64,000 nucleotides of DNA, from the IMG/VR virus record IMGVR_UViG_3300027796_000318, one strand, 5' to 3'. Below the pieces are notes generated by a model. It was not told where the DNA came from. It searched no databases and was given only the letters and a program-made list of their open reading frames with translations. How positions within the stretch are numbered: position 1 is the first letter of the stretch; each line of letters opens with the position of its first letter. The position numbers were made by a program, and so were the translations under genes. Shown piece after piece: positions 1 through 64,000 of the stretch. This DNA is from a virus.

Positions 1-718
1 CCTTGAGTCGCTGCCCAGCCTCCTGCGTCAACTTGCTCTTGCTTTTCAGTACGACCGACGGACGTGCTCCGTTGCCAACCCAGCGGCTGCATTGCTGGTT
101 CAGCGCCATGTCGAGGCCGATGGCGTCGCGGGCGAGTCCGATCGTCGAAGCGGCAACCAGCATGTTGAAGGTCAGGCCGCGCAGGTGGAGGATATCTTCC
201 GCCGGAATCGCCGCTGGGAAGCCACTTAGAACGGAAAGCTGGAACAGGCCTAGGCGGTTGACGTTGTAGAAGATCGACCCGTCCGTTGCTTCCATCACCA
301 TGACGGCGTCGGGGTTGATCGGGATCAGTTCGACCGGGTTGCCGCGCCGGTCACGCAGAATTGCCGCATAAGCGTTACCCCGCAGCGCGACGGCCGCCTC
401 CATCTGCTGGGCAAACTCCAGCCACGTCTGGATGCGATTCGGGCGCACGAGCAGGGACGCCACCGGGTGTTCTCCGGGCTTGACCTCCGTTTTCGTCCCG
501 TCGCCATTGATCTTGAGCAGTCGAGGGCGGCAGCGGGCTACATCCTCGGACCGGATCATCACGCAGGCGTGGACGGCCGAGACCGTCATTGCCGTGGACT
601 GCGAAATCTGCATCCCCGACGCACTGGGAATCGAGCCGAGCGGCGGAATGCCACCCTGGCTCACGACCCCGGCCGAGGCTTTGACGGTAGGCGGCGAGAA
701 GCTCTTGAACAGGCTCAT
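1..718 (-). CDS. HK97-family portal protein, N-terminal part (runs off window)
   Basis: Manual translation from ATG at 718: MSLFKSFS...SAVHACVMIRSEDVARC...LLVRPNRIQTWLEF...LRGNAYA, typical HK97 portal motifs. Not in the ORF track. Confidence 0.9.
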   Translation of the reverse strand, partial: MSLFKSFSPPTVKASAGVVSQGGIPPLGSIPSASGMQISQSTAMTVSAVHACVMIRSEDVARCRPRLLKINGDGTKTEVKPGEHPVASLLVRPNRIQTWLEFAQQMEAAVALRGNAYAAILRDRRGNPVELIPINPDAVMVMEATDGSIFYNVNRLGLFQLSVLSGFPAAIPAEDILHLRGLTFNMLVAASTIGLARDAIGLDMALNQQCSRWVGNGARPSVVLKSKSKLTQEAGQRLK

Positions 719-918
719 CACGGCCCCCTGTCGGCGATGGCGGCGGCGATCAGTAGCACGCCTGCTACGATGCAGCCGGCCGGCTCGTAGATCTGCGCCG
801 CGCCCCAGGCGACCAGACCGGCCCCGCCGATCAGCGTGCCATTGTGCAGCAGCGCGGGCATGGCGCGCGCCACCAGCGCCACAGCCTGTCCGGCGCGGAA
901 GAGGATGCGGTCGAGCAT
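718..918 (-). CDS. Small membrane protein between terL and portal
   Basis: MLDRILF...LIGGAGLVAWGAAQIYEPAGCIVAGVLLIAAA; hydrophobic, conserved position. Confidence 0.7.
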   Translation of the reverse strand: MLDRILFRAGQAVALVARAMPALLHNGTLIGGAGLVAWGAAQIYEPAGCIVAGVLLIAAAIADRGP

Positions 919-929
919 GGTGGGTCCGA

Positions 930-2642
930 TCAGAAAATCAGCAGGCCGTCGGGGCGGGCGGTGGCGTCGTTGTAGATGGAGGGGCCACCCTTCGGCGCCG
1001 GATTGCGTTCCATCAACTTCGCCGCGTCGAACATCGCCATCAGCGGGTCGATCTTCGAGTAGCCCGACGCCTGCTTGGTCACAAGAAAGGCGTTCTTCGT
1101 CGGCTCGATCCGGGCATTGCTGACGCACCAAGCCATCAGGCGCTGGCCGCAATGGCGGAATGTGCCATCGATCAGCTTGCGCTCAACGCCCTTGATCGCC
1201 CCGGTCAGGACATAGCCCTGCGAGATGCCGGCGACCTGCTGGCCGTCCTGCGTGACCTGGATTTCCGCCAGGGCATCGACAATGCCGGCCAAACCGATCG
1301 TGTCGAGCCCGACGCAATCGAGCAGCCCGGTGTCCAGCACCCGGCGGACAATCTCCATCGCGCCGTCCAGATCCTCGGGATATTCCCGGATGATCGTCAG
1401 GTCGCCGTCCTGCTCGAAATCACGGTATTCGGCGACGTTGGCCTTGCGACGCTCCAACGCCTTCGGGTGCGCCCAGGCGTGGCCCCAATGCAGCCAGCGG
1501 CGGGTTCCCTGCTCGCGGCCGATCACCGCGAGGCCGAGCAGATCGTCAGCGCCACCGCCGTCGATCCCGATCGATACCACCTCGGACCGCTCAAGGATCG
1601 CATCGAGGCTCAGGCCGGCCTCGGCCGCCGCTTCCCAGTCGTTGGCGCCGGTCCAGCGGTCGGAGCGCAGCGCCAAGCCGATCTCGACATTGAGATGCTT
1701 GGCCAGGAAGCCCCGGACGCTATCCTCGCCGTTCTCCTCGGCCTTGGAGAACTCGTCCTTCAAGAACTCCCGATCGACCGACGCCCCGAGGTTGGGGTTC
1801 GTGATGTGGAAATTTTGCGGGTCTCGGTGCCCGCCCGCGTCAAGCATCGCTTGCGGGAACTCATACAGGACCGGCAGGAACCGCTTGTTCTTGATCCTGC
1901 CATCTCGGATGCCGCGCGCATATTGCAGCTTCTGGCGCATCACGCCGGCCGGCGGGTCGTTGCTTTGGGTCGTGAGGTAGATCACGAACCCTTCGGGGCG
2001 CGAGGCAAGTCCGCCGGTCGCCTCACGCAGCATATCCTCCGCGTGCGGCTGCTTTCCAAGCAGCCACAGCTCATCAACCAAGACGCCGACTGCTTTCTTG
2101 CCGCCGACCGTCTGGCTGTCAGCGGCCACCACCTTCAGCGTCGCGCCAGTACCGCGATGCGTGATCGTCCGGAGGTGGTCCTGCACCTGGCACAGGTCGG
2201 AAAGTTCCTCGTTCTTTCGCACCATGTCACGGGCCGGAAAGAACGAGTTGTTCGCCACCTCGATCGTCGGCGCCAGGATCAGAAATTCACCAGACTCGCG
2301 CCAATTGCGGATCAGCGCCGTCAGCATGATTCCGGCGGCAATCGTCGATTTCGAGTTCTTCTTGCTGATGAGCAGCAGGAATTCACGGATCAACCGCCGA
2401 CCCGGCTCTCCGGCCGCGCCGTTGTGATCGTAGGCACCGAACACTGCGCCGACGAAATCAAACACCCAGGGGCGGCACGCCTCGCCCATCGTTGGACTAC
2501 AGGGAGCATCGACGATGCGAAGCTCGCGGAACTGCGCCAGGGCCGAGGCCGCTTCGTCCGGGAACAGCGGCGGGCAGGGGATCAAAGATTCGCCCGCGAC
2601 GATCCGGCGCTCCCAATCCGGGCAGGCAGTCTCCCAATCCAT
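930..2642 (-). CDS. terL: Terminase large subunit
   Basis: Walker A-like ISKKNSKST, Walker B VLVDELW, C-terminal nuclease motif KIDPLMAMFDA. Confidence 0.95.
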   Translation of the reverse strand: MDWETACPDWERRIVAGESLIPCPPLFPDEAASALAQFRELRIVDAPCSPTMGEACRPWVFDFVGAVFGAYDHNGAAGEPGRRLIREFLLLISKKNSKSTIAAGIMLTALIRNWRESGEFLILAPTIEVANNSFFPARDMVRKNEELSDLCQVQDHLRTITHRGTGATLKVVAADSQTVGGKKAVGVLVDELWLLGKQPHAEDMLREATGGLASRPEGFVIYLTTQSNDPPAGVMRQKLQYARGIRDGRIKNKRFLPVLYEFPQAMLDAGGHRDPQNFHITNPNLGASVDREFLKDEFSKAEENGEDSVRGFLAKHLNVEIGLALRSDRWTGANDWEAAAEAGLSLDAILERSEVVSIGIDGGGADDLLGLAVIGREQGTRRWLHWGHAWAHPKALERRKANVAEYRDFEQDGDLTIIREYPEDLDGAMEIVRRVLDTGLLDCVGLDTIGLAGIVDALAEIQVTQDGQQVAGISQGYVLTGAIKGVERKLIDGTFRHCGQRLMAWCVSNARIEPTKNAFLVTKQASGYSKIDPLMAMFDAAKLMERNPAPKGGPSIYNDATARPDGLLIF

Positions 2643-2645
2643 GGG

Positions 2646-2987
2646 CTACCTCTTCGTGTTGTCGATCGCCAGCTTCGGCGGGGCGGGGGCGGCGAACTTA
2701 CCCCGGGCCGCTTCCTTCGCCGCTTCGGCCCTCTGCTCTTTCTTGCCGGGCACGGCATCGGCAATGCGGGAGTCGGTGAAGGGCAAAACGGCCTGCATGG
2801 CCCTCAAGCGGCTGTCGAGATCGACACCATCGTTGTTGATCACCCACATGGCGAATTCCTTCGCCGTCTTGAAGACGGGCGATCCGGCCGGGGCGGCGTC
2901 AAGAACCGCCGCCATGGCTTTGATTTCCTTTGTTGCCTTGGTGCCTTTCGGACGGCCAGCGCCCGGGCGAAAACCTCCGCGCGCCAT
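2646..2987 (-). CDS. terS: Terminase small subunit
   Basis: MARGGFRPGAGRPK start motif; directly upstream of terL. Confidence 0.85.
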   Translation of the reverse strand: MARGGFRPGAGRPKGTKATKEIKAMAAVLDAAPAGSPVFKTAKEFAMWVINNDGVDLDSRLRAMQAVLPFTDSRIADAVPGKKEQRAEAAKEAARGKFAAPAPPKLAIDNTKR

Positions 2988-2999
2988 GGGGTTAGCCTC

Positions 3000-3112
3000 C
3001 AATTTGATTATTTGATTTCGGGGTGGGAAAAATCATACCGACGGAAAAATTCTACGGATGAGCCCCAACCGGTCGAAGCGCCCACCCGGGCTACTATTGA
3101 TAAACCCCCTAC
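3000..3112 (-). other. Probable cos packaging region of prophage A
   Basis: HNH-terS intergenic region, G-rich then GACCG...AATTTTT pattern typical of HK97-like cos; position-based inference. Confidence 0.5.
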
Positions 3113-3435
3113 CCCCTGAGCCTTTCGGCCCGGGCCTTGGCTGTCTTGACGTTGTGGCAGGCCTGGCAGACGAGACGGACATTGCGTGGGTCAAGGTCAG
3201 CCCCACCGTCTTTACGCTCAATGACATGGTCGCCAATCAGCTTGACGGGGGTGCCGTCAAGCTCATGCGTCTTGCCGCAGGTCTCGCACCGTCGGCCCCG
3301 CTGACGGATCAAATCGGCCCGCAGCTTTCGCCACGCATCAGACTGGTAGAACGCTTCGGCTTGTTTGGGCAATGGATGAGCGGAAGCCATCCGAATTGGC
3401 GCAGTAGTCGGGCCGAGAGTGCGGAGCTTGGCCAT
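3109..3435 (-). CDS. Packaging-associated HNH endonuclease
   Basis: CETCG...GDHVIERKDGGADLDPRNVRLVCQACHNVKT. Confidence 0.92.
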   Translation of the reverse strand: MAKLRTLGPTTAPIRMASAHPLPKQAEAFYQSDAWRKLRADLIRQRGRRCETCGKTHELDGTPVKLIGDHVIERKDGGADLDPRNVRLVCQACHNVKTAKARAERLRG

Positions 3436-3451
3436 ATCGCTATCTCAAATC

Positions 3452-3527
3452 TGGAGCCGCCTCGGGGTCACGATCCCCGCGCCTCCGGTTTACAAGGCCG
3501 GCGCTCTACCTGATGAGCTAAGGCGGC
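3452..3527 (-). tRNA. tRNA-Thr(UGU) with atypical T-loop
   Basis: 76-nt cloverleaf, GCCGCCT/AGGCGGC acceptor, loop CT-TGT-AA, encoded CCA; T-loop ATCGTGA; C31-A39 mismatch. Confidence 0.85.
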
Positions 3528-3632
3528 GTGGTCGGTGTCTTGGGTCTGGTGGCGGGATCGCCCCGCCGGGTTGTCGATAGGCGTGGTCTCGACGCCTCGT
3601 TTTACATCATGCCTTGCGGCACCCAGATCGCG

Positions 3633-3702
3633 TGGGCGGACGGACTTGAACCGCCGACCTCCTTCCGGCCCGGAAGGTGCTCTCCCAACTGAGCTACGCC
3701 CA
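3633..3702 (-). pseudogene. Degenerate tRNA-like element (Val/Ala-like; nominal anticodon GGC)
   Basis: Intact D and T arms, but a 5-6 bp acceptor, self-pairing anticodon loop CGGGCCG (no U33, no purine 37) and no CCA. Confidence 0.7.
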
Positions 3703-3761
3703 ATCACCCCGTCTGGTTCTCGACAACCTGATTACCGCACGCCTTGCGTGGCACCAGATCT

Positions 3762-3836
3762 TGGTGGAGCCTGGGGGCTCGAACCCCCGACCTTCGCGAT
3801 GCAAGCGCGATGCTCTCCCAACTGAGCTAAGGCCCC
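3762..3836 (-). tRNA. tRNA-Ala(UGC)
   Basis: GGGGCCT/AGGCTCC with G3:U70, anticodon TGC, ACCA end; 75 nt, T-arm one base short. Confidence 0.88.
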
Positions 3837-3837
3837 A

Positions 3838-3915
3838 TGGTCGGTGTGGACGGATTCGAACCGCCGGCCCTCGCGTCCCAAACGCGATGCTCTGGCCTGG
3901 CTGAGCTACACACCG
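3838..3915 (-). tRNA. tRNA-Pro(UGG)
   Basis: CGGTGTG/CACACCG acceptor, TT-TGG-GA loop, TTCGAAT T-loop, ACCA end. Confidence 0.93.
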
Positions 3916-3980
3916 TGAATTGCGCCCGCCCGCTGGCCCTGCTGGGGCCAGGAATTCCAAAAAATGTACGCTGTTTTTCA

Positions 3981-4009
3981 TTGATATAGCGTACAATGTA
4001 CGCTAAATT
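3981..4009 (+). promoter_or_regulatory. Sigma70-like promoter with palindromic operator in the spacer
   Basis: TTGATA-17-TAAATT; perfect inverted repeat TAGCGTACA-A-TGTACGCTA at 3987-4005; extra half site near 3965. Confidence 0.75.
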
Positions 4010-4062
4010 TATTTTGTCAGCGGGGATGATCCCAATGACAAAACGAAAGGAGGTGACGCGGA

Positions 4063-4131
4063 ATGAAGCTCCTGAAACTGGCAATCCTGGTTGCGCTGCT
4101 GATCTTGGCCGACACGCACGCAGCCTGGTAA
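4063..4131 (+). CDS. 22-aa hydrophobic peptide, type I toxin-like
   Basis: MKLLKLAILVALLILADTHAAW behind strong SD AGGAGGTGA; below the ORF track length cut-off. Confidence 0.75.
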   Translation: MKLLKLAILVALLILADTHAAW

Positions 4132-4195
4132 ACCAAAAGGTGGGGCCGGGAAACCGGCTCCACCGCAGGAGATAAGGACCCGCGTCACCTCCTGA
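4131..4195 (-). ncRNA. Putative cis-antisense sRNA (about 60-65 nt)
   Basis: Minus-strand TTGAAC-18-TACAAT promoter (4230-4201); ends in hairpin 4139-4164 followed by TTTT on the minus strand. Confidence 0.55.
4135..4164 (-). terminator. Intrinsic terminator-like hairpin
   Basis: GGTGGGGCCGG-GAAA-CCGGCTCCACC, 11-bp stem, AAAA on the left flank. Confidence 0.6.
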
Positions 4196-4210
4196 TGGAG
4201 ATTGTAGGCG

Positions 4211-4426
4211 ATGAAACCCGAACAGTTCAAGGAATGGCGATCGGCGATGGGCCTGTCCCAGATCAAGGCAGGGGAAGCTCTCGGACTTAGCAAGACCACG
4301 ATTGAGCTATACGAGGCGGGCCGGCGGCGGGATGATGGCCGTGCGGTCGAAATACCGCACTCTGTCGCCCTGGCTTGCGCCGCGCTGTACCACCGCATCA
4401 AGGCGTGGGGTGACGGCACCCCCTGA
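4211..4426 (+). CDS. XRE-family HTH protein
   Basis: FKEWRSAMGLSQIKAGEALGLSKTTIELYEAG. Confidence 0.88.
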   Translation: MKPEQFKEWRSAMGLSQIKAGEALGLSKTTIELYEAGRRRDDGRAVEIPHSVALACAALYHRIKAWGDGTP

Positions 4427-4485
4427 AACAGAAAGTGCGCCTCGGATCGCTCCGGGCGCACTTACCAACGATGTATTTCGGGAGA

Positions 4486-5052
4486 TTACGCGATCCGCCG
4501 CCCGTCCGCAATGGGCGGCTGCACCGTCGCATTGAAATATTGGGCCAGTCGCGCCAGTCCATCAAACAGGGCCGCCCTGATCTTGTCACCCAAGGCCGAC
4601 GCTTCGAACAGTCTGGGCGGGGCGGCATCATCGATCACCACGCTCTCGACCGCCGCCCATCTCAGGCCAGGGCCGACAGCGTTGACGGCGCCGATATACC
4701 GAGATTTGGCCCACTCCCAGGCGGCGGCCGAACAATCCGGGCGCGGGCCGGCTTTGATGACCTCGCCATAGCTGGCGGCCGGCGGGTGCCGGTCAGGGAT
4801 GGCAGCAAGGCGACGCCAGCGGTCCCAGGCTTCGATCAGCTTGATGGTGGCGTCGTACTCAACTTGCCCGATCTTGCCGGCCAGGAACAGTCGTCCGGCA
4901 GCCGATCCGGCTTCTTCGCGTTTGGCTTGTTTCCCCCCGACCGATTCGGCGCGATGCCGGAGCAGTTCATCCGGCTTCCACCGCCCCTCGACCAACTCCC
5001 CGTTGGGGTGTCGTGGACCCGGTTTCCTTGATCTACCGCGCCGCCGCGCCAT
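4486..5052 (-). CDS. Phage protein, putative late-gene regulator (DUF6456-like)
   Basis: Sits between replication and packaging modules; helical C-terminus; family recalled, not searched. Confidence 0.45.
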   Translation of the reverse strand: MARRRGRSRKPGPRHPNGELVEGRWKPDELLRHRAESVGGKQAKREEAGSAAGRLFLAGKIGQVEYDATIKLIEAWDRWRRLAAIPDRHPPAASYGEVIKAGPRPDCSAAAWEWAKSRYIGAVNAVGPGLRWAAVESVVIDDAAPPRLFEASALGDKIRAALFDGLARLAQYFNATVQPPIADGRRIA

Positions 5053-5117
5053 TTCTCACCTCACGCAATGTTATAACGTTGCATCACCACCCGGCACCGA
5101 GGCGCTTTCGCACCCTG

Positions 5118-5528
5118 TCACTCGGCCGCCTGCTGGCCCCGCCGCCAGTGCCCCAAGCCGGCGGATCTCGCGATCCGAGACCGATGGGTAGCATAATTGG
5201 GTGCAACCATCGGGTAATCGGCCGGCAGCCTCCACTTGGCGCGATACTCATCCGGGGTCAGGCCGTGGTCGGTCCGCAAGTGCCGCTTGAGCATCTTCAG
5301 CTTTTCGCCGCACTCAAGGCAGACGATCGCGTCCGGGGTCACCGATTTTTTGACCGACACTGCCGGTTGCGCCTCGGGGATGGTGGTGACCGACTGACCG
5401 AGGCCTGCGAGGGCATCATGCACAGACCGGATGAGCGAGGGCAGTTCGGTAGATGAAATGGAATTGTTCGAAACGAATGCCGAAACGACGCGCGAAACTT
5501 CGGCAGTGATCTGGGGGGTATCCGTCAT
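5118..5528 (-). CDS. mucR: Ros/MucR-family zinc-finger transcriptional regulator
   Basis: IVCLECGEKLKMLKRHLRTDHGLTPDEYRAKWRLPADYPMVAPNY signature. Confidence 0.96.
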   Translation of the reverse strand: MTDTPQITAEVSRVVSAFVSNNSISSTELPSLIRSVHDALAGLGQSVTTIPEAQPAVSVKKSVTPDAIVCLECGEKLKMLKRHLRTDHGLTPDEYRAKWRLPADYPMVAPNYATHRSRIARSAGLGHWRRGQQAAE

Positions 5529-5734
5529 GCTGATCGCCTTTTATTATTGACTCTTTACTTTTAAGTAAGTCGCAAAGGATGGTAAACGATTTTTTTATTA
5601 ACTTTTATTTATAATATGTTTTTCCAATGTTTGGAAGTCGTATTCTTTAGCGGGATTTTTCAAAAAATTGATCGCTAAAAAAGCTGATCAAAAAAATCGC
5701 CGAGCGCGCCGGCGTGTCGGCCGAGGCGGCGAGC

Positions 5735-6091
5735 ATGGCACTCAGACGCAAGGAGTGCGCCCCGCGCGCGCCGGCCGGCCACTGTGGCGCGCTGACCAAC
5801 GCCGAGGTAGTTCAGATGCTCACCACAGGGCAAACCATCAAGCAGATCGCCGAGGCGGCGGGCATCGGCGTGCGCTGCGTCAGCAGCCACATCCGACGGC
5901 ACAGGCTGGCCCCGCCTAGCCGCAAGGCCCCGGTGGAAATAAACCCTGAAAAAATTGAAATATTAGCAAAATCCGGTTTAAACGTCGAAGAGATCGCTTT
6001 GCGGCTTGGCGCATCCGTCAGCGGGGCGCGCCACGCCGCAAGGAGACATGGAATCAAGATCGCCCGAAAGCGCCGGCTCGACTGGGGATGA
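5735..6091 (+). CDS. Tandem-HTH protein
   Basis: Two HTH-like segments (TIKQIAEAAGIG, NVEEIALRLGAS). Confidence 0.55.
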   Translation: MALRRKECAPRAPAGHCGALTNAEVVQMLTTGQTIKQIAEAAGIGVRCVSSHIRRHRLAPPSRKAPVEINPEKIEILAKSGLNVEEIALRLGASVSGARHAARRHGIKIARKRRLDWG

Positions 6092-6463
6092 TCGAAAGCC
6101 CCCTCTCGCTTCCACCCGTCCCCCGGCATGACTGGGATGGCGTGCCGGGGGGGGCTATGAGATGATCGCCCGCCCCCATTTTCCTCACCACCACGCAATC
6201 GCGCTCTAAGGCCACCTGGAAGCGCATTTCGTTTCACATACCCCACCATAGCCAAAAACATCGTTTCGCCAGCCTAGCCCCCGCAAAAACTCGATTGCGG
6301 GGGCAGTTGCGTTTGGTGGCACCGCCCCCGGTCATGCTCGGCCATCACCCACCGCTCGATCCTGGCCCGGGTTGCCGGGTCCGCCTGCCGCCACATCTCG
6401 CAGCGGGCCGCCGTCCAGGCTCCCGGCTGCCAGACGGCGCCGGGGATGATGAGGGTGGCGGGG

Positions 6464-6889
6464 TCAACCGCGGATCGACCGTCGAGCATCTTCGAGCGCC
6501 TTAAGCCGGGTCCGTCGCTTCCGGGCATAGGTCTCCAACCGAACTTGCAGCTCTTCCCAGGCGGGCCACCAGCGACTGACACTGGCCTGGGTCCGCAGCA
6601 CATGGGCCACCACGTCCGCCGGCCACTCGCCAAGGCGGTCGGCATAAACCCGGATCAGAAATTTCAGGTCGAGCGAGTCTTCGGCCCGCGCCTTGGTCAG
6701 CACCCGCAGTTCGGCAAGCGCGGTGGTGATCCGGTCCTGTGGCGCCGGGGCGCAGGCTTGGCGGTGCAGGTCGATCGCTCGGTCAAGGGCGTCAATTTCC
6801 GAGGCTGGCACCTGCACACCAGGAGCGACGCGATAGCCGACAAATTCCTGATCCCACCCGAAATCGGCCGTGGTCCGGTCAGCGACCAC
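6464..6889 (-). CDS. Replication-associated phage protein (initiator partner)
   Basis: Coupled downstream of initiator; YADRLGEWPADVV...WWPAWEEL motif; start codon uncertain. Confidence 0.55.
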   Translation of the reverse strand: MVADRTTADFGWDQEFVGYRVAPGVQVPASEIDALDRAIDLHRQACAPAPQDRITTALAELRVLTKARAEDSLDLKFLIRVYADRLGEWPADVVAHVLRTQASVSRWWPAWEELQVRLETYARKRRTRLKALEDARRSIRG

Positions 6890-7958
6890 GGGCTTCAGCC
6901 ACGAGTTCGCAGACGGTGGCAACAAGGCTTCCAGTGTGGCGTCCACCTGAGCCGGGGCCAGGTCGGCCAATGTGGCGCCCGTGGTCTGAGCGGCACCAGT
7001 TGCGCCAGGTCGCTGACCAGTCGAGCTTGACCCCCTTCTGTCCGGATTGGGCGTGCCAGTGATCCCGGAACCGATCGGCGACGGTGGCCGGGTCGAGCTT
7101 AAGGTTTCGGGCGAAGGTGCAATCTTCGGCATCAGGCCACCAATCGGCCGGAAGCCGCGTTCCACGGGTTCTGCTGTTTCGGGCAATGGCATGGAGCGAT
7201 CCTTGGTCAGGCGTCGGCGCAGCCGGCGCGGTCAGGTCGGTGGGCTCGGTTTCGAAGGGGGGGGCACACAGGGGGGAATCCTCTTTTTCTTCTCTTTCTC
7301 CCTCTCCCTCTCCCTTAAGAGCGTTTTCCGCCGGAATTCCGCCGGAACAATTTCCAGTTCCGCCGGAAACAGGGGTGTGTTCCGCCGGAACATCTCCAGA
7401 CCTTTCGGCGGTTCCATCGGAAGATGTGAGTTGTTCCGGTGGAATTTCGGGGCTTTCCGCTGGAACTGAGGGGGGCCATTCGGCCGGTTTTCCTGCGACC
7501 ATCCAGGCGTCAAAGGTCGGAATTTCGAGATCAGTCAAGCCCTTAGCTTTGCGCCGGCCATTCTCTTTGCGGATTCGATCGCAGAGGCGCTCATGATGTC
7601 GGGCCTGTTTCGAGCGCCACGCTTCGCGGGCTTTCTCGGCGATCACTGGGTGATACAGCCGGCCATCGCTGCATTTGATCCAGCCGTGCAGTGCACCCGC
7701 CCGGTGCCGCTTCCAGACTCGAACTACCCGGCCATAGCCAGCGAGATTGGACAGGATTCGATCATCGTCGGGCAGCGACCCCGCGGGGACTTGATGCCAC
7801 GCCGCGCACCACAGCAGCACGCCGGCCCAGGCCGCTTCGGGATCGACCAGGGCGGCAAAATCGGAATCGCGCAGGCGCTGCACGTCGAGCTGCATGTGCG
7901 GAAAATCCCGCAGATCGCAATCGGCGGGAACGAGGGGGGCAGGGAGGGAATCAGTCAT
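6879..7958 (-). CDS. Replication initiator, DUF1376/YdaU N-terminus with DnaT-like C-terminus
   Basis: DCDLRDFPHMQLDVQRLRDS...GRLYHPVIAEKA; C-terminal FRDHW...KLDWSATWRNW. Confidence 0.85.
   Translation of the reverse strand: MTDSLPAPLVPADCDLRDFPHMQLDVQRLRDSDFAALVDPEAAWAGVLLWCAAWHQVPAGSLPDDDRILSNLAGYGRVVRVWKRHRAGALHGWIKCSDGRLYHPVIAEKAREAWRSKQARHHERLCDRIRKENGRRKAKGLTDLEIPTFDAWMVAGKPAEWPPSVPAESPEIPPEQLTSSDGTAERSGDVPAEHTPVSGGTGNCSGGIPAENALKGEGEGEREEKEDSPLCAPPFETEPTDLTAPAAPTPDQGSLHAIARNSRTRGTRLPADWWPDAEDCTFARNLKLDPATVADRFRDHWHAQSGQKGVKLDWSATWRNWCRSDHGRHIGRPGPGSGGRHTGSLVATVCELVAEARGR
7326..7465. repeat. Iteron array (phage origin) inside the initiator gene
   Basis: Seven copies of TTCCnnnGGAA at 7326, 7337, 7358, 7380, 7412, 7434, 7455; spacings near multiples of 11. 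Confidence 0.85.
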
Positions 7959-8076
7959 CCCTCACCCCCTTTGGTCTGGGGCTGGGGCTTCAGCTTGGGC
8001 GCCCACCCCAGCGGCGCCTGTGCCGCTTCAGCGAGGCGGAGCAGATCAGCGGGGGGGCGGGGCTTGCGGGGCGGGG

Positions 8077-8547
8077 TCATGCTGCCACCACGCCATTTTG
8101 GAGGTGCGGATTGCTCGCCAGCACGAACCGGAGCAGATGCCGGGCATCGGCTTCGTTGTCGTCGATCACCGGGACGTCGGTCGCCGCGATCATCGCCGCT
8201 TTGTCGGCTGCGCCGTTCCCGGTGGCGAATTTCTTGATGGCGCTGACCCCGACCGACATGACGCCGATTTGATGGTGCTGACTCCAGGCCAGCACCACGC
8301 CGACGAGCTGCCCGAACAGCGCCGCAGCTTTGCCGGGCTGGCGGAATGCGTCCTCCCACACGACCCATTCCAATCCGCCGGCGCGGTTTTTGACCTCGGT
8401 CAGAAAGGCCCGCAATTGGGCGTGGCGCTGGCCAGGGTGATTCCCCGTGGTCAGCACCAACCGGCCGCTCTCGATCCGCCCGTTCGACCGGCGAAGTGCC
8501 CATCCGGTCGTGGTGGCGATATCGAGGGCCAGCACCTGCGGCAACAT
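8077..8547 (-). CDS. RuvC-like Holliday junction resolvase
   Basis: LALDIATTTGWA...VVWED...IKKFATGNGAADKAAMI...DDNEADA. Confidence 0.9.
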   Translation of the reverse strand: MLPQVLALDIATTTGWALRRSNGRIESGRLVLTTGNHPGQRHAQLRAFLTEVKNRAGGLEWVVWEDAFRQPGKAAALFGQLVGVVLAWSQHHQIGVMSVGVSAIKKFATGNGAADKAAMIAATDVPVIDDNEADARHLLRFVLASNPHLQNGVVAA

Positions 8548-9272
8548 CAGCCAAGCCTTTCGGCGCGGACGTCCTGACCGCTGGCGGTGCGGTCAAACAG
8601 GGGGCAGTCATCCGGATCCGGCTCGACCCCGGCACCGTCGAAATCCAGTTCGGGCTGGTTGCTGGCAGGCGCGTCGGGCCGGGGCTGATCGCCTTCAAAG
8701 CATTCGGCGGCATCGGCCACCACGATCAGCACCTCAAGCCCCTGGCTGTCGGCCAGGGTGTGACGGTGTTCGCTGGTGCGTGAGCAGGTCATGACGGCCT
8801 CAACGCCCTTGTCGCCAAAGGTCACCTTCTTGACTTCGGCCAGGATCGTCTGCCGCCCGCCGGCCGCGATCGTACGGACGATACCGCGCACCAGCGCGCC
8901 AGACCGGACGGTCAGGTTTTCGATCAGCGCCTCCTGTTCACCGCAGCTCATCTGCTGCCAGGGCTTGGGGGTCTGCTTGATCACGTCGAGGAGATAGCCC
9001 GTGGTGTCGGCGGCGAGGGTGTGCATCTCGCCCAGCACGGCGAGGATATCGGCAGGCTCGAAGCCGGCCGACAGCAGCCCGGCGCTTCCCGCCTCGATGA
9101 CGTCCTCGCCCCGGGCCTCGGCCATGGCGGCTTGCATGTCGGCGAGAATCTTGGCGTCGTTATCGTTCATGACGTGATCCTTTCGTGCGGCCCGCACCTC
9201 GCGCCGGGCCTTTTTGACTGCGGCCTGTTCGGCGCGGGGGAGTTTCCAGAGGGGGGCGGGACGGGGCATCAC
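8547..9272 (-). CDS. Conserved hypothetical phage protein
   Basis: Coupled ORF in the PR operon; start uncertain. Confidence 0.6.
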   Translation of the reverse strand: MMPRPAPLWKLPRAEQAAVKKARREVRAARKDHVMNDNDAKILADMQAAMAEARGEDVIEAGSAGLLSAGFEPADILAVLGEMHTLAADTTGYLLDVIKQTPKPWQQMSCGEQEALIENLTVRSGALVRGIVRTIAAGGRQTILAEVKKVTFGDKGVEAVMTCSRTSEHRHTLADSQGLEVLIVVADAAECFEGDQPRPDAPASNQPELDFDGAGVEPDPDDCPLFDRTASGQDVRAERLG

Positions 9273-9640
9273 GCACCCCCTGTGACACGTCCTGTCACAT
9301 CAATGCGGTATCCGACCGCCGCCGCCCAACAGGCCGCCTCGGCCAGGGATGGGGACACGGTGCCGCGCTCCCAGCGGGAGACGGTTTCGCGCGCCACCCC
9401 AAGGGCGGCGGCAACTTGGTCTTGGGTCAGGCCGGCGGATTTGCGCGCTGCCGCCAACTGGCCCGGAATGGCCCGGGCTGCACCGGATGCGGCGGCAAGC
9501 GTCATGCGACCACCGACGTCGTTGTCGAGCTTGGCGAGCGCCCTTCCGGCGGTGGCAATGCCTCCGATTTTGGCCATTTCCAGATCCCTTTCATTGCCCC
9601 GCCCTCGTCCGGCGGGGCTTTTCGTTGCATCAGCCGTCAC
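9269..9640 (-). CDS. XRE HTH protein
   Basis: ARKSAGLTQDQVAAALGVARETVSRWERG. Confidence 0.8.
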   Translation of the reverse strand: MTADATKSPAGRGRGNERDLEMAKIGGIATAGRALAKLDNDVGGRMTLAAASGAARAIPGQLAAARKSAGLTQDQVAAALGVARETVSRWERGTVSPSLAEAACWAAAVGYRIDVTGRVTGGA

Positions 9641-10095
9641 GCGATTTCCTGACCCGACAGCGGCTGAGCCACAGTTCGGCCCGGGCCGTGTGCCAGTCCG
9701 CCCAGCGGTGATGTCTCCGCTGCATCCGGGGTGCGATAAGCGCCACCACCCACGCGGTCAGGCGCAAAATGAGGTTCATTTAGTCGTGCCTCCTGCTCGG
9801 CCTCGATCCTGGCGAGGCGGTCTTTGATTGCCCGGATCTCGGCGAGACGATCGGCGTGGTCGTCGGGGGAGATCTCGGCGGATCGGGCAATCGCATCCAG
9901 CACGCCGGCAATGCGGGAGAAGATCTCCAGACCCAGGCCGGCGCGGTAATTTCGAATCGTGCTGATCGACAAACCGTGGCGCTGAGCGAGCGTCTTCAAC
10001 GGGGCGCTGTACCAGTAAGCGCGCAGCCGATCGTCAAAATCGTCGCTGTCAAGCGCGGTGATTGGCATTTTATTGCCTTTCGATTGGCAAGACAT
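9637..10095 (-). CDS. CII-position HTH protein
   Basis: LKTLAQRHGLSISTIRNYRAG; second gene of the PR operon. Confidence 0.6.
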   Translation of the reverse strand: MSCQSKGNKMPITALDSDDFDDRLRAYWYSAPLKTLAQRHGLSISTIRNYRAGLGLEIFSRIAGVLDAIARSAEISPDDHADRLAEIRAIKDRLARIEAEQEARLNEPHFAPDRVGGGAYRTPDAAETSPLGGLAHGPGRTVAQPLSGQEIA

Positions 10096-10341
10096 TGTGC
10101 GTTCCTCCGCATACCTTGAGGGCATGCAGGGTATTACTCCTTAAGGTGACGAAATGACCCAGCCCCCGAAACGCATCCAGGCAAACAAGCGGCGCGCTCG
10201 TAGGGGCAGAGACGGTTTTGATCAGGTCGCCCTGGCAGGCGATCGGATCAAGAAAGAGTGACCATCCACAGACCACAGCAACCGCTCTCGCCGGGCTGGT
10301 ACCCGGTGAGCGGCGGTTGCTGTGATTCGTGGGGGTGGGCA

Positions 10342-10572
10342 TTAGGCGGCCTCACCAGAGGCGCAATTAAGTGGCCCAAAAACATCGGGGCGAAGTTGGT
10401 CGGGGGAGACCCTCCCTTTGAACGCCCGACAAATGTCCGGGACCACTTCGGCAGGGATCTTTCTCCCTGGCTGCCCGTATTTTTTGACTGTGTTGCGCGA
10501 ACGCTTAATGTGTTTTGCCAGCCACCCTAGGGTGACGCCGTGTTCGCGGCAGAGTGTCGATAGCTTTGTCAT
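10342..10572 (-). CDS. Cro-like (YdaS family) regulator
   Basis: HTH plus LRPDVFG motif; divergent from the repressor. Confidence 0.88.
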   Translation of the reverse strand: MTKLSTLCREHGVTLGWLAKHIKRSRNTVKKYGQPGRKIPAEVVPDICRAFKGRVSPDQLRPDVFGPLNCASGEAA

Positions 10573-10577
10573 GGACG

Positions 10578-10672
10578 CATAGTACCCAATATGGGTTCTT
10601 TGCGCAAGCTATCAGGAGATGAAATTGATCCCGTATTGGGGTGTTAATGATAATGCCCAATTAGGGTACGAT
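10578..10672. promoter_or_regulatory. OR region with PR and PRM
   Basis: Operators CCCAATATGGG (within 10582-10598), CCCGTATTGGG (10630), CCCAATTAGGG (10656); PR TTGCGC-17-TACTAT; PRM TTAATG-17-TACGAT. Confidence 0.8.
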
Positions 10673-10678
10673 TGGCGC

Positions 10679-10996
10679 ATGAAATATCCTAATCGCCTAA
10701 AACAAATGCGGCAAAAAGCGCATCTTTCCCAAGAGCAGCTTGCGCAAAAAATTAATTCAGGACGCTCAACAATTCAAAAATATGAATCTGGGGAGCGAGG
10801 GTTGTCTGATGATGTGAAGAAAAAACTGTCCGCAGCTTTAATGTGCGAGCCGTGGGAGCTTATGGAAGATAGCCTGGCACCCGAAGGACGCCAGGCTGAA
10901 TTGCTCCAGTTGTACAAAACTCTCTTGCCCGACGAAAAGAGACTCCTTCTTGAGACAGCTAGGGCTTTTGTGAACAGTCGGCATCAGGACTCTTAA
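10679..10996 (+). CDS. CI-like repressor without S24 peptidase domain
   Basis: NRLKQMRQKAHLSQEQLAQKINSGRSTIQKYESG plus a short helical C-terminus. Confidence 0.88.
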   Translation: MKYPNRLKQMRQKAHLSQEQLAQKINSGRSTIQKYESGERGLSDDVKKKLSAALMCEPWELMEDSLAPEGRQAELLQLYKTLLPDEKRLLLETARAFVNSRHQDS

Positions 10997-11105
10997 CTCT
11001 CCGCTTGATAAGGGTGCGGGCCAGATCAATCAGCACCCTTATTTCTTCTTCTCCCAGCCCTGAAATTGCTTTCACAAGGTCACATTCATCCCTTGAGAGA
11101 GCCAT
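10959..11105 (-). CDS. 48-aa protein resembling the repressor C-terminal helices (candidate antirepressor)
   Basis: MALSRDECDLVKAISGLGEEEIRVLIDLARTLIKRRVKSPDADCSQKP with GGAGA SD; manual translation. Confidence 0.6.
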   Translation of the reverse strand: MALSRDECDLVKAISGLGEEEIRVLIDLARTLIKRRVKSPDADCSQKP

Positions 11106-11596
11106 CCGCAGTATCTCCTTAGTCCCCGGTGTTAAGACACCCCTTCAGCTCGGTATACTTATACCGAGCCTTCGTCATCGGGCCGCGCCGGATTCTTCGA
11201 CCAGCTTTCACTTCACACCTGCCCCCTATCCTAGAGACATGCCCGTCGGTCATGGTGCATGCCTTATACTGTGACTGTCCATACAATTTATGGCTATTGA
11301 ACGAGGAAAAAAAATCACACTACAATCTTGCTTTAAGGAAAAAAGTACCTACCGACAGTGTGTTGAAATAAAAATGACAAATTGATGTCTCGTTTTGTTT
11401 TTTAATTTTTTAGATGGCATTTCATTTATCGATAGATAAGCGATTTAAGTATTTTGTTTCTCGGTGATTGCTTATGAGTTAGTAAGAATTATTAAAATAT
11501 TTATTGCCAATTTGGTCTTAGCTACAAAACGGGGTCGATCTCCAGGGTGAAGAGGTGGGGTGATACCACCCCTTTGCTCCCGCCCTTTAGTAGCAA

Positions 11597-11652
11597 GTAC
11601 CCAATATGGGTTCATTGTTGGCTTGACCAATTGTCCCCAATATGGGTACATT
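11597..11652 (+). promoter_or_regulatory. OL/PL region
   Basis: GTACCCAATATGGGTTC identical to the OR copy; second CCCAATATGGG at 11636; TTGACC-18-TACATT. Confidence 0.8.
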
Positions 11653-11740
11653 GATCCTCATCAGCCCCCGCTGACCCGGCGCAATCCCGCGCCGGACCGC
11701 AGGCCGACGCTTTCCCGGGCGTCGGCCAAAGGGAGGGAAG

Positions 11741-12208
11741 ATGCGAAAAATTTCCACTCGTGGCCGTCTCGAAGATGGCGCCCCCAACCCGGTTGACGTG
11801 CATGTCGGCGCCAGGATGCGCCTCCGCCGGACGCTGCTCGGCATCAGCCAGGAGAAGCTGGGCGAGGCGATCGGTCTGACCTTCCAGCAGATCCAGAAAT
11901 ACGAGCGCGGCACCAACCGCATCAGCGCCTCGCGGCTGTTCGATCTGGCCCGCGTCCTCGATGTGCCGATCTCGTTCTTCTTCGACGACATGCCCGACGC
12001 GGCGGCGGCGTCGAGCCCGTCCGCAGTGATCACCGGCACCGCCATGGCGACCTCTGATCCGGTGGCGCGGGCGACGCGGACCTGGCCGGAGATGGCCCAG
12101 GTCGCCGCCGATCTGATGGCGATCGATATCCAGACCCGGAAGACCTTCGCCTCCATGATTCGGCTTACGGCCGAGGCGCAGGCCAGCGTCCGGCAGGCGG
12201 CGGAATAG
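11741..12208 (+). CDS. XRE regulator of the host-like alphaproteobacterial type
   Basis: PNPVDVHVGARMRLRRTLLGISQEKLGEAIGLTFQQIQKYERGTNRISASRL. Confidence 0.9.
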   Translation: MRKISTRGRLEDGAPNPVDVHVGARMRLRRTLLGISQEKLGEAIGLTFQQIQKYERGTNRISASRLFDLARVLDVPISFFFDDMPDAAAASSPSAVITGTAMATSDPVARATRTWPEMAQVAADLMAIDIQTRKTFASMIRLTAEAQASVRQAAE

Positions 12209-12219
12209 GGGGCACGATC

Positions 12220-12642
12220 ATGAACACTGAATCCCCCGCCACCATTACCGCGCCGCACGACGGCACGGGCACGCCGGTCGAGGCCGACGGCGGGGCCATA
12301 GAGGAGGGACCGGCCATGACGACTGAGATCATCTTCCGGCACAAGGAACAGCGGCGGCACGACAACGCCAAGCGTTTCCTGGGAACGCCGTTGGCGGCGA
12401 ACGCGGCTTTTGCAGCCCGCGCGCACGATATCATCAATAACAGCGCTGAAAATCTCTCGCTGCTCGATCATTTGCGGTGTGATTTTGCTGTCATCCGGGA
12501 CGACGAGGTTGTCTACCCGCGTCGTCTGTTTGACGATAACGACGCCGCCCTTGCCGAAATTCAGGCCGCCAATAAGCGCGCCGATGAGCAGATCGCCGCC
12601 ATCACGCAAGCGGCGCTTGCCTCTTTCCGCGCGGAGGGCTGA
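12220..12642 (+). CDS. Hypothetical PL-operon protein
   Basis: ORF with SD in the operon. Confidence 0.6.
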   Translation: MNTESPATITAPHDGTGTPVEADGGAIEEGPAMTTEIIFRHKEQRRHDNAKRFLGTPLAANAAFAARAHDIINNSAENLSLLDHLRCDFAVIRDDEVVYPRRLFDDNDAALAEIQAANKRADEQIAAITQAALASFRAEG

Positions 12643-12727
12643 TCAATGACCGCCCCGATCCTCACCACCCTTGTCGTGCTGCTGGCCACGCTGGCGGCCG
12701 CGTCCATCCCCACCGGGAGGGCTTGAT

Positions 12728-12937
12728 ATGGCTTACGTGTCGATCCTCACCGCTGGCGAGATCAATGTCCGCCGCACGGTGAATCTTGCCGGCCAACCCA
12801 CGGGAGGCCTGACCGTGACTGTCGGGCACGCCGTCCTCCAGATCACCTCTGGCGAGGGCCGGGCCTTGGTCTCCCAGATCAACGCCACCTTGGCCCATGA
12901 CGAAGCCACTGCCCCCGCCCTCCTTGCTGCGGAGTGA
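12728..12937 (+). CDS. Hypothetical protein
   Basis: Coupled ORF, GGAGG SD. Confidence 0.55.
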   Translation: MAYVSILTAGEINVRRTVNLAGQPTGGLTVTVGHAVLQITSGEGRALVSQINATLAHDEATAPALLAAE

Positions 12938-13266
12938 TGATCATGCTGCACGGATACGATTTTACCCATCCCATGACCCTGGTCAGATCCGGCCTCGCGC
13001 TGGGCGATGAGATTGAGATCGAGGGCACGGCCCGCTTTTACCTGACCGGTGATGGCCCGCAGATCGAACGCATCGACCTGTATGGCGTGCCCGTCGATGT
13101 TCCGCCCCGGACGGACGGTAAGCCGCATAAGCCGGTCTACCGCGAGTTGGCCCCGTCTGATCTGCTTTGGCAGCAGATTGCCGCGTGGCTGGTTGATGAG
13201 CGCGGCCAGGCCATGGCCGATAGCGCCCGCGCTGATGCGTGGGCCGCCAAGGGGAGGGCCGCGTGA
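12934..13266 (+). CDS. Hypothetical protein
   Basis: Overlapping start/stop coupling. Confidence 0.6.
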   Translation: MMIMLHGYDFTHPMTLVRSGLALGDEIEIEGTARFYLTGDGPQIERIDLYGVPVDVPPRTDGKPHKPVYRELAPSDLLWQQIAAWLVDERGQAMADSARADAWAAKGRAA

Positions 13267-13439
13267 TGCCGGCCCTTGGCTCCCCCGTCACCGTGACCGC
13301 GCCGGACTATGCCGGCCCGGCCACCATCGTTGGCCGCTCGACCTGGGCACACGGGTCGATCCCCGCCGGATATCGCGTCCGGCTGCCCGCCGGCGACACG
13401 CTGCGGGTGATGCCGAGAGAGATCGAGGTAGCGTCATGA
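13266..13439 (+). CDS. Hypothetical protein
   Basis: TGATG coupling. Confidence 0.5.
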   Translation: MPALGSPVTVTAPDYAGPATIVGRSTWAHGSIPAGYRVRLPAGDTLRVMPREIEVAS

Positions 13440-13943
13440 GCCGGCTTGCCATTGTTCCTCTCGACTTGGCCGAGGCCAACGCCTTCACCGAGCAGTATCA
13501 CCGCCACCATCGCCCTGTGATCGGGCACAAATTCAGCCTGGGCGCGGCGCTGGAGGGCGTCATTGTTGGTGTGGCGATCGTCGGGCGCCCAACGTCCCGT
13601 CATCGCGATGATGGCCTGACGCTGGAGGTGACGCGGCTCTGCACGGACGGCACCCGTAACGCCTGCTCGGCCCTCTATGGCGCCGCAGCTCGAGCTGCGT
13701 TCGCCCTTGGCTACCACCGGATCGGGACGTACATCGCTCGCCAGCGAGACCGGGGCCAGCCTCCGCGCCGCCGGGTGGCGCTTGATTGGCGAGCGTGGCG
13801 GCGGGTCTTGGTCCCGCCTAGGTCGGCCGCGCGTCGATACCCACCCGACCGAGCCCAAGTTGCTGTTCGAGCAATACCCCTCCGGCCGGCGCCTGCGCGT
13901 CGGGCCGGGCGAGGTCAGCGCCGAGGAGGTGCGACATGGTTGA
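13436..13943 (+). pseudogene. XF1762-family (Mom-like GNAT) protein with +1 frameshift near 13736
   Basis: EANAFTEQYHRHH...LEVTRLCTDGTRNACSALY...TYI in one frame continues LASETGASLRAAGW in another. Confidence 0.75.
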
Positions 13944-14460
13944 CAGATCCGAATGGTCAGAGGCAGAGCTTGAGACACTTCTGAACATTGACGAAAAGCG
14001 CGAATGGCTGCGGGAGGCGTGGGAAAAACGAATTGCCATTCCGACCTTAAAAGGCCGCTTATCCGCTCGCATGTCGGACTTTTTGACTAACCATCAGGTT
14101 GCATGGTGCTGGTTTATTCATGACCTTGATATCCCGATTTGCAAGGAATGGGAGAGGGAAGAGCAAAAGGAGATTTCTCACAGCTGGGAAGTTAGGGTTG
14201 TTTATAACGATGTTTCAGCAGGTCCGTGGCAAGCTTACCCAGAAGCGGGTTCCACGGTTGGGTCGCTGGTTGACCTTTTAACCAAGACTTACGGGCGCGA
14301 TCCTGAATTATGCCCCTTTGGGTGGAACCGTTCTATTGTCGGTGATTTTACGAGGCGCTACCAATATCGGTGCGTCAAATGCCCGCCCCTGAAACTTCCG
14401 ACCAAGGCTGAAGTTTCCGCCCTGATTGCCCAGGCCGAAGGCCGGGACGGTGCGGCATGA
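13936..14460 (+). CDS. Hypothetical protein, lower GC
   Basis: Coupled ORF, visibly more AT-rich than neighbours. Confidence 0.65.
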   Translation: MVDRSEWSEAELETLLNIDEKREWLREAWEKRIAIPTLKGRLSARMSDFLTNHQVAWCWFIHDLDIPICKEWEREEQKEISHSWEVRVVYNDVSAGPWQAYPEAGSTVGSLVDLLTKTYGRDPELCPFGWNRSIVGDFTRRYQYRCVKCPPLKLPTKAEVSALIAQAEGRDGAA

Positions 14461-15152
14461 CTGACCGCCCGATCAATTTCCGCGATTTCGAGGTCCGAGC
14501 CGTGATGAACGGGAGGAAGACGCAGGTGCGGCGGGTGCTGAAGGGTGTTCCGCCGATGCTGGAGATGAACTGCCACCCCAATAACGAGCCGCGCCATGAG
14601 CGTCCCTATCTCGACTCCTATTGCGGGGAGCGGCCCGCGCCAAACAATCCGCGCGGCATGACCGATCGCTGGCTTTGGTGGCAGGTTGACGACCGGGCAT
14701 GCTTGCCAGAGTTCAAGGTTCCGTTCGTCCCTGGAGACCGGCTGTGGGTGCGGGAGACGTGGTGCGATTTTGGGACAAAGGATCGCGGTCCCTTTGGCTT
14801 TCGGGCTGATTCTCCGGACGGATCATCGCGCCTCCGGTGTGACGCGCCGTGGCGTCCCTCCATCCGCATGCCGCGCCGGGCGAGCCGCCTGACCCTCCTG
14901 GTCGACGCGGTGCGGGTGGAGCGCCTCCAGGACATCAGCGAGGAGGACGCGTGGGCGGAGGGGGTCGCCCGCTTTGTCTACGATGGGGAGGGGTCATTCT
15001 ATCTGTCCGATAAGGGCACATACCGCTGCGGCTTTGCCGGCTTCTGGACCTGCCTCCACGGCCTTGACGCATGGATGGCCAACCCGTGGGTCGCCGCCGT
15101 CACCTTCCGCGTGGTGCTGGGCAACATTGATCAGATCGAGGTGGCGCAATGA
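14457..15152 (+). CDS. ASCH/PUA-like domain phage protein
   Basis: GRKTQVRR...GDRLWVRETW...WRPSIRMPRRASRLTLLVDAVRVERLQDISEEDAWAEG. Confidence 0.8.
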   Translation: MTDRPINFRDFEVRAVMNGRKTQVRRVLKGVPPMLEMNCHPNNEPRHERPYLDSYCGERPAPNNPRGMTDRWLWWQVDDRACLPEFKVPFVPGDRLWVRETWCDFGTKDRGPFGFRADSPDGSSRLRCDAPWRPSIRMPRRASRLTLLVDAVRVERLQDISEEDAWAEGVARFVYDGEGSFYLSDKGTYRCGFAGFWTCLHGLDAWMANPWVAAVTFRVVLGNIDQIEVAQ

Positions 15153-15577
15153 CCGCCCCGATCTGCCCGACCTGCGGCAAGCCGGCCGCCGCGACCAAAA
15201 CCCGTTATGGCCTGCGGCATTCCTGCTGCGGCCTGTGGTCCTGGGACGGGAAGCCGCTGGTGTCGGCCGAAATCCACCGAGCGCGCAACCACTGCCACGA
15301 GGTGGTTGACCAGTTATGGAAAAACGCGCCGTCCCTCTATGACATTGAGGAGAGACCCGGCACCGACGGTTATGCCCGCACCGTCAAGCGCATCCAGAAG
15401 AGAGCCCGTGGTCGCGTTTACCCCTGGCTAGCCGCCGTCACCGGCCTACCCGAGCCCGAATGCCACATGGCAGCCCAGGCCGATATCGAGAAGCTGCGTC
15501 TGATCTGGCGCGCCGCAGCCGCAGCCACGCCCGCCACGGTCCGGGATTGGGCCAAGCAGCAGGAGCCCCGCCAATGA
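15149..15577 (+). CDS. Zinc-finger protein (DUF3268-like)
   Basis: CPTCG...CCG...RARNHCHEVVDQLWK...ECHMA. Confidence 0.65.
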   Translation: MTAPICPTCGKPAAATKTRYGLRHSCCGLWSWDGKPLVSAEIHRARNHCHEVVDQLWKNAPSLYDIEERPGTDGYARTVKRIQKRARGRVYPWLAAVTGLPEPECHMAAQADIEKLRLIWRAAAAATPATVRDWAKQQEPRQ

Positions 15578-15795
15578 CCAGCCTTTATTTCCCGCCCGGG
15601 ATCGTCCTCACCAAGAAAGACCGGATCGAGAGAGCGGCGACCAGGGTGAAGGCGATCGTCGATGAGAACGGGGGCTCGATCACAGCCGCCGACCTTTGCG
15701 CCGAATTGATCCGCCGGGGATGGGTCGAAGGCGACGCCATGCCGGAAGACCTTGGGCTCGACCCGGCCGACATCGTGACGAGGGCTTGCTCATGA
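15574..15795 (+). CDS. Hypothetical protein
   Basis: Coupled small ORF. Confidence 0.5.
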   Translation: MTSLYFPPGIVLTKKDRIERAATRVKAIVDENGGSITAADLCAELIRRGWVEGDAMPEDLGLDPADIVTRACS

Positions 15796-15885
15796 TCCCC
15801 CACCACATCCGCCGCAGCCTGCCGTGGCGCCTGCGCCGCCGCCGGGTGCGCCTGATCCGCAACATCCTGAGATGGAGCCGCTGAT

Positions 15886-16866
15886 ATGAACGAGATGTCT
15901 GCTCCGATCATCACCACCCCCGGCATCGTCCACGACATGCCAGCCGAGGTCTACCACGCCGACCCGTGCCCGGCGCCGAGTCTGTCGGCCGGGGGCGTCG
16001 ATACCATGCTTGACGAGTGCCCGGCCCGCTGGTGGTGGGGAAATCGCCGGCTCAACCCGGCGTGGGAGGCCACCGAAACTACTGCGTTCAGCATTGGCAA
16101 AGCCGCTCATATCGTTTTTCTGGAGCCGGGTCTGTTCGAATCGACGGTCTGCGTAATCGAAGCTGACGACTACAGGACCAAGGCTGCCAAAGCGGCCAGA
16201 GATGAGGCGATTGTCGCCGGTCAGATTCCCCTGCTGCCCGATCAACACCAGCAGATCCTTGATATGCGAGACTCTCTGTTCGCCAACAGCTTTGCCCGAG
16301 CGGCACTCGAGTTGCCGGGTCGCTCGGAAGTGTCGGCTTTCTGGCGCGACCCCGTTACCGATGTTTGGTGCCGCCTGCGGGCCGACCGGGTGCCGGACGA
16401 TCAGTCCTATCTGATCGATTACAAGACCGCGATCGACGCCAACCCACTCAACTTTGGCCGGGCGGCAGACAACCTCCGTTATTATCGCCGTGCCGCGTGG
16501 TATCTCGACGGGTGGCAACTAGCGACGGGCAATGAGCCAAAGCACTATTGGTTTGTCGTCCAGGAAAAAGCACCCCCTTATCTGGTCAGCGTTATCGAAC
16601 TGGACAGTTTCGCCCTCGAAGCTGGCCGCCAGGAAAACCGCGAAGCCCTCGACCTGTTCGCCCGCTGCCTTGAGCGCGGCACGCACCGCGCGGCGTGGCC
16701 CGGATACCGCCGCCGCGACAGCCTTGATCAGGACGCCGCCTTCCGGGTTGGCATCCCGCATTACGCCCACCAACGCATCCTCGATCGCGGCCAATTGATT
16801 ACCGAGCGCGCCGCGCCGGCAGCGATCCGCCGCACCGTCGAGAACGCCTTTATCCCCGGAGCATGA
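15886..16866 (+). CDS. RecE/exonuclease VIII-like PD-(D/E)xK nuclease
   Basis: YHADP...IGKAAH...CRLRADRV...LIDYKT...FVVQEKAPPY. Confidence 0.88.
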   Translation: MNEMSAPIITTPGIVHDMPAEVYHADPCPAPSLSAGGVDTMLDECPARWWWGNRRLNPAWEATETTAFSIGKAAHIVFLEPGLFESTVCVIEADDYRTKAAKAARDEAIVAGQIPLLPDQHQQILDMRDSLFANSFARAALELPGRSEVSAFWRDPVTDVWCRLRADRVPDDQSYLIDYKTAIDANPLNFGRAADNLRYYRRAAWYLDGWQLATGNEPKHYWFVVQEKAPPYLVSVIELDSFALEAGRQENREALDLFARCLERGTHRAAWPGYRRRDSLDQDAAFRVGIPHYAHQRILDRGQLITERAAPAAIRRTVENAFIPGA

Positions 16867-18017
16867 CCATGGGTATTCTTAATTTCCAGCCCGCCACCAG
16901 AGCCGGCGCCCGCCTGCTGATCCAGTTTTATGGCGGCAGCGAATCCGGCAAAACCCTGTCCGCCCTGAAGCTGATGGCCGGCATGGAACCGGACCCGTCC
17001 AAGCGGGTGCTGATCGACGCCGAGGCTGGGCGCGGACGGCTCTATTGCGACGCCATCGCCGGCGGCTACGTCTATGCCGAACTGACCCCGCCCTTCAGCC
17101 CGGAGAGGTACATCGCCGCCTTGGATGAGGTCGAAAAGGCCGGCTTCACCGTCGCCGCGTTCGACAGCCTTTCGCACCTCTGGGGCGGCGATGGTGGCGT
17201 CCTGGATATCGCCGACAGCAACGGCGGTAGGGGAGTGGCAAAGTGGAAAGACCCCAAGGCTCGGCTCGAAAAAGTCAAGCGCCGGCTGCTCACCAGTCGC
17301 TGCCACCTGATTTTCTGCACCCGCGCCAAGCAGCCGATGAAAGAGGTTGAAGTTAACGGCCGGAAGGAATGGGTGCGCCAGGATGAATGGGTCGAGCAGT
17401 TCGACAAGTCGTGGCGGTTCGAGCTGACCCTGGTGCTCCAGATGGTCGGTCGGGGGCATTTCCTGCACGAGTACCCGAAGGGGAAGGTGCCGGACGCCCT
17501 CAAACCGATCGTTGATGGGCTGGAACTCATCAACGAGGATGCTGGGCGCAAGCTGGCGACTTGGGTGGCCGGGGGTGAAGTTATCACCCCCGAGCAACAG
17601 GCTCTGCGGGTCAAGGCGGAGGAAGAGGCCAGGAAAGGCCGGGCCGCGCTGACGGCGTGGTGGAAAGCCCAGGCGAAAGACGCCCACGCCTTCCTCCGGG
17701 CATCGTCCGAGAATCTCGGGTCGATCGCCAAGGCCGCCGACGATGAGCGCGAACGGCTTGAACGCCTTCGCCAGCAGCAAGAGCGGGATGGCGACACCGA
17801 ATCTCTGGACAACCCGTTTGGGGCTGCCGGAATGCAGCCGGTAGGGTCCGACCCCCACACCGCCGCCCGTGCCGCCCTCGACGCGGCCACCACCCCGGCC
17901 GAGGTCGAAGCGGTGTGGGAATCGCTCTCGCACGAGGTCTGCAACGAGCTTGGCTGGCCAGCACACGAAGAGGCCATTGCCCGGGCGACCGGTGCCAGCG
18001 AGGAGGCTGCCCAATAA
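16863..18017 (+). CDS. Sak4-like AAA ATPase (ssDNA annealing)
   Basis: GGSESGKTLSAL, FDSLSHLW, HLIFCTRAK; follows the exonuclease. Confidence 0.85.
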   Translation: MTMGILNFQPATRAGARLLIQFYGGSESGKTLSALKLMAGMEPDPSKRVLIDAEAGRGRLYCDAIAGGYVYAELTPPFSPERYIAALDEVEKAGFTVAAFDSLSHLWGGDGGVLDIADSNGGRGVAKWKDPKARLEKVKRRLLTSRCHLIFCTRAKQPMKEVEVNGRKEWVRQDEWVEQFDKSWRFELTLVLQMVGRGHFLHEYPKGKVPDALKPIVDGLELINEDAGRKLATWVAGGEVITPEQQALRVKAEEEARKGRAALTAWWKAQAKDAHAFLRASSENLGSIAKAADDERERLERLRQQQERDGDTESLDNPFGAAGMQPVGSDPHTAARAALDAATTPAEVEAVWESLSHEVCNELGWPAHEEAIARATGASEEAAQ

Positions 18018-18754
18018 TGACCACCACCCCCAAAGAGGGCGCTCCGGCGCCCTCGATCGAAACCGCCGCCCAGCGGCGGGAAAGGCTGGAAAAAGTCATC
18101 ATAGGAATGACAGGCAAGGTGCTGATGGCTGAAGACCTTGTTGACGCCATCGTCGCGTCCGACCGCGCCGCCGGGTGTGATCCCGAGGCGCTGCTGGCGC
18201 TGATCGATTTGGAGCAGCGGGAAAAGCGGGATCTCCAGTATGAGCGCGACGCGGCGCGGGCCGAAATTGAGCGGCTGACGGTTGAAAATGCCGCGATCCG
18301 GCCGGCGGACGGGCATGGCGCCGCCATGTTATTTGATCTCTACAAGTCTCGCGGCGTCGATCTGGCAACGGCTCAGGCCGAGGTCAAGCGGCTGAAAGCC
18401 GATCTGACCAAGCAGAACGACCTCGCTGCTCGGCTGGCGGCGCTGGTGGCGGCGGCTAAGAAGGCAACGTGCCCCGATATCCGCTCGTGCGGTCGCGACG
18501 AAATGCATGGTTTGACCATCGGAGACGAGCGCGCCTATCTGGTTGAGGCTGACGCAATCGACCATCTTGGCCGTGCCCTCACCAACCTCCCCGCCCGCGC
18601 GGCGGCGCTGCTGGAGTGCGTCGGGGCGGCCGATACCTTGATTGCGGCGATCCAGAACGCAGTTGATGGCGGCCTCACACTGCCAGATGACGCGTGCGAC
18701 GCGATTAACGCGACAGTCAACGCCCTTGTGGCACTCGACGGGGAGAGCCGGTGA
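18017..18754 (+). CDS. Coiled-coil hypothetical phage protein
   Basis: TAATG coupling, GGAGG SD. Confidence 0.6.
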   Translation: MTTTPKEGAPAPSIETAAQRRERLEKVIIGMTGKVLMAEDLVDAIVASDRAAGCDPEALLALIDLEQREKRDLQYERDAARAEIERLTVENAAIRPADGHGAAMLFDLYKSRGVDLATAQAEVKRLKADLTKQNDLAARLAALVAAAKKATCPDIRSCGRDEMHGLTIGDERAYLVEADAIDHLGRALTNLPARAAALLECVGAADTLIAAIQNAVDGGLTLPDDACDAINATVNALVALDGESR

Positions 18755-19062
18755 TGCGCTCGTGGCAAGAAATTGAAGCGGAAGTCAAAGAAGCCGAAGC
18801 CGCGTTTAAGGCAAAAATTGCTGAATTGAACAGCTTGAGGAGACATTGCAAACATGACTGGAAAAAAATCACCTCAATGATGCCGTACGTTACGCAAGAG
18901 CGCGATTTATTCTCAGGTTTTACAATAAGGGTTGAGCACCCAGGAATTTACAAAGAAGAAATTACTTACGTTTGCCAATTGTGCGGACAAAAAAATGAGA
19001 TCGACCAGCAAAGACGCGCGGTTCCTGGCCACGGCTCACGCTGTGGCGCAGATCTGGAGTAA
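18751..19062 (+). CDS. Hypothetical Zn-ribbon protein
   Basis: CKHDW...VCQLCG. Confidence 0.55.
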   Translation: MMRSWQEIEAEVKEAEAAFKAKIAELNSLRRHCKHDWKKITSMMPYVTQERDLFSGFTIRVEHPGIYKEEITYVCQLCGQKNEIDQQRRAVPGHGSRCGADLE

Positions 19063-19189
19063 AGACCCGTCCACCCAGGTAAGTGCCGTGGTGGTGGAGT
19101 CGGCGCGCTCGATCGGAAAACACCCGCAAGCGGACGGTGATTTACGGGCGGCTCTCCGCGCCCTCGACGGGGAGGTGCGCCATGATTGA
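18995..19189 (+). pseudogene. dCMP deaminase N-terminal remnant
   Basis: DARFLATAHAVAQIWSKDPSTQVSAVVV motif, then no HAE or PCxxC catalytic part. Confidence 0.6.
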
Positions 19190-19580
19190 CCTCGACGAAC
19201 TGGAGCGACTGGCGCGGGCGGCGATTGAAAAAGAGCCGCAGGAGCCCGACGATACCGCATTTCCCGGATGCTCTACATCGTGGACGAAAACGGCCCGAGA
19301 CTTCATCGCCTCTGCCAACCCGGCCACCGTCCTTGGATTAATCGCCGCGCTTCGGGCCGCCCGCGCCGAGGGTCAAGCGGAGGGGGCCCGGCGGGCGGCG
19401 GCGGTGGTGGAGGCTGTACGTCGCAGCACATCAGCGATCGGTCGGGGGGTATGCGACGACATTCTCGACTTGCTGTCCGGCCGGCCTGAGTCAAACCCGT
19501 CGTGCGAGACATGCGTTGATTTTCAATGTTGCGGGGTTGACCCGCGCCCCTGCCATCAGCCCCGCGAGGTAACGTCATGA
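19182..19580 (+). CDS. Ead/Ea22-like protein
   Basis: MIDLDELERLARAA...ARDFIASANPATVLGLIAAL. Confidence 0.6.
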   Translation: MIDLDELERLARAAIEKEPQEPDDTAFPGCSTSWTKTARDFIASANPATVLGLIAALRAARAEGQAEGARRAAAVVEAVRRSTSAIGRGVCDDILDLLSGRPESNPSCETCVDFQCCGVDPRPCHQPREVTS

Positions 19581-20609
19581 CCCGGCAGGCGTCTGGAACT
19601 TGGCTTCGAGGGACTCGAGGCGAGTCTCAAGGGCGCGCATAAGATTCCCCGTTGCCTCTGCCGCCAGCACCTCAGCCTTTTCGGCGCGCCGCTCTGCCCG
19701 CCCGACATCCGCCCGTGCCGACGCGATCGCCTTATCTGCGTCGGCACGGATCCGGGCGACCTCGGCGTCGTGAGCCTGCCGTCCGGCGTCGGCCTCGGCT
19801 CGCACCTCGGCAACCGCTTTGTCGGTAGCGGCCCGCACCTCGGCGATCTCGCTCTCGTGGGCTTGCCGTTGCGCTGCCGCCTCCGCGTGAATTTGCTCTA
19901 CCGCCGCCGCCAGTCGGTCGACCTCGGCCTTGGCGGCGACCTTCGTCTCGGCCATTGCGGCCTCAAGGTCGGCGACGCGCGCCTCGGCTTTCGCGGCGTG
20001 CTCGGACGCGGCCGCCAGTGCGGCGACGGCCGCGTCGCGCTCCTCAGTGACCCGATCGCCCCGCGCCTGCGCTGCGTCGACGGCGGCGAGCGCCCGACCA
20101 AGCTCGCCGCGAACGACCTCAAGCTCGGCCTCGCGCCCGTCAAGTTGCTGTGCCATCTCGGCCTCATCCTCGCGCGCGTCGGCAATATCGGCCTGCGCGG
20201 CGGTGATCGTGTCGGCGATTTGCTGATCGGCTGTCTGACGAGCCAGGGCGACTTTTTGGTCGGCGGCCGCTTGGATCGCCTGCTGGGCGGACGCGGCGGC
20301 AGTGCGCTCGCGCTCGATCAGCGCGTTGACGGTGCCGAGGATGACGGAGGTCAGCCCGTCGAGGGCCTGCGTGATGCCGGGCAACGCTTCGAGGTCGGCC
20401 ACCTCGGCCGCCCGCGGCTGCTCCGGTTCCGGCTGGGGCTGCTCCGGCGCCGCGCGGCGCGCGTCCTTCCAGGTCGCCAACAACGGCAGGATGTCGTTCG
20501 GGCTGCCACCCCCGAGTTCCGCGCGGACGCGGCTGACGGTCGGCCGGTCGCCTCGGGCAGCGATAGCTTCGGCGGCAGCAGCGACGGATTCAGCGGTGAC
20601 GATGGCCAT
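19575..20609 (-). CDS. KfrA-like DNA-binding coiled-coil protein
   Basis: VAAAAEAIAARGDRPTVSRVRAELGGGSPNDI N-terminus plus long Ala/Glu helix. Confidence 0.85.
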   Translation of the reverse strand: MAIVTAESVAAAAEAIAARGDRPTVSRVRAELGGGSPNDILPLLATWKDARRAAPEQPQPEPEQPRAAEVADLEALPGITQALDGLTSVILGTVNALIERERTAAASAQQAIQAAADQKVALARQTADQQIADTITAAQADIADAREDEAEMAQQLDGREAELEVVRGELGRALAAVDAAQARGDRVTEERDAAVAALAAASEHAAKAEARVADLEAAMAETKVAAKAEVDRLAAAVEQIHAEAAAQRQAHESEIAEVRAATDKAVAEVRAEADAGRQAHDAEVARIRADADKAIASARADVGRAERRAEKAEVLAAEATGNLMRALETRLESLEAKFQTPAGS

Positions 20610-20779
20610 TGCGGGATTTCCGATTAGGGGACTTTATGATAATAATATCACTCCTTAATAATAATATTAATATGATATTTTATTATAAATTATGTTTGCT
20701 GCCGAACCGCTGGCCTGGGGTGCTGGAAGACGCAGGCTCAGCCATCCGCACGATCCTGGCCGAACTCGAACGACAGACC

Positions 20780-20856
20780 GATATTGAAATAATAGCGTAT
20801 CGATGTCATAAAGATATTGGATCGATATCGCTGTGATATCGTATCGATATAGCAGG
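20780..20856. repeat. parS-like array 1
   Basis: GATATCG-like heptads at exact 11-bp period: 20780, 20791, 20802, 20813, 20824, 20835, 20846. Confidence 0.8.
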
Positions 20857-20861
20857 CACAA

Positions 20862-21506
20862 ATGATTCTAGCTGTTGCAAACACGAAAGGCGGGGTCGGC
20901 AAAACAACCCTCGCCGTCAATATCGCGATCGAGCGCGCCACCCGGGGCCGGCGAGATGTGCTGCTGGTCGACGCCGACGACCAGGCAACCGCAACCGACT
21001 TCACCGCACAGCGTGAGCAGCACCGGGGGTCAACGGGGTACGCGGCGATCCAGCTTTCCGGGGCGGCCGTGCGAAGCCAGGTCATGGCAATGGCTTCCAA
21101 ATTTGGCGAGGTAGTGATCGATGTTGGCGGGCGCGACACGACCGCCCTTCGCGCTGCGCTGACCGTGGCCAATGTGGCGCTGATCCCATTCCAGCCGAGA
21201 TCATTTGATGTCTGGGCGATGGAAAAAATCACCGGCCTTGTGACGGAGGCGCGACTGGTGAATTCGGCCCTACGGGCGCTTGCCATCGTGTCCTGCGCCG
21301 ATCCGATGGGGGATGACAACAGGGAAGCCGCCGCCGCGATGGCGGACAACACCGAGGTCGAGCTGATCAGTGTGATGATCGGCCGGCGCAAGGCGTTCCC
21401 GAACGCCGCGTCCCTTGGCCTGTCCGTGCTGGAAATGCCCCGGCCAGACGGCAAGGCCTGCAACGAACTGAAGCTCTTGGCGGATCGGCTTTATACCAAT
21501 ATCTAA
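20862..21506 (+). CDS. parA: ParA-family partition ATPase (short, type Ib)
   Basis: NTKGGVGKTT, LLVDADDQ, VIDVGG. Confidence 0.93.
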   Translation: MILAVANTKGGVGKTTLAVNIAIERATRGRRDVLLVDADDQATATDFTAQREQHRGSTGYAAIQLSGAAVRSQVMAMASKFGEVVIDVGGRDTTALRAALTVANVALIPFQPRSFDVWAMEKITGLVTEARLVNSALRALAIVSCADPMGDDNREAAAAMADNTEVELISVMIGRRKAFPNAASLGLSVLEMPRPDGKACNELKLLADRLYTNI

Positions 21507-21570
21507 TCGGCATCGAAAAGGTATCGAAGCGATATCATAGCGACATCGGAGCGACATCGAATGGCTATCA
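21498..21570. repeat. parS-like array 2
   Basis: Heptads at 21498, 21509, 21520, 21531, 21542, 21553, 21564 (GACATCG/GATATCA-like). Confidence 0.8.
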
Positions 21571-21803
21571 CACCGAAGCCACCAAGGGCACCGGCCAGGG
21601 ACACGGAAGCCGCCGCCACAGAGTTTATTATGGGGGCAACCCCCCCTCCACAGGCCCCCGAAAAGGCCAAAAAAGAGCCGGTCATTCTCCGATTTGACGG
21701 GGTGTTGTTGAAGAAAATCGATGCCCGTGCCTCGCGCATGGGGCTGAGCCGGGCAGCCTGGGTGCGGATGGTGCTGACGGAGAAATTGGCCGAGGAGGCG
21801 TGA
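21561..21803 (+). CDS. Ribbon-helix-helix centromere-binding protein (ParG-like)
   Basis: PVILRFDGVLLKKIDARASRMGLSRAAWVRMVL. Confidence 0.85.
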   Translation: MAITPKPPRAPARDTEAAATEFIMGATPPPQAPEKAKKEPVILRFDGVLLKKIDARASRMGLSRAAWVRMVLTEKLAEEA

Positions 21804-21854
21804 GTCTGGATTCGCCTTGCTTCGTGCGAGCGATCGAGTAGGCTGAAAAGCGAA

Positions 21855-21879
21855 GCCCCGGCGCTACCAACGCCGGGGC
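21855..21879 (-). terminator. Hairpin in rep leader (possible countertranscript terminator)
   Basis: GCCCCGGCG-7-CGCCGGGGC followed by TTCGCTTTT on the minus strand. Confidence 0.45.
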
Positions 21880-21983
21880 CTCAGATTGGATAGACGGCGC
21901 TTAACCCGCCGACACACCATCAACGCCCGGATTATGTCCGGGGTGTGGGCTGCGGGTCAAGTGCCTCTTTTGAGGCCCGAAGT

Positions 21984-22712
21984 GTGACTCGCAAAATCCC
22001 CCCCTTATCCCCGCTTGGCGCTGCGCTGCTGGCAGAACTGCAAAGCCTACCGCCACCCCCGGCCTATGCCGGCCCTCGGCCGGAGACGGCGATCGAGCGC
22101 GCGCCCTGGCGGTGCTGGCGTGGCTCAGGCCGGATGCCGGTCCGATGGCGTCCGCTGGCCAAGACCGATGCGCTGCGTTGGTTTGAGCAGGCCGAGCGGT
22201 GGCCAGCCCGGCAAGCTCTGCCCGGACGGGGGCGGGCGGCACTGGCAGTGCTGCGGGCGCTGCTGTTCCGATTCCTGAGCTGGAAAACCGGCCGGCTGGA
22301 TCCGAGCTATGAAGCAATCGCTCATGCCGCCGGCTATTGTCGGTCGGCGGTAGCCGTGGCCCTGACCCAGCTTCGCGACCTGGGTATCCTGGCATGGGAG
22401 CGCCGCTGCCGTGCGACAACAGGCCAGGACGGCCGGTTTGCGCTGGAGCAGGAAAGCAACGCCTATGTGATCAATGCGCCGGCCGAGTGGAGTGGGATCG
22501 AGCCGGCGCCGGGCCAACCGCCTCTCGACCGGATTGACCTCGGGCTCGCCCCGCCGCCGGCCGGCGGCGGCCACGACATGGCTGTCGCCGCCATCAAGGA
22601 GCGGGCCGGCATGGCTGCAATTCTTGAGGCCTTAGAGTCAGACCCGGATGATCCCCTCGCCGCCACCCTGGCCCGGCTCGGCCGAGCAATCCATCGCCCA
22701 CCGGACGGGTGA
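21984..22712 (+). CDS. Plasmid-type HTH replication protein
   Basis: GRLDPSYEAIAHAAGYCRSAVAVALTQLRDLGILAWERR...QESNAY; GTG start inferred. Confidence 0.7.
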   Translation: MTRKIPPLSPLGAALLAELQSLPPPPAYAGPRPETAIERAPWRCWRGSGRMPVRWRPLAKTDALRWFEQAERWPARQALPGRGRAALAVLRALLFRFLSWKTGRLDPSYEAIAHAAGYCRSAVAVALTQLRDLGILAWERRCRATTGQDGRFALEQESNAYVINAPAEWSGIEPAPGQPPLDRIDLGLAPPPAGGGHDMAVAAIKERAGMAAILEALESDPDDPLAATLARLGRAIHRPPDG

Positions 22713-23155
22713 ATCCCACCGCCGTCCCGCGCCGCCACCTCCCGCCCCGATCGAGGCGCGGGACGATGCTTCACGCCCTGATCGCCCCGCTACCGCCGGG
22801 CGACGGCTATTTCAGCCAGCGATCCGCCAAATTTCCGCGAAAATCCGCCTCGAATCGTGCTTCATCCCGCCAAGTCTCAGCCCCGGCAATGCCGCCCGGA
22901 TCTTCGTGAGCCCTTCTGGAGTCCAAAAAGTGGATGGAAACCAAAAACACTCATAAATATGAAGCTACACCATTTTCAAAAAATGGCCCGGGCAACGTGG
23001 CCAATGCCCAAAAGGAACTCAAACGCGAAACTCGACAATGGGAAAGCGTGCCGTATAAGCCATACCACCTGCTTCAAAGACGGGTGATATCAAGCAGCCA
23101 TACCATTGTAAAAAAAGAAAAATTTGCTCGGTAAGGCGTTCAGTCTTGCCGCTTT

Positions 23156-24388
23156 CTAACGCACCGCTTCCTGCCGCGCCCCAATCAGCCCAAACACCGA
23201 CCGCTCACCCGCCGACGCCGTGGTCCGGTCCAGTGCCCGCGCTTGGAACAGGTGGCCATAGACATCGAGGGTAAACGCCGCTGACTCATGCCCGACCCAT
23301 TGACTGATCTGCTTGACATCGGCGCCCTCGTCGATCCACAGGCTGACGGCGAAATGCCGCAACTTGTGCGGCGTATACCGGGGCTCCCCGTCCTCACCCA
23401 CCAGCCTGAGCCGGCGCTGGAGCGGGTCGAACTGATTGCGGATAATGTTAGTCAGCGACAAGACTGGCACGCGGCCCGGTTTGACCCGGCTCCCGCTGGA
23501 GGCAAAGACTAGACCCGCCGCATTGGCTGGACACACCCCACGCCAATCCCGCAGCATTCCGAGCAGGATATCACCGATCGGCACTCGCCGCAGCGCGGCC
23601 GCCGTTTTGACCGGGCCAAGGTTACCCCAAGCGTCTGCCGCCGTCCGCACCTCGATCCAGCCGGCCTCCAGATTGACCGCACCCCAGGTCAGGCCTCGGG
23701 CTTCCCCCGGCCGAAGTCCGGCCAGCGCAATGCAGGCCAGCCAGGGCTGGAGCCAGGGAGCCGCCCGCACCGGGCCGCCGCCAGTCGGCCAAGCCTTGCT
23801 GGCGTCAGCGCCCTCAATCAGCGCCCGCACGTCCTCCCGCTCGGGGCAGACCGCCCGGGTCGAGGATCGCGCCTCAATGTCCCGCCGCCGGATTCGTCGC
23901 CGCGCCCGGAGCGCCCGAACCGGATTGTGTGCCGCCCGGCCCGTCCTGATCGCCTCATCGATGATCGCGCCCAGCGTCTTTTTGGCCCGGCTCACCGTGT
24001 CATCGCTCCGCCCGGCCGCAGACAGATCATCGAGAAACGCCTGCACCGTTGCCGGGGTAATGGCCGACAGCCGACGGCCAGCCAGCAGCGGGGCGATCTG
24101 GTTGTTGTAGGCCAGCCTGTGCCCGGCCAGCGTCGAGGGGGCCGCGCCGTCCTGCTCGATCGCCGTCAAGAACAGTTCAGCCGCCCGCGCCACCGTCGGC
24201 GAGTCGCTGCTCGCCACATGCGTCCCGGCCCGGATCTGCTCCTGGACCTCAACATAACGCGCCTGCGCCGCCGCCCGGGTCGGAAACGATTCCTGGTGCC
24301 GTTTCCCGGCCGCGTCCCGGTAATCGCACACCCAGCCCGGCTTGCCGCTCTTGGGCGTGTATGAGGATTTTCGAATGCCCATCAGCAT
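23156..24388 (-). CDS. int: Tyrosine integrase
   Basis: Arm-binding N-terminus (WVCDYRDAAGKR), GLRPGE, HKLRH, VGH, TLDVYGH. Confidence 0.95.
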   Translation of the reverse strand: MLMGIRKSSYTPKSGKPGWVCDYRDAAGKRHQESFPTRAAAQARYVEVQEQIRAGTHVASSDSPTVARAAELFLTAIEQDGAAPSTLAGHRLAYNNQIAPLLAGRRLSAITPATVQAFLDDLSAAGRSDDTVSRAKKTLGAIIDEAIRTGRAAHNPVRALRARRRIRRRDIEARSSTRAVCPEREDVRALIEGADASKAWPTGGGPVRAAPWLQPWLACIALAGLRPGEARGLTWGAVNLEAGWIEVRTAADAWGNLGPVKTAAALRRVPIGDILLGMLRDWRGVCPANAAGLVFASSGSRVKPGRVPVLSLTNIIRNQFDPLQRRLRLVGEDGEPRYTPHKLRHFAVSLWIDEGADVKQISQWVGHESAAFTLDVYGHLFQARALDRTTASAGERSVFGLIGARQEAVR

Positions 24389-24484
24389 CGAATCTAGCCC
24401 TTCAGCAGGTTGGGAAAAAGCCTGATCGGTGGCCGCTCAAGCAAAAAGGGTGTCCCGAAGGACGCCCTGGTGGGAACCAATAAT

Positions 24485-24525
24485 GTATCTACAAAAACCT
24501 TGTTCTGGTCTGTTTTTGTAGATAC
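24485..24525. promoter_or_regulatory. 13-bp inverted repeat upstream of brnT (probable BrnA operator)
   Basis: GTATCTACAAAAA-15-TTTTTGTAGATAC. Confidence 0.6.
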
Positions 24526-24535
24526 GATAATGATC

Positions 24536-24805
24536 ATGGACACGTGGGACGAAACCAAACGCACCAAGACCCTTCTCGAACGAGGGCTTGATTTTGCTGA
24601 TGCGGAAGCGGTGTTCAGGGGCCGCCATTTCACCCGAGCCAACGCTCGAAAGGATTACGGCGAACCCCGCTTCATCACTGCGGGATGGATCGACGGTCGT
24701 TTCGTTGTCCTGGTGTGGACGCCGCGCGATGGTGAGCGGCGCATTATTTCAATGAGGTACGGCCATGCCGACGAAGAAAACCAATGCCGAAGCTGCTTGG
24801 GTTGA
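24536..24805 (+). CDS. brnT: BrnT toxin (DUF497)
   Basis: WDETKRTKTLLERGLDFADA...DYGEPRFITAG...RRIISMR. Confidence 0.93.
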   Translation: MDTWDETKRTKTLLERGLDFADAEAVFRGRHFTRANARKDYGEPRFITAGWIDGRFVVLVWTPRDGERRIISMRYGHADEENQCRSCLG

Positions 24806-25025
24806 CCCTGATGACGCCCCGGAATTGACGGCCGACTGGTTTGCCGGCGCGGACTTGTATGAGGGCCAAAAGCTCATTCGCAAGGGAGGCCGCCCCAAGT
24901 CGGAGAACCCCAAGCGATCCGTGAATATCCGCCTTGATGCCGACCTTCTCGATCATCTCCGCGCCAGTGGTCCCGGTTGGCAGTCGCGGGTGAATGAGAC
25001 TCTGCGGAAGGCGGTAGGGCTCTGA
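24765..25025 (+). CDS. brnA: BrnA antitoxin
   Basis: DPDDAPEL...GRPKSENPK...IRLDADLLDHLRASGPGWQSRVNETLRK. Confidence 0.93.
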   Translation: MPTKKTNAEAAWVDPDDAPELTADWFAGADLYEGQKLIRKGGRPKSENPKRSVNIRLDADLLDHLRASGPGWQSRVNETLRKAVGL

Positions 25026-25060
25026 AAAGAAAAGGGCCGCCTCTTTCGAGAGCGGCCCCG
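25025..25060 (-). terminator. Intrinsic terminator, copy 1 of a 36-bp direct repeat
   Basis: Minus strand GGGGCCGCTCTC-GAAA-GAGGCGGCCC-TTTTCTTTT. Confidence 0.8.
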
Positions 25061-25082
25061 GTTGGGTCAAGTGGTGGTTAGG

Positions 25083-25808
25083 TCAGCGGCGTCCCCTGAG
25101 AATCACCAGGGTCGCGAGTTCGTTTCCGGTGATCGGGCCATCGGCGAGCGGATGGTATTCGGCCGGGTCGAGGCCGTTTTCGGCATAGGTCGGATGCGGC
25201 TTTTCCCACAGGCGCCGGGCAGCGCAGCCGGTGCAGAACGGCGGCTCGGTGAAGGTCGGAGCCAGCAGGGCAAGCTGATCGGGGCCGGCTCCGGGCAGGC
25301 CGAGTTCCTTCCACATCGCCTGCGCCGCACGGGGGCCATTGACCTTCCGGCACTCGGCCACCAGCAGGCGCTTCTCGCGGAGGGACAGCGGCGCGCTGTT
25401 CCGCTCGCGGAGGTGCCGGCCGATCACCTGGGCGGCCGCGCGGTCGGCGATCTCGTCGAGGGTGTCATCGTTGGCCGGCGTCAGCTTGCCCCGGCGGTAG
25501 GCGAGATAGACCTCGATCACCTCGCGGCGCACGGCGGCGGCGTCGGGCGTTTTGCTGAACATGCAGATCAGGATGATCTGGGGTTCGTTGAGGCGATACT
25601 CGGTGAATTCCTGGCCGCGTGACTTGCGGTGCCGCGCCGCGAGTGAGCCGTATGTCTCCAGTTCCCCTTGATTCCGCTCGACAAGTTGGCGGATGTCGCG
25701 GGTCCGGGAATATCCCAGGCGCTCGGCAACCCGCAAATCAAGGATGCGCGGTTCGTCGTCGAACGAGGCGTCGAGGTCGGCGGTGGTGATGGGGGCGATG
25801 GCGTTCAT
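25083..25808 (-). CDS. Antirepressor-like DNA-binding protein (paralog of 59502-60437)
   Basis: DEPRILDLRVAERLGYSRTRDIRQLVERN...IEVYLAYRRG. Confidence 0.7.
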   Translation of the reverse strand: MNAIAPITTADLDASFDDEPRILDLRVAERLGYSRTRDIRQLVERNQGELETYGSLAARHRKSRGQEFTEYRLNEPQIILICMFSKTPDAAAVRREVIEVYLAYRRGKLTPANDDTLDEIADRAAAQVIGRHLRERNSAPLSLREKRLLVAECRKVNGPRAAQAMWKELGLPGAGPDQLALLAPTFTEPPFCTGCAARRLWEKPHPTYAENGLDPAEYHPLADGPITGNELATLVILRGRR

Positions 25809-26689
25809 GACCGCGCCTCCCCGCCCTGGTGACGCGCCGACTTGCGGCGGGGGAATTTGATGACGCCCTGGCCGACGGCGCGGTCGTTGTGGTCGGCCAC
25901 TAGGGTGTTGCCCTTCTCGGCCATGAAGGCGGCGGCGAAGTCGCGCGGGAACAGCCACACGCCCGAATGCGGGCATTTGAGGACGGCAAGCGGCGGCTGG
26001 CGCAGCAATGCCCGGTCTCGCAGCGCGCGGCCGATCTTGCGGTTAAGGCTGTTCCTGCCCTTCTGGAGCGCCCCGGCCTCGTCGAGCAGTTCGCGCACGC
26101 TGACATATTCCAGGGCGGCAACGCGCGGATCGGCCGACAGCATCAGGTGGTTGACCCGCTGGGCAAGCTCGATCACGGCGGTTTCAAGCTGCTCCGTCCG
26201 CCCGTCCTGCCGGGTCATCGCTTCGGCCATCAAAGACGCCATCCGCTCGATCCCCGTCACCTTGTGGGCGACCATCTTCACCATGCCGTCCATCCGGCGG
26301 GTCAGTTCGGCATCGGCGGTCATGGCCCGCTCTTCCGCCCAGATGTAATAGCGGCGGATCAACCGGCCCTGGTCGTTGTTCTCGACCATCGCCAGTTCCT
26401 TCGCCATGCCCAGGGTCAGACGGTAGACGCTCTCGGGACGACCGCCTTCCGGGTTTTTCCCAGATCCGGGAGAAACCTCGTAATCGACGCCTTCCCGGAA
26501 GCCGTACTTGGTGATGCGCCCCTCAATCCAAGTGGTGTAGCGCCGCCCAACACTAAGGCCGGCATGAAGGGCGCGGGCATCTTCGACGCCGATCACGGTA
26601 TGACCGCCGATGACGACATCGGTGGCGGCGCAGATCGAAGCGACTTCCTGAAATTCGGGAGGGACTGTGATATCAGAGTGTTTGGTCAT
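25805..26689 (-). CDS. AntA/AntB-family antirepressor
   Basis: DARALHAGL...WIEGRITKYGFREGVDY...YRLTLGMAKELAMVENNDQGRLIRRYYI. Confidence 0.88.
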   Translation of the reverse strand: MTKHSDITVPPEFQEVASICAATDVVIGGHTVIGVEDARALHAGLSVGRRYTTWIEGRITKYGFREGVDYEVSPGSGKNPEGGRPESVYRLTLGMAKELAMVENNDQGRLIRRYYIWAEERAMTADAELTRRMDGMVKMVAHKVTGIERMASLMAEAMTRQDGRTEQLETAVIELAQRVNHLMLSADPRVAALEYVSVRELLDEAGALQKGRNSLNRKIGRALRDRALLRQPPLAVLKCPHSGVWLFPRDFAAAFMAEKGNTLVADHNDRAVGQGVIKFPRRKSARHQGGEARS

Positions 26690-26829
26690 TGCTGGCTCCG
26701 TTAAAGCCGGTGGTGACAAGCCCCCCGTTGAGGATGTTCGGTCTTCTTCGGATGGCGCGAAGACCGGCAGCAGGGCAAAGGTTTGGCGACCGCCCTGCTG
26801 CCACGCGCAGACGCCTTGAGACATCTGCC

Positions 26830-26853
26830 TTCATGGTGTAAATTACCCCATGA
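26830..26853. promoter_or_regulatory. Palindromic operator between antA and XRE gene
   Basis: TTCATGG-TGTAAATTAC-CCATGAA. Confidence 0.55.
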
Positions 26854-26902
26854 AACATCTGTCAATCAATCAAATTGCATTATCTTTGGTGGGATACGCC
26901 CC

Positions 26903-27133
26903 ATGTTGACCGGAGCGCAAATTCGGGCTGGCCGCGCCTTGGCGCGCTGGTCGGCCAGAGAACTGGCAGAACGTGCAGAAATCGGCCTTAACACGGTTCA
27001 GCGTTTGGAGGCCGTTGACGACGTTCCGAACTCTACGGCCAGAACTCTCGTCGCGATCCAACGCGCGCTTGAGGCGGCCGGCGTGGTGTTCACCGCCAAC
27101 GGGGTCGAACTGGCCCGGAAGGAGGCGTCATGA
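26903..27133 (+). CDS. XRE HTH regulator
   Basis: MLTGAQIRAGRALARWSARELAERAEIGLNTVQRLE. Confidence 0.88.
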   Translation: MLTGAQIRAGRALARWSARELAERAEIGLNTVQRLEAVDDVPNSTARTLVAIQRALEAAGVVFTANGVELARKEAS

Positions 27134-27444
27134 GCGAGGTGATTCAGTTCGACACGCTAAAATTCGTTGAAACCCTGGAAGCCGGCGGATTCACACACCA
27201 GCAGGCCAGGGCGACGGCAGAAGCTTTCATCGCCGCGACAAGCCGCGAACTTGCCAGCAAAGACGATTTGGCGCGGGAAAGCGCCACCATCAAAACCGAA
27301 CTGGGCGCGAAAATCGAAACCACGGTCTCAGAGGCAAAAGCCGATCTGCTGAAATCGGTCATTGCGGTTGTCATTGGGGCGGCAACCCTCAATACCGTTG
27401 CCGTGCTTGTTGCGATGTTCGGCCTCGCCAAGTTGCTGAAGTAG
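27130..27444 (+). CDS. DUF1640/CCDC90-like protein
   Basis: FDTLKFVETLEAGGFTHQQARA...ELASKDDL plus C-terminal TM segment. Confidence 0.8.
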   Translation: MSEVIQFDTLKFVETLEAGGFTHQQARATAEAFIAATSRELASKDDLARESATIKTELGAKIETTVSEAKADLLKSVIAVVIGAATLNTVAVLVAMFGLAKLLK

Positions 27445-27453
27445 GGAGGCATC

Positions 27454-27891
27454 ATGACCCCCACCCTCTACGACACCGACTTCTACGCCTGGGCGAACGA
27501 GCAGGCCGCGCTGCTGCGGGCCGGGAAGCTCGACGCCGCCGACATCGAGAACATTGCCGAAGAGATCGAGAGCATGGGCAAGGCCGAGAAGCGCGAACTG
27601 GTCAACCGCCTGACCGTGCTGTTCATGCACCTCCTGAAGTGGCAGTATCAGCCCCTCTTTCAGGGCGCGTCATGGCGCACGACGATCTTCAACCAGCGCC
27701 TTGATATTTCCGATTTGCTCGATGACAACCCGAGCCTCAAACCGCAGATCCCCGAGGCGATGACTCGGGCCTACCGCCGGGCGATCGGCGAGGCGTGCCT
27801 GGAAACTGGTCTCCCCGAACGGACCTTCCCGTCCACCTGCCCCTGGTCGTTTGAACAGGCGATGAGCCCGGAGTTCTGGCCGGAGGGGTGA
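27454..27891 (+). CDS. DUF29 family protein
   Basis: LYDTDFYAWANEQAALLRAG...HLLKWQYQP...CPWSFEQ. Confidence 0.92.
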   Translation: MTPTLYDTDFYAWANEQAALLRAGKLDAADIENIAEEIESMGKAEKRELVNRLTVLFMHLLKWQYQPLFQGASWRTTIFNQRLDISDLLDDNPSLKPQIPEAMTRAYRRAIGEACLETGLPERTFPSTCPWSFEQAMSPEFWPEG

Positions 27892-27995
27892 GGACGGGGC
27901 GATGGCGCGTATGTGAATTGGCGCGATGTTCGGTCGCACCAAATATGATGGAATTGAACAATGAGCCGACAAGTCATGCTCTTAAAAATATTAAT

Positions 27996-28835
27996 TTAAT
28001 AAAATGATATATAGCCCCCACCGACTCTTCCTGAAATGTTGTGCTGGCTAATGGCGCCAGTAGAAATGCCATATGATGAGTCAATATCCATTTTTAACCC
28101 GCAGTAATCTATTCGCTCGATAATCAATCCTGATGATTCACTGCACCCGTTCATCATCGAGCATTTTGGGCCTGTTTTGTATGGCTTTGCTGATTTTTTT
28201 AATACATTATCAACGTAGCGGTAAAAAGAAATCGCGTCCGATGGCACGCAAGACTTTTCGCCTATAGATGAGATTATTTCATATAATCCGGTTAGATTGT
28301 AATCATTAAGCGTTTTTGCAGACATTGGGTCTTTTTTAGGTATAAAGCTCAAATTTGTTACAGTCATTGATTCATCGAATGAGATAAATATCGTTACCCT
28401 TTCAAAAAAAGGAAACTGGCTCCGTTCATGTGGAAAATAAGCGTAAATCATGCTGTTTTTATCAAAAATCGGCTTACCGTTTATGTCCGTTAAGCCTGAA
28501 CTATGTAAAACATTTTCACGATAATTGTCTGTTATGGATAACTTTTGTGACAAAGAAGCAACACAAGTGTATAAGTTCCTCCCAATACACCCCTGGATTT
28601 CGTTACCGGAATTTATGTTTTTTATGTGAAACAGTATTTCTTCGATAGAAGATGTGTTGATATAAAGCCATTTTTTATAGTTATTTATATTATAATATGG
28701 GACGTCATCAGACCGGCCTGGATAGTAACCTGCCGGCTCACCTGCGGAAGAAGCTATGTCGCGCACAACGGGGGCGGATGTTACGCACCCCGCCAACCCC
28801 ATAGCCAAGATCGCCACAGCAATCCGAGTCCGCAC
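27996..28835 (-). CDS. AT-rich lipoprotein moron
   Basis: GTG start with SD, signal peptide ending in lipobox LAG-C; strong composition shift. Confidence 0.75.
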   Translation of the reverse strand: MRTRIAVAILAMGLAGCVTSAPVVRDIASSAGEPAGYYPGRSDDVPYYNINNYKKWLYINTSSIEEILFHIKNINSGNEIQGCIGRNLYTCVASLSQKLSITDNYRENVLHSSGLTDINGKPIFDKNSMIYAYFPHERSQFPFFERVTIFISFDESMTVTNLSFIPKKDPMSAKTLNDYNLTGLYEIISSIGEKSCVPSDAISFYRYVDNVLKKSAKPYKTGPKCSMMNGCSESSGLIIERIDYCGLKMDIDSSYGISTGAISQHNISGRVGGGYISFY

Positions 28836-29224
28836 CCCATCCTCCCCTTCAACCAAGAGGAGGATTTTCCTCCGGAGGTGCGCCCTGGTCAATCGGCCTA
28901 TCAAAGGTCTGTTGGCACAGGTGGCCCCAGCCGCAGAAATCGGGCAACATGCCCAACCTGAGGTGGGGGAAAGGTCGTCAAGACTGCCGCCATGGCTGAC
29001 GATGACGAGAAAATGGTGATCATCGAGCAGGCCTGCCCGACCTATGGTGGATCTGGCAAGATCCTTCCGCAGTAATTGTTTCGCCGCCTGCCGGCATCGG
29101 TCCGCCAGGGCAAGGTTCGGAGAACCCGGTTGCCCCAAGGTTCGGAGAACTGCGTCGAAGGTACGGAGAACAGGATCTCCCTCCGCTTGCCTGATCGACG
29201 CCGGCCGCCGGCGGGAAAGTCTAC

Positions 29225-29449
29225 TCAGACTGGCCCTGCCCCGTCCTTCCCCGCTTGGCTTTCCGGGAACAGGAAGGCGATCGCCGCCCCGGCCAACGGC
29301 CAGATCAAGGTGAGCCACAATTCCAGGCAACCGGCGCGCCACGCCGCCGGGTTGCTGGCGACGGTGGCGACGGCGGTGATCGCCACGGCACAAGCATGCT
29401 GTGACGATCGTTCCGGCAGGCGGGCGGCGAGATAGGACGGCGATGGCAT
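29225..29449 (-). CDS. Holin-like membrane protein
   Basis: SYLAARLPERSS motif plus two hydrophobic segments, adjacent to the endolysin. Confidence 0.6.
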   Translation of the reverse strand: MPSPSYLAARLPERSSQHACAVAITAVATVASNPAAWRAGCLELWLTLIWPLAGAAIAFLFPESQAGKDGAGPV

Positions 29450-29452
29450 CGG

Positions 29453-29887
29453 TTATCCCTCCCGGATCAGCGCCGCGACCCGATGCGCCCGGGCGGGGCA
29501 ATCCTCGCGCGCCCACTTCGAATTGAGCGCCTCGGCCGCAGCAGTGGCGTACTCGCCCCGCTCCAGCGCCGCCAGCATCCGGCGAAAACCGGACAGCCTG
29601 CCGATCCCGAGCTGAAAGCACATGTTGGCCAGCCCCCGCTGTCGGGGCTCGGCCATCTGCCGCCACCAAGGCAAGGAGCGATCCAGGTCGCGCAAGACGT
29701 CGGCGACATCCTGGCGCAGCCACTCGCCGGCCTGTGCGGCGGTGCAGGTCTGCCCCTCGCAGACCCCGGCAGTGTGGCCGTATCCGATGGTCAGGACGCC
29801 GGCCGTGCAGCGATATGCCTCCAGGCGGAGACCCTCATCGCACTGGAGGGTGTTGTAAAGTTGGTTGAGGTCGAGCAAGTCCATCAC
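29453..29887 (-). CDS. Endolysin, T4-lysozyme-like (GH24)
   Basis: DEGLRLEAYRCTAGVLTIGYGH. Confidence 0.93.
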   Translation of the reverse strand: MMDLLDLNQLYNTLQCDEGLRLEAYRCTAGVLTIGYGHTAGVCEGQTCTAAQAGEWLRQDVADVLRDLDRSLPWWRQMAEPRQRGLANMCFQLGIGRLSGFRRMLAALERGEYATAAAEALNSKWAREDCPARAHRVAALIREG

Positions 29888-30303
29888 TCCACAGAGGATC
29901 GAAATACGGCTCCGCTCCGGCCGCCAAAGAGAATCTGATCAATCCGGGAATGAATCCGCAAAATTGCGTCCCTCATTTCTTGGCGATGATCGCGTCGTTC
30001 CGTGCGGTCGGCTTCGAGCTGGTCGGACAAGGAGTCCACTTTGGCAGCCAATAGTTTGACCGCCGGGCACCCATCGGGGCCGGTGCCATGGCAGTCATCA
30101 CCGGCATCATCTCCCCTGTCCGGTTGGCTGGGGTTGCGCCAGATCCACAGACCCAGCAGGCCGGCGCCGGCAATGATCACCACAATGACCAGGGCGTAGA
30201 GGTTTCCCTCCGCCCCCCTGGTCACGACATCTCCGATAACCGCCCCAGCATTGGCAGCGGCATCGGGCGTTGCAGGCAAAACGGCAGCCACGGCGTCTTG
30301 CAT
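29884..30303 (-). CDS. Membrane/coiled-coil lysis-region protein
   Basis: One TM segment plus coiled coil, upstream of the endolysin. Confidence 0.55.
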   Translation of the reverse strand: MQDAVAAVLPATPDAAANAGAVIGDVVTRGAEGNLYALVIVVIIAGAGLLGLWIWRNPSQPDRGDDAGDDCHGTGPDGCPAVKLLAAKVDSLSDQLEADRTERRDHRQEMRDAILRIHSRIDQILFGGRSGAVFRSSVE

Positions 30304-30369
30304 GGCGGCTCCTTTCGCAAAAGAAAAGCCGCCCTGAAGTAGGGCGGCTTGCCCAGAGAACGCCGGCAA

Positions 30370-30693
30370 TCAGGCCGCGATATCAGTCTCGACCTCTTCA
30401 GCCGCCAGCATGGCGTCCGAGAAATCGAGTGCCTCGCGGGAGACGCGCTGCCACTGAGCCTGTCGGATCTTGTCCTTGATCAGCGTCGCCCCCGCCTGAT
30501 CGACCAGGACATAGGGCGCGCCGGCCGCTACCGCCGTGTCGATCGCATCCAGGACGCGGAGAGAGGCCCGCATCTCATCGAGGCCGATCGCGGCGCCGGG
30601 CACGGGATTTTGGAGGAGGGCCTTGAGGACATCAGCATAGCCGAATTCGCCGTGCGGCCCGGTCACAAGCAGCGGAAACTTGAATTGTTTCAA
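30370..30693 (-). CDS. Hypothetical tail-associated protein
   Basis: TTG start with GGAGGAG SD. Confidence 0.6.
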   Translation of the reverse strand: MKQFKFPLLVTGPHGEFGYADVLKALLQNPVPGAAIGLDEMRASLRVLDAIDTAVAAGAPYVLVDQAGATLIKDKIRQAQWQRVSREALDFSDAMLAAEEVETDIAA

Positions 30694-30709
30694 AGTGGTT
30701 CTCCTCCGA

Positions 30710-30976
30710 TTAAGCGTCAATCGCGCCAGCCCAATCGGGCAGAGCCTTGAGCGCAAGGTAAAGGTCTGATCTCGGCGCGTCCTGAAGATAGGACTCACCG
30801 GACAAATAGACTTCACGGGTCACAATCGGTTCAGGATTGTCGTCGCGGATTGATTTGGACGGGTATCCGGCGATCGTCAAGGAGACGGTGTCGCCAAATA
30901 CTTCGGTTTTTGCTTTGATCCTCCAGTATGTCGCAGGAACACCAAAGCTCGTATCAACGCTTTTTTGCAGTCCCAT
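30710..30976 (-). CDS. Hypothetical tail fibre-associated protein
   Basis: GVPATYWRI...LYLALKALPDW. Confidence 0.6.
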   Translation of the reverse strand: MGLQKSVDTSFGVPATYWRIKAKTEVFGDTVSLTIAGYPSKSIRDDNPEPIVTREVYLSGESYLQDAPRSDLYLALKALPDWAGAIDA

Positions 30977-30985
30977 TTTTTCCCC

Positions 30986-32182
30986 TTAAGCGAGGGCGAC
31001 GCTTCGCCATGTCGAGCCAAGGCGTACCCACAGTTTGTTGGCAGTGGTGTCTGCGACGATCGCGGCGGCATTGGTGTAAGGCGCCGTCGGTGCCCCTGTC
31101 GGCGTCCCAGCGCACGACGGAATCCAGAGAAAACCGGCAGTGGCGGTGGTGGCCAGGGCGGCTGATCCGACGACGAGGCCGCCGTAAACCGACAGCGACG
31201 AGGGCGATAGGCGCATCATTTCGTTGGTTGTCGCGGAGCCACCGGCAAAAAAGCGGATCACGCCAACGGATGAACTGGCGCCGATATTGAGCCCGGGCGC
31301 ACCAGACGTGAAAAGGTATGGTACGTTCGCCGTCAGAAGTCCGGTTGCCGTATAAGCTGACCCGGTGATACCGAAATAGACACCGTTACTTCCATTGATC
31401 GCCATGTAGCGAGCGTGGACATTTTCGCTGGCCGCCGTTGACTTATTTGCAAGGACGACATCGGTCGCCGCATCCTGGTTTTTCAGGATGTTGATAAAAT
31501 ACATATCGCTTGCGGTTGGCGCCTCCCCCCCGGGGTACCCGAGAGTCAGGCCATAGGCTGTGACGTTGACGGCACCGGGGGCAGAGAGATTGAACGACCC
31601 GGAAGATTCTTTGAGGGACAAGGAGACATTTCCGTCGCTCCCCATCACCAGCGACAGGCCGTCAGCACTGGTGGAGCCGGTCCCGGTTGTCGTCAGGTGC
31701 AGTTCGGCACTGCCGCCCCCGCCGACGTGAATGCCCTTGGCCGATGCCAAGGTGGCATTAACCCCGGTGCCAACCGAAAGATTACCGGTGATGATGCCAT
31801 AGCTGGTGCCGAACGACGCAGCCAGGGCGCCCGCGCCGATCAGGCCAACAACACCCGCGCCGGGCCGATAAACCCCGGTGGTGGGATCGGAGGCGAAATA
31901 AAGCCCCGGAGCGGTCAGTGTGCCGTTCGCGACCGAGTGGATAAAGCTGTTGGTTGCGGTGTCAATCGAACCGAGCGCAATCCAGTCCGTTCCATCGTAA
32001 ATTTGGACGGGCCATAAAGTTGTGGCGTTGCCGATCCAGAATTGGCCGGCCTTGGCCAGGGAAGGGGCTGAAGCTCCGATAAAGTTGGTCGCCAGCGAAT
32101 CAAGAGCGGCGTTGGTTTTGGCGACAAGGGAGGCGCCGGAAAGCGGCCCGCTCGTCGGAATGACGATTGCATTCTGAGACAT
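30986..32182 (-). CDS. Tail fibre / receptor-binding protein
   Basis: Gly/Ser/Thr-rich beta repeats; follows the tail tip protein. Confidence 0.8.
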   Translation of the reverse strand: MSQNAIVIPTSGPLSGASLVAKTNAALDSLATNFIGASAPSLAKAGQFWIGNATTLWPVQIYDGTDWIALGSIDTATNSFIHSVANGTLTAPGLYFASDPTTGVYRPGAGVVGLIGAGALAASFGTSYGIITGNLSVGTGVNATLASAKGIHVGGGGSAELHLTTTGTGSTSADGLSLVMGSDGNVSLSLKESSGSFNLSAPGAVNVTAYGLTLGYPGGEAPTASDMYFINILKNQDAATDVVLANKSTAASENVHARYMAINGSNGVYFGITGSAYTATGLLTANVPYLFTSGAPGLNIGASSSVGVIRFFAGGSATTNEMMRLSPSSLSVYGGLVVGSAALATTATAGFLWIPSCAGTPTGAPTAPYTNAAAIVADTTANKLWVRLGSTWRSVALA

Positions 32183-35154
32183 CAGTACCCCACGGCGGTG
32201 TAATGGACGGATCGGGCAACGCCGACGCCGCCATTGAAGATTTGGACGGTGAAGCCGGTCAGGGATTCGTCCGTGATCGAGATGACGTCCCCAGCCTGAG
32301 CGCCCCGGACGGTGATCTGGACGGCGGGGGTGGAAGCACCATCGGGGCCGCCGACAAACCGGTGCGGGTAGGTGACCGCCCGCCCCTCGGCCGGCACGGT
32401 CATCGCCGCAGCCGAGGCGGTGCGATCCGGCATATCGACGATCATGACAAACGAGGTCATCAGCGCGACGGTCTGATCGTCCCAGGCGGAAAGGGTGATG
32501 CGCGCTTGGAAATACTGACCGACGTAGGATCCTGGCCGATACGTCTGCCAGTCCGACCAAACAGGGCTTGCGCCGGCCGGGGCGATCCGAATTTCGATCA
32601 GGCTGTTGATCCGAGGCCCATAATAGGCGTCGGTGACATCAGCGTTTCCAAGAATATCCCCGTTATCAAACAGGTCAGAAAAAACGGGGACGCCCTTCGC
32701 ATCAGTCCTCACCCGGATCGCACAGGCCGCCGACCTGCCAATATTGACGATATCCGATTCAGGGATGGTGTACGTTCCAGGCTTTGTCCCCTGCCATATG
32801 ATTGATGACAGGCTGATGGCGTCATTAATCCCCAGGACATCATCAAGCCCGACCGTCGCCACGCCGATATCGAGCAGGGCCAAGCCGCCCTCAAACGTGC
32901 CCTGCCAGCCATTTGCGGCCTGGTCCTGGGTCGCCACCACATTCCCCGGCAGCCGGGCCTCCTCAACGACAACGGCCACCGGTGCGGCTGAATAGACGAC
33001 AATGTCACCTGGCGTGACGTAGCGGGCGGTCACCCAATAGGTGCCATCGTCAGCGATCCGCCAGTCAGGCGTGGCGGGCCGGCCGATGATTCTTGCCGTC
33101 TCGAATGTGTCGCCCTGGCGGACCTCATAAATCGGAGAGCGCCAGTCGGTCACGCTGTTCCAGCGCAGATGAGTCCAGCCCTCAGAAACAATCGTCGTGA
33201 GATTTGTGACGTTGGGCAACGGAGCCAGCAGTGCGGCGCCGGTCAGGTGGAACGTAATCGGGTTGATTTCCGACAGGTCTTCCAGGCCGCCGCCTTGCAC
33301 ATTGAACGAGCGGAGCTTGATCAGCAGGGTCTGGCCGGCCTGATCGGGGGAAATATCGAGCTTCAGAACGGCCTGATCGAGCCTCATAAACGAAGCCCCG
33401 GCCCGATGCTGGGCGGCTGATGTCCCGTATTGGCCCCGCCGGAGATAGGTCAAGTTATAAGCGCGAATCCCTGACAGGGCGGCGGATTTGTAGGCGACCA
33501 ATTCAGATCCGCCGATCACAGCCAGCGTGGCCAGGGCGTCGGCATCCGATTTTGAAACACTGGTCAGCGTCGCCCGGTCATCACGCATTATCACCCGGAT
33601 GACGTTGGAGAGATCCGGGTCGGCTTGTTTTGGCAGCAGAGAGGACAGGGTGCCGATCCGGGCGCTCGACGAGATCACGCCCCAGCGGGCATACTCCTCG
33701 CCGTCAGTGCTGACCCAAACTTCTGCGCCGCCCCAGTTGCTGCCGCCGCAGGCGCCGACCCAAACCTGAAGGCCGTTGCGGGCTAGGGTAGCCGGTGGCT
33801 CCCAGATCACCGATCCGGTGACCGGTCCGGGCGGAAAGTTGAAATCGACATCCTCTCCACTGAGATCCTGGTGCGGATAAACAGCCTCCTCGGCCAGCGC
33901 CCCAGGGACCTCCTCCGCCTCGACCGACAGAATCCCGTCGTCGTCCTCTTCGATGCTGACGATTCGCACCAGCTTACGAGCCAACCGGAGCCCGCCCACT
34001 TTGGTGGTCAGCGTCACGAAATCGATGTGTGGCTCAAGCCGGCAATAGCGCCAACCCAACTTGAATTTGTAAACATTCCTGACAAAAAGACCGCGCCATA
34101 AGATAAGTTGTGCGACTTTCTTTGCAATTTCTGTTGTTGTAATCCAGTGCGCCTGGATAGAAGACGCGCTTTTTAATCCGAATTTGTCGATATGGGCTTG
34201 GTCTCTGGCGGTGTAAGTCGTTATATTGTATTCTCTACCTCTATTAAGGTATTCAATCGTTACTTCGTTGTAAATCTCTCCAGCATATTTCCGCTCGCAA
34301 ATGATCGGCTCTTCGTCCGGGCCTGAAACGATGAAATCGTCGTCGGTGAGATCGTAAGCGGGGGTCAGATCGGGGGTATAGGTGCCGCCGGCACTGCTGC
34401 TCACTGTGGCGTCGGCGTAGGGTGCGATCTTCAGCCGCCCGTCCGAAAAAACAGCATCGCAATTGAGGGTTTGCAGCCACGCCTTGAGCGTGTCGGCGGC
34501 GGCGGCTTGCTCTTCCAGCACCGGACTGATCCGCAATTCAGCCGCAGCGGCATAGTCAGACAGTCCCAGATCCTGGTACAGATTCATGTCCCAACCTACG
34601 TCGGTCAGAAAATCCTGAACGACTTTCCCAGCATCAGCATCCGGGCTGGCGCTGGATGCGCCCTGCCCCTGCACCTCAAAAGCGAGGTTTGGAAGCGTAG
34701 AATCATTGCCGAGATCAAGAGGCCCAAATGCGGCGATTGCGACCCCAGAATAACTAAGCGCCTTTTCAGGGTGAATGCTGCTTAAAACATTCCATGGTTG
34801 TTGATTATTATTCCCAACAAAAAGATAGGATTTATCAATCCCCGCCATATTTGTTTTTTTCTTATTTTTCCATACCTGACCAATCCCTAAAATGGGGCCT
34901 TCACACAGGGCCAACTGTATTTTGGTGGAATAGGTATAGGAAACCGATCCACCGCCATCGGCCCCCCCCTTGCCGCTTGACGCAGACTGATGAGCCTCAC
35001 TGGCAAAATCCCCGTACCAGATCAAGTTTCCGGTAAGGCGGTTTGTTCCCCTGACCCAAGGAATTGCTCTGCCATAGCAAGACGTGTTGACCTTCAGCGA
35101 AGTAACTGCCGGCGATTGCTTTGACTGCGTCTGGGCGCCCCCGAACATACTCAT
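32182..35154 (-). CDS. Tail tip / host specificity protein (RcGTA g15/J-like)
   Basis: YGRAIPWVRG, ALCEGPI, LPNLAFEV, HLRWNSV FN3-like segment. Confidence 0.88.
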   Translation of the reverse strand: MSMFGGAQTQSKQSPAVTSLKVNTSCYGRAIPWVRGTNRLTGNLIWYGDFASEAHQSASSGKGGADGGGSVSYTYSTKIQLALCEGPILGIGQVWKNKKKTNMAGIDKSYLFVGNNNQQPWNVLSSIHPEKALSYSGVAIAAFGPLDLGNDSTLPNLAFEVQGQGASSASPDADAGKVVQDFLTDVGWDMNLYQDLGLSDYAAAAELRISPVLEEQAAAADTLKAWLQTLNCDAVFSDGRLKIAPYADATVSSSAGGTYTPDLTPAYDLTDDDFIVSGPDEEPIICERKYAGEIYNEVTIEYLNRGREYNITTYTARDQAHIDKFGLKSASSIQAHWITTTEIAKKVAQLILWRGLFVRNVYKFKLGWRYCRLEPHIDFVTLTTKVGGLRLARKLVRIVSIEEDDDGILSVEAEEVPGALAEEAVYPHQDLSGEDVDFNFPPGPVTGSVIWEPPATLARNGLQVWVGACGGSNWGGAEVWVSTDGEEYARWGVISSSARIGTLSSLLPKQADPDLSNVIRVIMRDDRATLTSVSKSDADALATLAVIGGSELVAYKSAALSGIRAYNLTYLRRGQYGTSAAQHRAGASFMRLDQAVLKLDISPDQAGQTLLIKLRSFNVQGGGLEDLSEINPITFHLTGAALLAPLPNVTNLTTIVSEGWTHLRWNSVTDWRSPIYEVRQGDTFETARIIGRPATPDWRIADDGTYWVTARYVTPGDIVVYSAAPVAVVVEEARLPGNVVATQDQAANGWQGTFEGGLALLDIGVATVGLDDVLGINDAISLSSIIWQGTKPGTYTIPESDIVNIGRSAACAIRVRTDAKGVPVFSDLFDNGDILGNADVTDAYYGPRINSLIEIRIAPAGASPVWSDWQTYRPGSYVGQYFQARITLSAWDDQTVALMTSFVMIVDMPDRTASAAAMTVPAEGRAVTYPHRFVGGPDGASTPAVQITVRGAQAGDVISITDESLTGFTVQIFNGGVGVARSVHYTAVGY

Positions 35155-35609
35155 GCCGAGCAGGCCTCCCACAGGCTGAAATATCTGATCGGGCGAGGCG
35201 CTCCATTTTTCATGAACGCGATTTCCATGTTTTGGCTGGCATCATCCTCGACCACGCCGTGCCGGATATGGGCGTGGATGAAGCGCGGCCAGCACGTGAC
35301 GATTCCTCCGTGGGCGTAGCAGCGAGCAAATTTCCACAGGACAAAATCGCCCGGCCGGGGATCGCCCGGGATCTCGTGCGCGACTGCCAAGACGATGTCG
35401 AGATACCGTTGCTCATCGTGATGGACGTGCCACGCGGCCGGGTACTCCCCGAAATCCGCCGGCGCCATCAGTCCGCAAGCGGTATAGACCCCCTGAGGGA
35501 ACATCGCGCAATCGACCCCGACACCACGAATCGTCCCACGATGGTGGTAAGGCGTGCCCAGCCAGAGCCGGGCCTCCGCCACAACAGCGGCGCGGCTTGC
35601 CTTTGACAT
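35151..35609 (-). CDS. NlpC/P60 tail peptidase
   Basis: WLGTPYHHRG...GVDCA...HGGI. Confidence 0.92.
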   Translation of the reverse strand: MSKASRAAVVAEARLWLGTPYHHRGTIRGVGVDCAMFPQGVYTACGLMAPADFGEYPAAWHVHHDEQRYLDIVLAVAHEIPGDPRPGDFVLWKFARCYAHGGIVTCWPRFIHAHIRHGVVEDDASQNMEIAFMKNGAPRPIRYFSLWEACSA

Positions 35610-35623
35610 GGCGAGATCCTTTG

Positions 35624-36838
35624 TTAGACGGCCAACTCGGATTTCGGGACAAAGGGGAAGCCTGCAAAGTGCGAAGCGTTGTTGTAACGCGACGCGCAGG
35701 TTCTTTGCTTCCCAGCCTTGTCGCTCGAATAATTGACCGTGATTTGCTTACCGACCAATTCAGGCGGGAACGTCAGCGTCAAGAGATCGCTGCTTATTGA
35801 ATATTGGTTAACGTCAGGGTTTTGATTAACTCGTGTCAGGGCGATGGCTGGGTGTGATACCCATGTGTAAGCGAAGCCGCTTGAATATTCATCATAATAG
35901 AATATGGGTTTCCCATTGCTATCAAGGGCTTGTTCATATGAATTGTACTGATCCCTGACACAGCTTTTAATCTCAACAATTTCTCGACCGGCTTCCGGGA
36001 CAAGACGATATGTCAATTCTTCAGGGACTTGAAATTTTTTGCTAAGAATATCACCGAGCGATAGAGTTCTATCGCAACCCGGCGTTATTTCAACTTGGTC
36101 TTGATCGGCGGGGGCCACTGGCAGTGGACCGGTTAGCCAGATCCTGCGGCCATCATCCCGTTTTACCGTCGCGAGTATGCCGGCGTTGACACCAGTCAGG
36201 AAACGCACGGTTCCTTGTTCATAATAACCGGGTTCGTTTGGGGTGTTTTGGCCCAGGATAAGGACTCTCGCCGTCGAGGCTCCTGTCACATAAGTTGTCA
36301 TCGCGTACTTTCCGCGATCGACACCACATCCGGCGTCACCGAAGACATGGGTGCATGACGGTGAATAAACGCGCTTCGGCATCTGGACTTGGAGAAGGTA
36401 AATATCTGTTTGCGCTGTCAGCGTTGCTGTTACCGTCCCGGGCTTGACGTCGGTAATCTGGCCGCTGAACGTCAGGATGCTGCCAATGGGGGCCGGGTCG
36501 CCCCAACTTTCGAAGAAGAACCGGATCTTGCGAATTGCAGCACAGTCGAAAAAGCCCCGCTCCAGGGCCTGTAGCAGGGGCAGCCCCCGGAACAGGGTGG
36601 CTCCGGGAGATACGGTGATGTCCTGGGTGTCGACCTCCAGCCCCCGGACGAGGCGCATTTTCCCGCCGCTGATGATCGGCCCCAGGGTGTAAGCCACTCC
36701 CTCATAGGACACAGGGATATCACCGCCTGACCAAGTCAGCACCGTCCCGTCGCCGGTCTCGATCCGCCAGCAATCGACAAAGCGAAGCGTCGTTGCTGTG
36801 TTCAGGTGTATGGCAAGGGCGTCAGAGCAAGACTTCAT
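35624..36838 (-). CDS. DUF2163 baseplate hub protein with about 120-aa insertion
   Basis: YSPSCTHVFGDAGCG...PGCDRT...TC..Y.N..HFAGFPFVP. Confidence 0.88.
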   Translation of the reverse strand: MKSCSDALAIHLNTATTLRFVDCWRIETGDGTVLTWSGGDIPVSYEGVAYTLGPIISGGKMRLVRGLEVDTQDITVSPGATLFRGLPLLQALERGFFDCAAIRKIRFFFESWGDPAPIGSILTFSGQITDVKPGTVTATLTAQTDIYLLQVQMPKRVYSPSCTHVFGDAGCGVDRGKYAMTTYVTGASTARVLILGQNTPNEPGYYEQGTVRFLTGVNAGILATVKRDDGRRIWLTGPLPVAPADQDQVEITPGCDRTLSLGDILSKKFQVPEELTYRLVPEAGREIVEIKSCVRDQYNSYEQALDSNGKPIFYYDEYSSGFAYTWVSHPAIALTRVNQNPDVNQYSISSDLLTLTFPPELVGKQITVNYSSDKAGKQRTCASRYNNASHFAGFPFVPKSELAV

Positions 36839-36841
36839 GAC

Positions 36842-37435
36842 CTATTCCTTGACGCTTTCGAATTGGACTTGGCCATTTTCCCAGAAGCAAGACATCATCT
36901 GCGAGAACTCAGTTTCATCAGACAAAAAGCGACAGCGAAAATAGAACGTGAACGTGGATGAAATCTGAGCACCAACGGGAGGGGCGCTGCTGAACGTCAG
37001 TAAGCCAGTTGATTTATCAACGACGAATGCTGAAGTTGAAGTTCCGTCTATTTTTACGGACGACAAGACGTTGATCGCCCGGACCGGCTCGGTCCACCCC
37101 CCAATCGTGCGGACCATCTGGAATGATCGAGTCTCGCCGTCACCCGCCCCGATCAATTGACCGGTGGCGGTGTCGTCGCTGGGATCGCGATAGAGCCAAC
37201 TATTGCCCTGGCCAGCGGCTGCCAGAAAAAACCCAACCAGTGGCCGCAGCTCGTCATAGGCGCTCGAATCGCGCAGGAACTCGTAGACCATCTCGAACCG
37301 CCACCGGGGGTAGGCCCATCGCTGGACCCGCTGCTCCCGGCCCGAGGCGCCGGTGGCCACCGTGGTGGAGAAGATCGGAGTCTTTTTGTTGCCGTAGGTC
37401 AGGCCGGGCAGCTCGGGATAAACCAGTTCGGCCAT
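36842..37435 (-). CDS. DUF2460 distal tail protein
   Basis: ASGREQRVQRWAYPRWRFEM...GDGETRSFQM...CRF. Confidence 0.9.
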   Translation of the reverse strand: MAELVYPELPGLTYGNKKTPIFSTTVATGASGREQRVQRWAYPRWRFEMVYEFLRDSSAYDELRPLVGFFLAAAGQGNSWLYRDPSDDTATGQLIGAGDGETRSFQMVRTIGGWTEPVRAINVLSSVKIDGTSTSAFVVDKSTGLLTFSSAPPVGAQISSTFTFYFRCRFLSDETEFSQMMSCFWENGQVQFESVKE

Positions 37436-37446
37436 GGCTCGGCTCC

Positions 37447-37482
37447 AAAAGAAAAGGGCCGCCTCTTTCGAGAGCGGCCCCG
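37447..37482 (-). terminator. Intrinsic terminator, copy 2 (identical to 25025-25060)
   Basis: 36-bp identity; homology extends about 20 bp further. Confidence 0.8.
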
Positions 37483-37608
37483 ATGGGTCAGGGGGTGGTG
37501 GTTAGCAGGCCGGCAGCGTCTGAACCACACGCCCGAGGACGTAACTGATATTCCTTGCCGTAAGCCTGTTGCTGATGATCTTTGATCAGATCAATCCAGT
37601 TCATGCCT

Positions 37609-38559
37609 TCACAGGGTCTGAAATGGTGGCCTCGAATGCCATCCGATCAGATCATGCCCATCGATTAGCAGCAGCCGATCAGATTTACTGGCTGAATCTA
37701 CCGCATCGGCGGTGAAGCGAGACGTCGTCACAAAATAACCACGCGCGGCGCCGCTTTCCTCGATAACGCCTTTGAATTCGCGCACCTGCGGGGCTGACAC
37801 GGGATTGTCGAGCGCATATCGCTTGCACTGAATCACAAACAAACCGTCAGCGTGCCGGGCGAACCCGTCAACCCCAAAGTCGTTCGACTTTCGCGTTACC
37901 CAAGCGACCATGCCGGCGTCACTGAAAAAACTGACAACGTGCCGCTCAAACTCAAAAGGATCCATATCCAAGAGCTTTTGGAGCAACCGGGAATCGTCCG
38001 ATGGCATCTTGTACCGCTTCGACTCAATCGGCTCATCACGCATCGCCGCTTTCAAAGCCGCACTAGTGCGCCGTGCGATCTCGTCCTCCGCGATCACCTC
38101 AAGGACCGCCATTATTAATGGAGATGAATCTTTATTTGTTGTAAAACTCTCTAGAACAGCCGTGATGCCTGCCGATCCTAAGAAAATAAGCAGCAGAACA
38201 GGAAGGCCGATCGCGCTCCCGATCGCTGCCACGCCAGCCCCTTGTCCTCCGACAAATGGGGCTGCAAACAATGTTATGGGAATGGCAATTTTTACCGAAA
38301 GCGGCAAATCGGCGTTCTTATAATTTTTGATCGTCTCAGCGATGCTGTGAGCAAAGACACGGGCTGTCTTGCGTGCATCCATCAGGCCATATAAGGCTGA
38401 AAATTTCTCCCGTTTTGTCCCATCGCTTGCCAGAATGTCGCGTGACCTGGCAAGCCAGTCAATGATCTCGCGCCGGTCATCCTCGTTCGACACCCCATTA
38501 ACCGCCCGCGAGAACACGCGAACGACCCATTCTCGGATATTTTCCCGCACATCTGCCAT
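37609..38559 (-). CDS. Mrr-like restriction endonuclease with central hydrophobic segment
   Basis: MDPFEFERHV...DFGVDG...IQCKRY...VREFKG...GYFVTTSRFT. Confidence 0.88.
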   Translation of the reverse strand: MADVRENIREWVVRVFSRAVNGVSNEDDRREIIDWLARSRDILASDGTKREKFSALYGLMDARKTARVFAHSIAETIKNYKNADLPLSVKIAIPITLFAAPFVGGQGAGVAAIGSAIGLPVLLLIFLGSAGITAVLESFTTNKDSSPLIMAVLEVIAEDEIARRTSAALKAAMRDEPIESKRYKMPSDDSRLLQKLLDMDPFEFERHVVSFFSDAGMVAWVTRKSNDFGVDGFARHADGLFVIQCKRYALDNPVSAPQVREFKGVIEESGAARGYFVTTSRFTADAVDSASKSDRLLLIDGHDLIGWHSRPPFQTL

Positions 38560-38618
38560 GGAATCACCCCTTGGTTGCAACAGAACCATCCTGTCGCAGC
38601 CAAGCGAGTTCGGCAATA

Positions 38619-41600
38619 TCAGCGCAAAACACCTTTGCCCGGGCGGATAGATGGGTTGCCATTTCTGGCCTGCCTATGCAGGGTGGCTGCCAAGGTGGGG
38701 CCATGGCTGGCGATCAGGCGCTTGATCCCCTCGCCGTCATTTACGCCGCCGTGAAAATGAAGGTGAACCCCGCCGCCACTGCTTCCTGGGGCAGAGGCGC
38801 TCCGGGATGTTGCCAGCGGCGGCTGGCGATCTGCAACACCAGCGGAGGACGGATTGGTCAGCAGGTCGCGAAGGGGTGCCGCGTATTTAGCCGGAAGAAC
38901 CATTTCCTGTTTGTGGAGGACGGTTCTGGCCCCGTCACAAGGAACTTCCCCCCAGCCACCTTCGGCCGAGGTAATGCTGTATGCGATACCAGCAACAGCA
39001 GCAAATGCTCCGGCGGCGGCGATTGGAGCCAGCACTGGGCCGACGTAAGGAATCGCCGCAATAGCCGCATAAGCACCAGCCATCGCGGTCCATGCATCCA
39101 TCATGATCGATTTGATCGATGTGGCGGCCTTAATAGCAAGGCCCGTAAGGCCACCCGCCGCAATGGCACCATTTTTTGACGCCTCGCCCGTAATAACCGC
39201 CCCGGTTTCCGTTGCGGCACCAGTTGTTACAATAGTGGCCTGCTGCGCCGTGTTGGTGGCTTTAATCCCGGTTTGGGTAGCTTCCCCGGTGCCAACAATT
39301 CCAGTTCGTGTTGCTGTTGCCGTGCTGGTTACCGCTGTTTTTGTTGCCTCAAACCCCATCCATCGCCCAACAGCCGTTCCAGCAAACAGGTTTTCTGCCG
39401 CCGCCATAACAACATGGGTGTGCAGCCAGTTCGCAATCATCTTGACGCCCATGCTAGCGTAACTGGCGGCGATCGACTGTGCGGCCTGCCGCACGAGCTG
39501 TTTTTGGGTCAGCGTCCCCTGGATAAAACCTTGCGTCATCTGATCGATCGCTTGGCCGAAGGGAGCCGTCAGAGATTTCATCGTCGCCTGACGGCCGATG
39601 ACTTCCTGGTGGTCGATCTGGAGTGTCCGCAGAGCTCGCCGCTGTTCGAGGTCGACCAATTGATTGGCGACCGTTGCCCGAGCTGCCTCATCCTGGCCGG
39701 CGAGTTGAAGTTTCTTATCGAGCAAGTCTCGTTCAATTTGATATTTCTGCTCGGCGATCTGCCGCAGCGACGCGATTTCTTCCCTACCGTCGACAGTCCC
39801 CATTGATTTTCCGAAGGAAAGATTTTCCTCTTGTATTGACACGCCGTAGCTGGCTTGATTAGCAAGGCCATCTGATTCAATGCTTGATGTAGCCTTTGAT
39901 GCCCTTTGCCTCTCAAGCAATGCAGACTTAAGATCTCTTGTTCTCTGTGTCTGTTGCTCGGCCATCAACTGCGTGACGGATGATTCTGCCTTTTTGATTT
40001 CTTCAAGATTCATCGAATCGTGAATTTTCAAATCTACAAGCCGCTGTTGGGCGGCTGCAAGTTTTACAGCCCTCTTTTTGTCCTCAATCTCAATAGCCAG
40101 ATCCGCTTCTTCAACGGCAGAAATTTCGCCCATAGCTCGACGCTGGGCGAGAATTTCGCGCTCAGCTTCAAGCCCAGCCAAAGCGATTTTGGATGATGTC
40201 TCCGCCGAGGCCATTTTGATTCGAGCCACTTGCTGCCCGGCCTCGCGCTCGGCCTGTTGAAGCTTGACAAGCTCGGCAAGGTATTCGACGGAATCATCCC
40301 CCTTTGCCGCCCTGACTGCCTCGGCAATTTCCCGCTGCTTGGCAACGTGGGCCTCGCCATTTTTGGCAACCTCCTGCTCTTCAGCGCGCAGACGCAGCAC
40401 GGTTGCTTTCAGGGCGCGGTCAGCCTCGGCGTTCGAGGCCGTTTCCCGCTCTTTCCGGGCCGTCTCTTCGGCCGTCGCGCGCGCCTTGGCCTCATCCCGT
40501 CTGAGACCTTGCATGATGGCGTCGATTTGCTTGACGCCTGCCGTTTGCGCCGCCTCCTCGGCAGAGAGGGTTTTCGGCATTTCGGACAGCATGGTCTGGC
40601 GCTTCTGCGCCCAATATTCGATCTCCTTCTGCCGGCTCCAGGTCAACCAGTTTTCCTCCTGGAGCTTCAGCGCCTCCAGTGCAGCCCGGGCTGCCTCAAC
40701 GGCTTTGCTCGTCGATGCATCGGTCGCTGAGACTTCGCGCTTATGCACTGACGGATCATCAGGACGACTATCCACCTTATCGGGGATAGCCGGCGGATTG
40801 ACCAAGCGGGGGACGGCGGCGTGCGCTGCCACCTGGGCATAGTCTTGGACGGACCGTGCCGCTGCGGCCATAAGGCCGGGGATGCGCTCCATCAGGCGAA
40901 CGGTTTTATCCCAAGCACTGGATATCGTTTCGCCACCGCTTTCGACAGACGCCATAGCAGATGAATACTCGTGCGCAAATTCTTTTGCTGCGAGGGATAT
41001 GTGCAAAAGGGCCGCAACCTGCCTTTCCTCAAACTCTTTTGTCGCCGCCTTTTTAGATTCTTGATCGGCAATATATGCGCGGTCCAGTTCTCTTATTCTC
41101 GCATTGCTGTCAGCGATTGCGTTCGCGTTGGCCTTCTGGATTCTATCAAGTTCAGTAAAGGCGTGCGAAATACTCCCTGCTCCAGTGGCGATCCCGTCCA
41201 GAAACTGCTGAGCATTCTCTCCCAGAACCTCGCGAATTGTGTGCATTTTGGCAGAGCTGTCTTTGATGCCTGCCATCCTTTGAGCAAACTTGTCGAGAGC
41301 TTCTGCCGCGTTATCAGCCGTAATACCTAGATCCTTAAAAATCTCTCGGCCTTTTGCCCCCCCGTCGTTGGTATCATCAAGGATATCGTTGACATGGCGC
41401 AGGGCAGATGCGGCGGCTTCCTGGGAGATGCCATAATCTCGTGCAATTCCTCCGGCTTTTGCCATTACATCAGCCCCGGATCCCATTTCCAGGGTGAGGA
41501 GGCGATGCGCATCGGCCGCCGCAAGGCTGGCGTCGGAAAGTGCGGCGAGTAGCGCCGTCGAACCAGAAATTTCTCCTTCCCATGCCTGCTCTGCGGCAAT

Positions 41601-42494
41601 GGCCTCGGAGATTTTTTCGGCGATATATTCAATCGCCTTATAAGCTAGATATGTCGCTGTCGTTAATGTAGCAAGAGCAGCAGCGGCGGTGATGTAATAC
41701 CCGGTCAATGAATCTTGGGTATCGCTAGCCCGCGTCGCTGCATTTGCTAAGCTTTCTGTCGCACCAACAAGATCTTTTGTCTCGACAAGGAGGTTGCCTT
41801 CCGCGTCAACGGCCTGCACTGAGACCTTGGCCAATGACTGATTTGCATCAGCGGCGCTTACCGTCTCGCTGGAAAATTTCGAAACCAGCTCGGAGAGATA
41901 GCCGGCGGCGGCCGACGCGGTGTTCATGACGCCAACGACAGTGGAGATTTTTGCTGAGGCCTCGGATGCTGCTATACCGGCAGGCACAAGCCCCACCGCA
42001 TCAAGCCCAGTCGATGCCGCCCCAGCCGCCTTGCTGATGAGGTCCAGCGCGCTGGCTGCTCCAGCAATATGCGTGGTAGCCACAGTGGTGGCAGCAGACA
42101 GCCTACTGTGGGCATCAGTTGCAGTGCGAGCGGCCTCGGTCGCGCGTTGCATTTGAGCGGCATGGAATGCCAGCGCCTCAGATGCAGCCAGCGATCCACC
42201 TGACATCTGACCGATACCAGACGACGCAAGGCCAAGCGCGTCGGACATTCTTGCCGCCGCTGCTCCACTCTGAGTGAAGCCGACACGCTCCAGCTCCGTC
42301 GATGCCTTTCGCGCAGCGTCAGCAAAAGCGGATGCTTGAGCGGCAGCTCCACCCATTTTGTCGGACGACAGGGACATGGTCGAAGCGAATCGCGCCTGCG
42401 CTTCTGATGCTCTGGCGGCGGCGTCCACCATTTCCTGGTAAGCCCGCACACCTGCGGAGGCGTCAACGCGGAGTTCAACAACGTCGTCACTCAT
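38619..42494 (-). CDS. Tape measure protein
   Basis: About 1290 aa, Ala-rich helical; position between chaperones and distal tail. Confidence 0.9.
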   Translation of the reverse strand: MSDDVVELRVDASAGVRAYQEMVDAAARASEAQARFASTMSLSSDKMGGAAAQASAFADAARKASTELERVGFTQSGAAAARMSDALGLASSGIGQMSGGSLAASEALAFHAAQMQRATEAARTATDAHSRLSAATTVATTHIAGAASALDLISKAAGAASTGLDAVGLVPAGIAASEASAKISTVVGVMNTASAAAGYLSELVSKFSSETVSAADANQSLAKVSVQAVDAEGNLLVETKDLVGATESLANAATRASDTQDSLTGYYITAAAALATLTTATYLAYKAIEYIAEKISEAIAAEQAWEGEISGSTALLAALSDASLAAADAHRLLTLEMGSGADVMAKAGGIARDYGISQEAAASALRHVNDILDDTNDGGAKGREIFKDLGITADNAAEALDKFAQRMAGIKDSSAKMHTIREVLGENAQQFLDGIATGAGSISHAFTELDRIQKANANAIADSNARIRELDRAYIADQESKKAATKEFEERQVAALLHISLAAKEFAHEYSSAMASVESGGETISSAWDKTVRLMERIPGLMAAAARSVQDYAQVAAHAAVPRLVNPPAIPDKVDSRPDDPSVHKREVSATDASTSKAVEAARAALEALKLQEENWLTWSRQKEIEYWAQKRQTMLSEMPKTLSAEEAAQTAGVKQIDAIMQGLRRDEAKARATAEETARKERETASNAEADRALKATVLRLRAEEQEVAKNGEAHVAKQREIAEAVRAAKGDDSVEYLAELVKLQQAEREAGQQVARIKMASAETSSKIALAGLEAEREILAQRRAMGEISAVEEADLAIEIEDKKRAVKLAAAQQRLVDLKIHDSMNLEEIKKAESSVTQLMAEQQTQRTRDLKSALLERQRASKATSSIESDGLANQASYGVSIQEENLSFGKSMGTVDGREEIASLRQIAEQKYQIERDLLDKKLQLAGQDEAARATVANQLVDLEQRRALRTLQIDHQEVIGRQATMKSLTAPFGQAIDQMTQGFIQGTLTQKQLVRQAAQSIAASYASMGVKMIANWLHTHVVMAAAENLFAGTAVGRWMGFEATKTAVTSTATATRTGIVGTGEATQTGIKATNTAQQATIVTTGAATETGAVITGEASKNGAIAAGGLTGLAIKAATSIKSIMMDAWTAMAGAYAAIAAIPYVGPVLAPIAAAGAFAAVAGIAYSITSAEGGWGEVPCDGARTVLHKQEMVLPAKYAAPLRDLLTNPSSAGVADRQPPLATSRSASAPGSSGGGVHLHFHGGVNDGEGIKRLIASHGPTLAATLHRQARNGNPSIRPGKGVLR

Positions 42495-43084
42495 GGTGCA
42501 ATCCGATCGATGATGAGGGCGGGATAGCGGACCGCCGACTTGTTTCCGGCCGAGCCGCCCATAACGGCGCCCCCTCCAAAACCAGCCCACCCAGCTTCGA
42601 TGTGATATTTATTACCAAAACGGCGCGCTAGCGTTTCTGCGGCATGTGAATAAACACCGTCTGGCGCCTGAGGTGACTGCCCATGCTCTATTTTATTTGA
42701 GTATGGAAGAGTACTGGCAATCACTATATTTTTTTCTGATCCAAGCTCTGCAATATCTGAAACCATCGATCCATTAATGTATACCTGATGAGATCTCTGA
42801 TAAGCCCCAGTCTTTATTGGGCTTACTGCGCTAAGAATTTCAATAGCGGCAGATATTATCTCGGCAATATCATAGCCGAAATGGACTTCTATTACTCCGA
42901 ATGGCTGAACATCTTCAATTGATCTTCCATGAACACCATCAACAATTGTCTCAATTACGGATGGATTGCTTTTCCTCACGACAAGCGATACTAATTTCCG
43001 CGCCATTTCAACCTGCGAAACGCGGATTTTTTCCAAAAGTAATTTGTTAATATTCGCTATTTGCGGTGAGAAGTCAGATGCCAT
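42491..43084 (-). CDS. HK97 gp10-like tail completion protein
   Basis: SPIKTGAYQRSH...PYSNKIEHG. Confidence 0.65.
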   Translation of the reverse strand: MASDFSPQIANINKLLLEKIRVSQVEMARKLVSLVVRKSNPSVIETIVDGVHGRSIEDVQPFGVIEVHFGYDIAEIISAAIEILSAVSPIKTGAYQRSHQVYINGSMVSDIAELGSEKNIVIASTLPYSNKIEHGQSPQAPDGVYSHAAETLARRFGNKYHIEAGWAGFGGGAVMGGSAGNKSAVRYPALIIDRIAP

Positions 43085-43131
43085 GGTGGAACCCAAAAAA
43101 GGAGCCTCCTCATAAAGAAGACGGCTCCTAA

Positions 43132-43380
43132 TTACAACGGCGGCATCTCCCCCGTCATTGCCGTGAAAAAATCGGCAAAGCTTGCCGCGTCAGAAACCGG
43201 CTCAGGCTCGTCTTTACCGAGTCCAAAATATCCAGCGATCATGATGTGGATTGGGGGGAAGCGCTTCCAATACTTCAGAAGCGCCTCATAGCGGGGGAGG
43301 GTCAGCCTGTCCACATCTTCCCAGGTCCAGCCCGTCGCCATGATGACGTGAGCATAGATCCCCTCCCAATCTACTCCCCC
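43132..43380 (-). CDS. Tail assembly chaperone extension (T part, probable -1 frameshift product)
   Basis: -1 frame VDWEGIYAHVIMATGWTWEDVDRLTLPRY open across GGGGGAG at 43374-43380. Confidence 0.6.
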   Translation of the reverse strand, partial: GGVDWEGIYAHVIMATGWTWEDVDRLTLPRYEALLKYWKRFPPIHIMIAGYFGLGKDEPEPVSDAASFADFFTAMTGEMPPL

Positions 43381-43685
43381 GCCGGGGTATCCTCCGGCGT
43401 GGCGGTTTCTTTCGTGACCAGACCCGAAACCTTGGCGATCCCGCCAATCGCTTTCCAGATCTCGGGCGCGGTAGTCGGAATCTGTTCAACTTCCTCGATC
43501 GGCCGATTGATCGCGACCGCGATGATCCCCATGGCCGTACTGAAGCAATCGGGATCCATCAGGTCGCCGCTCAAAAGGCCTTTCCAGGCGCTCAGTACGT
43601 GCCGAAGCTTGCCGAACGGCAGGGCGCTAATCTTGATCGCCTCGCCACCCAACATGATGGTGGTGGTTTCGATGATATCAGCCAT
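43371..43685 (-). CDS. Tail assembly chaperone (G-like)
   Basis: Position after the tail tube gene. Confidence 0.75.
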   Translation of the reverse strand: MADIIETTTIMLGGEAIKISALPFGKLRHVLSAWKGLLSGDLMDPDCFSTAMGIIAVAINRPIEEVEQIPTTAPEIWKAIGGIAKVSGLVTKETATPEDTPAGE

Positions 43686-44452
43686 TAGGACATCTCACTG
43701 AAGTTGAAGGTTGCCACCTCGCCGGAAGCATCAGCAAAAGCGGAAAAGTCAAATTCGCTGACAAGAAAGTCTTCTTGCTTGGTCGGGACGGTGAGCTTGC
43801 TCGAAACGCAAGCATTGAGCTTGACTGACGCCGCCTTAATGCCATCCGGAGCCGTGTACGAAGTCTCAAGGACAGCCTTGAACACAGGCTGAATGCCGAG
43901 GGGCTTGTTCGTTACAACGAAACTCTGCCCAGAAGTCGCCGTATAGGTGTAGGAAAGGCGCACATCCTTACCGGCATCACCGGAGAAGAAAGTGTACACC
44001 CCCGTGGCCTCGTTGACAGTGTACTGCCCGCCGACGGGGGAGGAGACGACACGGCGGAGAGACGCCCCGGTATCACCAAAAGTCACGCCCAGGTCGTCGA
44101 CGATCGTGACGGCGGGAGTGATGGTATAAGTCGACGCGGCCGGAATGTTATAGGCAACGCCGTTGGCGGTGACGGAGGTGCGGCCGTTAACCAGACTTGC
44201 GCCGAAAAACAGTTCCCCGATAAGGCGGCCATGGAGCAGGCCGGTCTTGGCCTTTCCGGTGATTTTTGAGGTTCCTCGCGCGATCGCGAGGGGGAACTGG
44301 GATCCACCAAAAAGTTCTTTGGTGGTGGCCGAAAACTCCAGGCTCACATCCTGCAAGGCGCCAAACTTCACAGGCGTCGCGGTATAGGTGGGCGAGTTGA
44401 TATCCGTCCGGACACCCCAGAGGGTGCCGGCGCCGAATTGGTACATGGGCAT
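43685..44452 (-). CDS. Major tail tube protein
   Basis: TPVKFGALQDVSLEFS...KQEDFLVSEFDFSAFAD. Confidence 0.85.
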   Translation of the reverse strand: MPMYQFGAGTLWGVRTDINSPTYTATPVKFGALQDVSLEFSATTKELFGGSQFPLAIARGTSKITGKAKTGLLHGRLIGELFFGASLVNGRTSVTANGVAYNIPAASTYTITPAVTIVDDLGVTFGDTGASLRRVVSSPVGGQYTVNEATGVYTFFSGDAGKDVRLSYTYTATSGQSFVVTNKPLGIQPVFKAVLETSYTAPDGIKAASVKLNACVSSKLTVPTKQEDFLVSEFDFSAFADASGEVATFNFSEMS

Positions 44453-44476
44453 GAAGGAAATCCTTCTGAGGGAGGG

Positions 44477-44535
44477 GCGGCGCCTCACGGCGCTGCTGGG
44501 GGGGCTCTGTCTGGAGATGCGGCGCCTCACGGCGC
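44477..44535. repeat. Two identical 17-bp hairpin units upstream of the tail tube gene
   Basis: GCGGCGCCTCACGGCGC at 44477 and 44519; minus strand GCGCC-GTGA-GGCGC. Confidence 0.75.
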
Positions 44536-44568
44536 GGCCGGCCTTGCCCAAGGGCCTAATCGGGGCGG

Positions 44569-44787
44569 TTAATCAGCGGCGTCAGCGAACTTGAGGAAGG
44601 CGGCTAACTCCCTTTTGGCGAGGGTCACGTCCTGCAAAAGGGCGGGCGCCCGGGCGATAGGGGAGGTCACGATATGCTTCAGCCACCACGCTTCGAGGTC
44701 GGCCAGCGCGGCCTCCGCTTTGGTCTGGGTGCGCGCAGGGGTGAGATCCGGCGCCATGGTGGCGTCGGTCGGATCGATGTCGGACAT
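44569..44787 (-). CDS. Small conserved phage protein
   Basis: LEAWWLKHIVTSPIAR. Confidence 0.6.
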   Translation of the reverse strand: MSDIDPTDATMAPDLTPARTQTKAEAALADLEAWWLKHIVTSPIARAPALLQDVTLAKRELAAFLKFADAAD

Positions 44788-44800
44788 GGGAATCCTGGGG

Positions 44801-45127
44801 CTAGGAGGTGACTTTTTCGACGTAGCGAATCAGAAGTGACCGCTCGGAGAAATCGTCGGGGCGGAGAAATGACCCGGTATGCAACTTGATCAGCACGGCC
44901 ACGCCGGATTCGATCCGGTCGGCCAGAGCGCGGAGAGCGGTGGCGACCGCTGCCGGGTCAGTGCCAAAAACGAAATCGCATCCCCGTCTCCCGAGAAGGG
45001 CTGCATCAAAATGACCCACTGCCGGCGGCTCGGCGGTGTTCGCAGTCAGGACTTGATTGGCTTCGCAATGGGGCGCTACCCCCAAAGCGCCAGGAGCCCC
45101 GATCGGCTCGTCATCACCCTCAAGCAT
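44801..45127 (-). CDS. Hypothetical protein
   Basis: ORF within the late operon. Confidence 0.55.
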   Translation of the reverse strand: MLEGDDEPIGAPGALGVAPHCEANQVLTANTAEPPAVGHFDAALLGRRGCDFVFGTDPAAVATALRALADRIESGVAVLIKLHTGSFLRPDDFSERSLLIRYVEKVTS

Positions 45128-45181
45128 CTTGTGCTCCTATGTCTAGGGCGGCGGCAAAGTCATCGGCGGATTGGCAGACGG

Positions 45182-45517
45182 TCATGCGATCAAGCCTCGG
45201 ACAATGCTGAATGTCCCTGAATAGACGGTTGACACGTCCCCAGAAGCGTCAATGACTTGCGCCTCATGGTAGTGATCACCTTTGAGGCTTGCCGTGTCCT
45301 GGGGCTGGAGCGTAATGACAAACACCCCGCCAGGGGCCGAAGTTATGTCAATGCCATCCGCCAATGATTTTGAAATGAGCGGAGGACCGGAGACGCTTCG
45401 TGCCGCTTGCCAAGTGATACTTGTCACGCCGGAGAGGTTTACGGCCGATCCGTCCTGGTCTTTGAGGGCGAAGACCAGACGCTTTGAATCGCCCTGCACC
45501 ACGTCAAAGTCGGTCAT
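45182..45517 (-). CDS. BppU N-terminal-like Ig-fold protein
   Basis: VQGDSKRLVFALKDQDG...ITLQPQDT...YHEAQV. Confidence 0.65.
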   Translation of the reverse strand: MTDFDVVQGDSKRLVFALKDQDGSAVNLSGVTSITWQAARSVSGPPLISKSLADGIDITSAPGGVFVITLQPQDTASLKGDHYHEAQVIDASGDVSTVYSGTFSIVRGLIA

Positions 45518-46335
45518 GCGGCAAGACCTCCAGCCAAATTGACAGTCGATTTCCGCACGGCGCCCACCGAGACCGAGGTCACTCTTCTCGCAACGAGCCG
45601 AACGTCAGCCGATCGTGTTGCCGCAAGAGCAATCGTTCCGATCACAGGGTTGCTCGAATTGACGACGGAGCACTCGACCAGCCCTGATCCACTGATGGAA
45701 ATTGATAAAATCCTGCCAGACGAGACTGGCGCTTCTACCGATCCACATCCAGAAAAAAGAACAGCCTGAAAGACAGATTTCTTTTTAATTTCAGCTTTTG
45801 CTTCTCCACTGCCAGATACTTCGGCAGAAAACGCATAGATTTTCTCGATATGAGCAGTTGATTTTCCGCAACCAATTAAGCCGACACTGACATATCGATT
45901 TGTTTTCGTTTCTGAAAAAACAGTCCCCCGCCCTGAAACTGCGACCTCTATGCCACTGACCTTCTGCACCTCGGCTGCAACGAGACCGCTGCCTCTGATG
46001 GAGATGCCGGCGGCTTCCGCGCTTTTTCTGATCGCGACTGAAAGGGTGCCGCTACCGGACACCAGGGCAGCAACCGCAGCCCCCTTTTCAGTCGAGACTG
46101 AAACTAGGCCGGATCCCTGAACTGAGACGGCCGAGCTAGACCCCTTTGAAATCTGCACCGAGATGCTTCCGCCACCAGACACTGCGGCGGAGACCTCACG
46201 AGCGACAATGATGCCGGCCCGAGCATTGATCGGGAGAGCGTTAACCGCCGCACCACCCAAGGCAAAAGACAATCCGGCTCCAGCGGGGACGCCATTGATG
46301 AGCGTCACATTGATCGCCGTGCCGTTGACGCGCAT
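45514..46335 (-). CDS. Beta-repeat structural protein
   Basis: Recurring (V/I)SG(S/G)G motifs. Confidence 0.6.
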   Translation of the reverse strand: MRVNGTAINVTLINGVPAGAGLSFALGGAAVNALPINARAGIIVAREVSAAVSGGGSISVQISKGSSSAVSVQGSGLVSVSTEKGAAVAALVSGSGTLSVAIRKSAEAAGISIRGSGLVAAEVQKVSGIEVAVSGRGTVFSETKTNRYVSVGLIGCGKSTAHIEKIYAFSAEVSGSGEAKAEIKKKSVFQAVLFSGCGSVEAPVSSGRILSISISGSGLVECSVVNSSNPVIGTIALAATRSADVRLVARRVTSVSVGAVRKSTVNLAGGLAA

Positions 46336-46340
46336 GAGGA

Positions 46341-46658
46341 CTACCCTCCGGTGACAACGGCCTCGATAGAATCACAGGCGGCCTTATCCTGGTCGTCGGT
46401 CGCGGCAGCGGCAGCCGCGCGCACGGCAGCCTCAGCGATGTCTCCGGCGCTGCGGATCGCCGCCCGCTGGTCAAGGACATCCTGCGGCACCGGCTTCCCC
46501 GTGGGATCCTGCGCCCGGATGATCACCCAGTCGGTCTCAGCCAGACTGGCGCCCTTCCACCGATCGATCTCCGCCAGCCGGGCGGTCAGACAGGCGGAAA
46601 CGGTACGGGAATCCTCATCGGAGACCAGCACGCCATTCTGATAGGTCAGAGTGCGCAT
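46341..46658 (-). CDS. Tail fibre assembly-like protein
   Basis: LAETDWVIIRA...RAAIRS. Confidence 0.6.
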   Translation of the reverse strand: MRTLTYQNGVLVSDEDSRTVSACLTARLAEIDRWKGASLAETDWVIIRAQDPTGKPVPQDVLDQRAAIRSAGDIAEAAVRAAAAAATDDQDKAACDSIEAVVTGG

Positions 46659-47602
46659 TAGACGACTCTCAAATAGATTGCGGGAGATCCACTTACGTTT
46701 GAATTCCCAATCGCTCCTGACGTCGTGGGGAGACTTGTTCCTCCCTCGGTGGGCATATAGACACTCGGCATTGTCGTTATATCCAACCCATGGTTTTGAT
46801 TTAGCATGGCCGTTGTCTGTTCCATTTTCCGCATAGTGGGCGTCCCGTCAGACAACAGCGCCAGACCGTAAATCCCCGGCTCAAGAGTCAGATTAATAAC
46901 CGCTTCGATGCCACTAGCCGTAGCAGCACTTAACGCTCCTGAATCCAAAATTCGCGTGGTTGGTCTTGCATAGCCCCAGTTATAAACACCTAGATAAATA
47001 TTCTTCCCCGCTGCCGCTGTAGTTACGAGCGACCCAATCCTTGTAAAAGTCGTTTTTCTATAACAATAAAATATTGCGTAATATATGGTATTTGCCGTGA
47101 GAGGCATTGTTGTTGATGTAATGTGAAATCCATAAGGGACATAATATCTGCCGGTGATGTAGCCGCTTCCGGCATTGGCCAAGGCCGCAACTTCTTCGAC
47201 CAGGAATTTTCCCTCTTCCGCCCCACTGGCCGAATGCCCTCGAACGGTATCGCCGGGTGCGGGAGTGGCAGTGGGCAGATCCGTTGTGCTTTTGGCGGCG
47301 ATGTTGGTAAGGGTCCCGGCCGTCACGCGCAGATCGATTTGGCTGCCAGCAGCCCACGCGGCGGCGGCCGTGCCCTCCTGGGCTCGCACGATTGTCAGGA
47401 CATCCTCGGAGCGGGCCGTCAGTTTGACAATTTCGCAAGGAGCTTGGTTGCCGGGGGGTGTGAGGGTCAGGAGCGCGAAATCCCCCCCAGAGGGGCTGGG
47501 GAAGAGAGATCCGGCCCCCGGCAGCAGGGTTAAAGTTGGGTCTGAGGGCGATATCGCGTCCAGCAGAATCGAGGCGGCATTGTTTTTGAATAACTGGGCC
47601 AT
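46658..47602 (-). CDS. Fibre-like structural protein
   Basis: FKNNAAS...CEIVKLTARSEDVLTIVRAQEGTAAAAW N-terminus; AT-richer beta-sandwich C-terminus. Confidence 0.7.
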   Translation of the reverse strand: MAQLFKNNAASILLDAISPSDPTLTLLPGAGSLFPSPSGGDFALLTLTPPGNQAPCEIVKLTARSEDVLTIVRAQEGTAAAAWAAGSQIDLRVTAGTLTNIAAKSTTDLPTATPAPGDTVRGHSASGAEEGKFLVEEVAALANAGSGYITGRYYVPYGFHITSTTMPLTANTIYYAIFYCYRKTTFTRIGSLVTTAAAGKNIYLGVYNWGYARPTTRILDSGALSAATASGIEAVINLTLEPGIYGLALLSDGTPTMRKMEQTTAMLNQNHGLDITTMPSVYMPTEGGTSLPTTSGAIGNSNVSGSPAIYLRVV

Positions 47603-47970
47603 TATGTCGCCGCAGGGAAACGGATCGCAAAAGACGTGAGGCTGAACGGGTTGCCCTGTGCCACGGGCTGTCCTGAATCCAGCAAACCGGCAGCATCCAG
47701 CCGATTGCTGTCACGGTTCACCAACGCCCAGGCGATCGCGGTGCCAGTGGCGGTGACCACGCCATTGGTGATGGCGGGGACCGTCACTTGCCGGCCATCG
47801 GGCGTGCCGGCACCAGGCGCGCTGACCCCCGGGGACTCTTTCCGACCAAGGGCCAGCGTGGATGTAGCAGCGGTATAAGTCGCTGGCTCCGCAGAGCAGA
47901 GATAGAAGTCGGTGCAACTGGAGAGAGTGGTCAACCCGTTGTCAAAGACGGTGTTGGACAGATACGCCAT
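47602..47970 (-). CDS. Virion structural protein
   Basis: VFDNGL...LCSAEPATY...TATGTA. Confidence 0.6.
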   Translation of the reverse strand: MAYLSNTVFDNGLTTLSSCTDFYLCSAEPATYTAATSTLALGRKESPGVSAPGAGTPDGRQVTVPAITNGVVTATGTAIAWALVNRDSNRLDAAGLLDSGQPVAQGNPFSLTSFAIRFPAAT

Positions 47971-47971
47971 G

Positions 47972-48307
47972 TCAAATCTCCAGCGCAGCGGCAGCAACGA
48001 CTGCCGCTGTAATTGCTTCCTCTTTGGTGGGGTAAGTGCCGATTTGCTCCCAGGTGCCATCCTGGAATCGGTAGATATACCAGACCCATGACGAGCGGTC
48101 GGTCCAGTCCAGATAGGACAGCGGGCGTCCCAGAGCGATTGGCGAGCCGAGCGCGTCCAGAGCGCCAACTTGGTAATGGGAGGCTGTTGCCATGTTATCC
48201 AGCAAAGCCTCGGTTGCCACCGCCTCTTTCAGCGGCGGACCAAACTCGCCTCGAATCGATGGCCCGATTTCGAACGAGCCCTTATCAATCAATTTGATTT
48301 CAGGCAT
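47972..48307 (-). CDS. Hypothetical protein
   Basis: Coupled ORF. Confidence 0.55.
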   Translation of the reverse strand: MPEIKLIDKGSFEIGPSIRGEFGPPLKEAVATEALLDNMATASHYQVGALDALGSPIALGRPLSYLDWTDRSSWVWYIYRFQDGTWEQIGTYPTKEEAITAAVVAAAALEI

Positions 48308-48361
48308 AGAACCCTCGCCGCCAAGAGATGGATAAGGGTGCGAACGGCGTTCGCACCGGGA

Positions 48362-48823
48362 TCAGGGGATGATCTCGTCGACCGTGGCGAGGTCGTTGGC
48401 GGCAGCCGTGCCATAACGTGGATTCAGGCCAAGGACCACGGCGCCAGCATCACAGGCCGCAGTGGCGATGGTCAGCGACAGACGGGCGTGGGTATATCCG
48501 GCGTTGACGTCAAGATCGTCGGCGCGGAGATTGATCAGCGCTTGTTTGTTGTCATCGCCGCCAGCCTTGGTCAGCGAGGTGATCGCCTTGGCGGTGACTT
48601 CCTTGGCACCGGTGCCCGAAGCGGAAGTGGCCTGCTCCATCTTGGCGTCAAGCGTGGCTGCCGCCCCAAGATCTCCCGCCAGCACCAGGGCCAACAGAGT
48701 TCCCCAAGTGGACAGACTGATCCAGTCGGTGGTGTAGGTGCCGGGCGGATAGGCATCCGGATCGATCACCCCGGCGACACTCGTTACCGACGAGCCGGGA
48801 ATCGAGGTATTGAAGGTACTCAT
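48362..48823 (-). CDS. Head decoration/cement-like protein
   Basis: Directly after the capsid gene; DWISL...LDAKMEQAT. Confidence 0.65.
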   Translation of the reverse strand: MSTFNTSIPGSSVTSVAGVIDPDAYPPGTYTTDWISLSTWGTLLALVLAGDLGAAATLDAKMEQATSASGTGAKEVTAKAITSLTKAGGDDNKQALINLRADDLDVNAGYTHARLSLTIATAACDAGAVVLGLNPRYGTAAANDLATVDEIIP

Positions 48824-48850
48824 CGCACCATCCTTTCAGGATCTCACGCC

Positions 48851-50170
48851 TCAGGCGCGGGTCGCGAGCGTGACGAAGTGGGAGCGGGTGGTTCCGCCCT
48901 TGGCGGGACTGACCGGGGCGGAGAGGTGCGGCTGTCCTCCCAGACGGAAAGCCCAACGAAACGCCTGAAGGCCGCGATCGAAATAGAGGTGGATCGAGGT
49001 ATCAAGCCGCACCCCGCCGGAACGCTGCGGGCTGTAATAGCCCTTGGGGCTTACCAACTGGAGATCGCCCTCGGCCCCCAGGGTCTGAGCGTATTCCATC
49101 CAGCGCACCGGATAGCCGAGGATGGTGCCCTCGGGAGCGGCCATCAGCCCCTGAGGGGGCAGCCAGACCGGCTGATTGCCGATGGTCAGCGGCAGCAGTT
49201 GGGGCAGGATATCCCGATTGGCGATCCAGATCGGTTGGTCGCCCGGCTGCACCAGCAGGCGGGTGTACATGGCCACCAGATTATTGATGGATAAGGTTTT
49301 TGCCGCCTGTCCAGTATCTTTGGCCACCGTGATCTTGGCCGGGGAACGGAACCATCCCAGGGGTTTGCCGACTCCGTCGCCGTAAATCAGGGTATCGCCA
49401 ATCGTCCAGCGGATGGCGAGCGCGGCCTTGTCAATCAGGCGGGTGGCAAGGCGGGGGGCGTCCTCGAGCAGTTCCTCGCTCGCCAGCACGAAGGCATACA
49501 GGCGATGCAACTGGATGATCCGGGGATCCGCCGGTGGTGCCTTACTCGCGGTGAGTTGGTGCTGTTCAGCCTCCCAGCGAACCTGAACCCCTCCGGTCGA
49601 CCAAGGCGTCGTTTCGTCCGCCAGCAACGAGACCGACCGCAGGGTGGTCGGTTCGTTATCGACCAGAGAGGAGATGTCGGGAACGTCGTAGACCAGGGAC
49701 CAGATCTGTTCGCGGTACATCGGCGGCAGAAGGTAGCCGTCATTGCTGCCGTCACCGATATGAGCGGTGGGGGCTGCGGCCATCATCGAGCGGAGTCGAT
49801 CGTCAAGGGCAGAGCCGGTGTCAGCGGCACGAACGGCCGAGGCAAAGTCGGCCATGCTGGCAAATCCGCCAGTTTGCGCCGGATCGGGTTCGGCCGAAAA
49901 GATGCGCGCGCCGGGGCGGATCGCGGCAGAGATCTGGGCGACCCGGCGATCGCGCTCCAGCCGCTCCCGGGCCTGATCCCGTTCGGTCACCACCGATTCG
50001 GCAGCGGCCAGTTCGGTCTCCAGCCGGGCTCTGAGATCATTGAGTGCGGAGGCCTCGGCCTCGGTCAGGTCGGTCTTGGCTTCGAGAGTGGAAAGGGCAG
50101 CCAGGGTTTTATCGACGGCCGCCTTGGCGTCGGCGACCCTCTGATTCAGGGCCTTGAGGGACGGAGGCAT
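48851..50170 (-). CDS. Major capsid protein (HK97 fold)
   Basis: Coiled-coil delta domain, DGYLLPP, WEAE, FRWAFRLGGQP. Confidence 0.93.
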   Translation of the reverse strand: MPPSLKALNQRVADAKAAVDKTLAALSTLEAKTDLTEAEASALNDLRARLETELAAAESVVTERDQARERLERDRRVAQISAAIRPGARIFSAEPDPAQTGGFASMADFASAVRAADTGSALDDRLRSMMAAAPTAHIGDGSNDGYLLPPMYREQIWSLVYDVPDISSLVDNEPTTLRSVSLLADETTPWSTGGVQVRWEAEQHQLTASKAPPADPRIIQLHRLYAFVLASEELLEDAPRLATRLIDKAALAIRWTIGDTLIYGDGVGKPLGWFRSPAKITVAKDTGQAAKTLSINNLVAMYTRLLVQPGDQPIWIANRDILPQLLPLTIGNQPVWLPPQGLMAAPEGTILGYPVRWMEYAQTLGAEGDLQLVSPKGYYSPQRSGGVRLDTSIHLYFDRGLQAFRWAFRLGGQPHLSAPVSPAKGGTTRSHFVTLATRA

Positions 50171-50194
50171 GGATTTCTCCCAGAAGTAAGGGGA

Positions 50195-51184
50195 TCAGGA
50201 CAAAGCGGCGCGACGCAGGCGGGCGAGGCGCAAATCGTGATCAATGGCCCGGCCCGGGGGTAGGGCTGACTGTGGCGGCGGGGCGGGTTTGCGCCCCTGC
50301 AAGCGGGCGATGGTTTCGGCCAGAGTCGCGACCCGGTCGGCCATGCCGAGCGTTTTGGCCTTGGCGGCAGGGACGGACCGTCCCTCGCCATAGCCGTCGC
50401 GAACGGCCGCGATCGGAACGCCGCGTCCCTGGGCGATATCGCCAACAAAAAGGTCATAGGTCGCGTTGACCTGTTCCTGGATCGCGGCGCGGGCCTCGTC
50501 GCCGAGTGGCTCGAAGGGGTTGCCTTCGGCCTTGTATCGGCCCGCCTTGATCACCGAGGCGGTAATCCCCTGCTGATCGAGGGCGCGGGAAAGATCGCGG
50601 TGGATGGTGTACACACCGACCGAACCGACCTGACCCGAGGGGGTCACCACCAGTTCGTCGGCTTGGGCCGCCAGCCAATAGGCCGCCGAGGCGGCCATGC
50701 CGTCGGCAACCGCCACGATCGGTTTCGTCCCCCGCAGGGAACGCAATTCGGCCGCTGCCTCATGAACCCCGGTCGCCGCACCACCAGGGCTGTCGATCGC
50801 CAGAACCAGAGCGCCCACCGTTTCGTCGGCATGGGCCTTGCGGATCTTGTCGAGATACCCTTCCAGCGACACCATGCCCGAGCTGTCGTTGAACAGGCTG
50901 GCCCGGCGGGTGATCACGCCTTGAAGCGGCAGGACAGCGACGGATCCGGCCCGGGCCGCCCCGGCGCGAACCGGAGTCCGCGCCGCCGAACCGATCCGGG
51001 CGGCGATTTCGTCCTGGCTCCAGCGGGCTCCAGACAGACGATAGGCCAGCACCTCGGCGACCACCGCCATCATCTCGGGAGTGATCGCCCACGACGTCTC
51101 GGCCACCAACTGCAAGACGTGCGCGTACTCGACCGCCGCCAGGGCCGGGGCGGCATCTTCGGTCGTCTCCACCGATGTCTCCAA
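50195..51184 (-). CDS. S49-family prohead protease
   Basis: IDSPGG, AASAAYWLAAQAD, VGSVGV. Confidence 0.93.
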   Translation of the reverse strand: METSVETTEDAAPALAAVEYAHVLQLVAETSWAITPEMMAVVAEVLAYRLSGARWSQDEIAARIGSAARTPVRAGAARAGSVAVLPLQGVITRRASLFNDSSGMVSLEGYLDKIRKAHADETVGALVLAIDSPGGAATGVHEAAAELRSLRGTKPIVAVADGMAASAAYWLAAQADELVVTPSGQVGSVGVYTIHRDLSRALDQQGITASVIKAGRYKAEGNPFEPLGDEARAAIQEQVNATYDLFVGDIAQGRGVPIAAVRDGYGEGRSVPAAKAKTLGMADRVATLAETIARLQGRKPAPPPQSALPPGRAIDHDLRLARLRRAALS

Positions 51185-52390
51185 TCAGGCCGGACGGTCG
51201 GCCGGTTTGGCCTCATCCGGACGGGTGCCCGCCGGGGCCATGTTGAGCGGTTGCAGATGATCGTCGCCATTGGCGATCGGATTGAGGTTCAGCATCCGGC
51301 GAACGTCGTTGATGCTGAGCCAGCCCCCCTCCCGTCCCATTTTGAACGCCTCGGCCTGACTCTTGAGGTCGCCACGCAGCAGGCCGGCAACATTGAATTC
51401 AACGTAATGGTCCTCGTCAGGGATCAGATCGAGATTGATCTTCTGTTCCCACATTTCGAGGACGGGCAGGGCGGTATCGGAAAGAAATTCCAGAGCCTGA
51501 TGCTCGATATTGGAAAACGTCGCCCGGTCGAGCATGCCGATTTTATGCGGGGGAATGCGCCAGATCCGCGCGACTTCCAAGGCGTTTTCCTTCCTGGTTT
51601 CCAGGAATTGCGCCTTCTCGTTATCAAGCTGAATCCTGACATATTTGATGCCGAACTCCAGCAGGGCATCACGATGCTGATGCTTTCCAGTCCGAGCCTG
51701 CCGCCAGGATTCCATGAAAGCATCGCGGGCCGGGCGATCCTTGAAAAAGGACGGATGTTCGAGAATCCCGCCGGCCTCGCCATTGTTGCGGAAAAACCGC
51801 TGTCCGTAGCGGTGGACCGCCAGCGCGGCGCCGAGGGTGTCGGCATGAGTGACCAGCACCGGACGTCCCATGAGGCCGTCATCAGTGAAGGGACCACACC
51901 GCAGATGAAACACCTCTTCAGCGGCGAGCAGGCGCGTTCCGTGCTTTTTTGACCAGGTGTGATACCACAGACTACCGCCGATCCATTCCGGCCAGGTCAC
52001 GGCGGGGTCAAGGCGCTCCAGTTCGCTTACCGCGCCCCGTTCGCCTGGGATGATCTCGGCATAAGCGTTGCGATGCCAGTCGACATCGCGCTGCATCTGC
52101 TGGCGCCAGTCCCAACTGGACTGCCAAGCGTTGGGCCGGCGGGCAAGGACATAGGCCAGAGGATGGTCCGACGCCGGTTCCCGTCCCCCGTCATCGCGCC
52201 GGCGGAACACCTGGAGCGGCAGTGAACTGAGCAGCCCCGCCCGGATATCGAGGCAGGCGGAAACGACAGGCAACGATAAAGCGGCCGCCTCGGTAACGGG
52301 CTCCCCGGCCTCGGTGCCCACGACATGAAGGATGGCCCCGCTTGAACCACCACGCGAGAACAGGGATTCAAGCCAGCCGAACATGCTCAT
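51185..52390 (-). CDS. HK97-family portal protein
   Basis: VSACLDIRAG...RRPNAWQS...VARIWRIPPHKIG...NEVRR-like end. Confidence 0.95.
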   Translation of the reverse strand: MSMFGWLESLFSRGGSSGAILHVVGTEAGEPVTEAAALSLPVVSACLDIRAGLLSSLPLQVFRRRDDGGREPASDHPLAYVLARRPNAWQSSWDWRQQMQRDVDWHRNAYAEIIPGERGAVSELERLDPAVTWPEWIGGSLWYHTWSKKHGTRLLAAEEVFHLRCGPFTDDGLMGRPVLVTHADTLGAALAVHRYGQRFFRNNGEAGGILEHPSFFKDRPARDAFMESWRQARTGKHQHRDALLEFGIKYVRIQLDNEKAQFLETRKENALEVARIWRIPPHKIGMLDRATFSNIEHQALEFLSDTALPVLEMWEQKINLDLIPDEDHYVEFNVAGLLRGDLKSQAEAFKMGREGGWLSINDVRRMLNLNPIANGDDHLQPLNMAPAGTRPDEAKPADRPA

Positions 52391-54111
52391 GACACCGCCA
52401 CCGTGTAGCCGGGGGGAAGGGCAATTCCCCGTTCCACCTCTTGCAGGGCCATCGCCCGACCGATTCCCATCAGCTGCGCCGCGATACCGTCGATCTTGTC
52501 GCCCGAGCGGTCCTTGTCCGGCTTAAGACAGCCGGCAGGATCCTGACGAACCGCAACATTGCCGGCCATCCAAGTCAGCACCGGGTGGCCCCCATGTTCC
52601 AACTCCCGCGCAATCACCTGACGCTCCAAATCGGCAGTGGGCGCGGCCATGCTCACGAACCCCTGGCCGAACCCGACCATCGCAATCCCCTCATCGGCCA
52701 GGGTCTGGATCACCTCACCGGCAAAGGTGCGGTCATAAGCGACTTCGACCAGATCGAACCGGGCGGCGTCTTCGACAATCTGGTGGGCGATGAAGCTGAA
52801 ATCGGTGGTGTCGCCGGGAGTTACCAGGATTGCCCCCTCGTCCCGCCACAGATCGAGGCGGACCCGGCTCTCTTTCATCCGTTTGACGAAGTTGTATTCC
52901 GGCAGCCAGAACCGGCAGAGGACGTGCCAATGCGGATCTTCATCGTCTGGCGGGAACACCAAGACAAAAGCCGAGAAGTCCCGCACCCGCGCCAGATCGA
53001 GGCCGCCATAGCAGCGTCGCCGGGCAAGCTGCGCCTCTTTCTCCCGCCACGGAATCGGGCCGGTGCACTCGTCCCAGGCCGCCATGTCGAGCCACTTCGA
53101 ACTCTGTTCGGTCCACTGGTTGAGATGCAGACGGCGATAAGTGTTGGTGTAGCCAGGGGTTTCCTGGGCGCGCTTGAGCTGGTCAAGCAGGTAGGGCACC
53201 CGTACCGCCTCGCCCAGCAGCGGGTTGGCCTTGGCAAGGGCACGCGGGTCCGTCCAATCTTCCTCCTCGTCGGCCGCGAAAATGATCGGCAGGAACGAGG
53301 GGTCCACCAGATCTCCGGCGGCGACCCGGCGCGCAATTTCGTGCATCTCCCAGCAGATGGTGCGGCGGTCGTAACCGGCGGTGGTGGCGTAAGCCTCAAG
53401 CGGCTGTTGGCGGGCGCCGGTCGCCGTGTGTAGCGCGTCGATCAGATCGCGGGTCTTCTGCTCGTGAACCTCATCAACAATGATCCCGGAAGGGTTCAGG
53501 CCATGCTTGCCTTCGGGCAGCCCAGAGAGGACGCGATAGGCTCCCATCAGCCGGGGGCAGACGATTGCCCCTTTCAGAACCTCAAGAATTTTCCCCAGTT
53601 CCGGCGATTGATGGACCATCGCCGCCGCCTCGCGAAAGATGATGCTGGCCTGCTCCTTGTCGGTGGCCGCTGACAGTACCTCGGGCGACCCTTCCCCATC
53701 CGCCACCAGCATCAGCAGGGCGATTCCGGCCAGCAGAGTGGATTTGCCGTTCTTGCGGGCGACTTCCAGCCACAGGGTCCGAACCACCCGGGTGCCTGCC
53801 TCCTCGCCATAACCCGCTTTCCAGCGATAGCCAAAGATGATCCGGACAATCCGCTGTTGGATCGGCGCCAGGACAAAAGGCCGTCCCTGGTGCCGCCCCT
53901 TGCTGTGCCGGAGAAAGCGCGGAAAGAACTGGACCGCCTTCTCGGCCCGGGTCGCGTCGTACTCGAACCGAGGGTCGGCGCGGTATCGCTGTTTCTGAGC
54001 CTCCACCACCGCTTCGGCATGAGCCCGGGCCAAGGCCACCAGTTCAGCCTCAACCGCCAGCGGATCATCCGGTAACGGCGTCAGTTCAGTTGAGGTAACC
54101 AATTGGGTCAT
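52387..54111 (-). CDS. terL: Terminase large subunit
   Basis: VARKNGKST, IVDEVH, KIDGIAA. Confidence 0.95.
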   Translation of the reverse strand: MTQLVTSTELTPLPDDPLAVEAELVALARAHAEAVVEAQKQRYRADPRFEYDATRAEKAVQFFPRFLRHSKGRHQGRPFVLAPIQQRIVRIIFGYRWKAGYGEEAGTRVVRTLWLEVARKNGKSTLLAGIALLMLVADGEGSPEVLSAATDKEQASIIFREAAAMVHQSPELGKILEVLKGAIVCPRLMGAYRVLSGLPEGKHGLNPSGIIVDEVHEQKTRDLIDALHTATGARQQPLEAYATTAGYDRRTICWEMHEIARRVAAGDLVDPSFLPIIFAADEEEDWTDPRALAKANPLLGEAVRVPYLLDQLKRAQETPGYTNTYRRLHLNQWTEQSSKWLDMAAWDECTGPIPWREKEAQLARRRCYGGLDLARVRDFSAFVLVFPPDDEDPHWHVLCRFWLPEYNFVKRMKESRVRLDLWRDEGAILVTPGDTTDFSFIAHQIVEDAARFDLVEVAYDRTFAGEVIQTLADEGIAMVGFGQGFVSMAAPTADLERQVIARELEHGGHPVLTWMAGNVAVRQDPAGCLKPDKDRSGDKIDGIAAQLMGIGRAMALQEVERGIALPPGYTVAVS

Positions 54112-54628
54112 CGCTGTCCTGCGCCTGCTGGGGCTGGGGACTATGGGCCGTCGGTGCTGGCGCCGTCGGTCCGAACGGCAGTTCCCCCTGGCGTCCGGCC
54201 ATCTGCGATGCGGCCCGCAGGCGGTCGCCGGTGGTCAGGGCCAAGGACTTGCCGAACGCAAGGATGATCCGCTCGGCCGCCTGGACGATCTCGACTTCCG
54301 GCCGTTTGCGGACGTAACCGGACTGGGTCTCGTAGGTCAGACCTTCCTTTTGCAGCACCCGGTTGGCCAGCGCATGCCGCGCCAGGGCCTGAACGTAAAC
54401 CGCGAACGCGCCAAGGTCCGAAGGTCGGGCATAGCCGGCGCGCTGCAATCTGCCGATCTCACGATCCCAGACTTTCTTTTCGGCGAACGTCAGGTGAGTC
54501 GGCGGCGCGAAATCATCGACCGCCGACGATTGCTCCGCGAACGCGGTTCGCGGTTGGCGCGTCCGCTTGCCCGGATTGCCCGCCAGCTCGTGGAGGGCCT
54601 CCGGCTTCGGCTTGCGTCCCTTGGCCAC
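54086..54628 (-). CDS. terS: P27-family terminase small subunit
   Basis: GRKPKP...LAGNPGKR...PPTHL...LTTGDR. Confidence 0.88.
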   Translation of the reverse strand: MAKGRKPKPEALHELAGNPGKRTRQPRTAFAEQSSAVDDFAPPTHLTFAEKKVWDREIGRLQRAGYARPSDLGAFAVYVQALARHALANRVLQKEGLTYETQSGYVRKRPEVEIVQAAERIILAFGKSLALTTGDRLRAASQMAGRQGELPFGPTAPAPTAHSPQPQQAQDSDDPIGYLN

Positions 54629-54639
54629 CGGTACCCCCT

Positions 54640-54730
54640 GAGAAAAAATAATATTTGCCCAATTTCGCGGCGATACGCGCGCGACCCCCATACGGTCCGG
54701 CGCCCCCGGGGTGGGAGACTTTCAGCCCCC
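54640..54730 (-). other. Probable cos region of prophage B
   Basis: HNH-terS gap with GACCG...CGCGAAATT pattern; position-based. Confidence 0.5.
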
Positions 54731-55156
54731 CCTGGGGGGTGGACGACGGGCCGGGCGGCCGAGACCGCCATCGGTGAGAGCCGTCTTCGAACTGTGGTGC
54801 GAATGGCAAAGGGATCGCAGGTTGCTCGGATCGAGACGGCGCGACGGATCGACGCGAACAGAGACGATGTGATCGACGTCGGTGGCTCGGTTGGTGCAGC
54901 CGGGCATCTCACACCAAGGATGGTCGGCGAGATGAGCAGCGCGGAGGCACTCCCACTTGCTGTCGTAGCCTCGCTTGCGGGCCGAGCCGCGCGCTTGGTC
55001 GTAGGCTTTGACACAACGCGGGCAACGCTGACCCACCACCACCAGTGTCCCGCAACACGGGCAGGCGCGGGGCGGAAGGGTTGGCACTGTCGGGGCTCCA
55101 AAAGCAAAGCGCCCGGATCGGGGCTCGATCCAGGCGCATGTATAGCTCGTCACCAA
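54722..55156 (-). CDS. HNH endonuclease
   Basis: SARKRGYDSKW...DVDHI...NLRSLCHSHHSSKT. Confidence 0.92.
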   Translation of the reverse strand: MVTSYTCAWIEPRSGRFAFGAPTVPTLPPRACPCCGTLVVVGQRCPRCVKAYDQARGSARKRGYDSKWECLRAAHLADHPWCEMPGCTNRATDVDHIVSVRVDPSRRLDPSNLRSLCHSHHSSKTALTDGGLGRPARRPPPRGG

Positions 55157-55157
55157 A

Positions 55158-55751
55158 TCAATAACTTTTCGCTGACCTCGCCGTCAAGCCCTCTTTCCAG
55201 GGGGTAGCCGAGGCTTCCGGGCCGATGACCAGTTTGCCATCGATCCTGATTGAGCCCAGGCGCCGGGACAGATCAACCAGCGCCTGACGCCAAAGTCGGT
55301 AGGCGTCACGTTCGGCCTCGACCACATCCAGATCCCAGCCCAGCATCAGGGTACCGTCACCGAGTTCGACCCCCTGCCGGACGCGATGACCGATCACATG
55401 ACGATGGTCATCATAGATTTGGCGGGGGTTACCGCGCAGGTTGACCTCCGCCGCGATGACCAGTTTGGCACCGGGCAGCCAGTCGGGCCGGTCGGCCGCC
55501 TTGGCGTGGCAGATCACCAGCACCGCCTGATAGCGCGAGAGGCCCAGCACAAAGCCGTGAAGCAGATCGGCGTCAGGGTGGCAATCGGCGCCGACCGAAA
55601 CGGCGGTGGACAACGACCGGGCGACCAAAGCGCAGGAATCGAACTGGGGCTGAGGACCGACGCCCATCTGCTGCCGGAGATCCGCCTGTTGGAGCCGATA
55701 CGTCCAGATCAGAGCCTGTTCGATGTCGATGGTTGGGGTTGCGATGGTCAT
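55158..55751 (-). CDS. Putative late regulator / hypothetical protein
   Basis: IDIEQALIWTY...CHPDA; position before HNH. Confidence 0.5.
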   Translation of the reverse strand: MTIATPTIDIEQALIWTYRLQQADLRQQMGVGPQPQFDSCALVARSLSTAVSVGADCHPDADLLHGFVLGLSRYQAVLVICHAKAADRPDWLPGAKLVIAAEVNLRGNPRQIYDDHRHVIGHRVRQGVELGDGTLMLGWDLDVVEAERDAYRLWRQALVDLSRRLGSIRIDGKLVIGPEASATPWKEGLTARSAKSY

Positions 55752-56005
55752 CTTGCCTCCTGTCTGCCCTTGTCCGGGTAAAAAACCGACCATGGACACT
55801 GAAAACCCGCTCTTTGCCTGCCTTTGTCCGGGGTGTCCGGGTTGTCTAGGCCAATCTCTCGCGCGCTCATACGCACGCTACGCGCACGCGCGCGCGAAAA
55901 AAAACACGGACAGCCCGGACACCCCGGACAAAGCCCGCTTTTCTGCGCCTCTCCGCTGTCCGGGCTGCGGCCAACAGCCCGGACAAGGGTAGACAAGGCG
56001 CAGCC

Positions 56006-57559
56006 TCAATCCATCAGATCGAAGCAGCCGCCATCATCCCCGCTGGCCAGTTTTTCTCCGCCTGCGGGAGAGGGTGTCGAGTCGCTGCCATCCTCGGTTT
56101 CATCGCCCCACGCGAAGGTCCAGTGGGCTATTGTGGCGAAATGATCCCGGCACTCTCCAAGAGAGGGGAAATTCTTCCAGCCATTGACCCGCTTCCACGC
56201 TTTACTGCCGGCGACATCGACCAGCCACGCGCCGTTTTCGAAGTCTGGCACCCGAACCTTCTGGCCATCGGTGAAGCGTCGCGGCAGCATCCCGCGCAAC
56301 TGGACTGCCCAGGCTTCCAACGGCAGCTTGCGTTCGCGGCTGGTGCGGTCGCAGTAGCGGACGTAATCGTCATACAGAACCTTGGTCGGCACATCGCTTG
56401 GCCAATCGTCGCCATAGGGCAGCAGCCGCCCCTCGCGCAGCTTGCCCAGCCACCAGTGATTGATCAGCGGCATGGTGGCGACCTTCTGTTCCCACAGCGC
56501 CTCGGTCATCGGGATCTTGCGGAGATTGACCTGGGAGAGGTCGATCCGCTGGAGATAGGCCAGCAGGTGGCCCAACCCGCCAGCCTCCATTTCGGTGTCC
56601 ATCCGGGCGAAATAGTCGTGGTCCTGGATTCGCCCGTCACCGACATCAAGCACGCAGAAACGGCGCTCCTCGAAGGCGGCCGGGACGACCCAGGTGCTGT
56701 TGGAGGAGACATAGAGCCGGACCAGATTGCGGACCTGGACCCCGTCGATTCCTTTCTTTTCGAGCATGTGGACATCGCCGGTAACGAGATCCTTCAGCAC
56801 GCCCTCAGCCTCCTTATCGCCTGCCCAAAAGCCCTCATCAGCCTGCAACAACAGGCAATTGAACATGTGGCTGTTGAACTGGCCGGTCAGATGCTTGGAC
56901 TTGGCGATCTTGACATAATGGTCCCCCAGCAGCCGCCCGACGATTTCCCCCGGCTTGCTCTTGCCGGTGCCCTGGTGCCCGCGCAGCACCAGCGAGGTTC
57001 CCACCTTGCGCTCCGGGTGCTGGATCAGATCGGCGAACCATCCCCACACCCAGGCGGCGATATCACGGTTGCCCCGGGCGACATTGGTCAGGATGTGATC
57101 AACGAAGGTCGGGATGTGTTTCAGATGGTCGGCAGGGTCCGGGTAAGGCGGGGCCGCTTCGACCGAGAACCCACGCCACAGATTGAAAAACCGGTTGCCG
57201 CACACTTCGTCCGGGATTCCCTCCGGGGCGAACTCGACCCCGGAAAATTTGCGGCGTAAGGGGCTCTTCAGCCAGATATCGCCGATCCCGACCATCCTCC
57301 GAGTTTCTTCGTCGAAGACCCTTTCTTCGGACAGCCAGTCGCGGAAATCGCCGGTCCCCATAAACTCGACCACTCGCCGGCGCTGGAAATTATAGGTCTC
57401 GCGCAGGATGCGGGCCTTGCCGCCCAGCAGGACCAGGGCGAACTCCTCGGAGATTTCCTGCAACCGTCGCTCAACCGGGTCATTGGACCGCTGGACTCCG
57501 CCGGGCTTGCCCCGTGCCCGTTCTTTCTTGGCTTTGGCCAAATCAATCGGTGCGCTCAT
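56006..57559 (-). CDS. SF3/D5-like helicase (DUF5906-type)
   Basis: GHQGTGKS, LQADE, VSSN, ERRF. Confidence 0.88.
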   Translation of the reverse strand: MSAPIDLAKAKKERARGKPGGVQRSNDPVERRLQEISEEFALVLLGGKARILRETYNFQRRRVVEFMGTGDFRDWLSEERVFDEETRRMVGIGDIWLKSPLRRKFSGVEFAPEGIPDEVCGNRFFNLWRGFSVEAAPPYPDPADHLKHIPTFVDHILTNVARGNRDIAAWVWGWFADLIQHPERKVGTSLVLRGHQGTGKSKPGEIVGRLLGDHYVKIAKSKHLTGQFNSHMFNCLLLQADEGFWAGDKEAEGVLKDLVTGDVHMLEKKGIDGVQVRNLVRLYVSSNSTWVVPAAFEERRFCVLDVGDGRIQDHDYFARMDTEMEAGGLGHLLAYLQRIDLSQVNLRKIPMTEALWEQKVATMPLINHWWLGKLREGRLLPYGDDWPSDVPTKVLYDDYVRYCDRTSRERKLPLEAWAVQLRGMLPRRFTDGQKVRVPDFENGAWLVDVAGSKAWKRVNGWKNFPSLGECRDHFATIAHWTFAWGDETEDGSDSTPSPAGGEKLASGDDGGCFDLMD

Positions 57560-59505
57560 GCTGCCCCCTGAACGGCTTCGGCCGTCACTTGGATGCGGGG
57601 CCGCCGCAAGCGGGGGGGGCGAACGTGCTTATCCAGCCTCTCCCCCAGCTCGATTGATGCGGCCACCAAGGTGGAGAGAGGGCCAAGCGCCGCCCAGGCG
57701 CGGCCCCAATCGATCATAAACACGCTGTCGCGGTCTGCGGCGCGGTCGCGCAGCCAGTCGCGCGGACCATCGGCCACTGCCACCGGGCAAGTCAGGCCAT
57801 CGGCCTCGTGGGCCAGAGCCTCCGCTACCACATCCTCGCCCAGGATCGCGGCATGACCGGTTCGGCTGGCGATTTCGTCAGTGCGCGGATTCCAGGCGAC
57901 CAGATCCAGCAGCGCCGAGCCCGGTCCTTCCGCCCAAACCGGGATCAGCAGCACCGAGACCCCGGCTTCGGCCGGGTGCCACAGCGTCGGGCGCGGGGCG
58001 TCGGGCCAATCCTGTCCCGCTGCGGCCCGGCCTAACGCCAGAATCGCCCGGCTGAGGCCCAACCCGCCCAGGTGCTGCCACAGCGCCTCGGGATTGATGC
58101 CGTTATCGGCCAGCCAGGGCCGGACTTTGCCGGCTTCGGCTTCGGCGCGGGCGGTGGTCCATTCCTCTGCGATGGACCCGTGACCGGGCCGGGGGGCGAA
58201 TTTGCGCCGGCTGCGACCGACCAGCAGAGCCGGCGGGGCCGGGCGATAAGCGCGCCGCAGCCGCTCGCGCCAGTGATCCAGCACCGCCCGGCGCAGGCCG
58301 GGATGGGCGATGGTCGCGGCCAGACTCGCCAAGGTCCGCTCGAACGCGGCGAGGCGTTCCGGGGTATCGGGCGGAGCCCCACGCAAAGCGAGGCCCCACA
58401 GCCATTCGACGGCCGACCGCGATCCCGCCAGAGCCCGGCGCAGCGCCTCCGGCCCGTGCTGGCGCAGCAGGGAATCAGGATCGTGCCGGCGGGGCAGGCC
58501 GGTGGCAAAGCGCAGGCTCCGGTCTGGCGCCAGCAGCGGCAGAGCGCGGCGGGCGGTCCGTTCCATTGCCGCCTGCCCGGCCGCGTCGCCATCGAGGCAG
58601 ACCAGGATTTCCGGCGCTACCCGCCACGCCGCCTCCAGATGCCGCTCGGTCAAAGCGGTGCCGAGGGGGGCGACCGCCAGCGGCAGGCCGGCCCGATGCA
58701 GGGCAATCACATCCAGGTAGCCCTCAACCACGATCACCCGGCCGGCATCGGTGGCGGCGGCGCGGGCTTGGGCCAGCCCGTAGAGGGTCGCGCCCTTGTC
58801 CCACAAAGGCGTTTCCGGCGAGTTGAGGTATTTCGGCCCCTCGCCAGCGATCAGCCGACCGCCGAACGCCACCACCTGGCCGCGCCCGTCAGTGATCGGG
58901 AACAGCACCCGGCCCCGAAACAGGTCGCGCGCCGGGCCGTCCTGACTTGGCCGCACCAGTCCGGCCTCGATCAGCAGGGATTCGGGATAAACCGCGCTCC
59001 CCAGCCCGCGTTGCAGAGCCTGCCCAGCAGCTGGTGCCCAGCCCAGGCGCCACCGGGCGATGGTCTCATCATCCAGCCCGCGCCCGCGCAGATAGGCCAG
59101 CCCTTCGGCGCCGGCCGGACTCTGCAATTGGGCCTCATACCAGCGGCAGGCCGCTTCGAGCGCCTGATGCAGCGAGGCCCGGCGCTGATCCTGCGCCCGC
59201 TCTTCGGGGGTGGCGCGCGGGATCTCCAACCCGGCCTCGGCCGCCAGCGTTTCGACCGCCTCGATAAAGGAGAGCGATCCGGCGCGCATCTCGAACGCGA
59301 TCACGTCGCCATGGGCGCCGCAGCCGAAGCAATGGAAGAAGCCCTTGTCCTCATTGACGGTGAAGGACGGGCTCTTTTCGTTGTGGAACGGGCACAGCCC
59401 ACTGTGTTTCCGGCCCTTGCGGGTCAGCTTGACCCGCCGGCCGACCACCGACGCCAGGGGAACCCGGGCGCGCAGCTCGTCGAGAAAGGAGGCGGGGAAG
59501 CTCAT
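57556..59505 (-). CDS. DnaG-like primase (CHC2 zinc finger, Toprim)
   Basis: CPFHNEKSPSF...HCFGCG, KYLNSPET, VEGYLDV, LDGDAAG. Confidence 0.95.
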   Translation of the reverse strand: MSFPASFLDELRARVPLASVVGRRVKLTRKGRKHSGLCPFHNEKSPSFTVNEDKGFFHCFGCGAHGDVIAFEMRAGSLSFIEAVETLAAEAGLEIPRATPEERAQDQRRASLHQALEAACRWYEAQLQSPAGAEGLAYLRGRGLDDETIARWRLGWAPAAGQALQRGLGSAVYPESLLIEAGLVRPSQDGPARDLFRGRVLFPITDGRGQVVAFGGRLIAGEGPKYLNSPETPLWDKGATLYGLAQARAAATDAGRVIVVEGYLDVIALHRAGLPLAVAPLGTALTERHLEAAWRVAPEILVCLDGDAAGQAAMERTARRALPLLAPDRSLRFATGLPRRHDPDSLLRQHGPEALRRALAGSRSAVEWLWGLALRGAPPDTPERLAAFERTLASLAATIAHPGLRRAVLDHWRERLRRAYRPAPPALLVGRSRRKFAPRPGHGSIAEEWTTARAEAEAGKVRPWLADNGINPEALWQHLGGLGLSRAILALGRAAAGQDWPDAPRPTLWHPAEAGVSVLLIPVWAEGPGSALLDLVAWNPRTDEIASRTGHAAILGEDVVAEALAHEADGLTCPVAVADGPRDWLRDRAADRDSVFMIDWGRAWAALGPLSTLVAASIELGERLDKHVRPPRLRRPRIQVTAEAVQGAA

Positions 59506-60437
59506 GACCGCCTCGGTTCGCGGCGCATATCGCGGATGATTGCGAAAAGAGTGTCATCGTCCTCGTAGATCCAGTCTTTGAACGCGCTCCGGCACGCTTC
59601 CAGCGAAGGCAGGTGGTAGCCACTCCGGCGCACGCCCTCGACCCGGACTTTTTGCTCCCGATGGAACCCGCATGTGGGCATCACCACGCCCAAAGAGCGG
59701 CCGAAGCCCTCGCGCGACAGCAGCCGGATCTCGCCATGCCCTGCCGTGAAGGTCCGGTAATGGCCATAAAGCCCCTCGCCACTGATCTCGACCGGCCAGC
59801 CTTCGCCCGGCGCGAATTCGCCCTGCCGCAGCACCAGCCCCCACCATGCCCTGAAACCGGGATTCAGGCGCGGGGCTGAAGATTCGGGACGGGGGGCGGT
59901 GGTCATCGTCGGCGCTGCCGGCGGAGCCGATGCCGTGCCGCTGACCGGGAAAGGCGACAGGGGGGAACTGGGGGCGTTCCAGACCCGCGCCGCTTGGTCG
60001 GTGCCGAACAGACGCGCGGCCGGCTCGATCACCTCGCGCACGAACTGGCCCATCACGGCGATGGGGTCGGGCTGGGTGGTCGGGGCTGATGGTGGTAACT
60101 GGCCGCGCCGATAGGCCATGTAGACCTCGATCAGCATATAGCGGGCATCGGGGGCATTCGGCGCATCCGACAGGGCGGATAGGCAAAGGGCCTGCCCCTC
60201 GGTCAGCCAGTATGCGTTTGACGGTCTGCCGCCCTTTTCTGAGGTTTGCATCACCGTGATGCAAACCTCCCCGTAGCGGGAAAGCTCATCACGGTTACGC
60301 TCGATCAATTGGCGGATGTTCGTGGGGCGCACCATTCCCAGAACCTCACCCAGGCGGGTGTCCAAGATGCGCGGTTCGTCGAAATGGGAAATGTCCAAGT
60401 CCGCGATCGTGAGCGCAGACGGATTCGTGGCGTTCAT
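59502..60437 (-). CDS. Antirepressor-like DNA-binding protein
   Basis: DEPRILDTRLGEVLG...IRQLIERN...GGRPSNAYWLTE; C-terminus resembles the helicase C-terminal region. Confidence 0.7.
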   Translation of the reverse strand: MNATNPSALTIADLDISHFDEPRILDTRLGEVLGMVRPTNIRQLIERNRDELSRYGEVCITVMQTSEKGGRPSNAYWLTEGQALCLSALSDAPNAPDARYMLIEVYMAYRRGQLPPSAPTTQPDPIAVMGQFVREVIEPAARLFGTDQAARVWNAPSSPLSPFPVSGTASAPPAAPTMTTAPRPESSAPRLNPGFRAWWGLVLRQGEFAPGEGWPVEISGEGLYGHYRTFTAGHGEIRLLSREGFGRSLGVVMPTCGFHREQKVRVEGVRRSGYHLPSLEACRSAFKDWIYEDDDTLFAIIRDMRREPRRS

Positions 60438-60703
60438 GACGAAGCCCTCACACTGGCGTTACAGGCGCCAACAGCAAGGCTTGTCACGGCCGCGCTGGTG
60501 GCGGGAGGTTGACAACCCGGAAGACTGGTGTGAGACAGGCTTCGGGCGGAGTAATTCCCCTTGCGGGTATTATATTCCTCGCCCTCCCGCCATAGCGGGA
60601 CATGCTCCGGACGGTCTCCGAGCATGAAAAAGGCCACGATGCTCTCGGGGTGGCGGCCGCTCACACTGTCTTCGGAGGTTGTCACGCCTCCAAACCCGAG
60701 CAT
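60434..60703 (-). CDS. Ash/Icd-like leader ORF
   Basis: Spans the C4 RNA (EYNTRKGN...PGCQPPAT); start overlaps the predicted -10, so uncertain. Confidence 0.35.
   Translation of the reverse strand: MLGFGGVTTSEDSVSGRHPESIVAFFMLGDRPEHVPLWREGEEYNTRKGNYSARSLSHTSLPGCQPPATSAAVTSLAVGACNASVRASS
60499..60592 (-). ncRNA. C4-type antisense RNA
   Basis: Closing stem TGGCGGGAGG/CCTCCCGCCA, CGCAAG-capped hairpin, loops CTCACAC and TTGTCAA complementary to flanking GTGTGAG and GTGACAA sites. Confidence 0.8.
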
Positions 60704-60773
60704 GGCGCCAACCGGCCGCGCGGTCAAGCTCCTGATGTGATGATGACGACGGTTCGAACTGCGTCGCAAAAAA

Positions 60774-60827
60774 TACACACCCATGTGTACTTTTTTGCTT
60801 GACGCTATACACATGCATCGCCATAAT
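60774..60827 (+). promoter_or_regulatory. hicAB promoter and operator
   Basis: TTGACG-17-CATAAT; TACACA-CCCA-TGTGTA palindrome. Confidence 0.7.
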
Positions 60828-60850
60828 AGGCAGCAAGAAAGGAGGTCGCC

Positions 60851-61042
60851 ATGTTGAGCAGTCGTGAAATCATCAAGAAAATCGAGAGTGATGGGTGGTT
60901 CAAGGTCGGTCAGGTTGGGGACCATGTGCAGTTCAAACACCCGACCAAAACCGGCAAGGTCACAGTGACCCACCCAAAGAAAGACTTCTCGATCAAGATG
61001 GTAAGAACCATCGAAAAGCAAACGGGTGTCCGCCTCCTTTAG
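60851..61042 (+). CDS. hicA: HicA toxin
   Basis: SREIIKKIESDGW...GDHVQFKHPTK.GKVTVTHPKKD. Confidence 0.93.
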   Translation: MLSSREIIKKIESDGWFKVGQVGDHVQFKHPTKTGKVTVTHPKKDFSIKMVRTIEKQTGVRLL

Positions 61043-61138
61043 GGGGCGGTTCCCATCTCTCAACAGGCGACCTCTCTCAATCGAATCACACTGCGGTTCT
61101 TTATATAAAAAGATCCTCCTACCACAGGGGCCTAAGCC

Positions 61139-61534
61139 ATGAAGCGCATCTATCCCGCCTTGATCGACAAAGATCCAGACAGCATCTTCGGCATCACCTT
61201 TCCTGACTTCCCGGGCTGCGCCTCGGGCGGGGATACAATCGAAGAGGCCATTGCCGCCGGCACGGAAGCGCTCGCCATCCACATCGGCCTGATGGCGGAA
61301 GACAATGACCCGATCCCCGCACCGACCCCGGTTCAGGAGGTGAAGTGGGAACCGGATGAAAATGTGATCTGCGTCACCCTGATTCAGGTCGCCATTCCCG
61401 GCCGGGCCAAGCGGGTTAACGTCACCCTTGATGAGGGGTTGCTGGAGGAAATCGACGCGATCAGCAACAACCGTTCGGGCTTTCTGGCCGCAGCGGCCCG
61501 GGCTGAACTGGTTCGCCGCCGCGCAGCGGCCTGA
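61139..61534 (+). CDS. hicB: HicB antitoxin
   Basis: FGITFPDFPGCASGGDTIEEA...KRVNVTL...NRSGFLA. Confidence 0.95.
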   Translation: MKRIYPALIDKDPDSIFGITFPDFPGCASGGDTIEEAIAAGTEALAIHIGLMAEDNDPIPAPTPVQEVKWEPDENVICVTLIQVAIPGRAKRVNVTLDEGLLEEIDAISNNRSGFLAAAARAELVRRRAAA

Positions 61535-62108
61535 TTGACGCCGGCCGGCCGGAAGAGGGGCGTTCATAACAACCACCCCTGTTTCGGCGTGGCGGCGGTG
61601 GCGGTCGGCGCCGACTTGGGCTCCAATTGGAGCGGTGCCGGCATCTGGGGCCAATGGGTTCGGCAATACCAAGTGATCGGCCCGCCGATCTCCCCCGGCC
61701 GGGTCTTGAGGCCCCAGCCACAGCCGACCCCGCACACCACGCAATGATGGTCACCGTCAGAGGTCATCGTTTCCCACCGGCAAAGAAGGTGCGAACCGCG
61801 TTCGCGATCTCGCGGGGGGAGGCCTCGCCGACCAGATCCGCCAGGATCTTGCCGAGCGGCCACATTGCCCGCAGCCGGCGGGCAATGGCCCGGCGCAAGC
61901 CGGGATTCATCGCGCCACCAGCACGGTCAACCACGTCATCCCCGAGAGCAGGGAGAGGGAAACGGCGGCAGCATCAAGGATTTGAGCCAGTAGAAGCGCG
62001 GTCATGATCCGGCCCTCCCGCAGATCACAAAGGGGCGCAGGCTCCGGCGATAGCGGCGGCATTTCCGGCGGCGGCGCGGTCCGCGCCAGCACAACATCGG
62101 CCTTCCCA

Positions 62109-62603
62109 TCATGATCCCCCTCCCTGGTCGGCGCCGGGATGGCGCAGGTGGTAAAGCATTTCCTCGGTCCGCTGCGCGGCGAGGACCACCGCGCGCAGTT
62201 TGGCGAGGCATAAATCCAACTCCCATGGGTCGCGGCGCCCATCGGCTTCCATCTCGACGACTGCACCGGAGAATGCCCCCATCTCGGCTTCAAGCCGCAG
62301 GGCGGCGAGCATCGGCGCGGCGCCGGGAAGGTCACCAGCAGGGCCAGCAGGTACCAGTTGGTATCCGGCCAGGGCGGCGAGAACCCGGGTAACAATCGGA
62401 TCGCTGACGTCTGCTTCCAGGTCGGCGAGGACATCAGCCGGGATGTGTTGTTCGTCGCCGGGCTGGGTGTAGCGGTGCAGGGAAGTCTTGGAGGCGCGGC
62501 AGACCATCTCCGCGCTTTCCAGCCCGCCAGCCAGGGTCACCAGCTGACGGGCCGCCGCCTTGATCCGCGCCTTACCAGCGCTGGAAATGCGGGTGGTCTT
62601 CAT
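62109..62603 (-). CDS. CII/YmfL-like regulatory protein
   Basis: IKAAARQLV..AGG..A...IPADVLADLE. Confidence 0.65.
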   Translation of the reverse strand: MKTTRISSAGKARIKAAARQLVTLAGGLESAEMVCRASKTSLHRYTQPGDEQHIPADVLADLEADVSDPIVTRVLAALAGYQLVPAGPAGDLPGAAPMLAALRLEAEMGAFSGAVVEMEADGRRDPWELDLCLAKLRAVVLAAQRTEEMLYHLRHPGADQGGGS

Positions 62604-62701
62604 CTCGCGCCCCTTAGGTGATGGTAAAAATACGCAATGATTCCCATGGGCTGCATCGGTTCTCGCCCATAGAATGCCCCGGATCGCCGGGGGGAGATGC
62701 G

Positions 62702-62935
62702 ATGAGCAAAATTGAGATCTTGCTGACTGCCGCACCACCAGTCGGCACCGAGGCACGACGGGCTTGGCAGCAGGCTCTGGACGCGGCCATGGCGAAGTCG
62801 GTACGTCAGGTCATAGCCGCTGCCGGCGTGGCCCGTGCCGCCGCGATCGAGGCTGGCGACCACCGTTCCGCCCAACGGGCCGAACAGATCGCCGCCAATG
62901 CGCTGCGGCTGGCCGATCTGGCCGAAAAGCGGTGA
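62702..62935 (+). CDS. Small helical protein, opposite strand between cro and cII
   Basis: GGAG SD, Ala-rich ORF. Confidence 0.5.
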   Translation: MSKIEILLTAAPPVGTEARRAWQQALDAAMAKSVRQVIAAAGVARAAAIEAGDHRSAQRAEQIAANALRLADLAEKR

Positions 62936-62949
62936 GTCTACGCCAACCA

Positions 62950-63189
62950 TCACGCGGCCTCCGGTGGCTGGGACTCGGCGCTTTGGTCGGAACGAGGTAC
63001 ACCGTCAGGATGGGCCGCCATCCAGCTCCTTACTTTGTCGGCCGTGACGGTTTTGACGTCACCGCCACGCCGCAGGCGGCCGACAAAATGAGGATCCCCG
63101 ACTGTTAGACGTCCAAACGTCGTGGGAGCGACCCCGGTCTGATCCAGAAACGTCTCGATTTCGTAGGAAAGCGGGATTCGTGTGGTCAT
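62950..63189 (-). CDS. Cro-like regulator
   Basis: IETFLDQTGVAPTTFGRLTVGDPHFVGRLRRG. Confidence 0.85.
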   Translation of the reverse strand: MTTRIPLSYEIETFLDQTGVAPTTFGRLTVGDPHFVGRLRRGGDVKTVTADKVRSWMAAHPDGVPRSDQSAESQPPEAA

Positions 63190-63289
63190 GCGCCCCACAT
63201 TATGGGACGCATCATACATCGTCAATAGGGCTTTCACATGCTTCTATGGGGAAACATCCACGATGCACTCAGGTAAGATGCGGGGCATC

Positions 63290-63778
63290 ATGCGACGCGA
63301 TATGAGACGAGAACTGATCGATGAGTTTAAGCGTCGGCTGGAAAGCCGGATGAGGGACCGCGGATTAAATCGGCGATCCTTGTCCATAGCTGCCGGCCTG
63401 GGGGCAACGGCGGTCAGGGACATCCAGGAGGGAAAGTCTTCAGAGCCGCGCTACAGCACCATCCGGTGCCTTGCCGGGGCATTGCAATGCCATATGACAG
63501 ACTTAGTTCCAGACGACCCTAAGTGGCCAACGCTCCCCCAGAAAGACAGTGAAACGGCCTTTCTGGAGGAACAGCACATTCCCCTGCGTTTAGCTGAGGA
63601 TGCCATCACTGCATGCAGTGAAGCGGCGCTGCGTCTAGGCGTTGATCTCTCTCCTGATCGGATCGTTTTTTACGTCTCTAGACTTTGTAAGTGGGCTATT
63701 GCCCAGAAGCACGTCCCCTCTCTTGATGAGATGCGAACAGCTATCTCTTTTGCGATCACGCAAACAGCGGACGAATAA
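63290..63778 (+). CDS. CI-like repressor without S24 domain
   Basis: RLESRMRDRGLNRRSLSIAAGLGATAVRDIQEGKSSEPRYSTI; start approximate. Confidence 0.85.
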   Translation: MRRDMRRELIDEFKRRLESRMRDRGLNRRSLSIAAGLGATAVRDIQEGKSSEPRYSTIRCLAGALQCHMTDLVPDDPKWPTLPQKDSETAFLEEQHIPLRLAEDAITACSEAALRLGVDLSPDRIVFYVSRLCKWAIAQKHVPSLDEMRTAISFAITQTADE

Positions 63779-63880
63779 TCTTTTCACTTTTTCCAGGAGC
63801 CCCTTCCTCGCGGAAGCGGGCTCTTTTCTCATGTCCATGATAATCGCTATAAGCGTTTCGTTTGTGGTGCGCATCGTCAT
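63635..63880 (-). CDS. Small ORF convergent on and overlapping cI of prophage B
   Basis: MTMRTTNETLIAIIMDMRKEPASARKGLLEKVKRLF; helical; may be shorter or spurious. Confidence 0.35.
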   Translation of the reverse strand: MTMRTTNETLIAIIMDMRKEPASARKGLLEKVKRLFVRCLRDRKRDSCSHLIKRGDVLLGNSPLTKSRDVKNDPIRREINA

Positions 63881-64000
63881 CTCTAGCACTTGCTTCTGAC
63901 TCACCATCATATAACCAAATCTGATTGACGGTCATTGACCCACGCCTTTCAGCGTAAGGGTGGTGGTACCTCCCTCCGTAACGCGCACCCTTTTACAAGC

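What the first reader, a model, noticed from the sequence alone, without database searches (positions are those of the whole stretch)
3528..3761. Repeated structured RNA motif in the tRNA spacers
Both long spacers share sequence blocks (transcribed strand GATCTGG..TGCC..GCAAGGC ... GTCGAGA ... ACCAGA) and are closed by a TCTGG/CCAGA stem. The 3545-3627 copy folds as a 4-way junction (GTGCC-GCAA-GGCAT, AGGCGT-7-ACGCCT, GGCGGG-5-CCCGCC). The 3712-3758 copy is a shorter version. No tRNA or ORF explains them. They may be a small ncRNA released by tRNA processing or a processing/antitermination signal.
Basis: seen in the sequence. Interest (0 to 1): 0.65.

Follow-up and report, generated by a model that had tools for sequence, protein, structure and literature searches.

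The report
Phage tRNA-framed RNA with nested tRNA
The two "spacers" in this prophage's tRNA cluster are the two halves of one 218-base folded RNA that wraps around a non-decoding tRNA look-alike; it belongs to a widespread phage RNA family that I found in no catalogue searched, and its job is not yet shown.

Summary
The shared blocks and hairpins are real, but they are not two copies of one motif. The spacers pair with each other: 3541-3758 (minus strand) is one RNA with a tRNA-like acceptor stem, D-like and T-like hairpins and CCA. A 9-bp helix (P2) replaces the anticodon arm and opens into a conserved junction. The odd "tRNA-Ala(GGC)" at 3630-3703 sits inside one arm. I collected 58 distinct relatives from phages of Proteobacteria, Firmicutes and metagenomes; 49 keep the linker and at least 7 of 8 P2 pairs, with compensatory changes (12.8% when halves of different members are crossed). 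Nine are circular permutations without the outer tRNA frame. In both forms a tRNA-like unit often docks at the same distance from the core. No Rfam family matches; T4 species 1/2, Y RNA, tmRNA and GOLLD are analogues only. Best reading: a stable trans-acting late RNA whose tRNA parts are maturation handles and whose conserved core binds a host factor (inferred, about 0.45); a new ribozyme is not excluded. This scan noted the family before in a CUS-3-like prophage (e1-084306), and similar tRNA shells many times. Expression was not testable.

The parts
3541..3758 (-). Whole tRNA-framed RNA (218 nt), starting 3 nt after the CCA of tRNA-Ala(TGC) and ending in C-CCA
   Evidence: MFE fold with 7-bp terminal stem and 4 unpaired 3' bases, z -2.12; family alignment A1. 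The ends are inferred, not mapped.
3752..3758 (-). P1 (acceptor-like stem), 5' strand
   Evidence: Pairs with 3545-3551 (probability 0.44-0.58 for six pairs, 0.02 for the seventh); relatives form an equivalent terminal stem with different sequences
3737..3751 (-). D-like hairpin with GG in the loop
   Evidence: Centroid fold; GG in this region in 37 of 40 framed members; Firmicutes-phage members have a Leu-type D arm
3729..3735 (-). Conserved single-stranded linker (T-AATCA) between D-like hairpin and P2
   Evidence: AAT invariant in all 22 rows of the MAFFT alignment; fixed spacing to GAGA; kept in permuted members
3720..3728 (-). P2 5' strand (helix in the anticodon-arm position)
   Evidence: 9-bp perfect match to 3569-3577 (I17); covariation CG/GC/AU and UA/AU/GC
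3708..3719 (-). Junction strand GAA, P3 5' strand (3712-3716) and conserved distal GG (3708-3709)
   Evidence: P3 probability 0.97-0.98; G at 47/49 and 42/49 at these two positions
3630..3703 (-). Inner tRNA-like unit nested in the P3 loop; resembles tRNA-Ala in D and T arms but cannot decode normally (no U33, C37, no G3:U70, 1-72 mismatch, ends C-G-C instead of NCCA)
   Evidence: ARAGORN Ala(GGC); Rfam tRNA 43.6 bits with the anticodon loop unaligned; alignment to tRNA-Ala; equivalent units at the same distance in relatives
3623..3629 (-). P3 3' strand
   Evidence: compensatory change in L222 (CCAG/CTGG to TCGG/CCGA)
3609..3622 (-). P4 hairpin with GCAA tetraloop (present in one subtype of the family)
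   Evidence: Probability 0.9-1.0; equivalent hairpins in L222, L261, L268, CUS-3, D6
3579..3608 (-). Conserved core: A-rich junction strand (TAAAACG, within 3598-3608) and P5 hairpin (3579-3597) with constant stem and variable loop
   Evidence: Invariant in alignments A1 and A2 (partly because the search patterns required it); model R1 scores it 72.5 bits, single copy in the window
3569..3577 (-). P2 3' strand
3552..3566 (-). T-like hairpin, degenerate 5-nt loop in this copy
   Evidence: MFE; canonical T loop in 16 of 40 framed members
3541..3551 (-). P1 3' strand (3545-3551), discriminator-position C and CCA (3541-3544)
   Evidence: Sequence and fold
3763..3915 (-). Upstream tRNA-Pro(TGG) 3838-3915 and tRNA-Ala(TGC) 3763-3837
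3452..3527 (-). Downstream tRNA-Thr(TGT)
930..3435 (-). Downstream HNH (3109-3435), terminase small (2646-3002) and large (930-2642) subunit genes: start of the late/packaging operon
   Evidence: PHROGs hits

Best explanation
The locus encodes one structured non-coding RNA, co-transcribed with the tRNAs at the head of the late operon. SHOWN by comparison: the nested fold, the family, a conserved core (linker, P2, GA junction strand, P3 with distal GG, A-rich strand, P5), an interchangeable tRNA-like frame, and a tRNA-like unit docked at a fixed distance on P3. INFERRED: host RNase P and 3' trimming enzymes treat the outer frame, or in permuted members the upstream tRNA-like unit, as a pre-tRNA and release a stable RNA. 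The tRNA parts are therefore maturation and stability handles, not decoders. INFERRED, least certain: the compact core is the working part and acts in trans late in infection by binding a host protein or RNP, most plausibly as a decoy or inhibitor of host tRNA/RNA surveillance or defence. The identity of the RNA is about 0.95 likely; this mechanism about 0.45.
For: Cross-spacer pairing at 0.86-0.98. Inner P2 pairs covary, 0/500 shuffles. 49 of 58 core hits have linker plus at least 7/8 P2 pairs versus 12.8% for crossed halves, including about 20 members from a later, independent scan. The core survives circular permutation and loss of the frame in 9 members, so frame and core are separable. 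The frame runs from canonical Leu-type arms to degenerate loops while the core stays fixed. L222 keeps only T arm, short acceptor and ACCA inside P3, the part RNase P needs (own knowledge). [quoted passage not shown] Members lie in tRNA arrays or late leaders with no dedicated partner protein, and are patchy: none in about 75 related prophage loci or 802 sampled genomes.
Against: No target is known. CCA and discriminator are not conserved across the family. The inner unit ends N-G-C and pairs into P3, which may block rather than invite 3' processing. P5 shows no covariation, and its constancy is partly set by my patterns. Members are related, so cell counts overstate independent events. 'Decoy or inhibitor' rests on context only.
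Confidence: 0.45

Rival explanations
1. The core is a new self-cleaving or tRNA-trimming ribozyme that cuts at or near the 3' end of the adjacent tRNA-like unit, analogous in role to theta ribozymes.
For: Natural circular permutations and a small set of fixed single-stranded bases are typical of small ribozymes (own knowledge). In 14 members a tRNA-like unit ends 25-31 nt before the A-rich strand, T arm at -47 to -52 in 8. Twelve end N-G-C directly on P3, usually opposite the conserved GG (read). Theta ribozymes sit with their cleavage site at phage tRNA 3' ends (PMC10879173).
Against: No Rfam ribozyme match above chance level; supported helices are all nested, unlike HDV-like folds; most framed members have no tRNA in P3 to act on; the adjacent units are non-decoding, so trimming them has no obvious use.
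Confidence: 0.18
2. A cis-acting element of the nascent late transcript (put-like antiterminator or stabiliser) that helps RNA polymerase through the late operon.
For: Sits between Q and holin in CUS-3, before terS in an Aeromonas phage, before holin in a Hafnia phage and before HNH-terminase here; no partner protein.
Against: Also lies deep inside tRNA arrays of large lytic phages; a frame built for excision is not needed in cis; CUS-3 already has Q; most related prophages lack it.
Confidence: 0.14
3. An aminoacylated or ribosome-binding tRNA mimic (tmRNA-like), where the outer frame is the business end.
For: Firmicutes-phage members keep Leu-type D arm, canonical T loop and often A73; architecture resembles the tRNA-like domain plus large loop of tmRNA.
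Against: The frame is degenerate in this copy and absent in 9 permuted members while the core is kept; no tmRNA call; no tag reading frame seen.
Confidence: 0.13
4. A selfish or intron-like RNA insertion in tRNA genes that is spliced out to restore a tRNA.
For: Patchy spread; looks like an insertion in the anticodon arm of a tRNA-Leu in Firmicutes members.
Against: Removing the insert leaves a 7-nt linker and an 8-9 bp helix, not an anticodon arm; no group I or II intron match; no associated RT or endonuclease; frameless forms exist.
Confidence: 0.06
5. Two independent copies of a short trailer motif, or duplication debris.
For: The halves of this copy are significantly alike, and tRNA-Ala plus spacer aligns at 73% to inner unit plus spacer.
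Against: Local closures have probability 0.00-0.01; cross-spacer pairs covary in dozens of phages; the likeness of halves is missing in 9 of 10 relatives.
Confidence: 0.03

Closest known systems
Phage T4 species 1 and 2 RNAs (rnaC, rnaD)
   Same: Small RNAs encoded in a phage tRNA cluster with roles unknown (PMC3014915); rnaC has a canonical T arm near its 3' end and a large non-anticodon interior.
   Different: Neither has the linker, GAGA strand or A-rich/P5 core; model R1 does not hit the T4 region; no nested tRNA. Analogues, not members.
YrlA bacterial/phage Y RNA (Rfam RF02553; PMC4201824)
   Same: tRNA-like D, T and acceptor domain joined to a separate helix; can be an RNase P substrate.
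   Different: YrlA has a closed acceptor loop, a GNCGAA(N)G motif near the 5' end and a Ro60 gene within 4 kb; here the acceptor is open, the middle base of GTCGA covaries freely, and no TROVE gene was found in five carriers.
tmRNA, including two-piece alphaproteobacterial tmRNA
   Same: tRNA-like domain whose anticodon arm is replaced by a long helix leading to a large domain; natural permuted forms exist (own knowledge).
   Different: No tag frame, no pseudoknots seen, has a D stem, no G3:U70; not called by ARAGORN or Rfam.
GOLLD RNA
   Same: Phage RNA in tRNA arrays; some copies carry an embedded tRNA (PMC12990946).
   Different: GOLLD is 700-830 nt with P1-P27; this RNA is about 170-290 nt, has a tRNA frame, and no GOLLD match appeared at E up to 10.
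Theta (HDV-like) ribozymes (PMC10879173)
   Same: Structured RNA abutting the 3' end of a phage tRNA at a fixed position.
   Different: Different helix order; no HDV-like match; neighbours here are non-decoding units; activity untested.

Membership tests
Canonical tRNA (inner unit 3630-3703) | Cloverleaf with D and T arms | tested here: met
Canonical tRNA (inner unit 3630-3703) | 7-nt anticodon loop with U33 and purine 37 | tested here: not met
   Loop reads CGGGCCG and is left unaligned by the tRNA model
tRNA-Ala (inner unit) | G3:U70 and A73 | tested here: not met
   G3:C70, no A73, no CCA
T4 species 1/2 RNAs | Sequence or core homology to rnaC/rnaD | tested here: not met
T4 species 1/2 RNAs | Stable discrete RNA released from the tRNA operon | not testable with these tools
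YrlA Y RNA | Match to RF02553 and T-acceptor loop-D order | tested here: not met
   Only an 18-bit hit across tRNA-Pro/Ala, outside the element; here the order is acceptor-D-insert-T-acceptor
YrlA Y RNA | Ro60 (TROVE) gene nearby | tested here: not met
   0 of 5 carrier records, two of them about two-thirds complete; neighbours in the window are HNH and terminase
tmRNA | tRNA-like domain with G3:U70, tag frame and pseudoknots | tested here: not met
GOLLD | Conserved 3' domain P14-P27, length 700-830 nt | tested here: not met
   218 nt bounded by tRNAs; no match in window or homologue loci
GOLLD | Located in tRNA arrays, may embed a tRNA | tested here: met
Theta / HDV-like ribozyme | Starts within 5 nt of a tRNA 3' end | tested here: met
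   P3 strand follows the tRNA-like acceptor after N-G-C
Theta / HDV-like ribozyme | HDV fold with crossing P1/P2 and catalytic C in J4/2 | tested here: inconclusive
   Supported helices are nested and Rfam gave no HDV-like hit, but no dedicated descriptor was run
Self-cleaving ribozyme (any class) | Protein-free cleavage | not testable with these tools
   Needs an in vitro assay
Group I intron in tRNA | Catalytic core match and splicing that restores an anticodon arm | tested here: not met
   No Rfam intron hit; flanks cannot rebuild a 5-bp arm with 7-nt loop

The most novel reading that the evidence does not exclude
The conserved core is a previously unknown ribozyme class, found in two circular permutations, that acts on the tRNA-like unit docked on P3, or releases the RNA from the phage late transcript.
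Probability: 0.18. Interest if true: 0.9.

Novelty: new variant of a known kind. Interest (0 to 1): 0.62.

Why it matters
Phage tRNA clusters are usually annotated gene by gene, so this RNA is missed, and here part of it is miscalled as a tRNA-Ala(GGC); in phage D6 the adjacent unit is listed as "tRNA-OTHER". The family spans phages of Alpha- and Gammaproteobacteria and Firmicutes, and 117 of 5426 complete E. coli genomes carry the CUS-3 copy unannotated. Its core keeps the same geometry with or without a tRNA frame, which points to a specific molecular job. The role of T4-type stable RNAs in tRNA clusters is still open, and culturable carriers (CUS-3, IME10, Listeria B025, Pseudomonas D6/Psa21) make this family directly testable.

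Tried and rejected
I considered the spacers as permuted or broken tRNA-Leu and dropped it, because relatives vary freely there. A loose two-block pattern gave only noise. HNH- and terminase-related loci had no such cluster; the upstream 188-aa gene had no relative. RNAalifold on the whole alignment recovered only P5, because of the variable insert and a one-base bulge that splits P2 into two registers. The whole-element model was too large to calibrate. The duplex test chose anchors by energy and is biased; I rely. Loop-loop pairing between D-like and T-like loops, and a pseudoknot from the linker, were not consistent across members on inspection. Paper searches for the motif strings and the architecture found nothing relevant; thesis, supplement-only or subscription descriptions could be missed. 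Lambda LPR2 is a 63-nt Hfq RNA and was not shown to be related.

Full report
Setting. The stretch lies in a prophage-like region of about 63% G+C. On the minus strand the order is tRNA-Pro(TGG), tRNA-Ala(TGC), spacer 3704-3762, an odd tRNA at 3630-3703, spacer 3528-3629, tRNA-Thr(TGT), then HNH, terminase small and large subunits. That is the head of a late operon (inference from gene order). Rfam finds only the four tRNAs here, at gathering level and at E up to 10.

Checking the observation. The blocks are present and the spacers align better than 2000 shuffles. The three hairpins of 3545-3627 fold as described. The shorter "copy" does not fold beyond chance and does not form its closing stem. 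Folding both spacers with the gene between them gives a different picture: 3720-3728 pairs with 3569-3577, 3712-3716 with 3623-3627, and 3752-3758 with 3545-3551. The same pentamers serve in two helices of this copy, which is why each spacer looks self-closing.

Homologues. A pattern from the better aligned blocks found L222-L224. They keep both spacer motifs and change both sides of one P2 pair and of the P3 stem. Further scans and BLAST searches gave members in IMG/VR, metagenomes and named phages: CUS-3, IME10, Jgk1, Aeromonas 62AhydR11PP, Hafnia Meifeng, Acinetobacter SR, Listeria B025, Pseudomonas D6, Psa21 and M1, TPWB-08 and Vibrio 511E55-1. In a MAFFT alignment of 22 whole elements the inner P2 pairs read CG 10, GC 10, AU 2 and UA 15, AU 4, GC 1; no shuffle of 500 reached this, and slid registers fell to 29-47% paired. 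The outer four P2 pairs are complete in 21 of 22 once a single bulge is allowed. Over all 58 distinct core hits, 49 have the linker and at least 7 of 8 P2 pairs; crossing halves of different members gives 12.8%. About 20 of these came from the last scan, made after the model was fixed. Caveats: my patterns required the 3' motif, so its constancy is inflated, and members are related.

Anatomy. Forty members have a tRNA-like frame: acceptor stem, D-like hairpin, linker, P2, junction, T-like hairpin. Sixteen have a canonical T loop and 37 have GG in the D-like region; Firmicutes-phage members carry a Leu-type D arm. The window's frame is degenerate in its loops but has a 7-bp terminal stem followed by C-CCA. 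Nine members are circular permutations: the 3' module comes first, a short hairpin replaces the frame, and P3 becomes the terminal helix. What is kept in both forms is the linker, the P2 length, the GA junction strand, a GG about eight bases along P3 (47/49 and 42/49), the A-rich strand and the P5 stem. The GA strand opposite UAA fits a loop-E or UAA/GAN-type motif, and the linker could dock on the distal GG; both are inferences from known RNA motifs.

The inner unit. The gene called tRNA-Ala(GGC) resembles tRNA-Ala in D and T arms but lacks U33, purine 37, G3:U70, A73 and CCA. It lies in the loop of P3. A permissive ARAGORN run finds a tRNA-like unit ending 25-31 nt before the A-rich strand in 14 members, seven framed and seven permuted, with a T arm at -47 to -52 in eight (some calls may be spurious). 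By eye, twelve end in N-G-C directly on P3, and their anticodon arms are shrunk, expanded or missing. L222 keeps only T arm, short acceptor and ACCA. The nested unit is thus a recurring part of one subtype, not a stray gene.

Context. Members sit in late leaders or tRNA arrays. The only recurrent neighbours are late-operon genes, in at most five loci. No Ro60 gene was found in five carriers. The element is single-copy in the window and missing from about 75 related prophage loci; the exact core was not found in 802 sampled genomes. It is present in 117 of 5426 E. coli genomes, unannotated. It is accessory phage cargo.

How it most likely works. The separable frame and fixed core suggest a division of labour. 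The tRNA-like parts let host processing enzymes cut out and protect the RNA (inferred; precedent in YrlA, PMC4201824). The core is the working end and most likely binds a host protein or RNP in trans, as a decoy or inhibitor (about 0.45). A new ribozyme (0.18) is the main rival, given the permutations and the fixed docking of a tRNA 3' end, which recall theta ribozymes (PMC10879173). A cis antiterminator (0.14), an aminoacylated mimic (0.13), an intron-like element (0.06) and debris (0.03) follow.

Comparison and novelty. T4 rnaC and rnaD share the setting and an unknown role (PMC3014915) but not the core. YrlA, tmRNA and GOLLD each share one architectural idea and fail their membership tests; GOLLD can embed a tRNA (PMC12990946). 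No Rfam family covered any member tested and paper searches found no description. I reached the family before consulting earlier notes on it. An earlier agent reported the CUS-3-like copy as a tRNA-shaped RNA of a widespread family (e1-084306), and several reported tRNA-Leu shells with swappable inserts; these are unchecked notes, not support. Verdict: a real, well supported, uncatalogued phage RNA family; a new variant of non-decoding tRNA-like phage RNAs; function unproven; interest 0.62.

Noticed in passing
window 4048-4193 (+): 22-aa hydrophobic peptide gene (4063-4131) with a strong ribosome-binding site that is paired by a perfect 14-bp inverted repeat (4048-4061 / 4180-4193): looks like a type I toxin mRNA; an HTH gene (4211-4426) follows.
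   Followed up: partly
window 3963-4008: A 10-bp direct repeat (3963, 3995) with an inverted copy and an AT-rich promoter-like site between tRNA-Pro and the peptide gene; possible operator and divergent promoters.
   Followed up: no
window 3528-3538: The 10 nt just before tRNA-Thr are identical to the 3' end of tRNA-Pro (3838-3847), and Thr aligns to Ala at 71%: trace of a duplication within the array.
   Followed up: no
window 60492-60591 (-): sRNA-Xcc1 Rfam match above the gathering score.
   Followed up: no
window 48851-59505 (-): A major capsid gene and a DnaG-like primase far from the terminase at 930-2642, with an integrase at 23156-24388 in between: probably a second phage-like element in the window.
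   Followed up: no
L291, about 330-200 nt upstream of its core; The same D-like and T-like hairpins as in CUS-3 frame a different insert; well over 100 enterobacterial phage records match only the 5' frame, so the frame is reused with other cargo.
   Followed up: partly
L222:11616-11695 and 11900-12010; L261 flanks: A degenerate Leu-like tRNA shell upstream and further hairpin modules downstream, with a shared block also next to the element in L261 and L268: clusters of several structured RNAs.
   Followed up: no
L297:1134-1707 (Listeria phage B025): The element lies between rliG/rli62-like sequences and an mcrA RNA motif, a dense non-coding cluster before the last genes of the record.
   Followed up: no
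L287, L323, L337, L349, L362: Possible divergent members with altered P5 or without the linker; L287 may hold an intact tRNA-Ala(TGC) in the P3 position.
   Followed up: partly

What the first reader, a model, noticed from the sequence alone, without database searches (positions are those of the whole stretch)
3633..3702. Chimeric pseudo-tRNA with a zipped anticodon loop: possible decoy
Its D-arm (TAGCTCAGTTGGGAGAGCA) is identical to the neighbouring tRNA-Ala and its T-arm nearly matches the neighbouring tRNA-Pro. The acceptor is shortened on both strands yet still paired, and the anticodon arm is a perfect CCTTCCG-GGC-CGGAAGG hairpin. Kept pairing with lost decoding features fits a tRNA mimic (for example a nuclease or synthetase decoy) better than random decay. 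This is inference.
Basis: partly seen in the sequence, partly recalled or inferred. Interest (0 to 1): 0.6.

Follow-up and report, generated by a model that had tools for sequence, protein, structure and literature searches.

The report
Non-decoding alanine-tRNA relic in prophage
A prophage's small tRNA gene cluster holds a fourth, tRNA-shaped gene that descends from an alanine tRNA but can no longer be charged or read codons; the only related phage found lacks it, so it is most likely a leftover and not a proven decoy.

Summary
On the minus strand at 3703-3630 lies a 73-74 nt cloverleaf. ARAGORN calls it tRNA-Ala(GGC); Rfam tRNA scores it 43.6 bits against 52-65 for its three neighbours. Its anticodon loop reads CGGGCCG, with no U33 and no purine at 37, and zips into a 7-bp stem with a GGC triloop. 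It also has G3-C70 instead of G3:U70, G73 instead of A73, a U1/C72 mismatch and no encoded CCA.

Its body is alanine-class, about 75% identical to alphaproteobacterial tRNA-Ala. Natural tRNA-Ala loops (AUGGCAU) are already self-complementary; here both A-U pairs have become C-G/G-C. Twenty of 21 stem pairs are kept, which random decay from three tested tRNA-Ala sequences rarely gives (P 3e-4 to 5e-6).

The one related array I could fetch (L215, an IMG/VR provirus) has Pro-Ala-Thr with Ala and Thr 4 nt apart. The element and its two repeated spacers (235 nt, 3762-3528) are therefore lineage-specific.

I found no other copy in any collection searched, and no tRNA-targeting partner among the ten accessory ORFs I scanned.

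Best reading: an inactivated tRNA-Ala paralogue, carried in the late transcript. The decoy idea is untested, and for anticodon nucleases it is mechanistically awkward. Interest is low to moderate.

The parts
3630..3703 (-). tRNA-shaped gene X. Alanine-class body; anticodon loop CGGGCCG that closes to 7 bp plus a GGC triloop; G3-C70; G73; U1/C72 mismatch; no encoded CCA.
3704..3762 (-). Spacer S1, between the CCA of tRNA-Ala(UGC) and X. It is homologous to the first ~50 nt of S2.
   Evidence: local alignment score 29; 500 shuffles gave mean 13.6, sd 2.1, maximum 21. Also (repeat D4).
3528..3629 (-). Spacer S2, between X and tRNA-Thr. It is predicted to fold as a four-way junction with a GCAA tetraloop hairpin. 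It ends in ACACCGACCA, which is identical to the 3' end of tRNA-Pro.
   Evidence: MFE -34.8, z -1.9; repeat D2
3838..3915 (-). tRNA-Pro(UGG), canonical, with encoded CCA. First gene of the array.
   Evidence: 63.5 bits
3763..3837 (-). tRNA-Ala(UGC), canonical, with G3:U70, A73 and encoded CCA.
   Evidence: 65.5 bits
3452..3527 (-). tRNA-Thr(UGU) with the unusual T-loop AUCGUGA and an encoded CCA. Last gene of the array, just upstream of the HNH gene.
   Evidence: 52.4 bits; 3' half identical in L215
3109..3435 (-). HNH endonuclease gene. It is followed by the large terminase (2642-930) and portal (721-2) genes, so the array heads the packaging operon.

Best explanation
X is an inactivated paralogue of an alanine tRNA. 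It sits in a 235-nt stretch specific to this phage lineage (spacer, X, spacer), between tRNA-Ala(UGC) and tRNA-Thr of a prophage tRNA array. Shown: it keeps the tRNA cloverleaf, including the G18/G19-type D-loop and a UUCAAGU T-loop. Shown: it has lost U33 and the purine at 37, because the loop is closed by two G-C pairs. Shown: it has also lost the AlaRS identity pair G3:U70, the A73 discriminator, the 1:72 pair and the encoded CCA. Inferred: it is co-transcribed with the array and the HNH-terminase genes. Inferred: it is probably excised like a tRNA by RNase P and 3' trimming, but is neither alanylated nor used in decoding, and has no function of its own in trans. Inferred: it arose when a tRNA-plus-trailer unit was duplicated or recombined in, which the two homologous spacers suggest. 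The paired loop changes need no selection. Once one side of a near-perfect DNA palindrome mutates, template-switch ('quasi-palindrome') correction can copy the change to the other side; this is my reasoning from published mutational mechanisms, not a test.
For: All four charging and decoding features fail while the three neighbours have them. The Rfam score is the lowest in the array. The related array in L215 has a repressor 67% identical and near-identical Pro, Ala and Thr genes. There, Ala and Thr are separated by only 'attc', so X and both spacers are missing. S1 and S2 are homologous, and S2 ends in a fragment of the Pro 3' end, so the region is a patchwork. No second copy turned up in IMG/VR, JGI metagenomes, phage or plasmid records, or about 1,580 genomes. 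Natural tRNA-Ala loops are already palindromic.
Against: Twenty of 21 stem pairs are intact. Against an Azospirillum tRNA-Ala, 7 of 8 stem changes keep or improve pairing. Random decay with the same number of changes reaches this in 3e-4 of trials or fewer, so X was under structural constraint for most of its history. At least five function-killing changes stand against a single stem-breaking one, which is more orderly than neutral decay predicts; my rough binomial estimate is p about 0.06. With one relative, an insertion here cannot be told from a deletion there.
Confidence: 0.55

Rival explanations
1. X is a working tRNA-shaped non-coding RNA. It would be a sponge, decoy or regulator for a factor that recognises the tRNA body (elbow, acceptor) and not the anticodon. 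Its charging identity and anticodon loop would have been selectively disabled so that it cannot interfere with translation.
For: Structure is preserved while identity elements are lost. Both loop-closing pairs changed in a compensatory way, from A-U/U-A to C-G/G-C. Phage tRNAs are known counter-defence tools (PMC10264068, PMC11464382, PMC11555353).
Against: X is a single sequence and is absent from the only related array. No tRNA-targeting toxin or defence gene was found among the ten accessory ORFs scanned. My paper searches found no tRNA-like phage decoy. As bait for anticodon nucleases, a closed loop is the wrong shape.
Confidence: 0.2
2. X acts only in cis, as an RNA-processing signal. A tRNA-like fold would recruit RNase P and so cut the polycistronic transcript between the tRNAs and the packaging genes ('tRNA punctuation').
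For: X sits inside a co-oriented array directly upstream of the HNH-terminase genes. The acceptor and T-arm helix that RNase P recognises is intact.
Against: tRNA-Thr lies between X and the HNH gene and already supplies such a site. L215 manages without X.
Confidence: 0.13
3. The relevant feature is the DNA palindrome CCTTCCGG(G/C)CCGGAAGG, acting as a protein-binding site such as an operator or packaging signal. On this reading its tRNA context is incidental.
For: It is a 17-bp, nearly perfect palindrome.
Against: It occurs once in 64 kb, with no second site within 3 mismatches. It is absent from L215. It sits exactly where a tRNA anticodon arm should be.
Confidence: 0.05
4. X is still a decoding tRNA with an unusual loop.
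For: ARAGORN assigns Ala(GGC), and X passes the Rfam threshold.
Against: It has no U33, no purine at 37, no G3:U70, no A73 and no CCA. The zipped form is favoured by 5.3 kcal/mol.
Confidence: 0.02

Closest known systems
Pseudo-tRNAs annotated in phage tRNA clusters (tRNAscan-SE 'pseudo' calls; examples among the papers)
   Same: A tRNA-like gene inside a phage tRNA array that fails canonical checks.
   Different: Those calls are usually low-scoring, degraded copies. X keeps all four stems, and its defects fall on the identity and anticodon-loop positions.
Phage tRNAs that escape anticodon nucleases through anticodon-loop changes (van den Berg et al. 2023, PMC10264068; T5 tRNA-Lys against PARIS, PMC11464382; retron evasion, PMC11555353)
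   Same: Phage-encoded, with an altered anticodon loop, in a setting of conflict with the host.
   Different: As I understand these systems, the phage tRNA takes over decoding from a cleaved host tRNA, so it must still be charged and decode through a normal 7-nt loop. X can do neither.
tRNA genes at the head of the late operon of lambdoid phages (e.g. ileZ-argN-argO of 933W). From my own knowledge, not checked here.
   Same: A small tRNA array between the late regulatory region and the late genes.
   Different: Those are ordinary decoding tRNAs.
Stable tRNA-cluster RNAs C and D of phage T4, and the Bacillus cereus 'tRNA-Other' pseudo-tRNA. From my own knowledge, not checked here.
   Same: tRNA-like RNAs that are not used in standard decoding.
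   Different: There is no sequence relationship, and their expression was shown experimentally. Nothing is known about X.
YrlA / bacterial Y-RNA-like RNAs (Rfam RF02553)
   Same: They contain a tRNA-like domain.
   Different: The only match is 18 bits against a gathering score of 69. It lies over the Pro/Ala junction, not over X.

Membership tests
tRNA (Rfam RF00005, cloverleaf) | Score above the gathering threshold; four stems; D-loop GG; T-loop UUCRANY. | tested here: met
   43.6 bits against 29. 20 of 21 stem pairs. D-loop AGUUGGGA and T-loop UUCAAGU.
Decoding elongator tRNA | Open 7-nt anticodon loop with U33 and a purine at 37. | tested here: not met
   The loop is CGGGCCG, with G33 and C37. 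Zipped -9.0 against open -3.7 kcal/mol.
tRNA-Ala (AlaRS substrate) | G3:U70 wobble pair and A73 discriminator. | tested here: not met
   X has G3-C70 and G73. The neighbouring Ala(UGC), the L215 Ala and the host-type Ala genes all have G3:U70 and A73.
tRNA genes of this phage array | Encoded 3' CCA. | tested here: not met
   Pro, Ala and Thr here, and all four genes in L215, end in CCA. X is followed by CGA.
Nuclease-evading phage tRNA (PMC10264068) | Still chargeable and decoding, with substitutions confined to positions the nuclease recognises. | tested here: not met
   The charging identity and the open loop are both lost.
Conserved functional tRNA mimic or decoy | Conservation with covariation across relatives, plus an identifiable target. 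| tested here: inconclusive
   The only related array lacks X, and no other copy was found. No target turned up among ten ORFs.
YrlA (RF02553) / tmRNA | Model match. | tested here: not met
   YrlA scores 18 bits against 69, at another place. ARAGORN finds no tmRNA.

The most novel reading that the evidence does not exclude
A temperate phage keeps a tRNA-shaped RNA that has been deliberately made inert for translation: the anticodon loop is clamped shut by two G-C pairs and the AlaRS identity is erased. It would serve as a sponge or decoy for a host or rival-phage factor that recognises the tRNA body, making it a first tRNA-mimic anti-defence RNA.
Probability: 0.15. Interest if true: 0.7.

Novelty: new member of a known kind. 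Interest (0 to 1): 0.3.

Why it matters
If X is only a relic, it is a tidy example of how phage tRNA arrays grow by duplicating tRNA-plus-trailer units and then lose members. It also warns that ARAGORN's 'tRNA-Ala(GGC)' label should not be counted as a decoding tRNA. If X is expressed and stable, it would be a natural tRNA-body mimic stripped of translation functions. No such phage RNA turned up in my paper searches, and it would extend the known phage-tRNA counter-defence theme from replacement tRNAs to decoys.

Tried and rejected
**Synteny through the large terminase.** The 25 genome loci and 80 IMG/VR loci are at most 67% identical. None has this array; a few have one unrelated tRNA.

**Synteny through the HNH protein.** The 80 IMG/VR loci are at most about 50% identical (one partial match of 44 residues at 68%) and carry no tRNAs.

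**Two Azospirillum phage-plasmids.** Their terminase is 65-67% identical, and they have no tRNAs.

**Exact-pattern scans of IMG/VR.**
- The D-arm/T-arm frame, the anticodon arm, the 3' half and the 5' half of X each gave 0 hits.
- The tRNA-Thr 3' half found only L215's own contig.

**Metagenome scan.** I searched for the closed loop with free stem bases. All 10 hits are chance matches in coding DNA, and none is tRNA-like.

**Megablast of 12 kb against phages and plasmids.** Nothing relevant was found.

**Blind sampling of about 1,580 genomes.** This covered a class-level sample, a 130-genome order that includes an Azospirillum-like genome, and three further small orders. Only ordinary host tRNAs matched. 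One call used too strict a threshold and was wasted.

**Tools and readings that gave nothing.**
The contigs of the closest terminase relatives (83% and 77%) and the window's second contig therefore could not be read.
- I rejected YrlA, an attP or integration-site reading (the integrase lies 20 kb away) and a repeated-operator reading.

Full report
**What is there.** The window begins with a prophage whose packaging genes run on the minus strand:
- portal, 721-2
- large terminase, 2642-930
- HNH endonuclease, 3435-3109

Upstream lie an XRE repressor (4211-4426, +), a Ros/MucR gene and a replication gene.

Between the regulatory region and the HNH gene sits a co-oriented tRNA array:
- Pro(UGG), 3915-3838
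- Ala(UGC), 3837-3763
- the element in question, X, 3703-3630
- Thr(UGU), 3527-3452

**Checking the observation.** Two programs recognise X as a tRNA. ARAGORN labels it Ala(GGC). Rfam tRNA gives 43.6 bits, which is above the threshold of 29 but the lowest score in the array.

- Read as a cloverleaf, X has the acceptor UUGGGCG/CGCCCAC: a U1/C72 mismatch over six Watson-Crick pairs.
- Its D-arm is identical to that of the neighbouring Ala, and its variable loop is AGGUC.
- Its T-arm is GGCGG-UUCAAGU-CCGUC, and its discriminator is G73.
- No CCA follows, whereas all three neighbours encode one.
- The anticodon 'loop' is CGGGCCG. RNAfold closes it to a 7-bp stem with a GGC triloop.
- For the arm alone the zipped form is 5.3 kcal/mol better than the open one.

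**What it descends from.** Against every tRNA I collected, X is closest to alanine tRNAs. It is closer to an Azospirillum tRNA-Ala(UGC) and a phage tRNA-Ala(GGC) than to its own neighbours Ala or Pro. Position by position it matches the Azospirillum gene at 55 of 73 bases.

- Of the eight stem differences, 2:71 and 30:40 are double, compensatory changes.
- 3:70 and 7:66 go from G-U to G-C, and 50:64 goes from U/U to G-U.
- Only 1:72 is broken.

Simulated random decay from three tRNA-Ala sequences (the Azospirillum Ala(UGC), a phage Ala(GGC) and a host-type Ala(GGC)), each with its own number of changes, keeps 20 of 21 pairs in 3e-4 to 5e-6 of trials. X is thus not a randomly eroded copy of those genes. 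For most of its history it evolved under tRNA-like structural constraint.

A chimeric origin (Ala 5' part plus Pro T-arm) is not needed. The T-stem is one base from the Azospirillum tRNA-Ala stem, and the two acceptor strands, which match neither neighbour, pair with each other.

**The 'zipped' loop in context.** Ten of ten host-type tRNA-Ala(GGC) genes, and the phage one, have the loop AUGGCAU. tRNA-Ala(UGC) has UUUGCAA. In both, positions 32/38 and 33/37 are already complementary, and the nearest-neighbour model 'zips' them too, by only 1.6-2.1 kcal/mol.

What is special in X is that both A-U pairs have become C-G and G-C. That removes U33 and the purine at 37, which are near-universal in decoding tRNAs (established knowledge). 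Together with G3-C70 and G73, which replace the AlaRS identity set G3:U70 and A73 (established knowledge), X should be neither charged nor able to decode.

**Relatives.** The host lineage is poorly sampled. The window's DnaG-like protein is at most 65% identical to anything in the protein collection; its best named matches are Magnetospirillum, at about 54-65%. The terminase has one relative at 83% and then 77% or less.

Loci found through the terminase and the HNH protein carry no such array. The repressor protein did lead to one true relative, L215, an IMG/VR provirus about 95% complete.

- L215 shares the conserved leader, near-identical Pro, Ala and Thr genes, and an identical 33-nt Thr 3' half.
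- In L215 the CCA of Ala and the first base of Thr are separated by 'attc'.
- X and both flanking spacers, 235 nt in all (3762-3528), are absent, and nothing like them lies elsewhere in that 56-kb record.

All other searches for X or the array were negative. They covered IMG/VR, JGI metagenomes, phage and plasmid records, and about 1,580 genomes.

**Anatomy of the insert.** The spacer after Ala (S1) and the first ~50 nt of the spacer after X (S2) are homologous: score 29, against 13.6 +/- 2.1 in shuffles, with 0 of 500 shuffles reaching it. The layout is therefore tRNA-trailer, tRNA-trailer, as after a duplication of a tRNA-plus-trailer unit. S2 ends in ACACCGACCA, the exact 3' end of tRNA-Pro, directly before Thr. 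The interval is a recombination patchwork.

**Function.** My best-supported reading (0.55) is an inactivated tRNA-Ala paralogue carried along in the late transcript.

In favour:
- every feature needed for charging and decoding is lost;
- the closest array lacks it;
- the surroundings are a patchwork;
- the paired loop changes can arise without selection, by template-switch correction of a DNA quasi-palindrome (inference from published mutational mechanisms).

Against: the decay is orderly. At least five function-killing changes stand against one stem-breaking change, which keeps a functional tRNA-shaped RNA alive as a rival (0.2).

The specific 'anticodon-nuclease decoy' version is weak. As I understand them, those enzymes cut open anticodon loops, and the phage tRNAs that counter them stand in for the cleaved host tRNA, so they must remain decodable (papers: PMC10264068, PMC11464382). 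A GC-clamped loop is the opposite. Bait for a factor that reads the tRNA body remains possible. No candidate partner was found among the ten accessory ORFs scanned, and my paper searches found no precedent.

A purely cis role as an RNase P cutting site (0.13) is largely redundant, because tRNA-Thr lies just downstream. A DNA-palindrome role (0.05) lacks a second site.

**Verdict.** X is a real, well-described feature: a tRNA-Ala-derived, non-decoding, tRNA-shaped gene found only in this phage among the data I could reach. It belongs with phage pseudo-tRNAs, though it is an unusually well-preserved one. The decoy idea is an untested possibility and not a finding.

Noticed in passing
window 3528-3629 (-) and 3704-3762 (-): The two spacers around X are homologous over ~50 nt. 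S2 is predicted to fold as a four-way junction, with a closing stem, a GCAA-tetraloop hairpin, a 6-bp hairpin with loop CGAGACC and a 6-bp hairpin with loop GCGAU. It could be a second, far more degraded tRNA-like relic or a structured trailer. This overlaps another first-stage finding (e1-5327296).
   Followed up: partly
window 3528-3538 (-): The 10 bases directly 5' of tRNA-Thr (ACACCGACCA) are identical to the 3' end plus CCA of tRNA-Pro. This looks like a relic of an earlier Pro-Thr junction or of a recombination event.
   Followed up: partly
L215 2375-2446 (-): The related provirus ends its array with a 72-nt tRNA-Met(CAU)-like gene. It has a 3-nt D-loop and a weak acceptor base. ARAGORN calls it, but Rfam does not at gathering score. 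It does have a canonical CUCAUAA loop and a CCA. Both phages therefore carry one non-standard array member, unrelated in sequence and at different positions.
   Followed up: partly
window 3452-3527 (-); L215 2452-2527 (-): tRNA-Thr(UGU) has the unusual T-loop AUCGUGA. Its 33-nt 3' half is identical in the two phages, although the repressors are only 67% identical. The oddity is therefore conserved.
   Followed up: partly
window 3838-3840 (-): The encoded CCA of tRNA-Pro is separated from G1 of tRNA-Ala by a single base. The same tight junction is found in L215.
   Followed up: no
window 3579-3597 (+): On the plus strand, the S2 hairpin followed by CGTTTTACAT matches a terminator-like pattern. 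It could stop antisense transcription running into the array.
   Followed up: no
window 3916-4010; L215 2690-2800: The leader upstream of tRNA-Pro (CCCCAGCAGGGCCAGCGGGCGG) is conserved between the two phages. A perfect inverted repeat around 3984-4008 has an analogous, though not aligned, repeat in L215. This is probably the regulatory region of the array and late operon.
   Followed up: no
window 60492-60591 (-): Rfam match to sRNA-Xcc1 (59.1 bits, gathering score 53). It lies next to a DnaG-like primase gene and a P4-family primase-like gene, which suggests another mobile element.
   Followed up: no
window 57556-59505 (-): A full-length DnaG-type primase gene. Its best named relatives are Magnetospirillum and Paramagnetospirillum at only about 54-65% identity, so the host lineage (a Rhodospirillales-like alphaproteobacterium) appears poorly sampled.
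   Followed up: partly

What the first reader, a model, noticed from the sequence alone, without database searches (positions are those of the whole stretch)
3960..4426. Unannotated type I toxin-antitoxin-like locus combined with an XRE autoregulator
Seen in the sequence: (a) promoter TTGATA-17-TAAATT with a perfect 9-1-9 palindrome in its spacer; (b) a 22-aa hydrophobic peptide MKLLKLAILVALLILADTHAAW resembling Ibs-type membrane toxins; (c) its SD region AGGAGGTGACGCGG (4048-4061) has a perfect 14-nt complement downstream (4180-4193), so the mRNA can close over the ORF, as in AapA-type toxins; (d) a convergent promoter TTGAAC-18-TACAAT (4230-4201) and minus-strand terminator (4135-4164) define an antisense RNA of about 60 nt covering the anti-SD; (e) a co-transcribed 71-aa XRE HTH, the likely operator binder. 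I do not know of a described system combining RNA-level type I control with a type II-style protein autoregulator. It sits as a moron just upstream of the tRNA/late operon, so it could act in prophage maintenance or abortive defence.
Basis: partly seen in the sequence, partly recalled or inferred. Interest (0 to 1): 0.85.

Follow-up and report, generated by a model that had tools for sequence, protein, structure and literature searches.

The report
Locked mini-gene and repressor facing late promoter
This is a real, conserved prophage cassette: a self-controlled repressor gene preceded by a tightly folded RNA that hides a 22-codon mini-gene and faces an opposing promoter at the head of the DNA-packaging genes; it has not been described in this form and may be a toxin-like switch.

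Summary
I found about 35 related cassettes in alphaproteobacterial prophages and viral contigs.

- **Shared parts:** a CGTACnnnGTACG operator in the sense promoter; a roughly 180-nt leader whose ribosome-binding site (SD) and start codon pair with a downstream anti-SD; a 21-32 codon mini-ORF; a tetraloop hairpin; and an XRE helix-turn-helix gene.
- **RNA fold:** 94% of cells are paired and 17 of 22 pairs show compensatory changes. The fold belongs to the sense strand.
- **Opposing promoter:** a minus-strand promoter at the XRE start occurs in 30 of 34 cassettes. It occurs in 2 of 39 cassette-less relatives that carry the same -35 codons.

Three points weaken the type I toxin-antitoxin reading. 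Most relatives encode a basic, non-hydrophobic peptide. No peptide matches a known toxin family. The antisense terminator is not conserved.

The cassette usually lies between a late-regulator gene and the packaging operon, on the opposite strand. I therefore favour a sense/antisense gate tied to late transcription, with type-I-like RNA logic.

The closest published analogue is Bartonella Brt/Trp, but homology was not detected. No Rfam family matches. The scan had not noted a look-alike elsewhere.

The parts
3963..3972 (+). Extra operator half-site AATGTACGCT upstream of the -35
   Evidence: Direct repeat D5 and inverted repeat I7. It is one of only three TGTACGCT copies in the window.
3981..4009 (+). 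Sense promoter TTGATA-17-TAAATT, with the 9-1-9 operator palindrome (3987-4005) in its spacer
   Evidence: A CGTACnnnGTACG-type palindrome lies at the same distance (-215 to -225 from the XRE start) in most relatives.
4012..4043 (+). 5' leader hairpin
   Evidence: Inverted repeat I4. It is present in the minimum-energy fold and in relatives.
4048..4061 (+). SD arm AGGAGGTGACGCGG of the closing helix
   Evidence: Perfect 14-nt complement of 4180-4193. Covariation.
4063..4131 (+). 22-codon mini-ORF (MKLLKLAILVALLILADTHAAW), stop codon included
   Evidence: Homologous hydrophobic 21-22-mers occur in L001, L140 and L138, and other peptide classes elsewhere. No family match.
4139..4164 (+). GAAA-tetraloop hairpin directly after the mini-ORF stop
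   Evidence: It is helix 6, with 8 of 9 pairs compensatory. Loops on the sense strand are GNRA or UNCG in relatives.
4180..4193 (+). Anti-SD arm CCGCGTCACCTCCT
4201..4230 (-). Convergent promoter TTGAAC-18-TACAAT. The -35 lies in XRE codons 5-7 and the -10 lies between the XRE SD and its ATG.
   Evidence: The same geometry occurs in 30 of 34 cassettes, against 2 of 39 cassette-less relatives that have the -35.
4127..4194 (-). Predicted minus-strand RNA. Its first 14 nt equal the SD arm. It either ends after the hairpin and U-run (about 66 nt) or reads on towards the tRNAs and HNH.
   Evidence: Inferred. Its 3' end is not conserved in relatives.
4211..4426 (+). 71-aa XRE-family HTH protein, the likely operator binder
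   Evidence: Pfam HTH_31 and HTH_3. It belongs to a family of 680 representatives. Operator and recognition helix co-vary.
4433..4463 (.). Hairpin between the XRE gene and the convergent 188-aa gene. The T-rich tail is on the minus strand.
   Evidence: Inverted repeat I6; sequence read.
3452..3915 (-). tRNA array (Pro, Ala, Ala-like, Thr) downstream of the minus-strand promoter
930..3435 (-). HNH endonuclease (3109-3435), small-terminase-like ORF (2646-3002) and large terminase (930-2642): the packaging operon
   Evidence: Pfam HNH, TerL_ATPase and TerL_nuclease.
4486..5052 (-). 188-aa orphan ORF convergent with the XRE gene. It occupies the slot that holds NusG-like or GafA-like (DUF6456) genes in relatives.
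   Evidence: No Pfam or NCBIfam hit. The Atlas lead to DUF6456 clusters scores 0.93 by features and TM 0.51-0.56 by structure. Pairwise BLAST did not confirm it.

Best explanation
The locus is one copy of a conserved prophage cassette. It most likely works as a sense/antisense gate at the head of the late (packaging) operon, and its RNA logic resembles a type I toxin-antitoxin system.

1. Sense promoter and repressor. The sense promoter carries the operator of the cassette's own XRE protein, so the cassette is probably self-limiting. This is inferred from operator position and from co-variation with the recognition helix.

2. Locked mini-ORF. The first roughly 180 nt of the sense RNA fold into a closed structure. 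The strong SD, the start codon and the first codons of a 22-codon mini-ORF pair with an anti-SD that lies 17 nt upstream of the XRE start. The XRE's own SD stays outside the helix. By default the XRE is made and the peptide is not. The fold is shown by covariation; the effect on translation is inferred.

3. Opposing promoter. A sigma-70-type promoter embedded in the XRE start fires the other way. Its RNA begins at the helix boundary, so its 5' end is a copy of the SD arm and is complementary to the anti-SD, the linker and the hairpin. It is also the only consensus-like promoter upstream of the tRNA-HNH-terminase genes.

4. Proposed coupling. Convergent transcription and RNA-RNA pairing couple the two sides. 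Sense expression damps leaky packaging-operon transcription in the lysogen. Firing of the minus-strand promoter titrates or removes the anti-SD and so permits peptide synthesis. All of this is inferred.

5. The peptide. In this window it is a hydrophobic helix that could act on the membrane. This is inferred and untested.
For: - **Structure:** window z = -6.9; relatives z = -6.6 and -6.1. RNAalifold gives 15 of 22 pairs with compensatory changes. On the covariance-model alignment, 94.1% of cells are paired against 81.2% in shuffles, 17 of 22 pairs are compensatory, 0 of 500 shuffles reach the observed values, and slid controls give 37-58%.
- **Strand:** G.U cells number 93, against 49 non-standard cells of all kinds. 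The model scores 104 bits on the + strand and 7 bits on the - strand.
- **Minus-strand promoter:** 30 of 34 cassettes against 2 of 39 controls.
- **Tandem copies in L056:** the copy with the SD/anti-SD helix has the promoter; the copy without the helix lacks it.
- **Operator:** it changes together with the recognition helix.
- **Position:** packaging genes of at least two unrelated terminase types lie divergent from the cassette in at least 14 to 18 loci. NusG-like, DUF6456 (GafA-like) or DUF6362 genes lie convergent with it (GafA = DUF6456 in PMC9638019).
- **Promoter context in the window:** within 2600-7400 the only other minus-strand promoter-like site lies at 3076-3049, past HNH.
- **Mini-ORF:** it is open in every cassette, 5-9 nt after the SD, with all three stop codons used. 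WIN versus L140 shows 4 synonymous and 8 mostly conservative codon changes (read).
Against: - No transcript data exist for either strand.
- The coding signal of the mini-ORF is only moderate: third-position entropy is 1.41 against 1.25 and 1.18, and the synonymous fraction is 0.136 against 0.102 and 0.047 in the other frames.
- The ORF body is itself an RNA hairpin, which confounds the coding test.
- Some cassettes (L172, L062, L083, L074, L063) show no packaging genes nearby.
- L056B fires into another cassette rather than into an operon.
- The direction of antisense action (activating or silencing) cannot be told from sequence.
- The role of the window's 188-aa ORF as a late regulator is only a lead.
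Confidence: 0.5

Rival explanations
1. One reading: a self-contained type I toxin-antitoxin. The 22-aa hydrophobic peptide is a membrane toxin. Its mRNA is kept inert by the SD/anti-SD helix. A short (about 66 nt) cis-antisense RNA acts as antitoxin by promoting decay or tightening the lock. The XRE merely sets promoter strength. On this view the position next to the late operon is incidental.
For: - Locked SD with covariation.
- Weak TTG or GTG starts in most relatives.
- A conserved convergent promoter tied to the helix, not to a downstream operon, in the L056 tandem copies.
- In the window, a hairpin plus U-run on the minus strand.
- A hydrophobic 22-mer conserved in L001, L140 and L138 with conservative substitutions.
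Against: - No match to any toxin family.
- Most relatives encode a basic amphipathic peptide, not a transmembrane helix.
- The antisense terminator is not conserved.
- The short RNA carries the SD sequence itself and does not cover the SD or the start codon.
- The position at the head of packaging operons is conserved.
Confidence: 0.25
2. A Brt/Trp-like module. The roughly 180-nt structured RNA is the product: an abundant small RNA that acts in trans and as a read-through control for the XRE gene. The XRE regulates host or phage genes elsewhere. The mini-ORF is incidental or vestigial.
For: - Same layout as Bartonella Brt1-9: RNAs of 194-203 nt ending 10-18 nt before an XRE gene, in prophage-rich regions, very abundant while the XRE mRNA is scarce (PMC5387305).
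- Here the helix ends 17 nt before the ATG.
- A true cassette occurs in a Bartonella MAG (L060).
- The Brt-like region of another Bartonella genome has a GGGAG/CCUCCC closing helix in its centroid fold.
Against: - The covariance model finds nothing in 40 other Bartonella genomes, nor upstream of trp genes with filters off.
- Trp proteins hit the HTH profile only at 1e-5 to 1e-7 and are 108-152 aa long.
- The near-invariant full SD AGGAGGTGA, with a start codon at the right distance and a conserved stop position, argues for translation.
Confidence: 0.12
3. A payload-plus-controller operon of the acr-aca or C-protein type. A variable small effector, for anti-defence or superinfection exclusion, is expressed in a burst on DNA entry. 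The downstream HTH then shuts it off. The minus-strand promoter is simply the late promoter and has no dedicated antisense role.
For: - The HTH profile's structural relatives include the controller C protein, Aca1/2/3 and ImmR.
- The upstream peptide varies (four classes) while the HTH is conserved.
- The operator lies in the cassette's own promoter.
Against: - A payload meant for a burst would not be locked by a 14-17 bp SD helix conserved by covariation.
- The minus-strand promoter goes with the helix in the L056 tandem copies.
- Peptides of 21-32 aa are far below known Acr sizes (own knowledge).
Confidence: 0.08

Closest known systems
Bartonella henselae Brt RNAs with downstream Trp XRE regulators (Tu et al. 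2016, PMC5387305)
   Same: A structured RNA of about 200 nt lies directly upstream (10-18 nt) of a small XRE gene. There is no separate promoter for the XRE gene. The loci sit in prophage-rich regions, are sometimes multicopy or tandem, and occur in Alphaproteobacteria.
   Different: No detectable RNA homology. The Trp proteins belong to a different XRE subfamily and are longer. That paper reports no mini-ORF, SD/anti-SD lock, operator or convergent promoter.
Type I toxin-antitoxin systems with a folded, translationally inert toxin mRNA (hok/sok, aapA1/isoA1) or 3'-overlapping antitoxins (bsrG/SR4, txpA/ratA)
   Same: A tiny ORF, an SD sequestered by a long-range helix, a convergent cis-antisense promoter, and a prophage location.
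   Different: The peptide belongs to no known toxin family, and most relatives are not hydrophobic. An XRE gene is co-transcribed. The antisense RNA mimics the SD rather than covering it. The antisense RNA has no conserved end. Toxicity is untested.
Face-to-face promoter switches (coliphage 186 pR/pL and P2 Pe/Pc; pCF10 prgQ/prgX with Anti-Q RNA)
   Same: Two convergent promoters about 215 bp apart. One transcript encodes an HTH repressor. The overlapping transcripts allow transcriptional interference and RNA pairing. pCF10 also involves a roughly 22-aa hydrophobic peptide gene (own knowledge).
   Different: Here the repressor's operator is in its own promoter, not the opposing one. The peptide and the repressor share one transcript. 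The target appears to be the packaging operon rather than the lysis-lysogeny choice or conjugation.
Controller-type HTH autoregulators (R-M C proteins, Aca proteins of acr-aca operons)
   Same: A small XRE-type HTH encoded last in a short operon, binding inverted repeats in that operon's promoter. These are the nearest solved relatives of the HTH.
   Different: The upstream gene is a 22-codon ORF locked at the RNA level, with an opposing promoter.

Membership tests
Type I toxin-antitoxin system | Small (<60 aa) toxic, usually hydrophobic membrane peptide | tested here: inconclusive
   The window peptide is 22 aa and hydrophobic. Most relatives encode basic amphipathic 22-mers. Toxicity cannot be tested here.
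Type I toxin-antitoxin system | Peptide belongs to a described toxin family (Ibs, Ldr, Hok, TisB, Fst and others) | tested here: not met
   No Pfam, PHROG or PADLOC match for any of six peptides.
Type I toxin-antitoxin system | Toxin mRNA translationally inert through SD sequestration | tested here: met
   A 14-17 bp SD/anti-SD helix with compensatory changes; 94% of cells paired.
Type I toxin-antitoxin system | Antisense RNA gene complementary to the toxin mRNA | tested here: inconclusive
   The convergent promoter is conserved (30 of 34 against 2 of 39). There is no conserved terminator and no transcript data.
Type I toxin-antitoxin system | The antisense RNA neutralises the toxin | not testable with these tools
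   Needs co-expression assays. From sequence, the antisense RNA could equally unlock the SD.
Brt/Trp module of Bartonella | A structured RNA of about 200 nt ending 10-18 nt upstream of an XRE gene, in mobile regions | tested here: met
   The predicted leader, about 4016-4193, ends 17 nt before the ATG at 4211. Prophage context (PMC5387305).
Brt/Trp module of Bartonella | Sequence and structure homology to Brt RNAs | tested here: not met
   Model R1 matches only the MAG that carries a true cassette among 41 Bartonella genomes. It finds nothing upstream of trp genes with filters off.
Brt/Trp module of Bartonella | Trp-type XRE protein (108-152 aa) | tested here: not met
   The window protein is 71 aa. 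Bartonella Trp-like ORFs match the family profile only at 1e-5 to 1e-7, over the HTH alone.
XRE-family autoregulated repressor | HTH_3 or HTH_31 domain | tested here: met
   Pfam 30.7 and 23.9 bits, both above cut-off.
XRE-family autoregulated repressor | Palindromic operator in its own promoter, matched to the recognition helix | tested here: met
   A 9-1-9 palindrome lies in the spacer. CGTAC changes to CGAAC together with a changed helix in L138 and L056B. Binding itself was not tested.
Any Rfam RNA family | Match at or near the gathering score | tested here: not met
   Only a 21-bit hit to CC2171 (gathering score 75) in the window. It was not reproduced in 12 relatives.

The most novel reading that the evidence does not exclude
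The cassette is a new hybrid module in which the antisense RNA activates rather than neutralises. The late-promoter transcript begins with a copy of the SD arm. It strips the anti-SD from a stable, stockpiled leader RNA. A membrane-active or otherwise toxic mini-peptide is therefore made only once packaging-gene transcription fires. This would act as a kill switch against leaky terminase expression, or as a lysis timer. The XRE keeps the stockpile constant.
Probability: 0.2. Interest if true: 0.85.

Novelty: new variant of a known kind. Interest (0 to 1): 0.65.

Why it matters
- It defines a structured RNA family, with covariation support and no Rfam entry, that recurs in alphaproteobacterial temperate phages at a fixed regulatory position.
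- It offers a concrete, testable model for how these phages keep HNH and terminase nucleases silent in lysogens.
- It may widen the type I toxin-antitoxin concept in three ways: non-hydrophobic beta-hairpin-like peptides, an SD-mimicking antisense RNA, and coupling to a protein autoregulator.
- It gives a structural hypothesis (hidden SD, opposing promoter) that could be tested on the unexplained Brt/Trp system, which controls the adhesin badA in Bartonella.

Tried and rejected
- **Rfam:** the search of the window and of 12 relatives gave no family. A weak CC2171 hit was not reproduced.
- **Phage DNA collection:** no match.
- **Own genome:** none is held for this window.
- **Operator pattern scan of viral contigs:** it gave mostly chance palindromes; only L056 was relevant.
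- **First broad alignment:** A1 was too diverse for a locus search.
- **Brt homology:** rejected at the level of the covariance model.
- **DNA-level reading (cos or pac site, or protein-binding repeat) for the 14-nt inverted repeat:** rejected. G.U pairs and GNRA/UNCG loops put the fold on the sense RNA.
- **Long minus-strand ORF 4009-4461:** conserved only because the DNA is conserved; it reads as antisense junk.
- **A minus-strand mini-ORF behind the SD copy:** no start codon at a usable distance (read).
- **188-aa neighbour as a GafA-like regulator:** an Atlas lead only. BLAST found no similarity and no homologues were found.
- **Codon-position test:** it points towards coding but is weak.

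Full report
**Observation.**
- The sense promoter TTGATA-17-TAAATT (3981-4009) and the minus-strand promoter TTGAAC-18-TACAAT (4230-4201) are the only promoter-like sites in 3850-4650, against 0.2 expected.
- The spacer of the sense promoter is a perfect 9-1-9 palindrome (3987-4005). A third half-site lies at 3963-3972. TGTACGCT occurs nowhere else in the 64 kb.
- The 22-codon ORF 4063-4131 follows AGGAGG by 9 nt.
- Arms 4048-4061 and 4180-4193 are perfectly complementary over 14 nt. The longest such repeat in 300 dinucleotide shuffles was 12 nt.
- RNA 4016-4215 folds at -95.9 kcal/mol (z = -6.9) with the SD arm closed on the anti-SD arm. The SD of the downstream gene stays free.
- The 71-aa product of 4211-4426 is an XRE-family HTH.
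- Flanking genes all lie on the minus strand. To the left are four tRNAs, HNH, a small-terminase-like ORF and the large terminase. To the right are a 188-aa orphan ORF and a Ros/MucR gene.

**Relatives.**
- A word-based search found only two close HTH relatives. Both contigs carry the whole cassette.
- The exhaustive search showed a large family: 680 representatives with consensus MTPxxFKxWRK...VALACAAL.
- Locus scans of genomes, metagenomes and viral contigs gave about 135 loci. The named genome records are almost all Alphaproteobacteria.
- About 35 loci carry the cassette. The others have the HTH behind repeated ATGCGCACnnnGTGCGCAT palindromes and no leader.
- One viral contig, L056, has two cassettes in tandem with different operators. 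L158 also has two copies.
- In an even sample of 151 genomes of one order, the RNA model matched 4. One of these, L243, is a decayed copy that has lost the HTH.

**The RNA.**
- An alignment of 32 cassettes gives a consensus with three elements: the SD/anti-SD helix, a second helix pairing codons 3-4 (AUCCGG) with CCGGA after the hairpin, and a hairpin directly after the stop codon.
- On the alignment made with covariance model R1, 94.1% of cells pair against 81.2% in shuffles. Seventeen of 22 pairs have compensatory changes. No shuffle out of 500 reaches any measure. Sliding the partners drops pairing to 37-58%.
- The fold belongs to the sense strand. G.U cells (93) outnumber all non-standard cells (49). 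The hairpin loops are GAAA, UUCG or UACG on the plus strand. The model scores 104 bits on the plus strand of the window and 7 bits on the minus strand.
- Single folds of L058 and L105 repeat the architecture, with z = -6.6 and -6.1.
- No Rfam family matches.

**The mini-ORF.**
- Every cassette has an ORF of 21-32 codons that starts 5-9 nt after the SD and stops just before the hairpin.
- There are four unrelated peptide classes:
  - Class I, the majority: basic and alternating, for example LKIRLRLKVKFLGWRLDLTISY.
  - Class II: hydrophobic 21-22-mers in the window, L001, L140 and L138.
  - Class III: 30-32-mers in L056B and L172.
  - Class IV: helical 27-28-mers in L056A and L092.
- Starts are mostly TTG or GTG, and all three stop codons occur.
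- The codon-position test points the right way but weakly. The ORF body is itself an RNA hairpin, so peptide and RNA constraints overlap.
- No peptide matches Pfam, PHROGs or PADLOC.
- I rate translation under some condition as likely (about 0.7). Toxicity is open.

**The repressor.**
- A palindrome of the CGTACnnnGTACG type sits 215-225 nt upstream of the HTH start in most cassettes.
- L138 and L056B have CGAACnnnGTTCG together with a changed recognition helix. L172 and L157 differ again.
- The nearest solved relatives are ordinary XRE repressors and controllers: a C protein, ImmR, Aca1-3 and HigA2.
- Autoregulation is therefore well supported by inference. It has not been shown.

**The minus-strand promoter.**
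- The -35 (TTGAAN) is the reverse of the conserved Phe-Lys codons, so it proves nothing by itself.
- The -10 is informative. TAnnnT at 16-18 nt spacing is present in 30 of 34 cassettes. It is present in only 2 of the 39 cassette-less relatives that keep the same -35.
- In the alignment the positions A-N-N-N-T-A before the ATG are invariant or nearly so.
- The predicted start falls at the edge of the helix, so the minus-strand RNA begins with a copy of the SD arm.
- In the L056 tandem pair, the copy that has the helix has the promoter. The copy without the helix lacks it.
- The hairpin is followed by a T-rich tail on the minus strand in only about 10 of 36 cassettes. The tail is already lost in L001. 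A discrete 60-70 nt antisense RNA is therefore plausible in the window but is not a family trait.

**Position.**
- Where enough flank is available, the cassette lies divergent from the first packaging gene. That gene set is either HNH-terS-TerL or Terminase_2 plus Terminase_3.
- The packaging gene often starts only 20-70 nt beyond the sense -35. That leaves no room for another promoter.
- On the other side, convergent with the HTH, sit NusG paralogues (L056, L157, L166, L169), DUF6456 proteins (L058, L064, L086, L159) or DUF6362 proteins. DUF6456 is the annotation of GafA, the direct activator of the RcGTA structural genes (PMC9638019).
- In the window, the minus-strand promoter in the cassette is the only consensus-like promoter upstream of the tRNAs and HNH within 2600-7400.
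- The hairpin at 4433-4463 has its T-rich tail on the minus strand.
- The window's 188-aa ORF is an orphan with only an Atlas lead to DUF6456.

**Interpretation.**
- The well-supported part is an autoregulated XRE operon whose structured leader hides a mini-ORF, opposed by a promoter that is tied to that leader and points at the packaging operon.
- I favour, at about 0.5, a sense/antisense gate that couples cassette expression, peptide release and late transcription. The layout resembles a noncontiguous operon.
- The classical type I toxin-antitoxin reading keeps about 0.25. A Brt-like small-RNA reading keeps about 0.12. A payload-plus-controller reading keeps about 0.08.
- The direction in which the antisense RNA acts cannot be decided from sequence.

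**Comparison with the literature.**
- Bartonella henselae Brt1-9 are abundant RNAs of 194-203 nt that end 10-18 nt before XRE (trp) genes in prophage-rich regions. The authors thought them genus-specific (PMC5387305).
- The layout matches, and a true cassette occurs in a Bartonella MAG (L060).
- However, R1 finds no match in 40 other Bartonella genomes, nor upstream of trp genes. The Trp proteins are a different, longer XRE subfamily.
- I found no paper describing this cassette. The scan's earlier notes hold no look-alike on other DNA.

**Verdict.** The finding is a real and conserved feature. It is a new variant of known kinds: cis-antisense control of a locked mini-ORF combined with an XRE autoregulator. 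Its function is unproven.

Noticed in passing
L056:12480-13480 (minus strand): Two cassettes lie in tandem on one viral contig. They have different operators (AGCGTACtcaGTACGCT and GGCGAACcctGTTCGCC), different peptides and HTHs only about 40-50% alike. Each is preceded by the same CCCGCC...GGGCGGG hairpin, which looks like duplication followed by divergence in specificity.
   Followed up: partly
L243:1500-1700: A decayed cassette in a chromosome. The RNA element is intact from SD to anti-SD, but the mini-ORF stop is lost and the HTH gene is replaced by a 14-codon remnant.
   Followed up: partly
L058:2357-2422, L097, L105 and other class I cassettes: The two beta-strand-like halves of the class I peptide are encoded by the two arms of an RNA hairpin. 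Peptide pattern and RNA pairing therefore constrain each other.
   Followed up: partly
window 4486-5052 (-): A 188-aa ORF with no sequence relatives. The ESM Atlas places it near phage DUF6456 (GafA-like) clusters by features (0.93) and by structure (TM 0.51-0.56). It may be the late activator of this prophage.
   Followed up: partly
L001:1147-1237 (+): An Rfam sRNA-Xcc1 match just at the gathering score (53.6 vs 53 bits), about 500 nt upstream of the cassette in the closest relative.
   Followed up: no
P0004 (383 aa) and P0043, P0045, P0078, P0080, P0134: Long proteins with 4-6 repeated matches to residues 3-42 of this HTH. They are either multi-HTH proteins or gene calls that run through tandem arrays.
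   Followed up: no
window 3049-3076 (-): A second minus-strand promoter-like site, TCGACC-16-TAGAAT, between HNH and the small-terminase-like ORF.
   Followed up: no
L212 and sister loci of genome G030 (Bartonella): Dense arrays of trp-like XRE genes, with 33 profile matches in a 2.2-Mb genome at spacings of roughly 0.7-1 kb within the arrays. Each of the two copies I read (L212) follows a Brt-like region of about 200 nt that contains a conserved 23-25 codon TTG-started frame (M[WR]VSRSSG.FCYVQV) without an SD.
   Followed up: partly
L001:1567-1639, L057:1987-2060, L062:2763-2834, L151:4037-4108: tRNA genes lie next to the cassette in several unrelated loci, as in the window.
   Followed up: no
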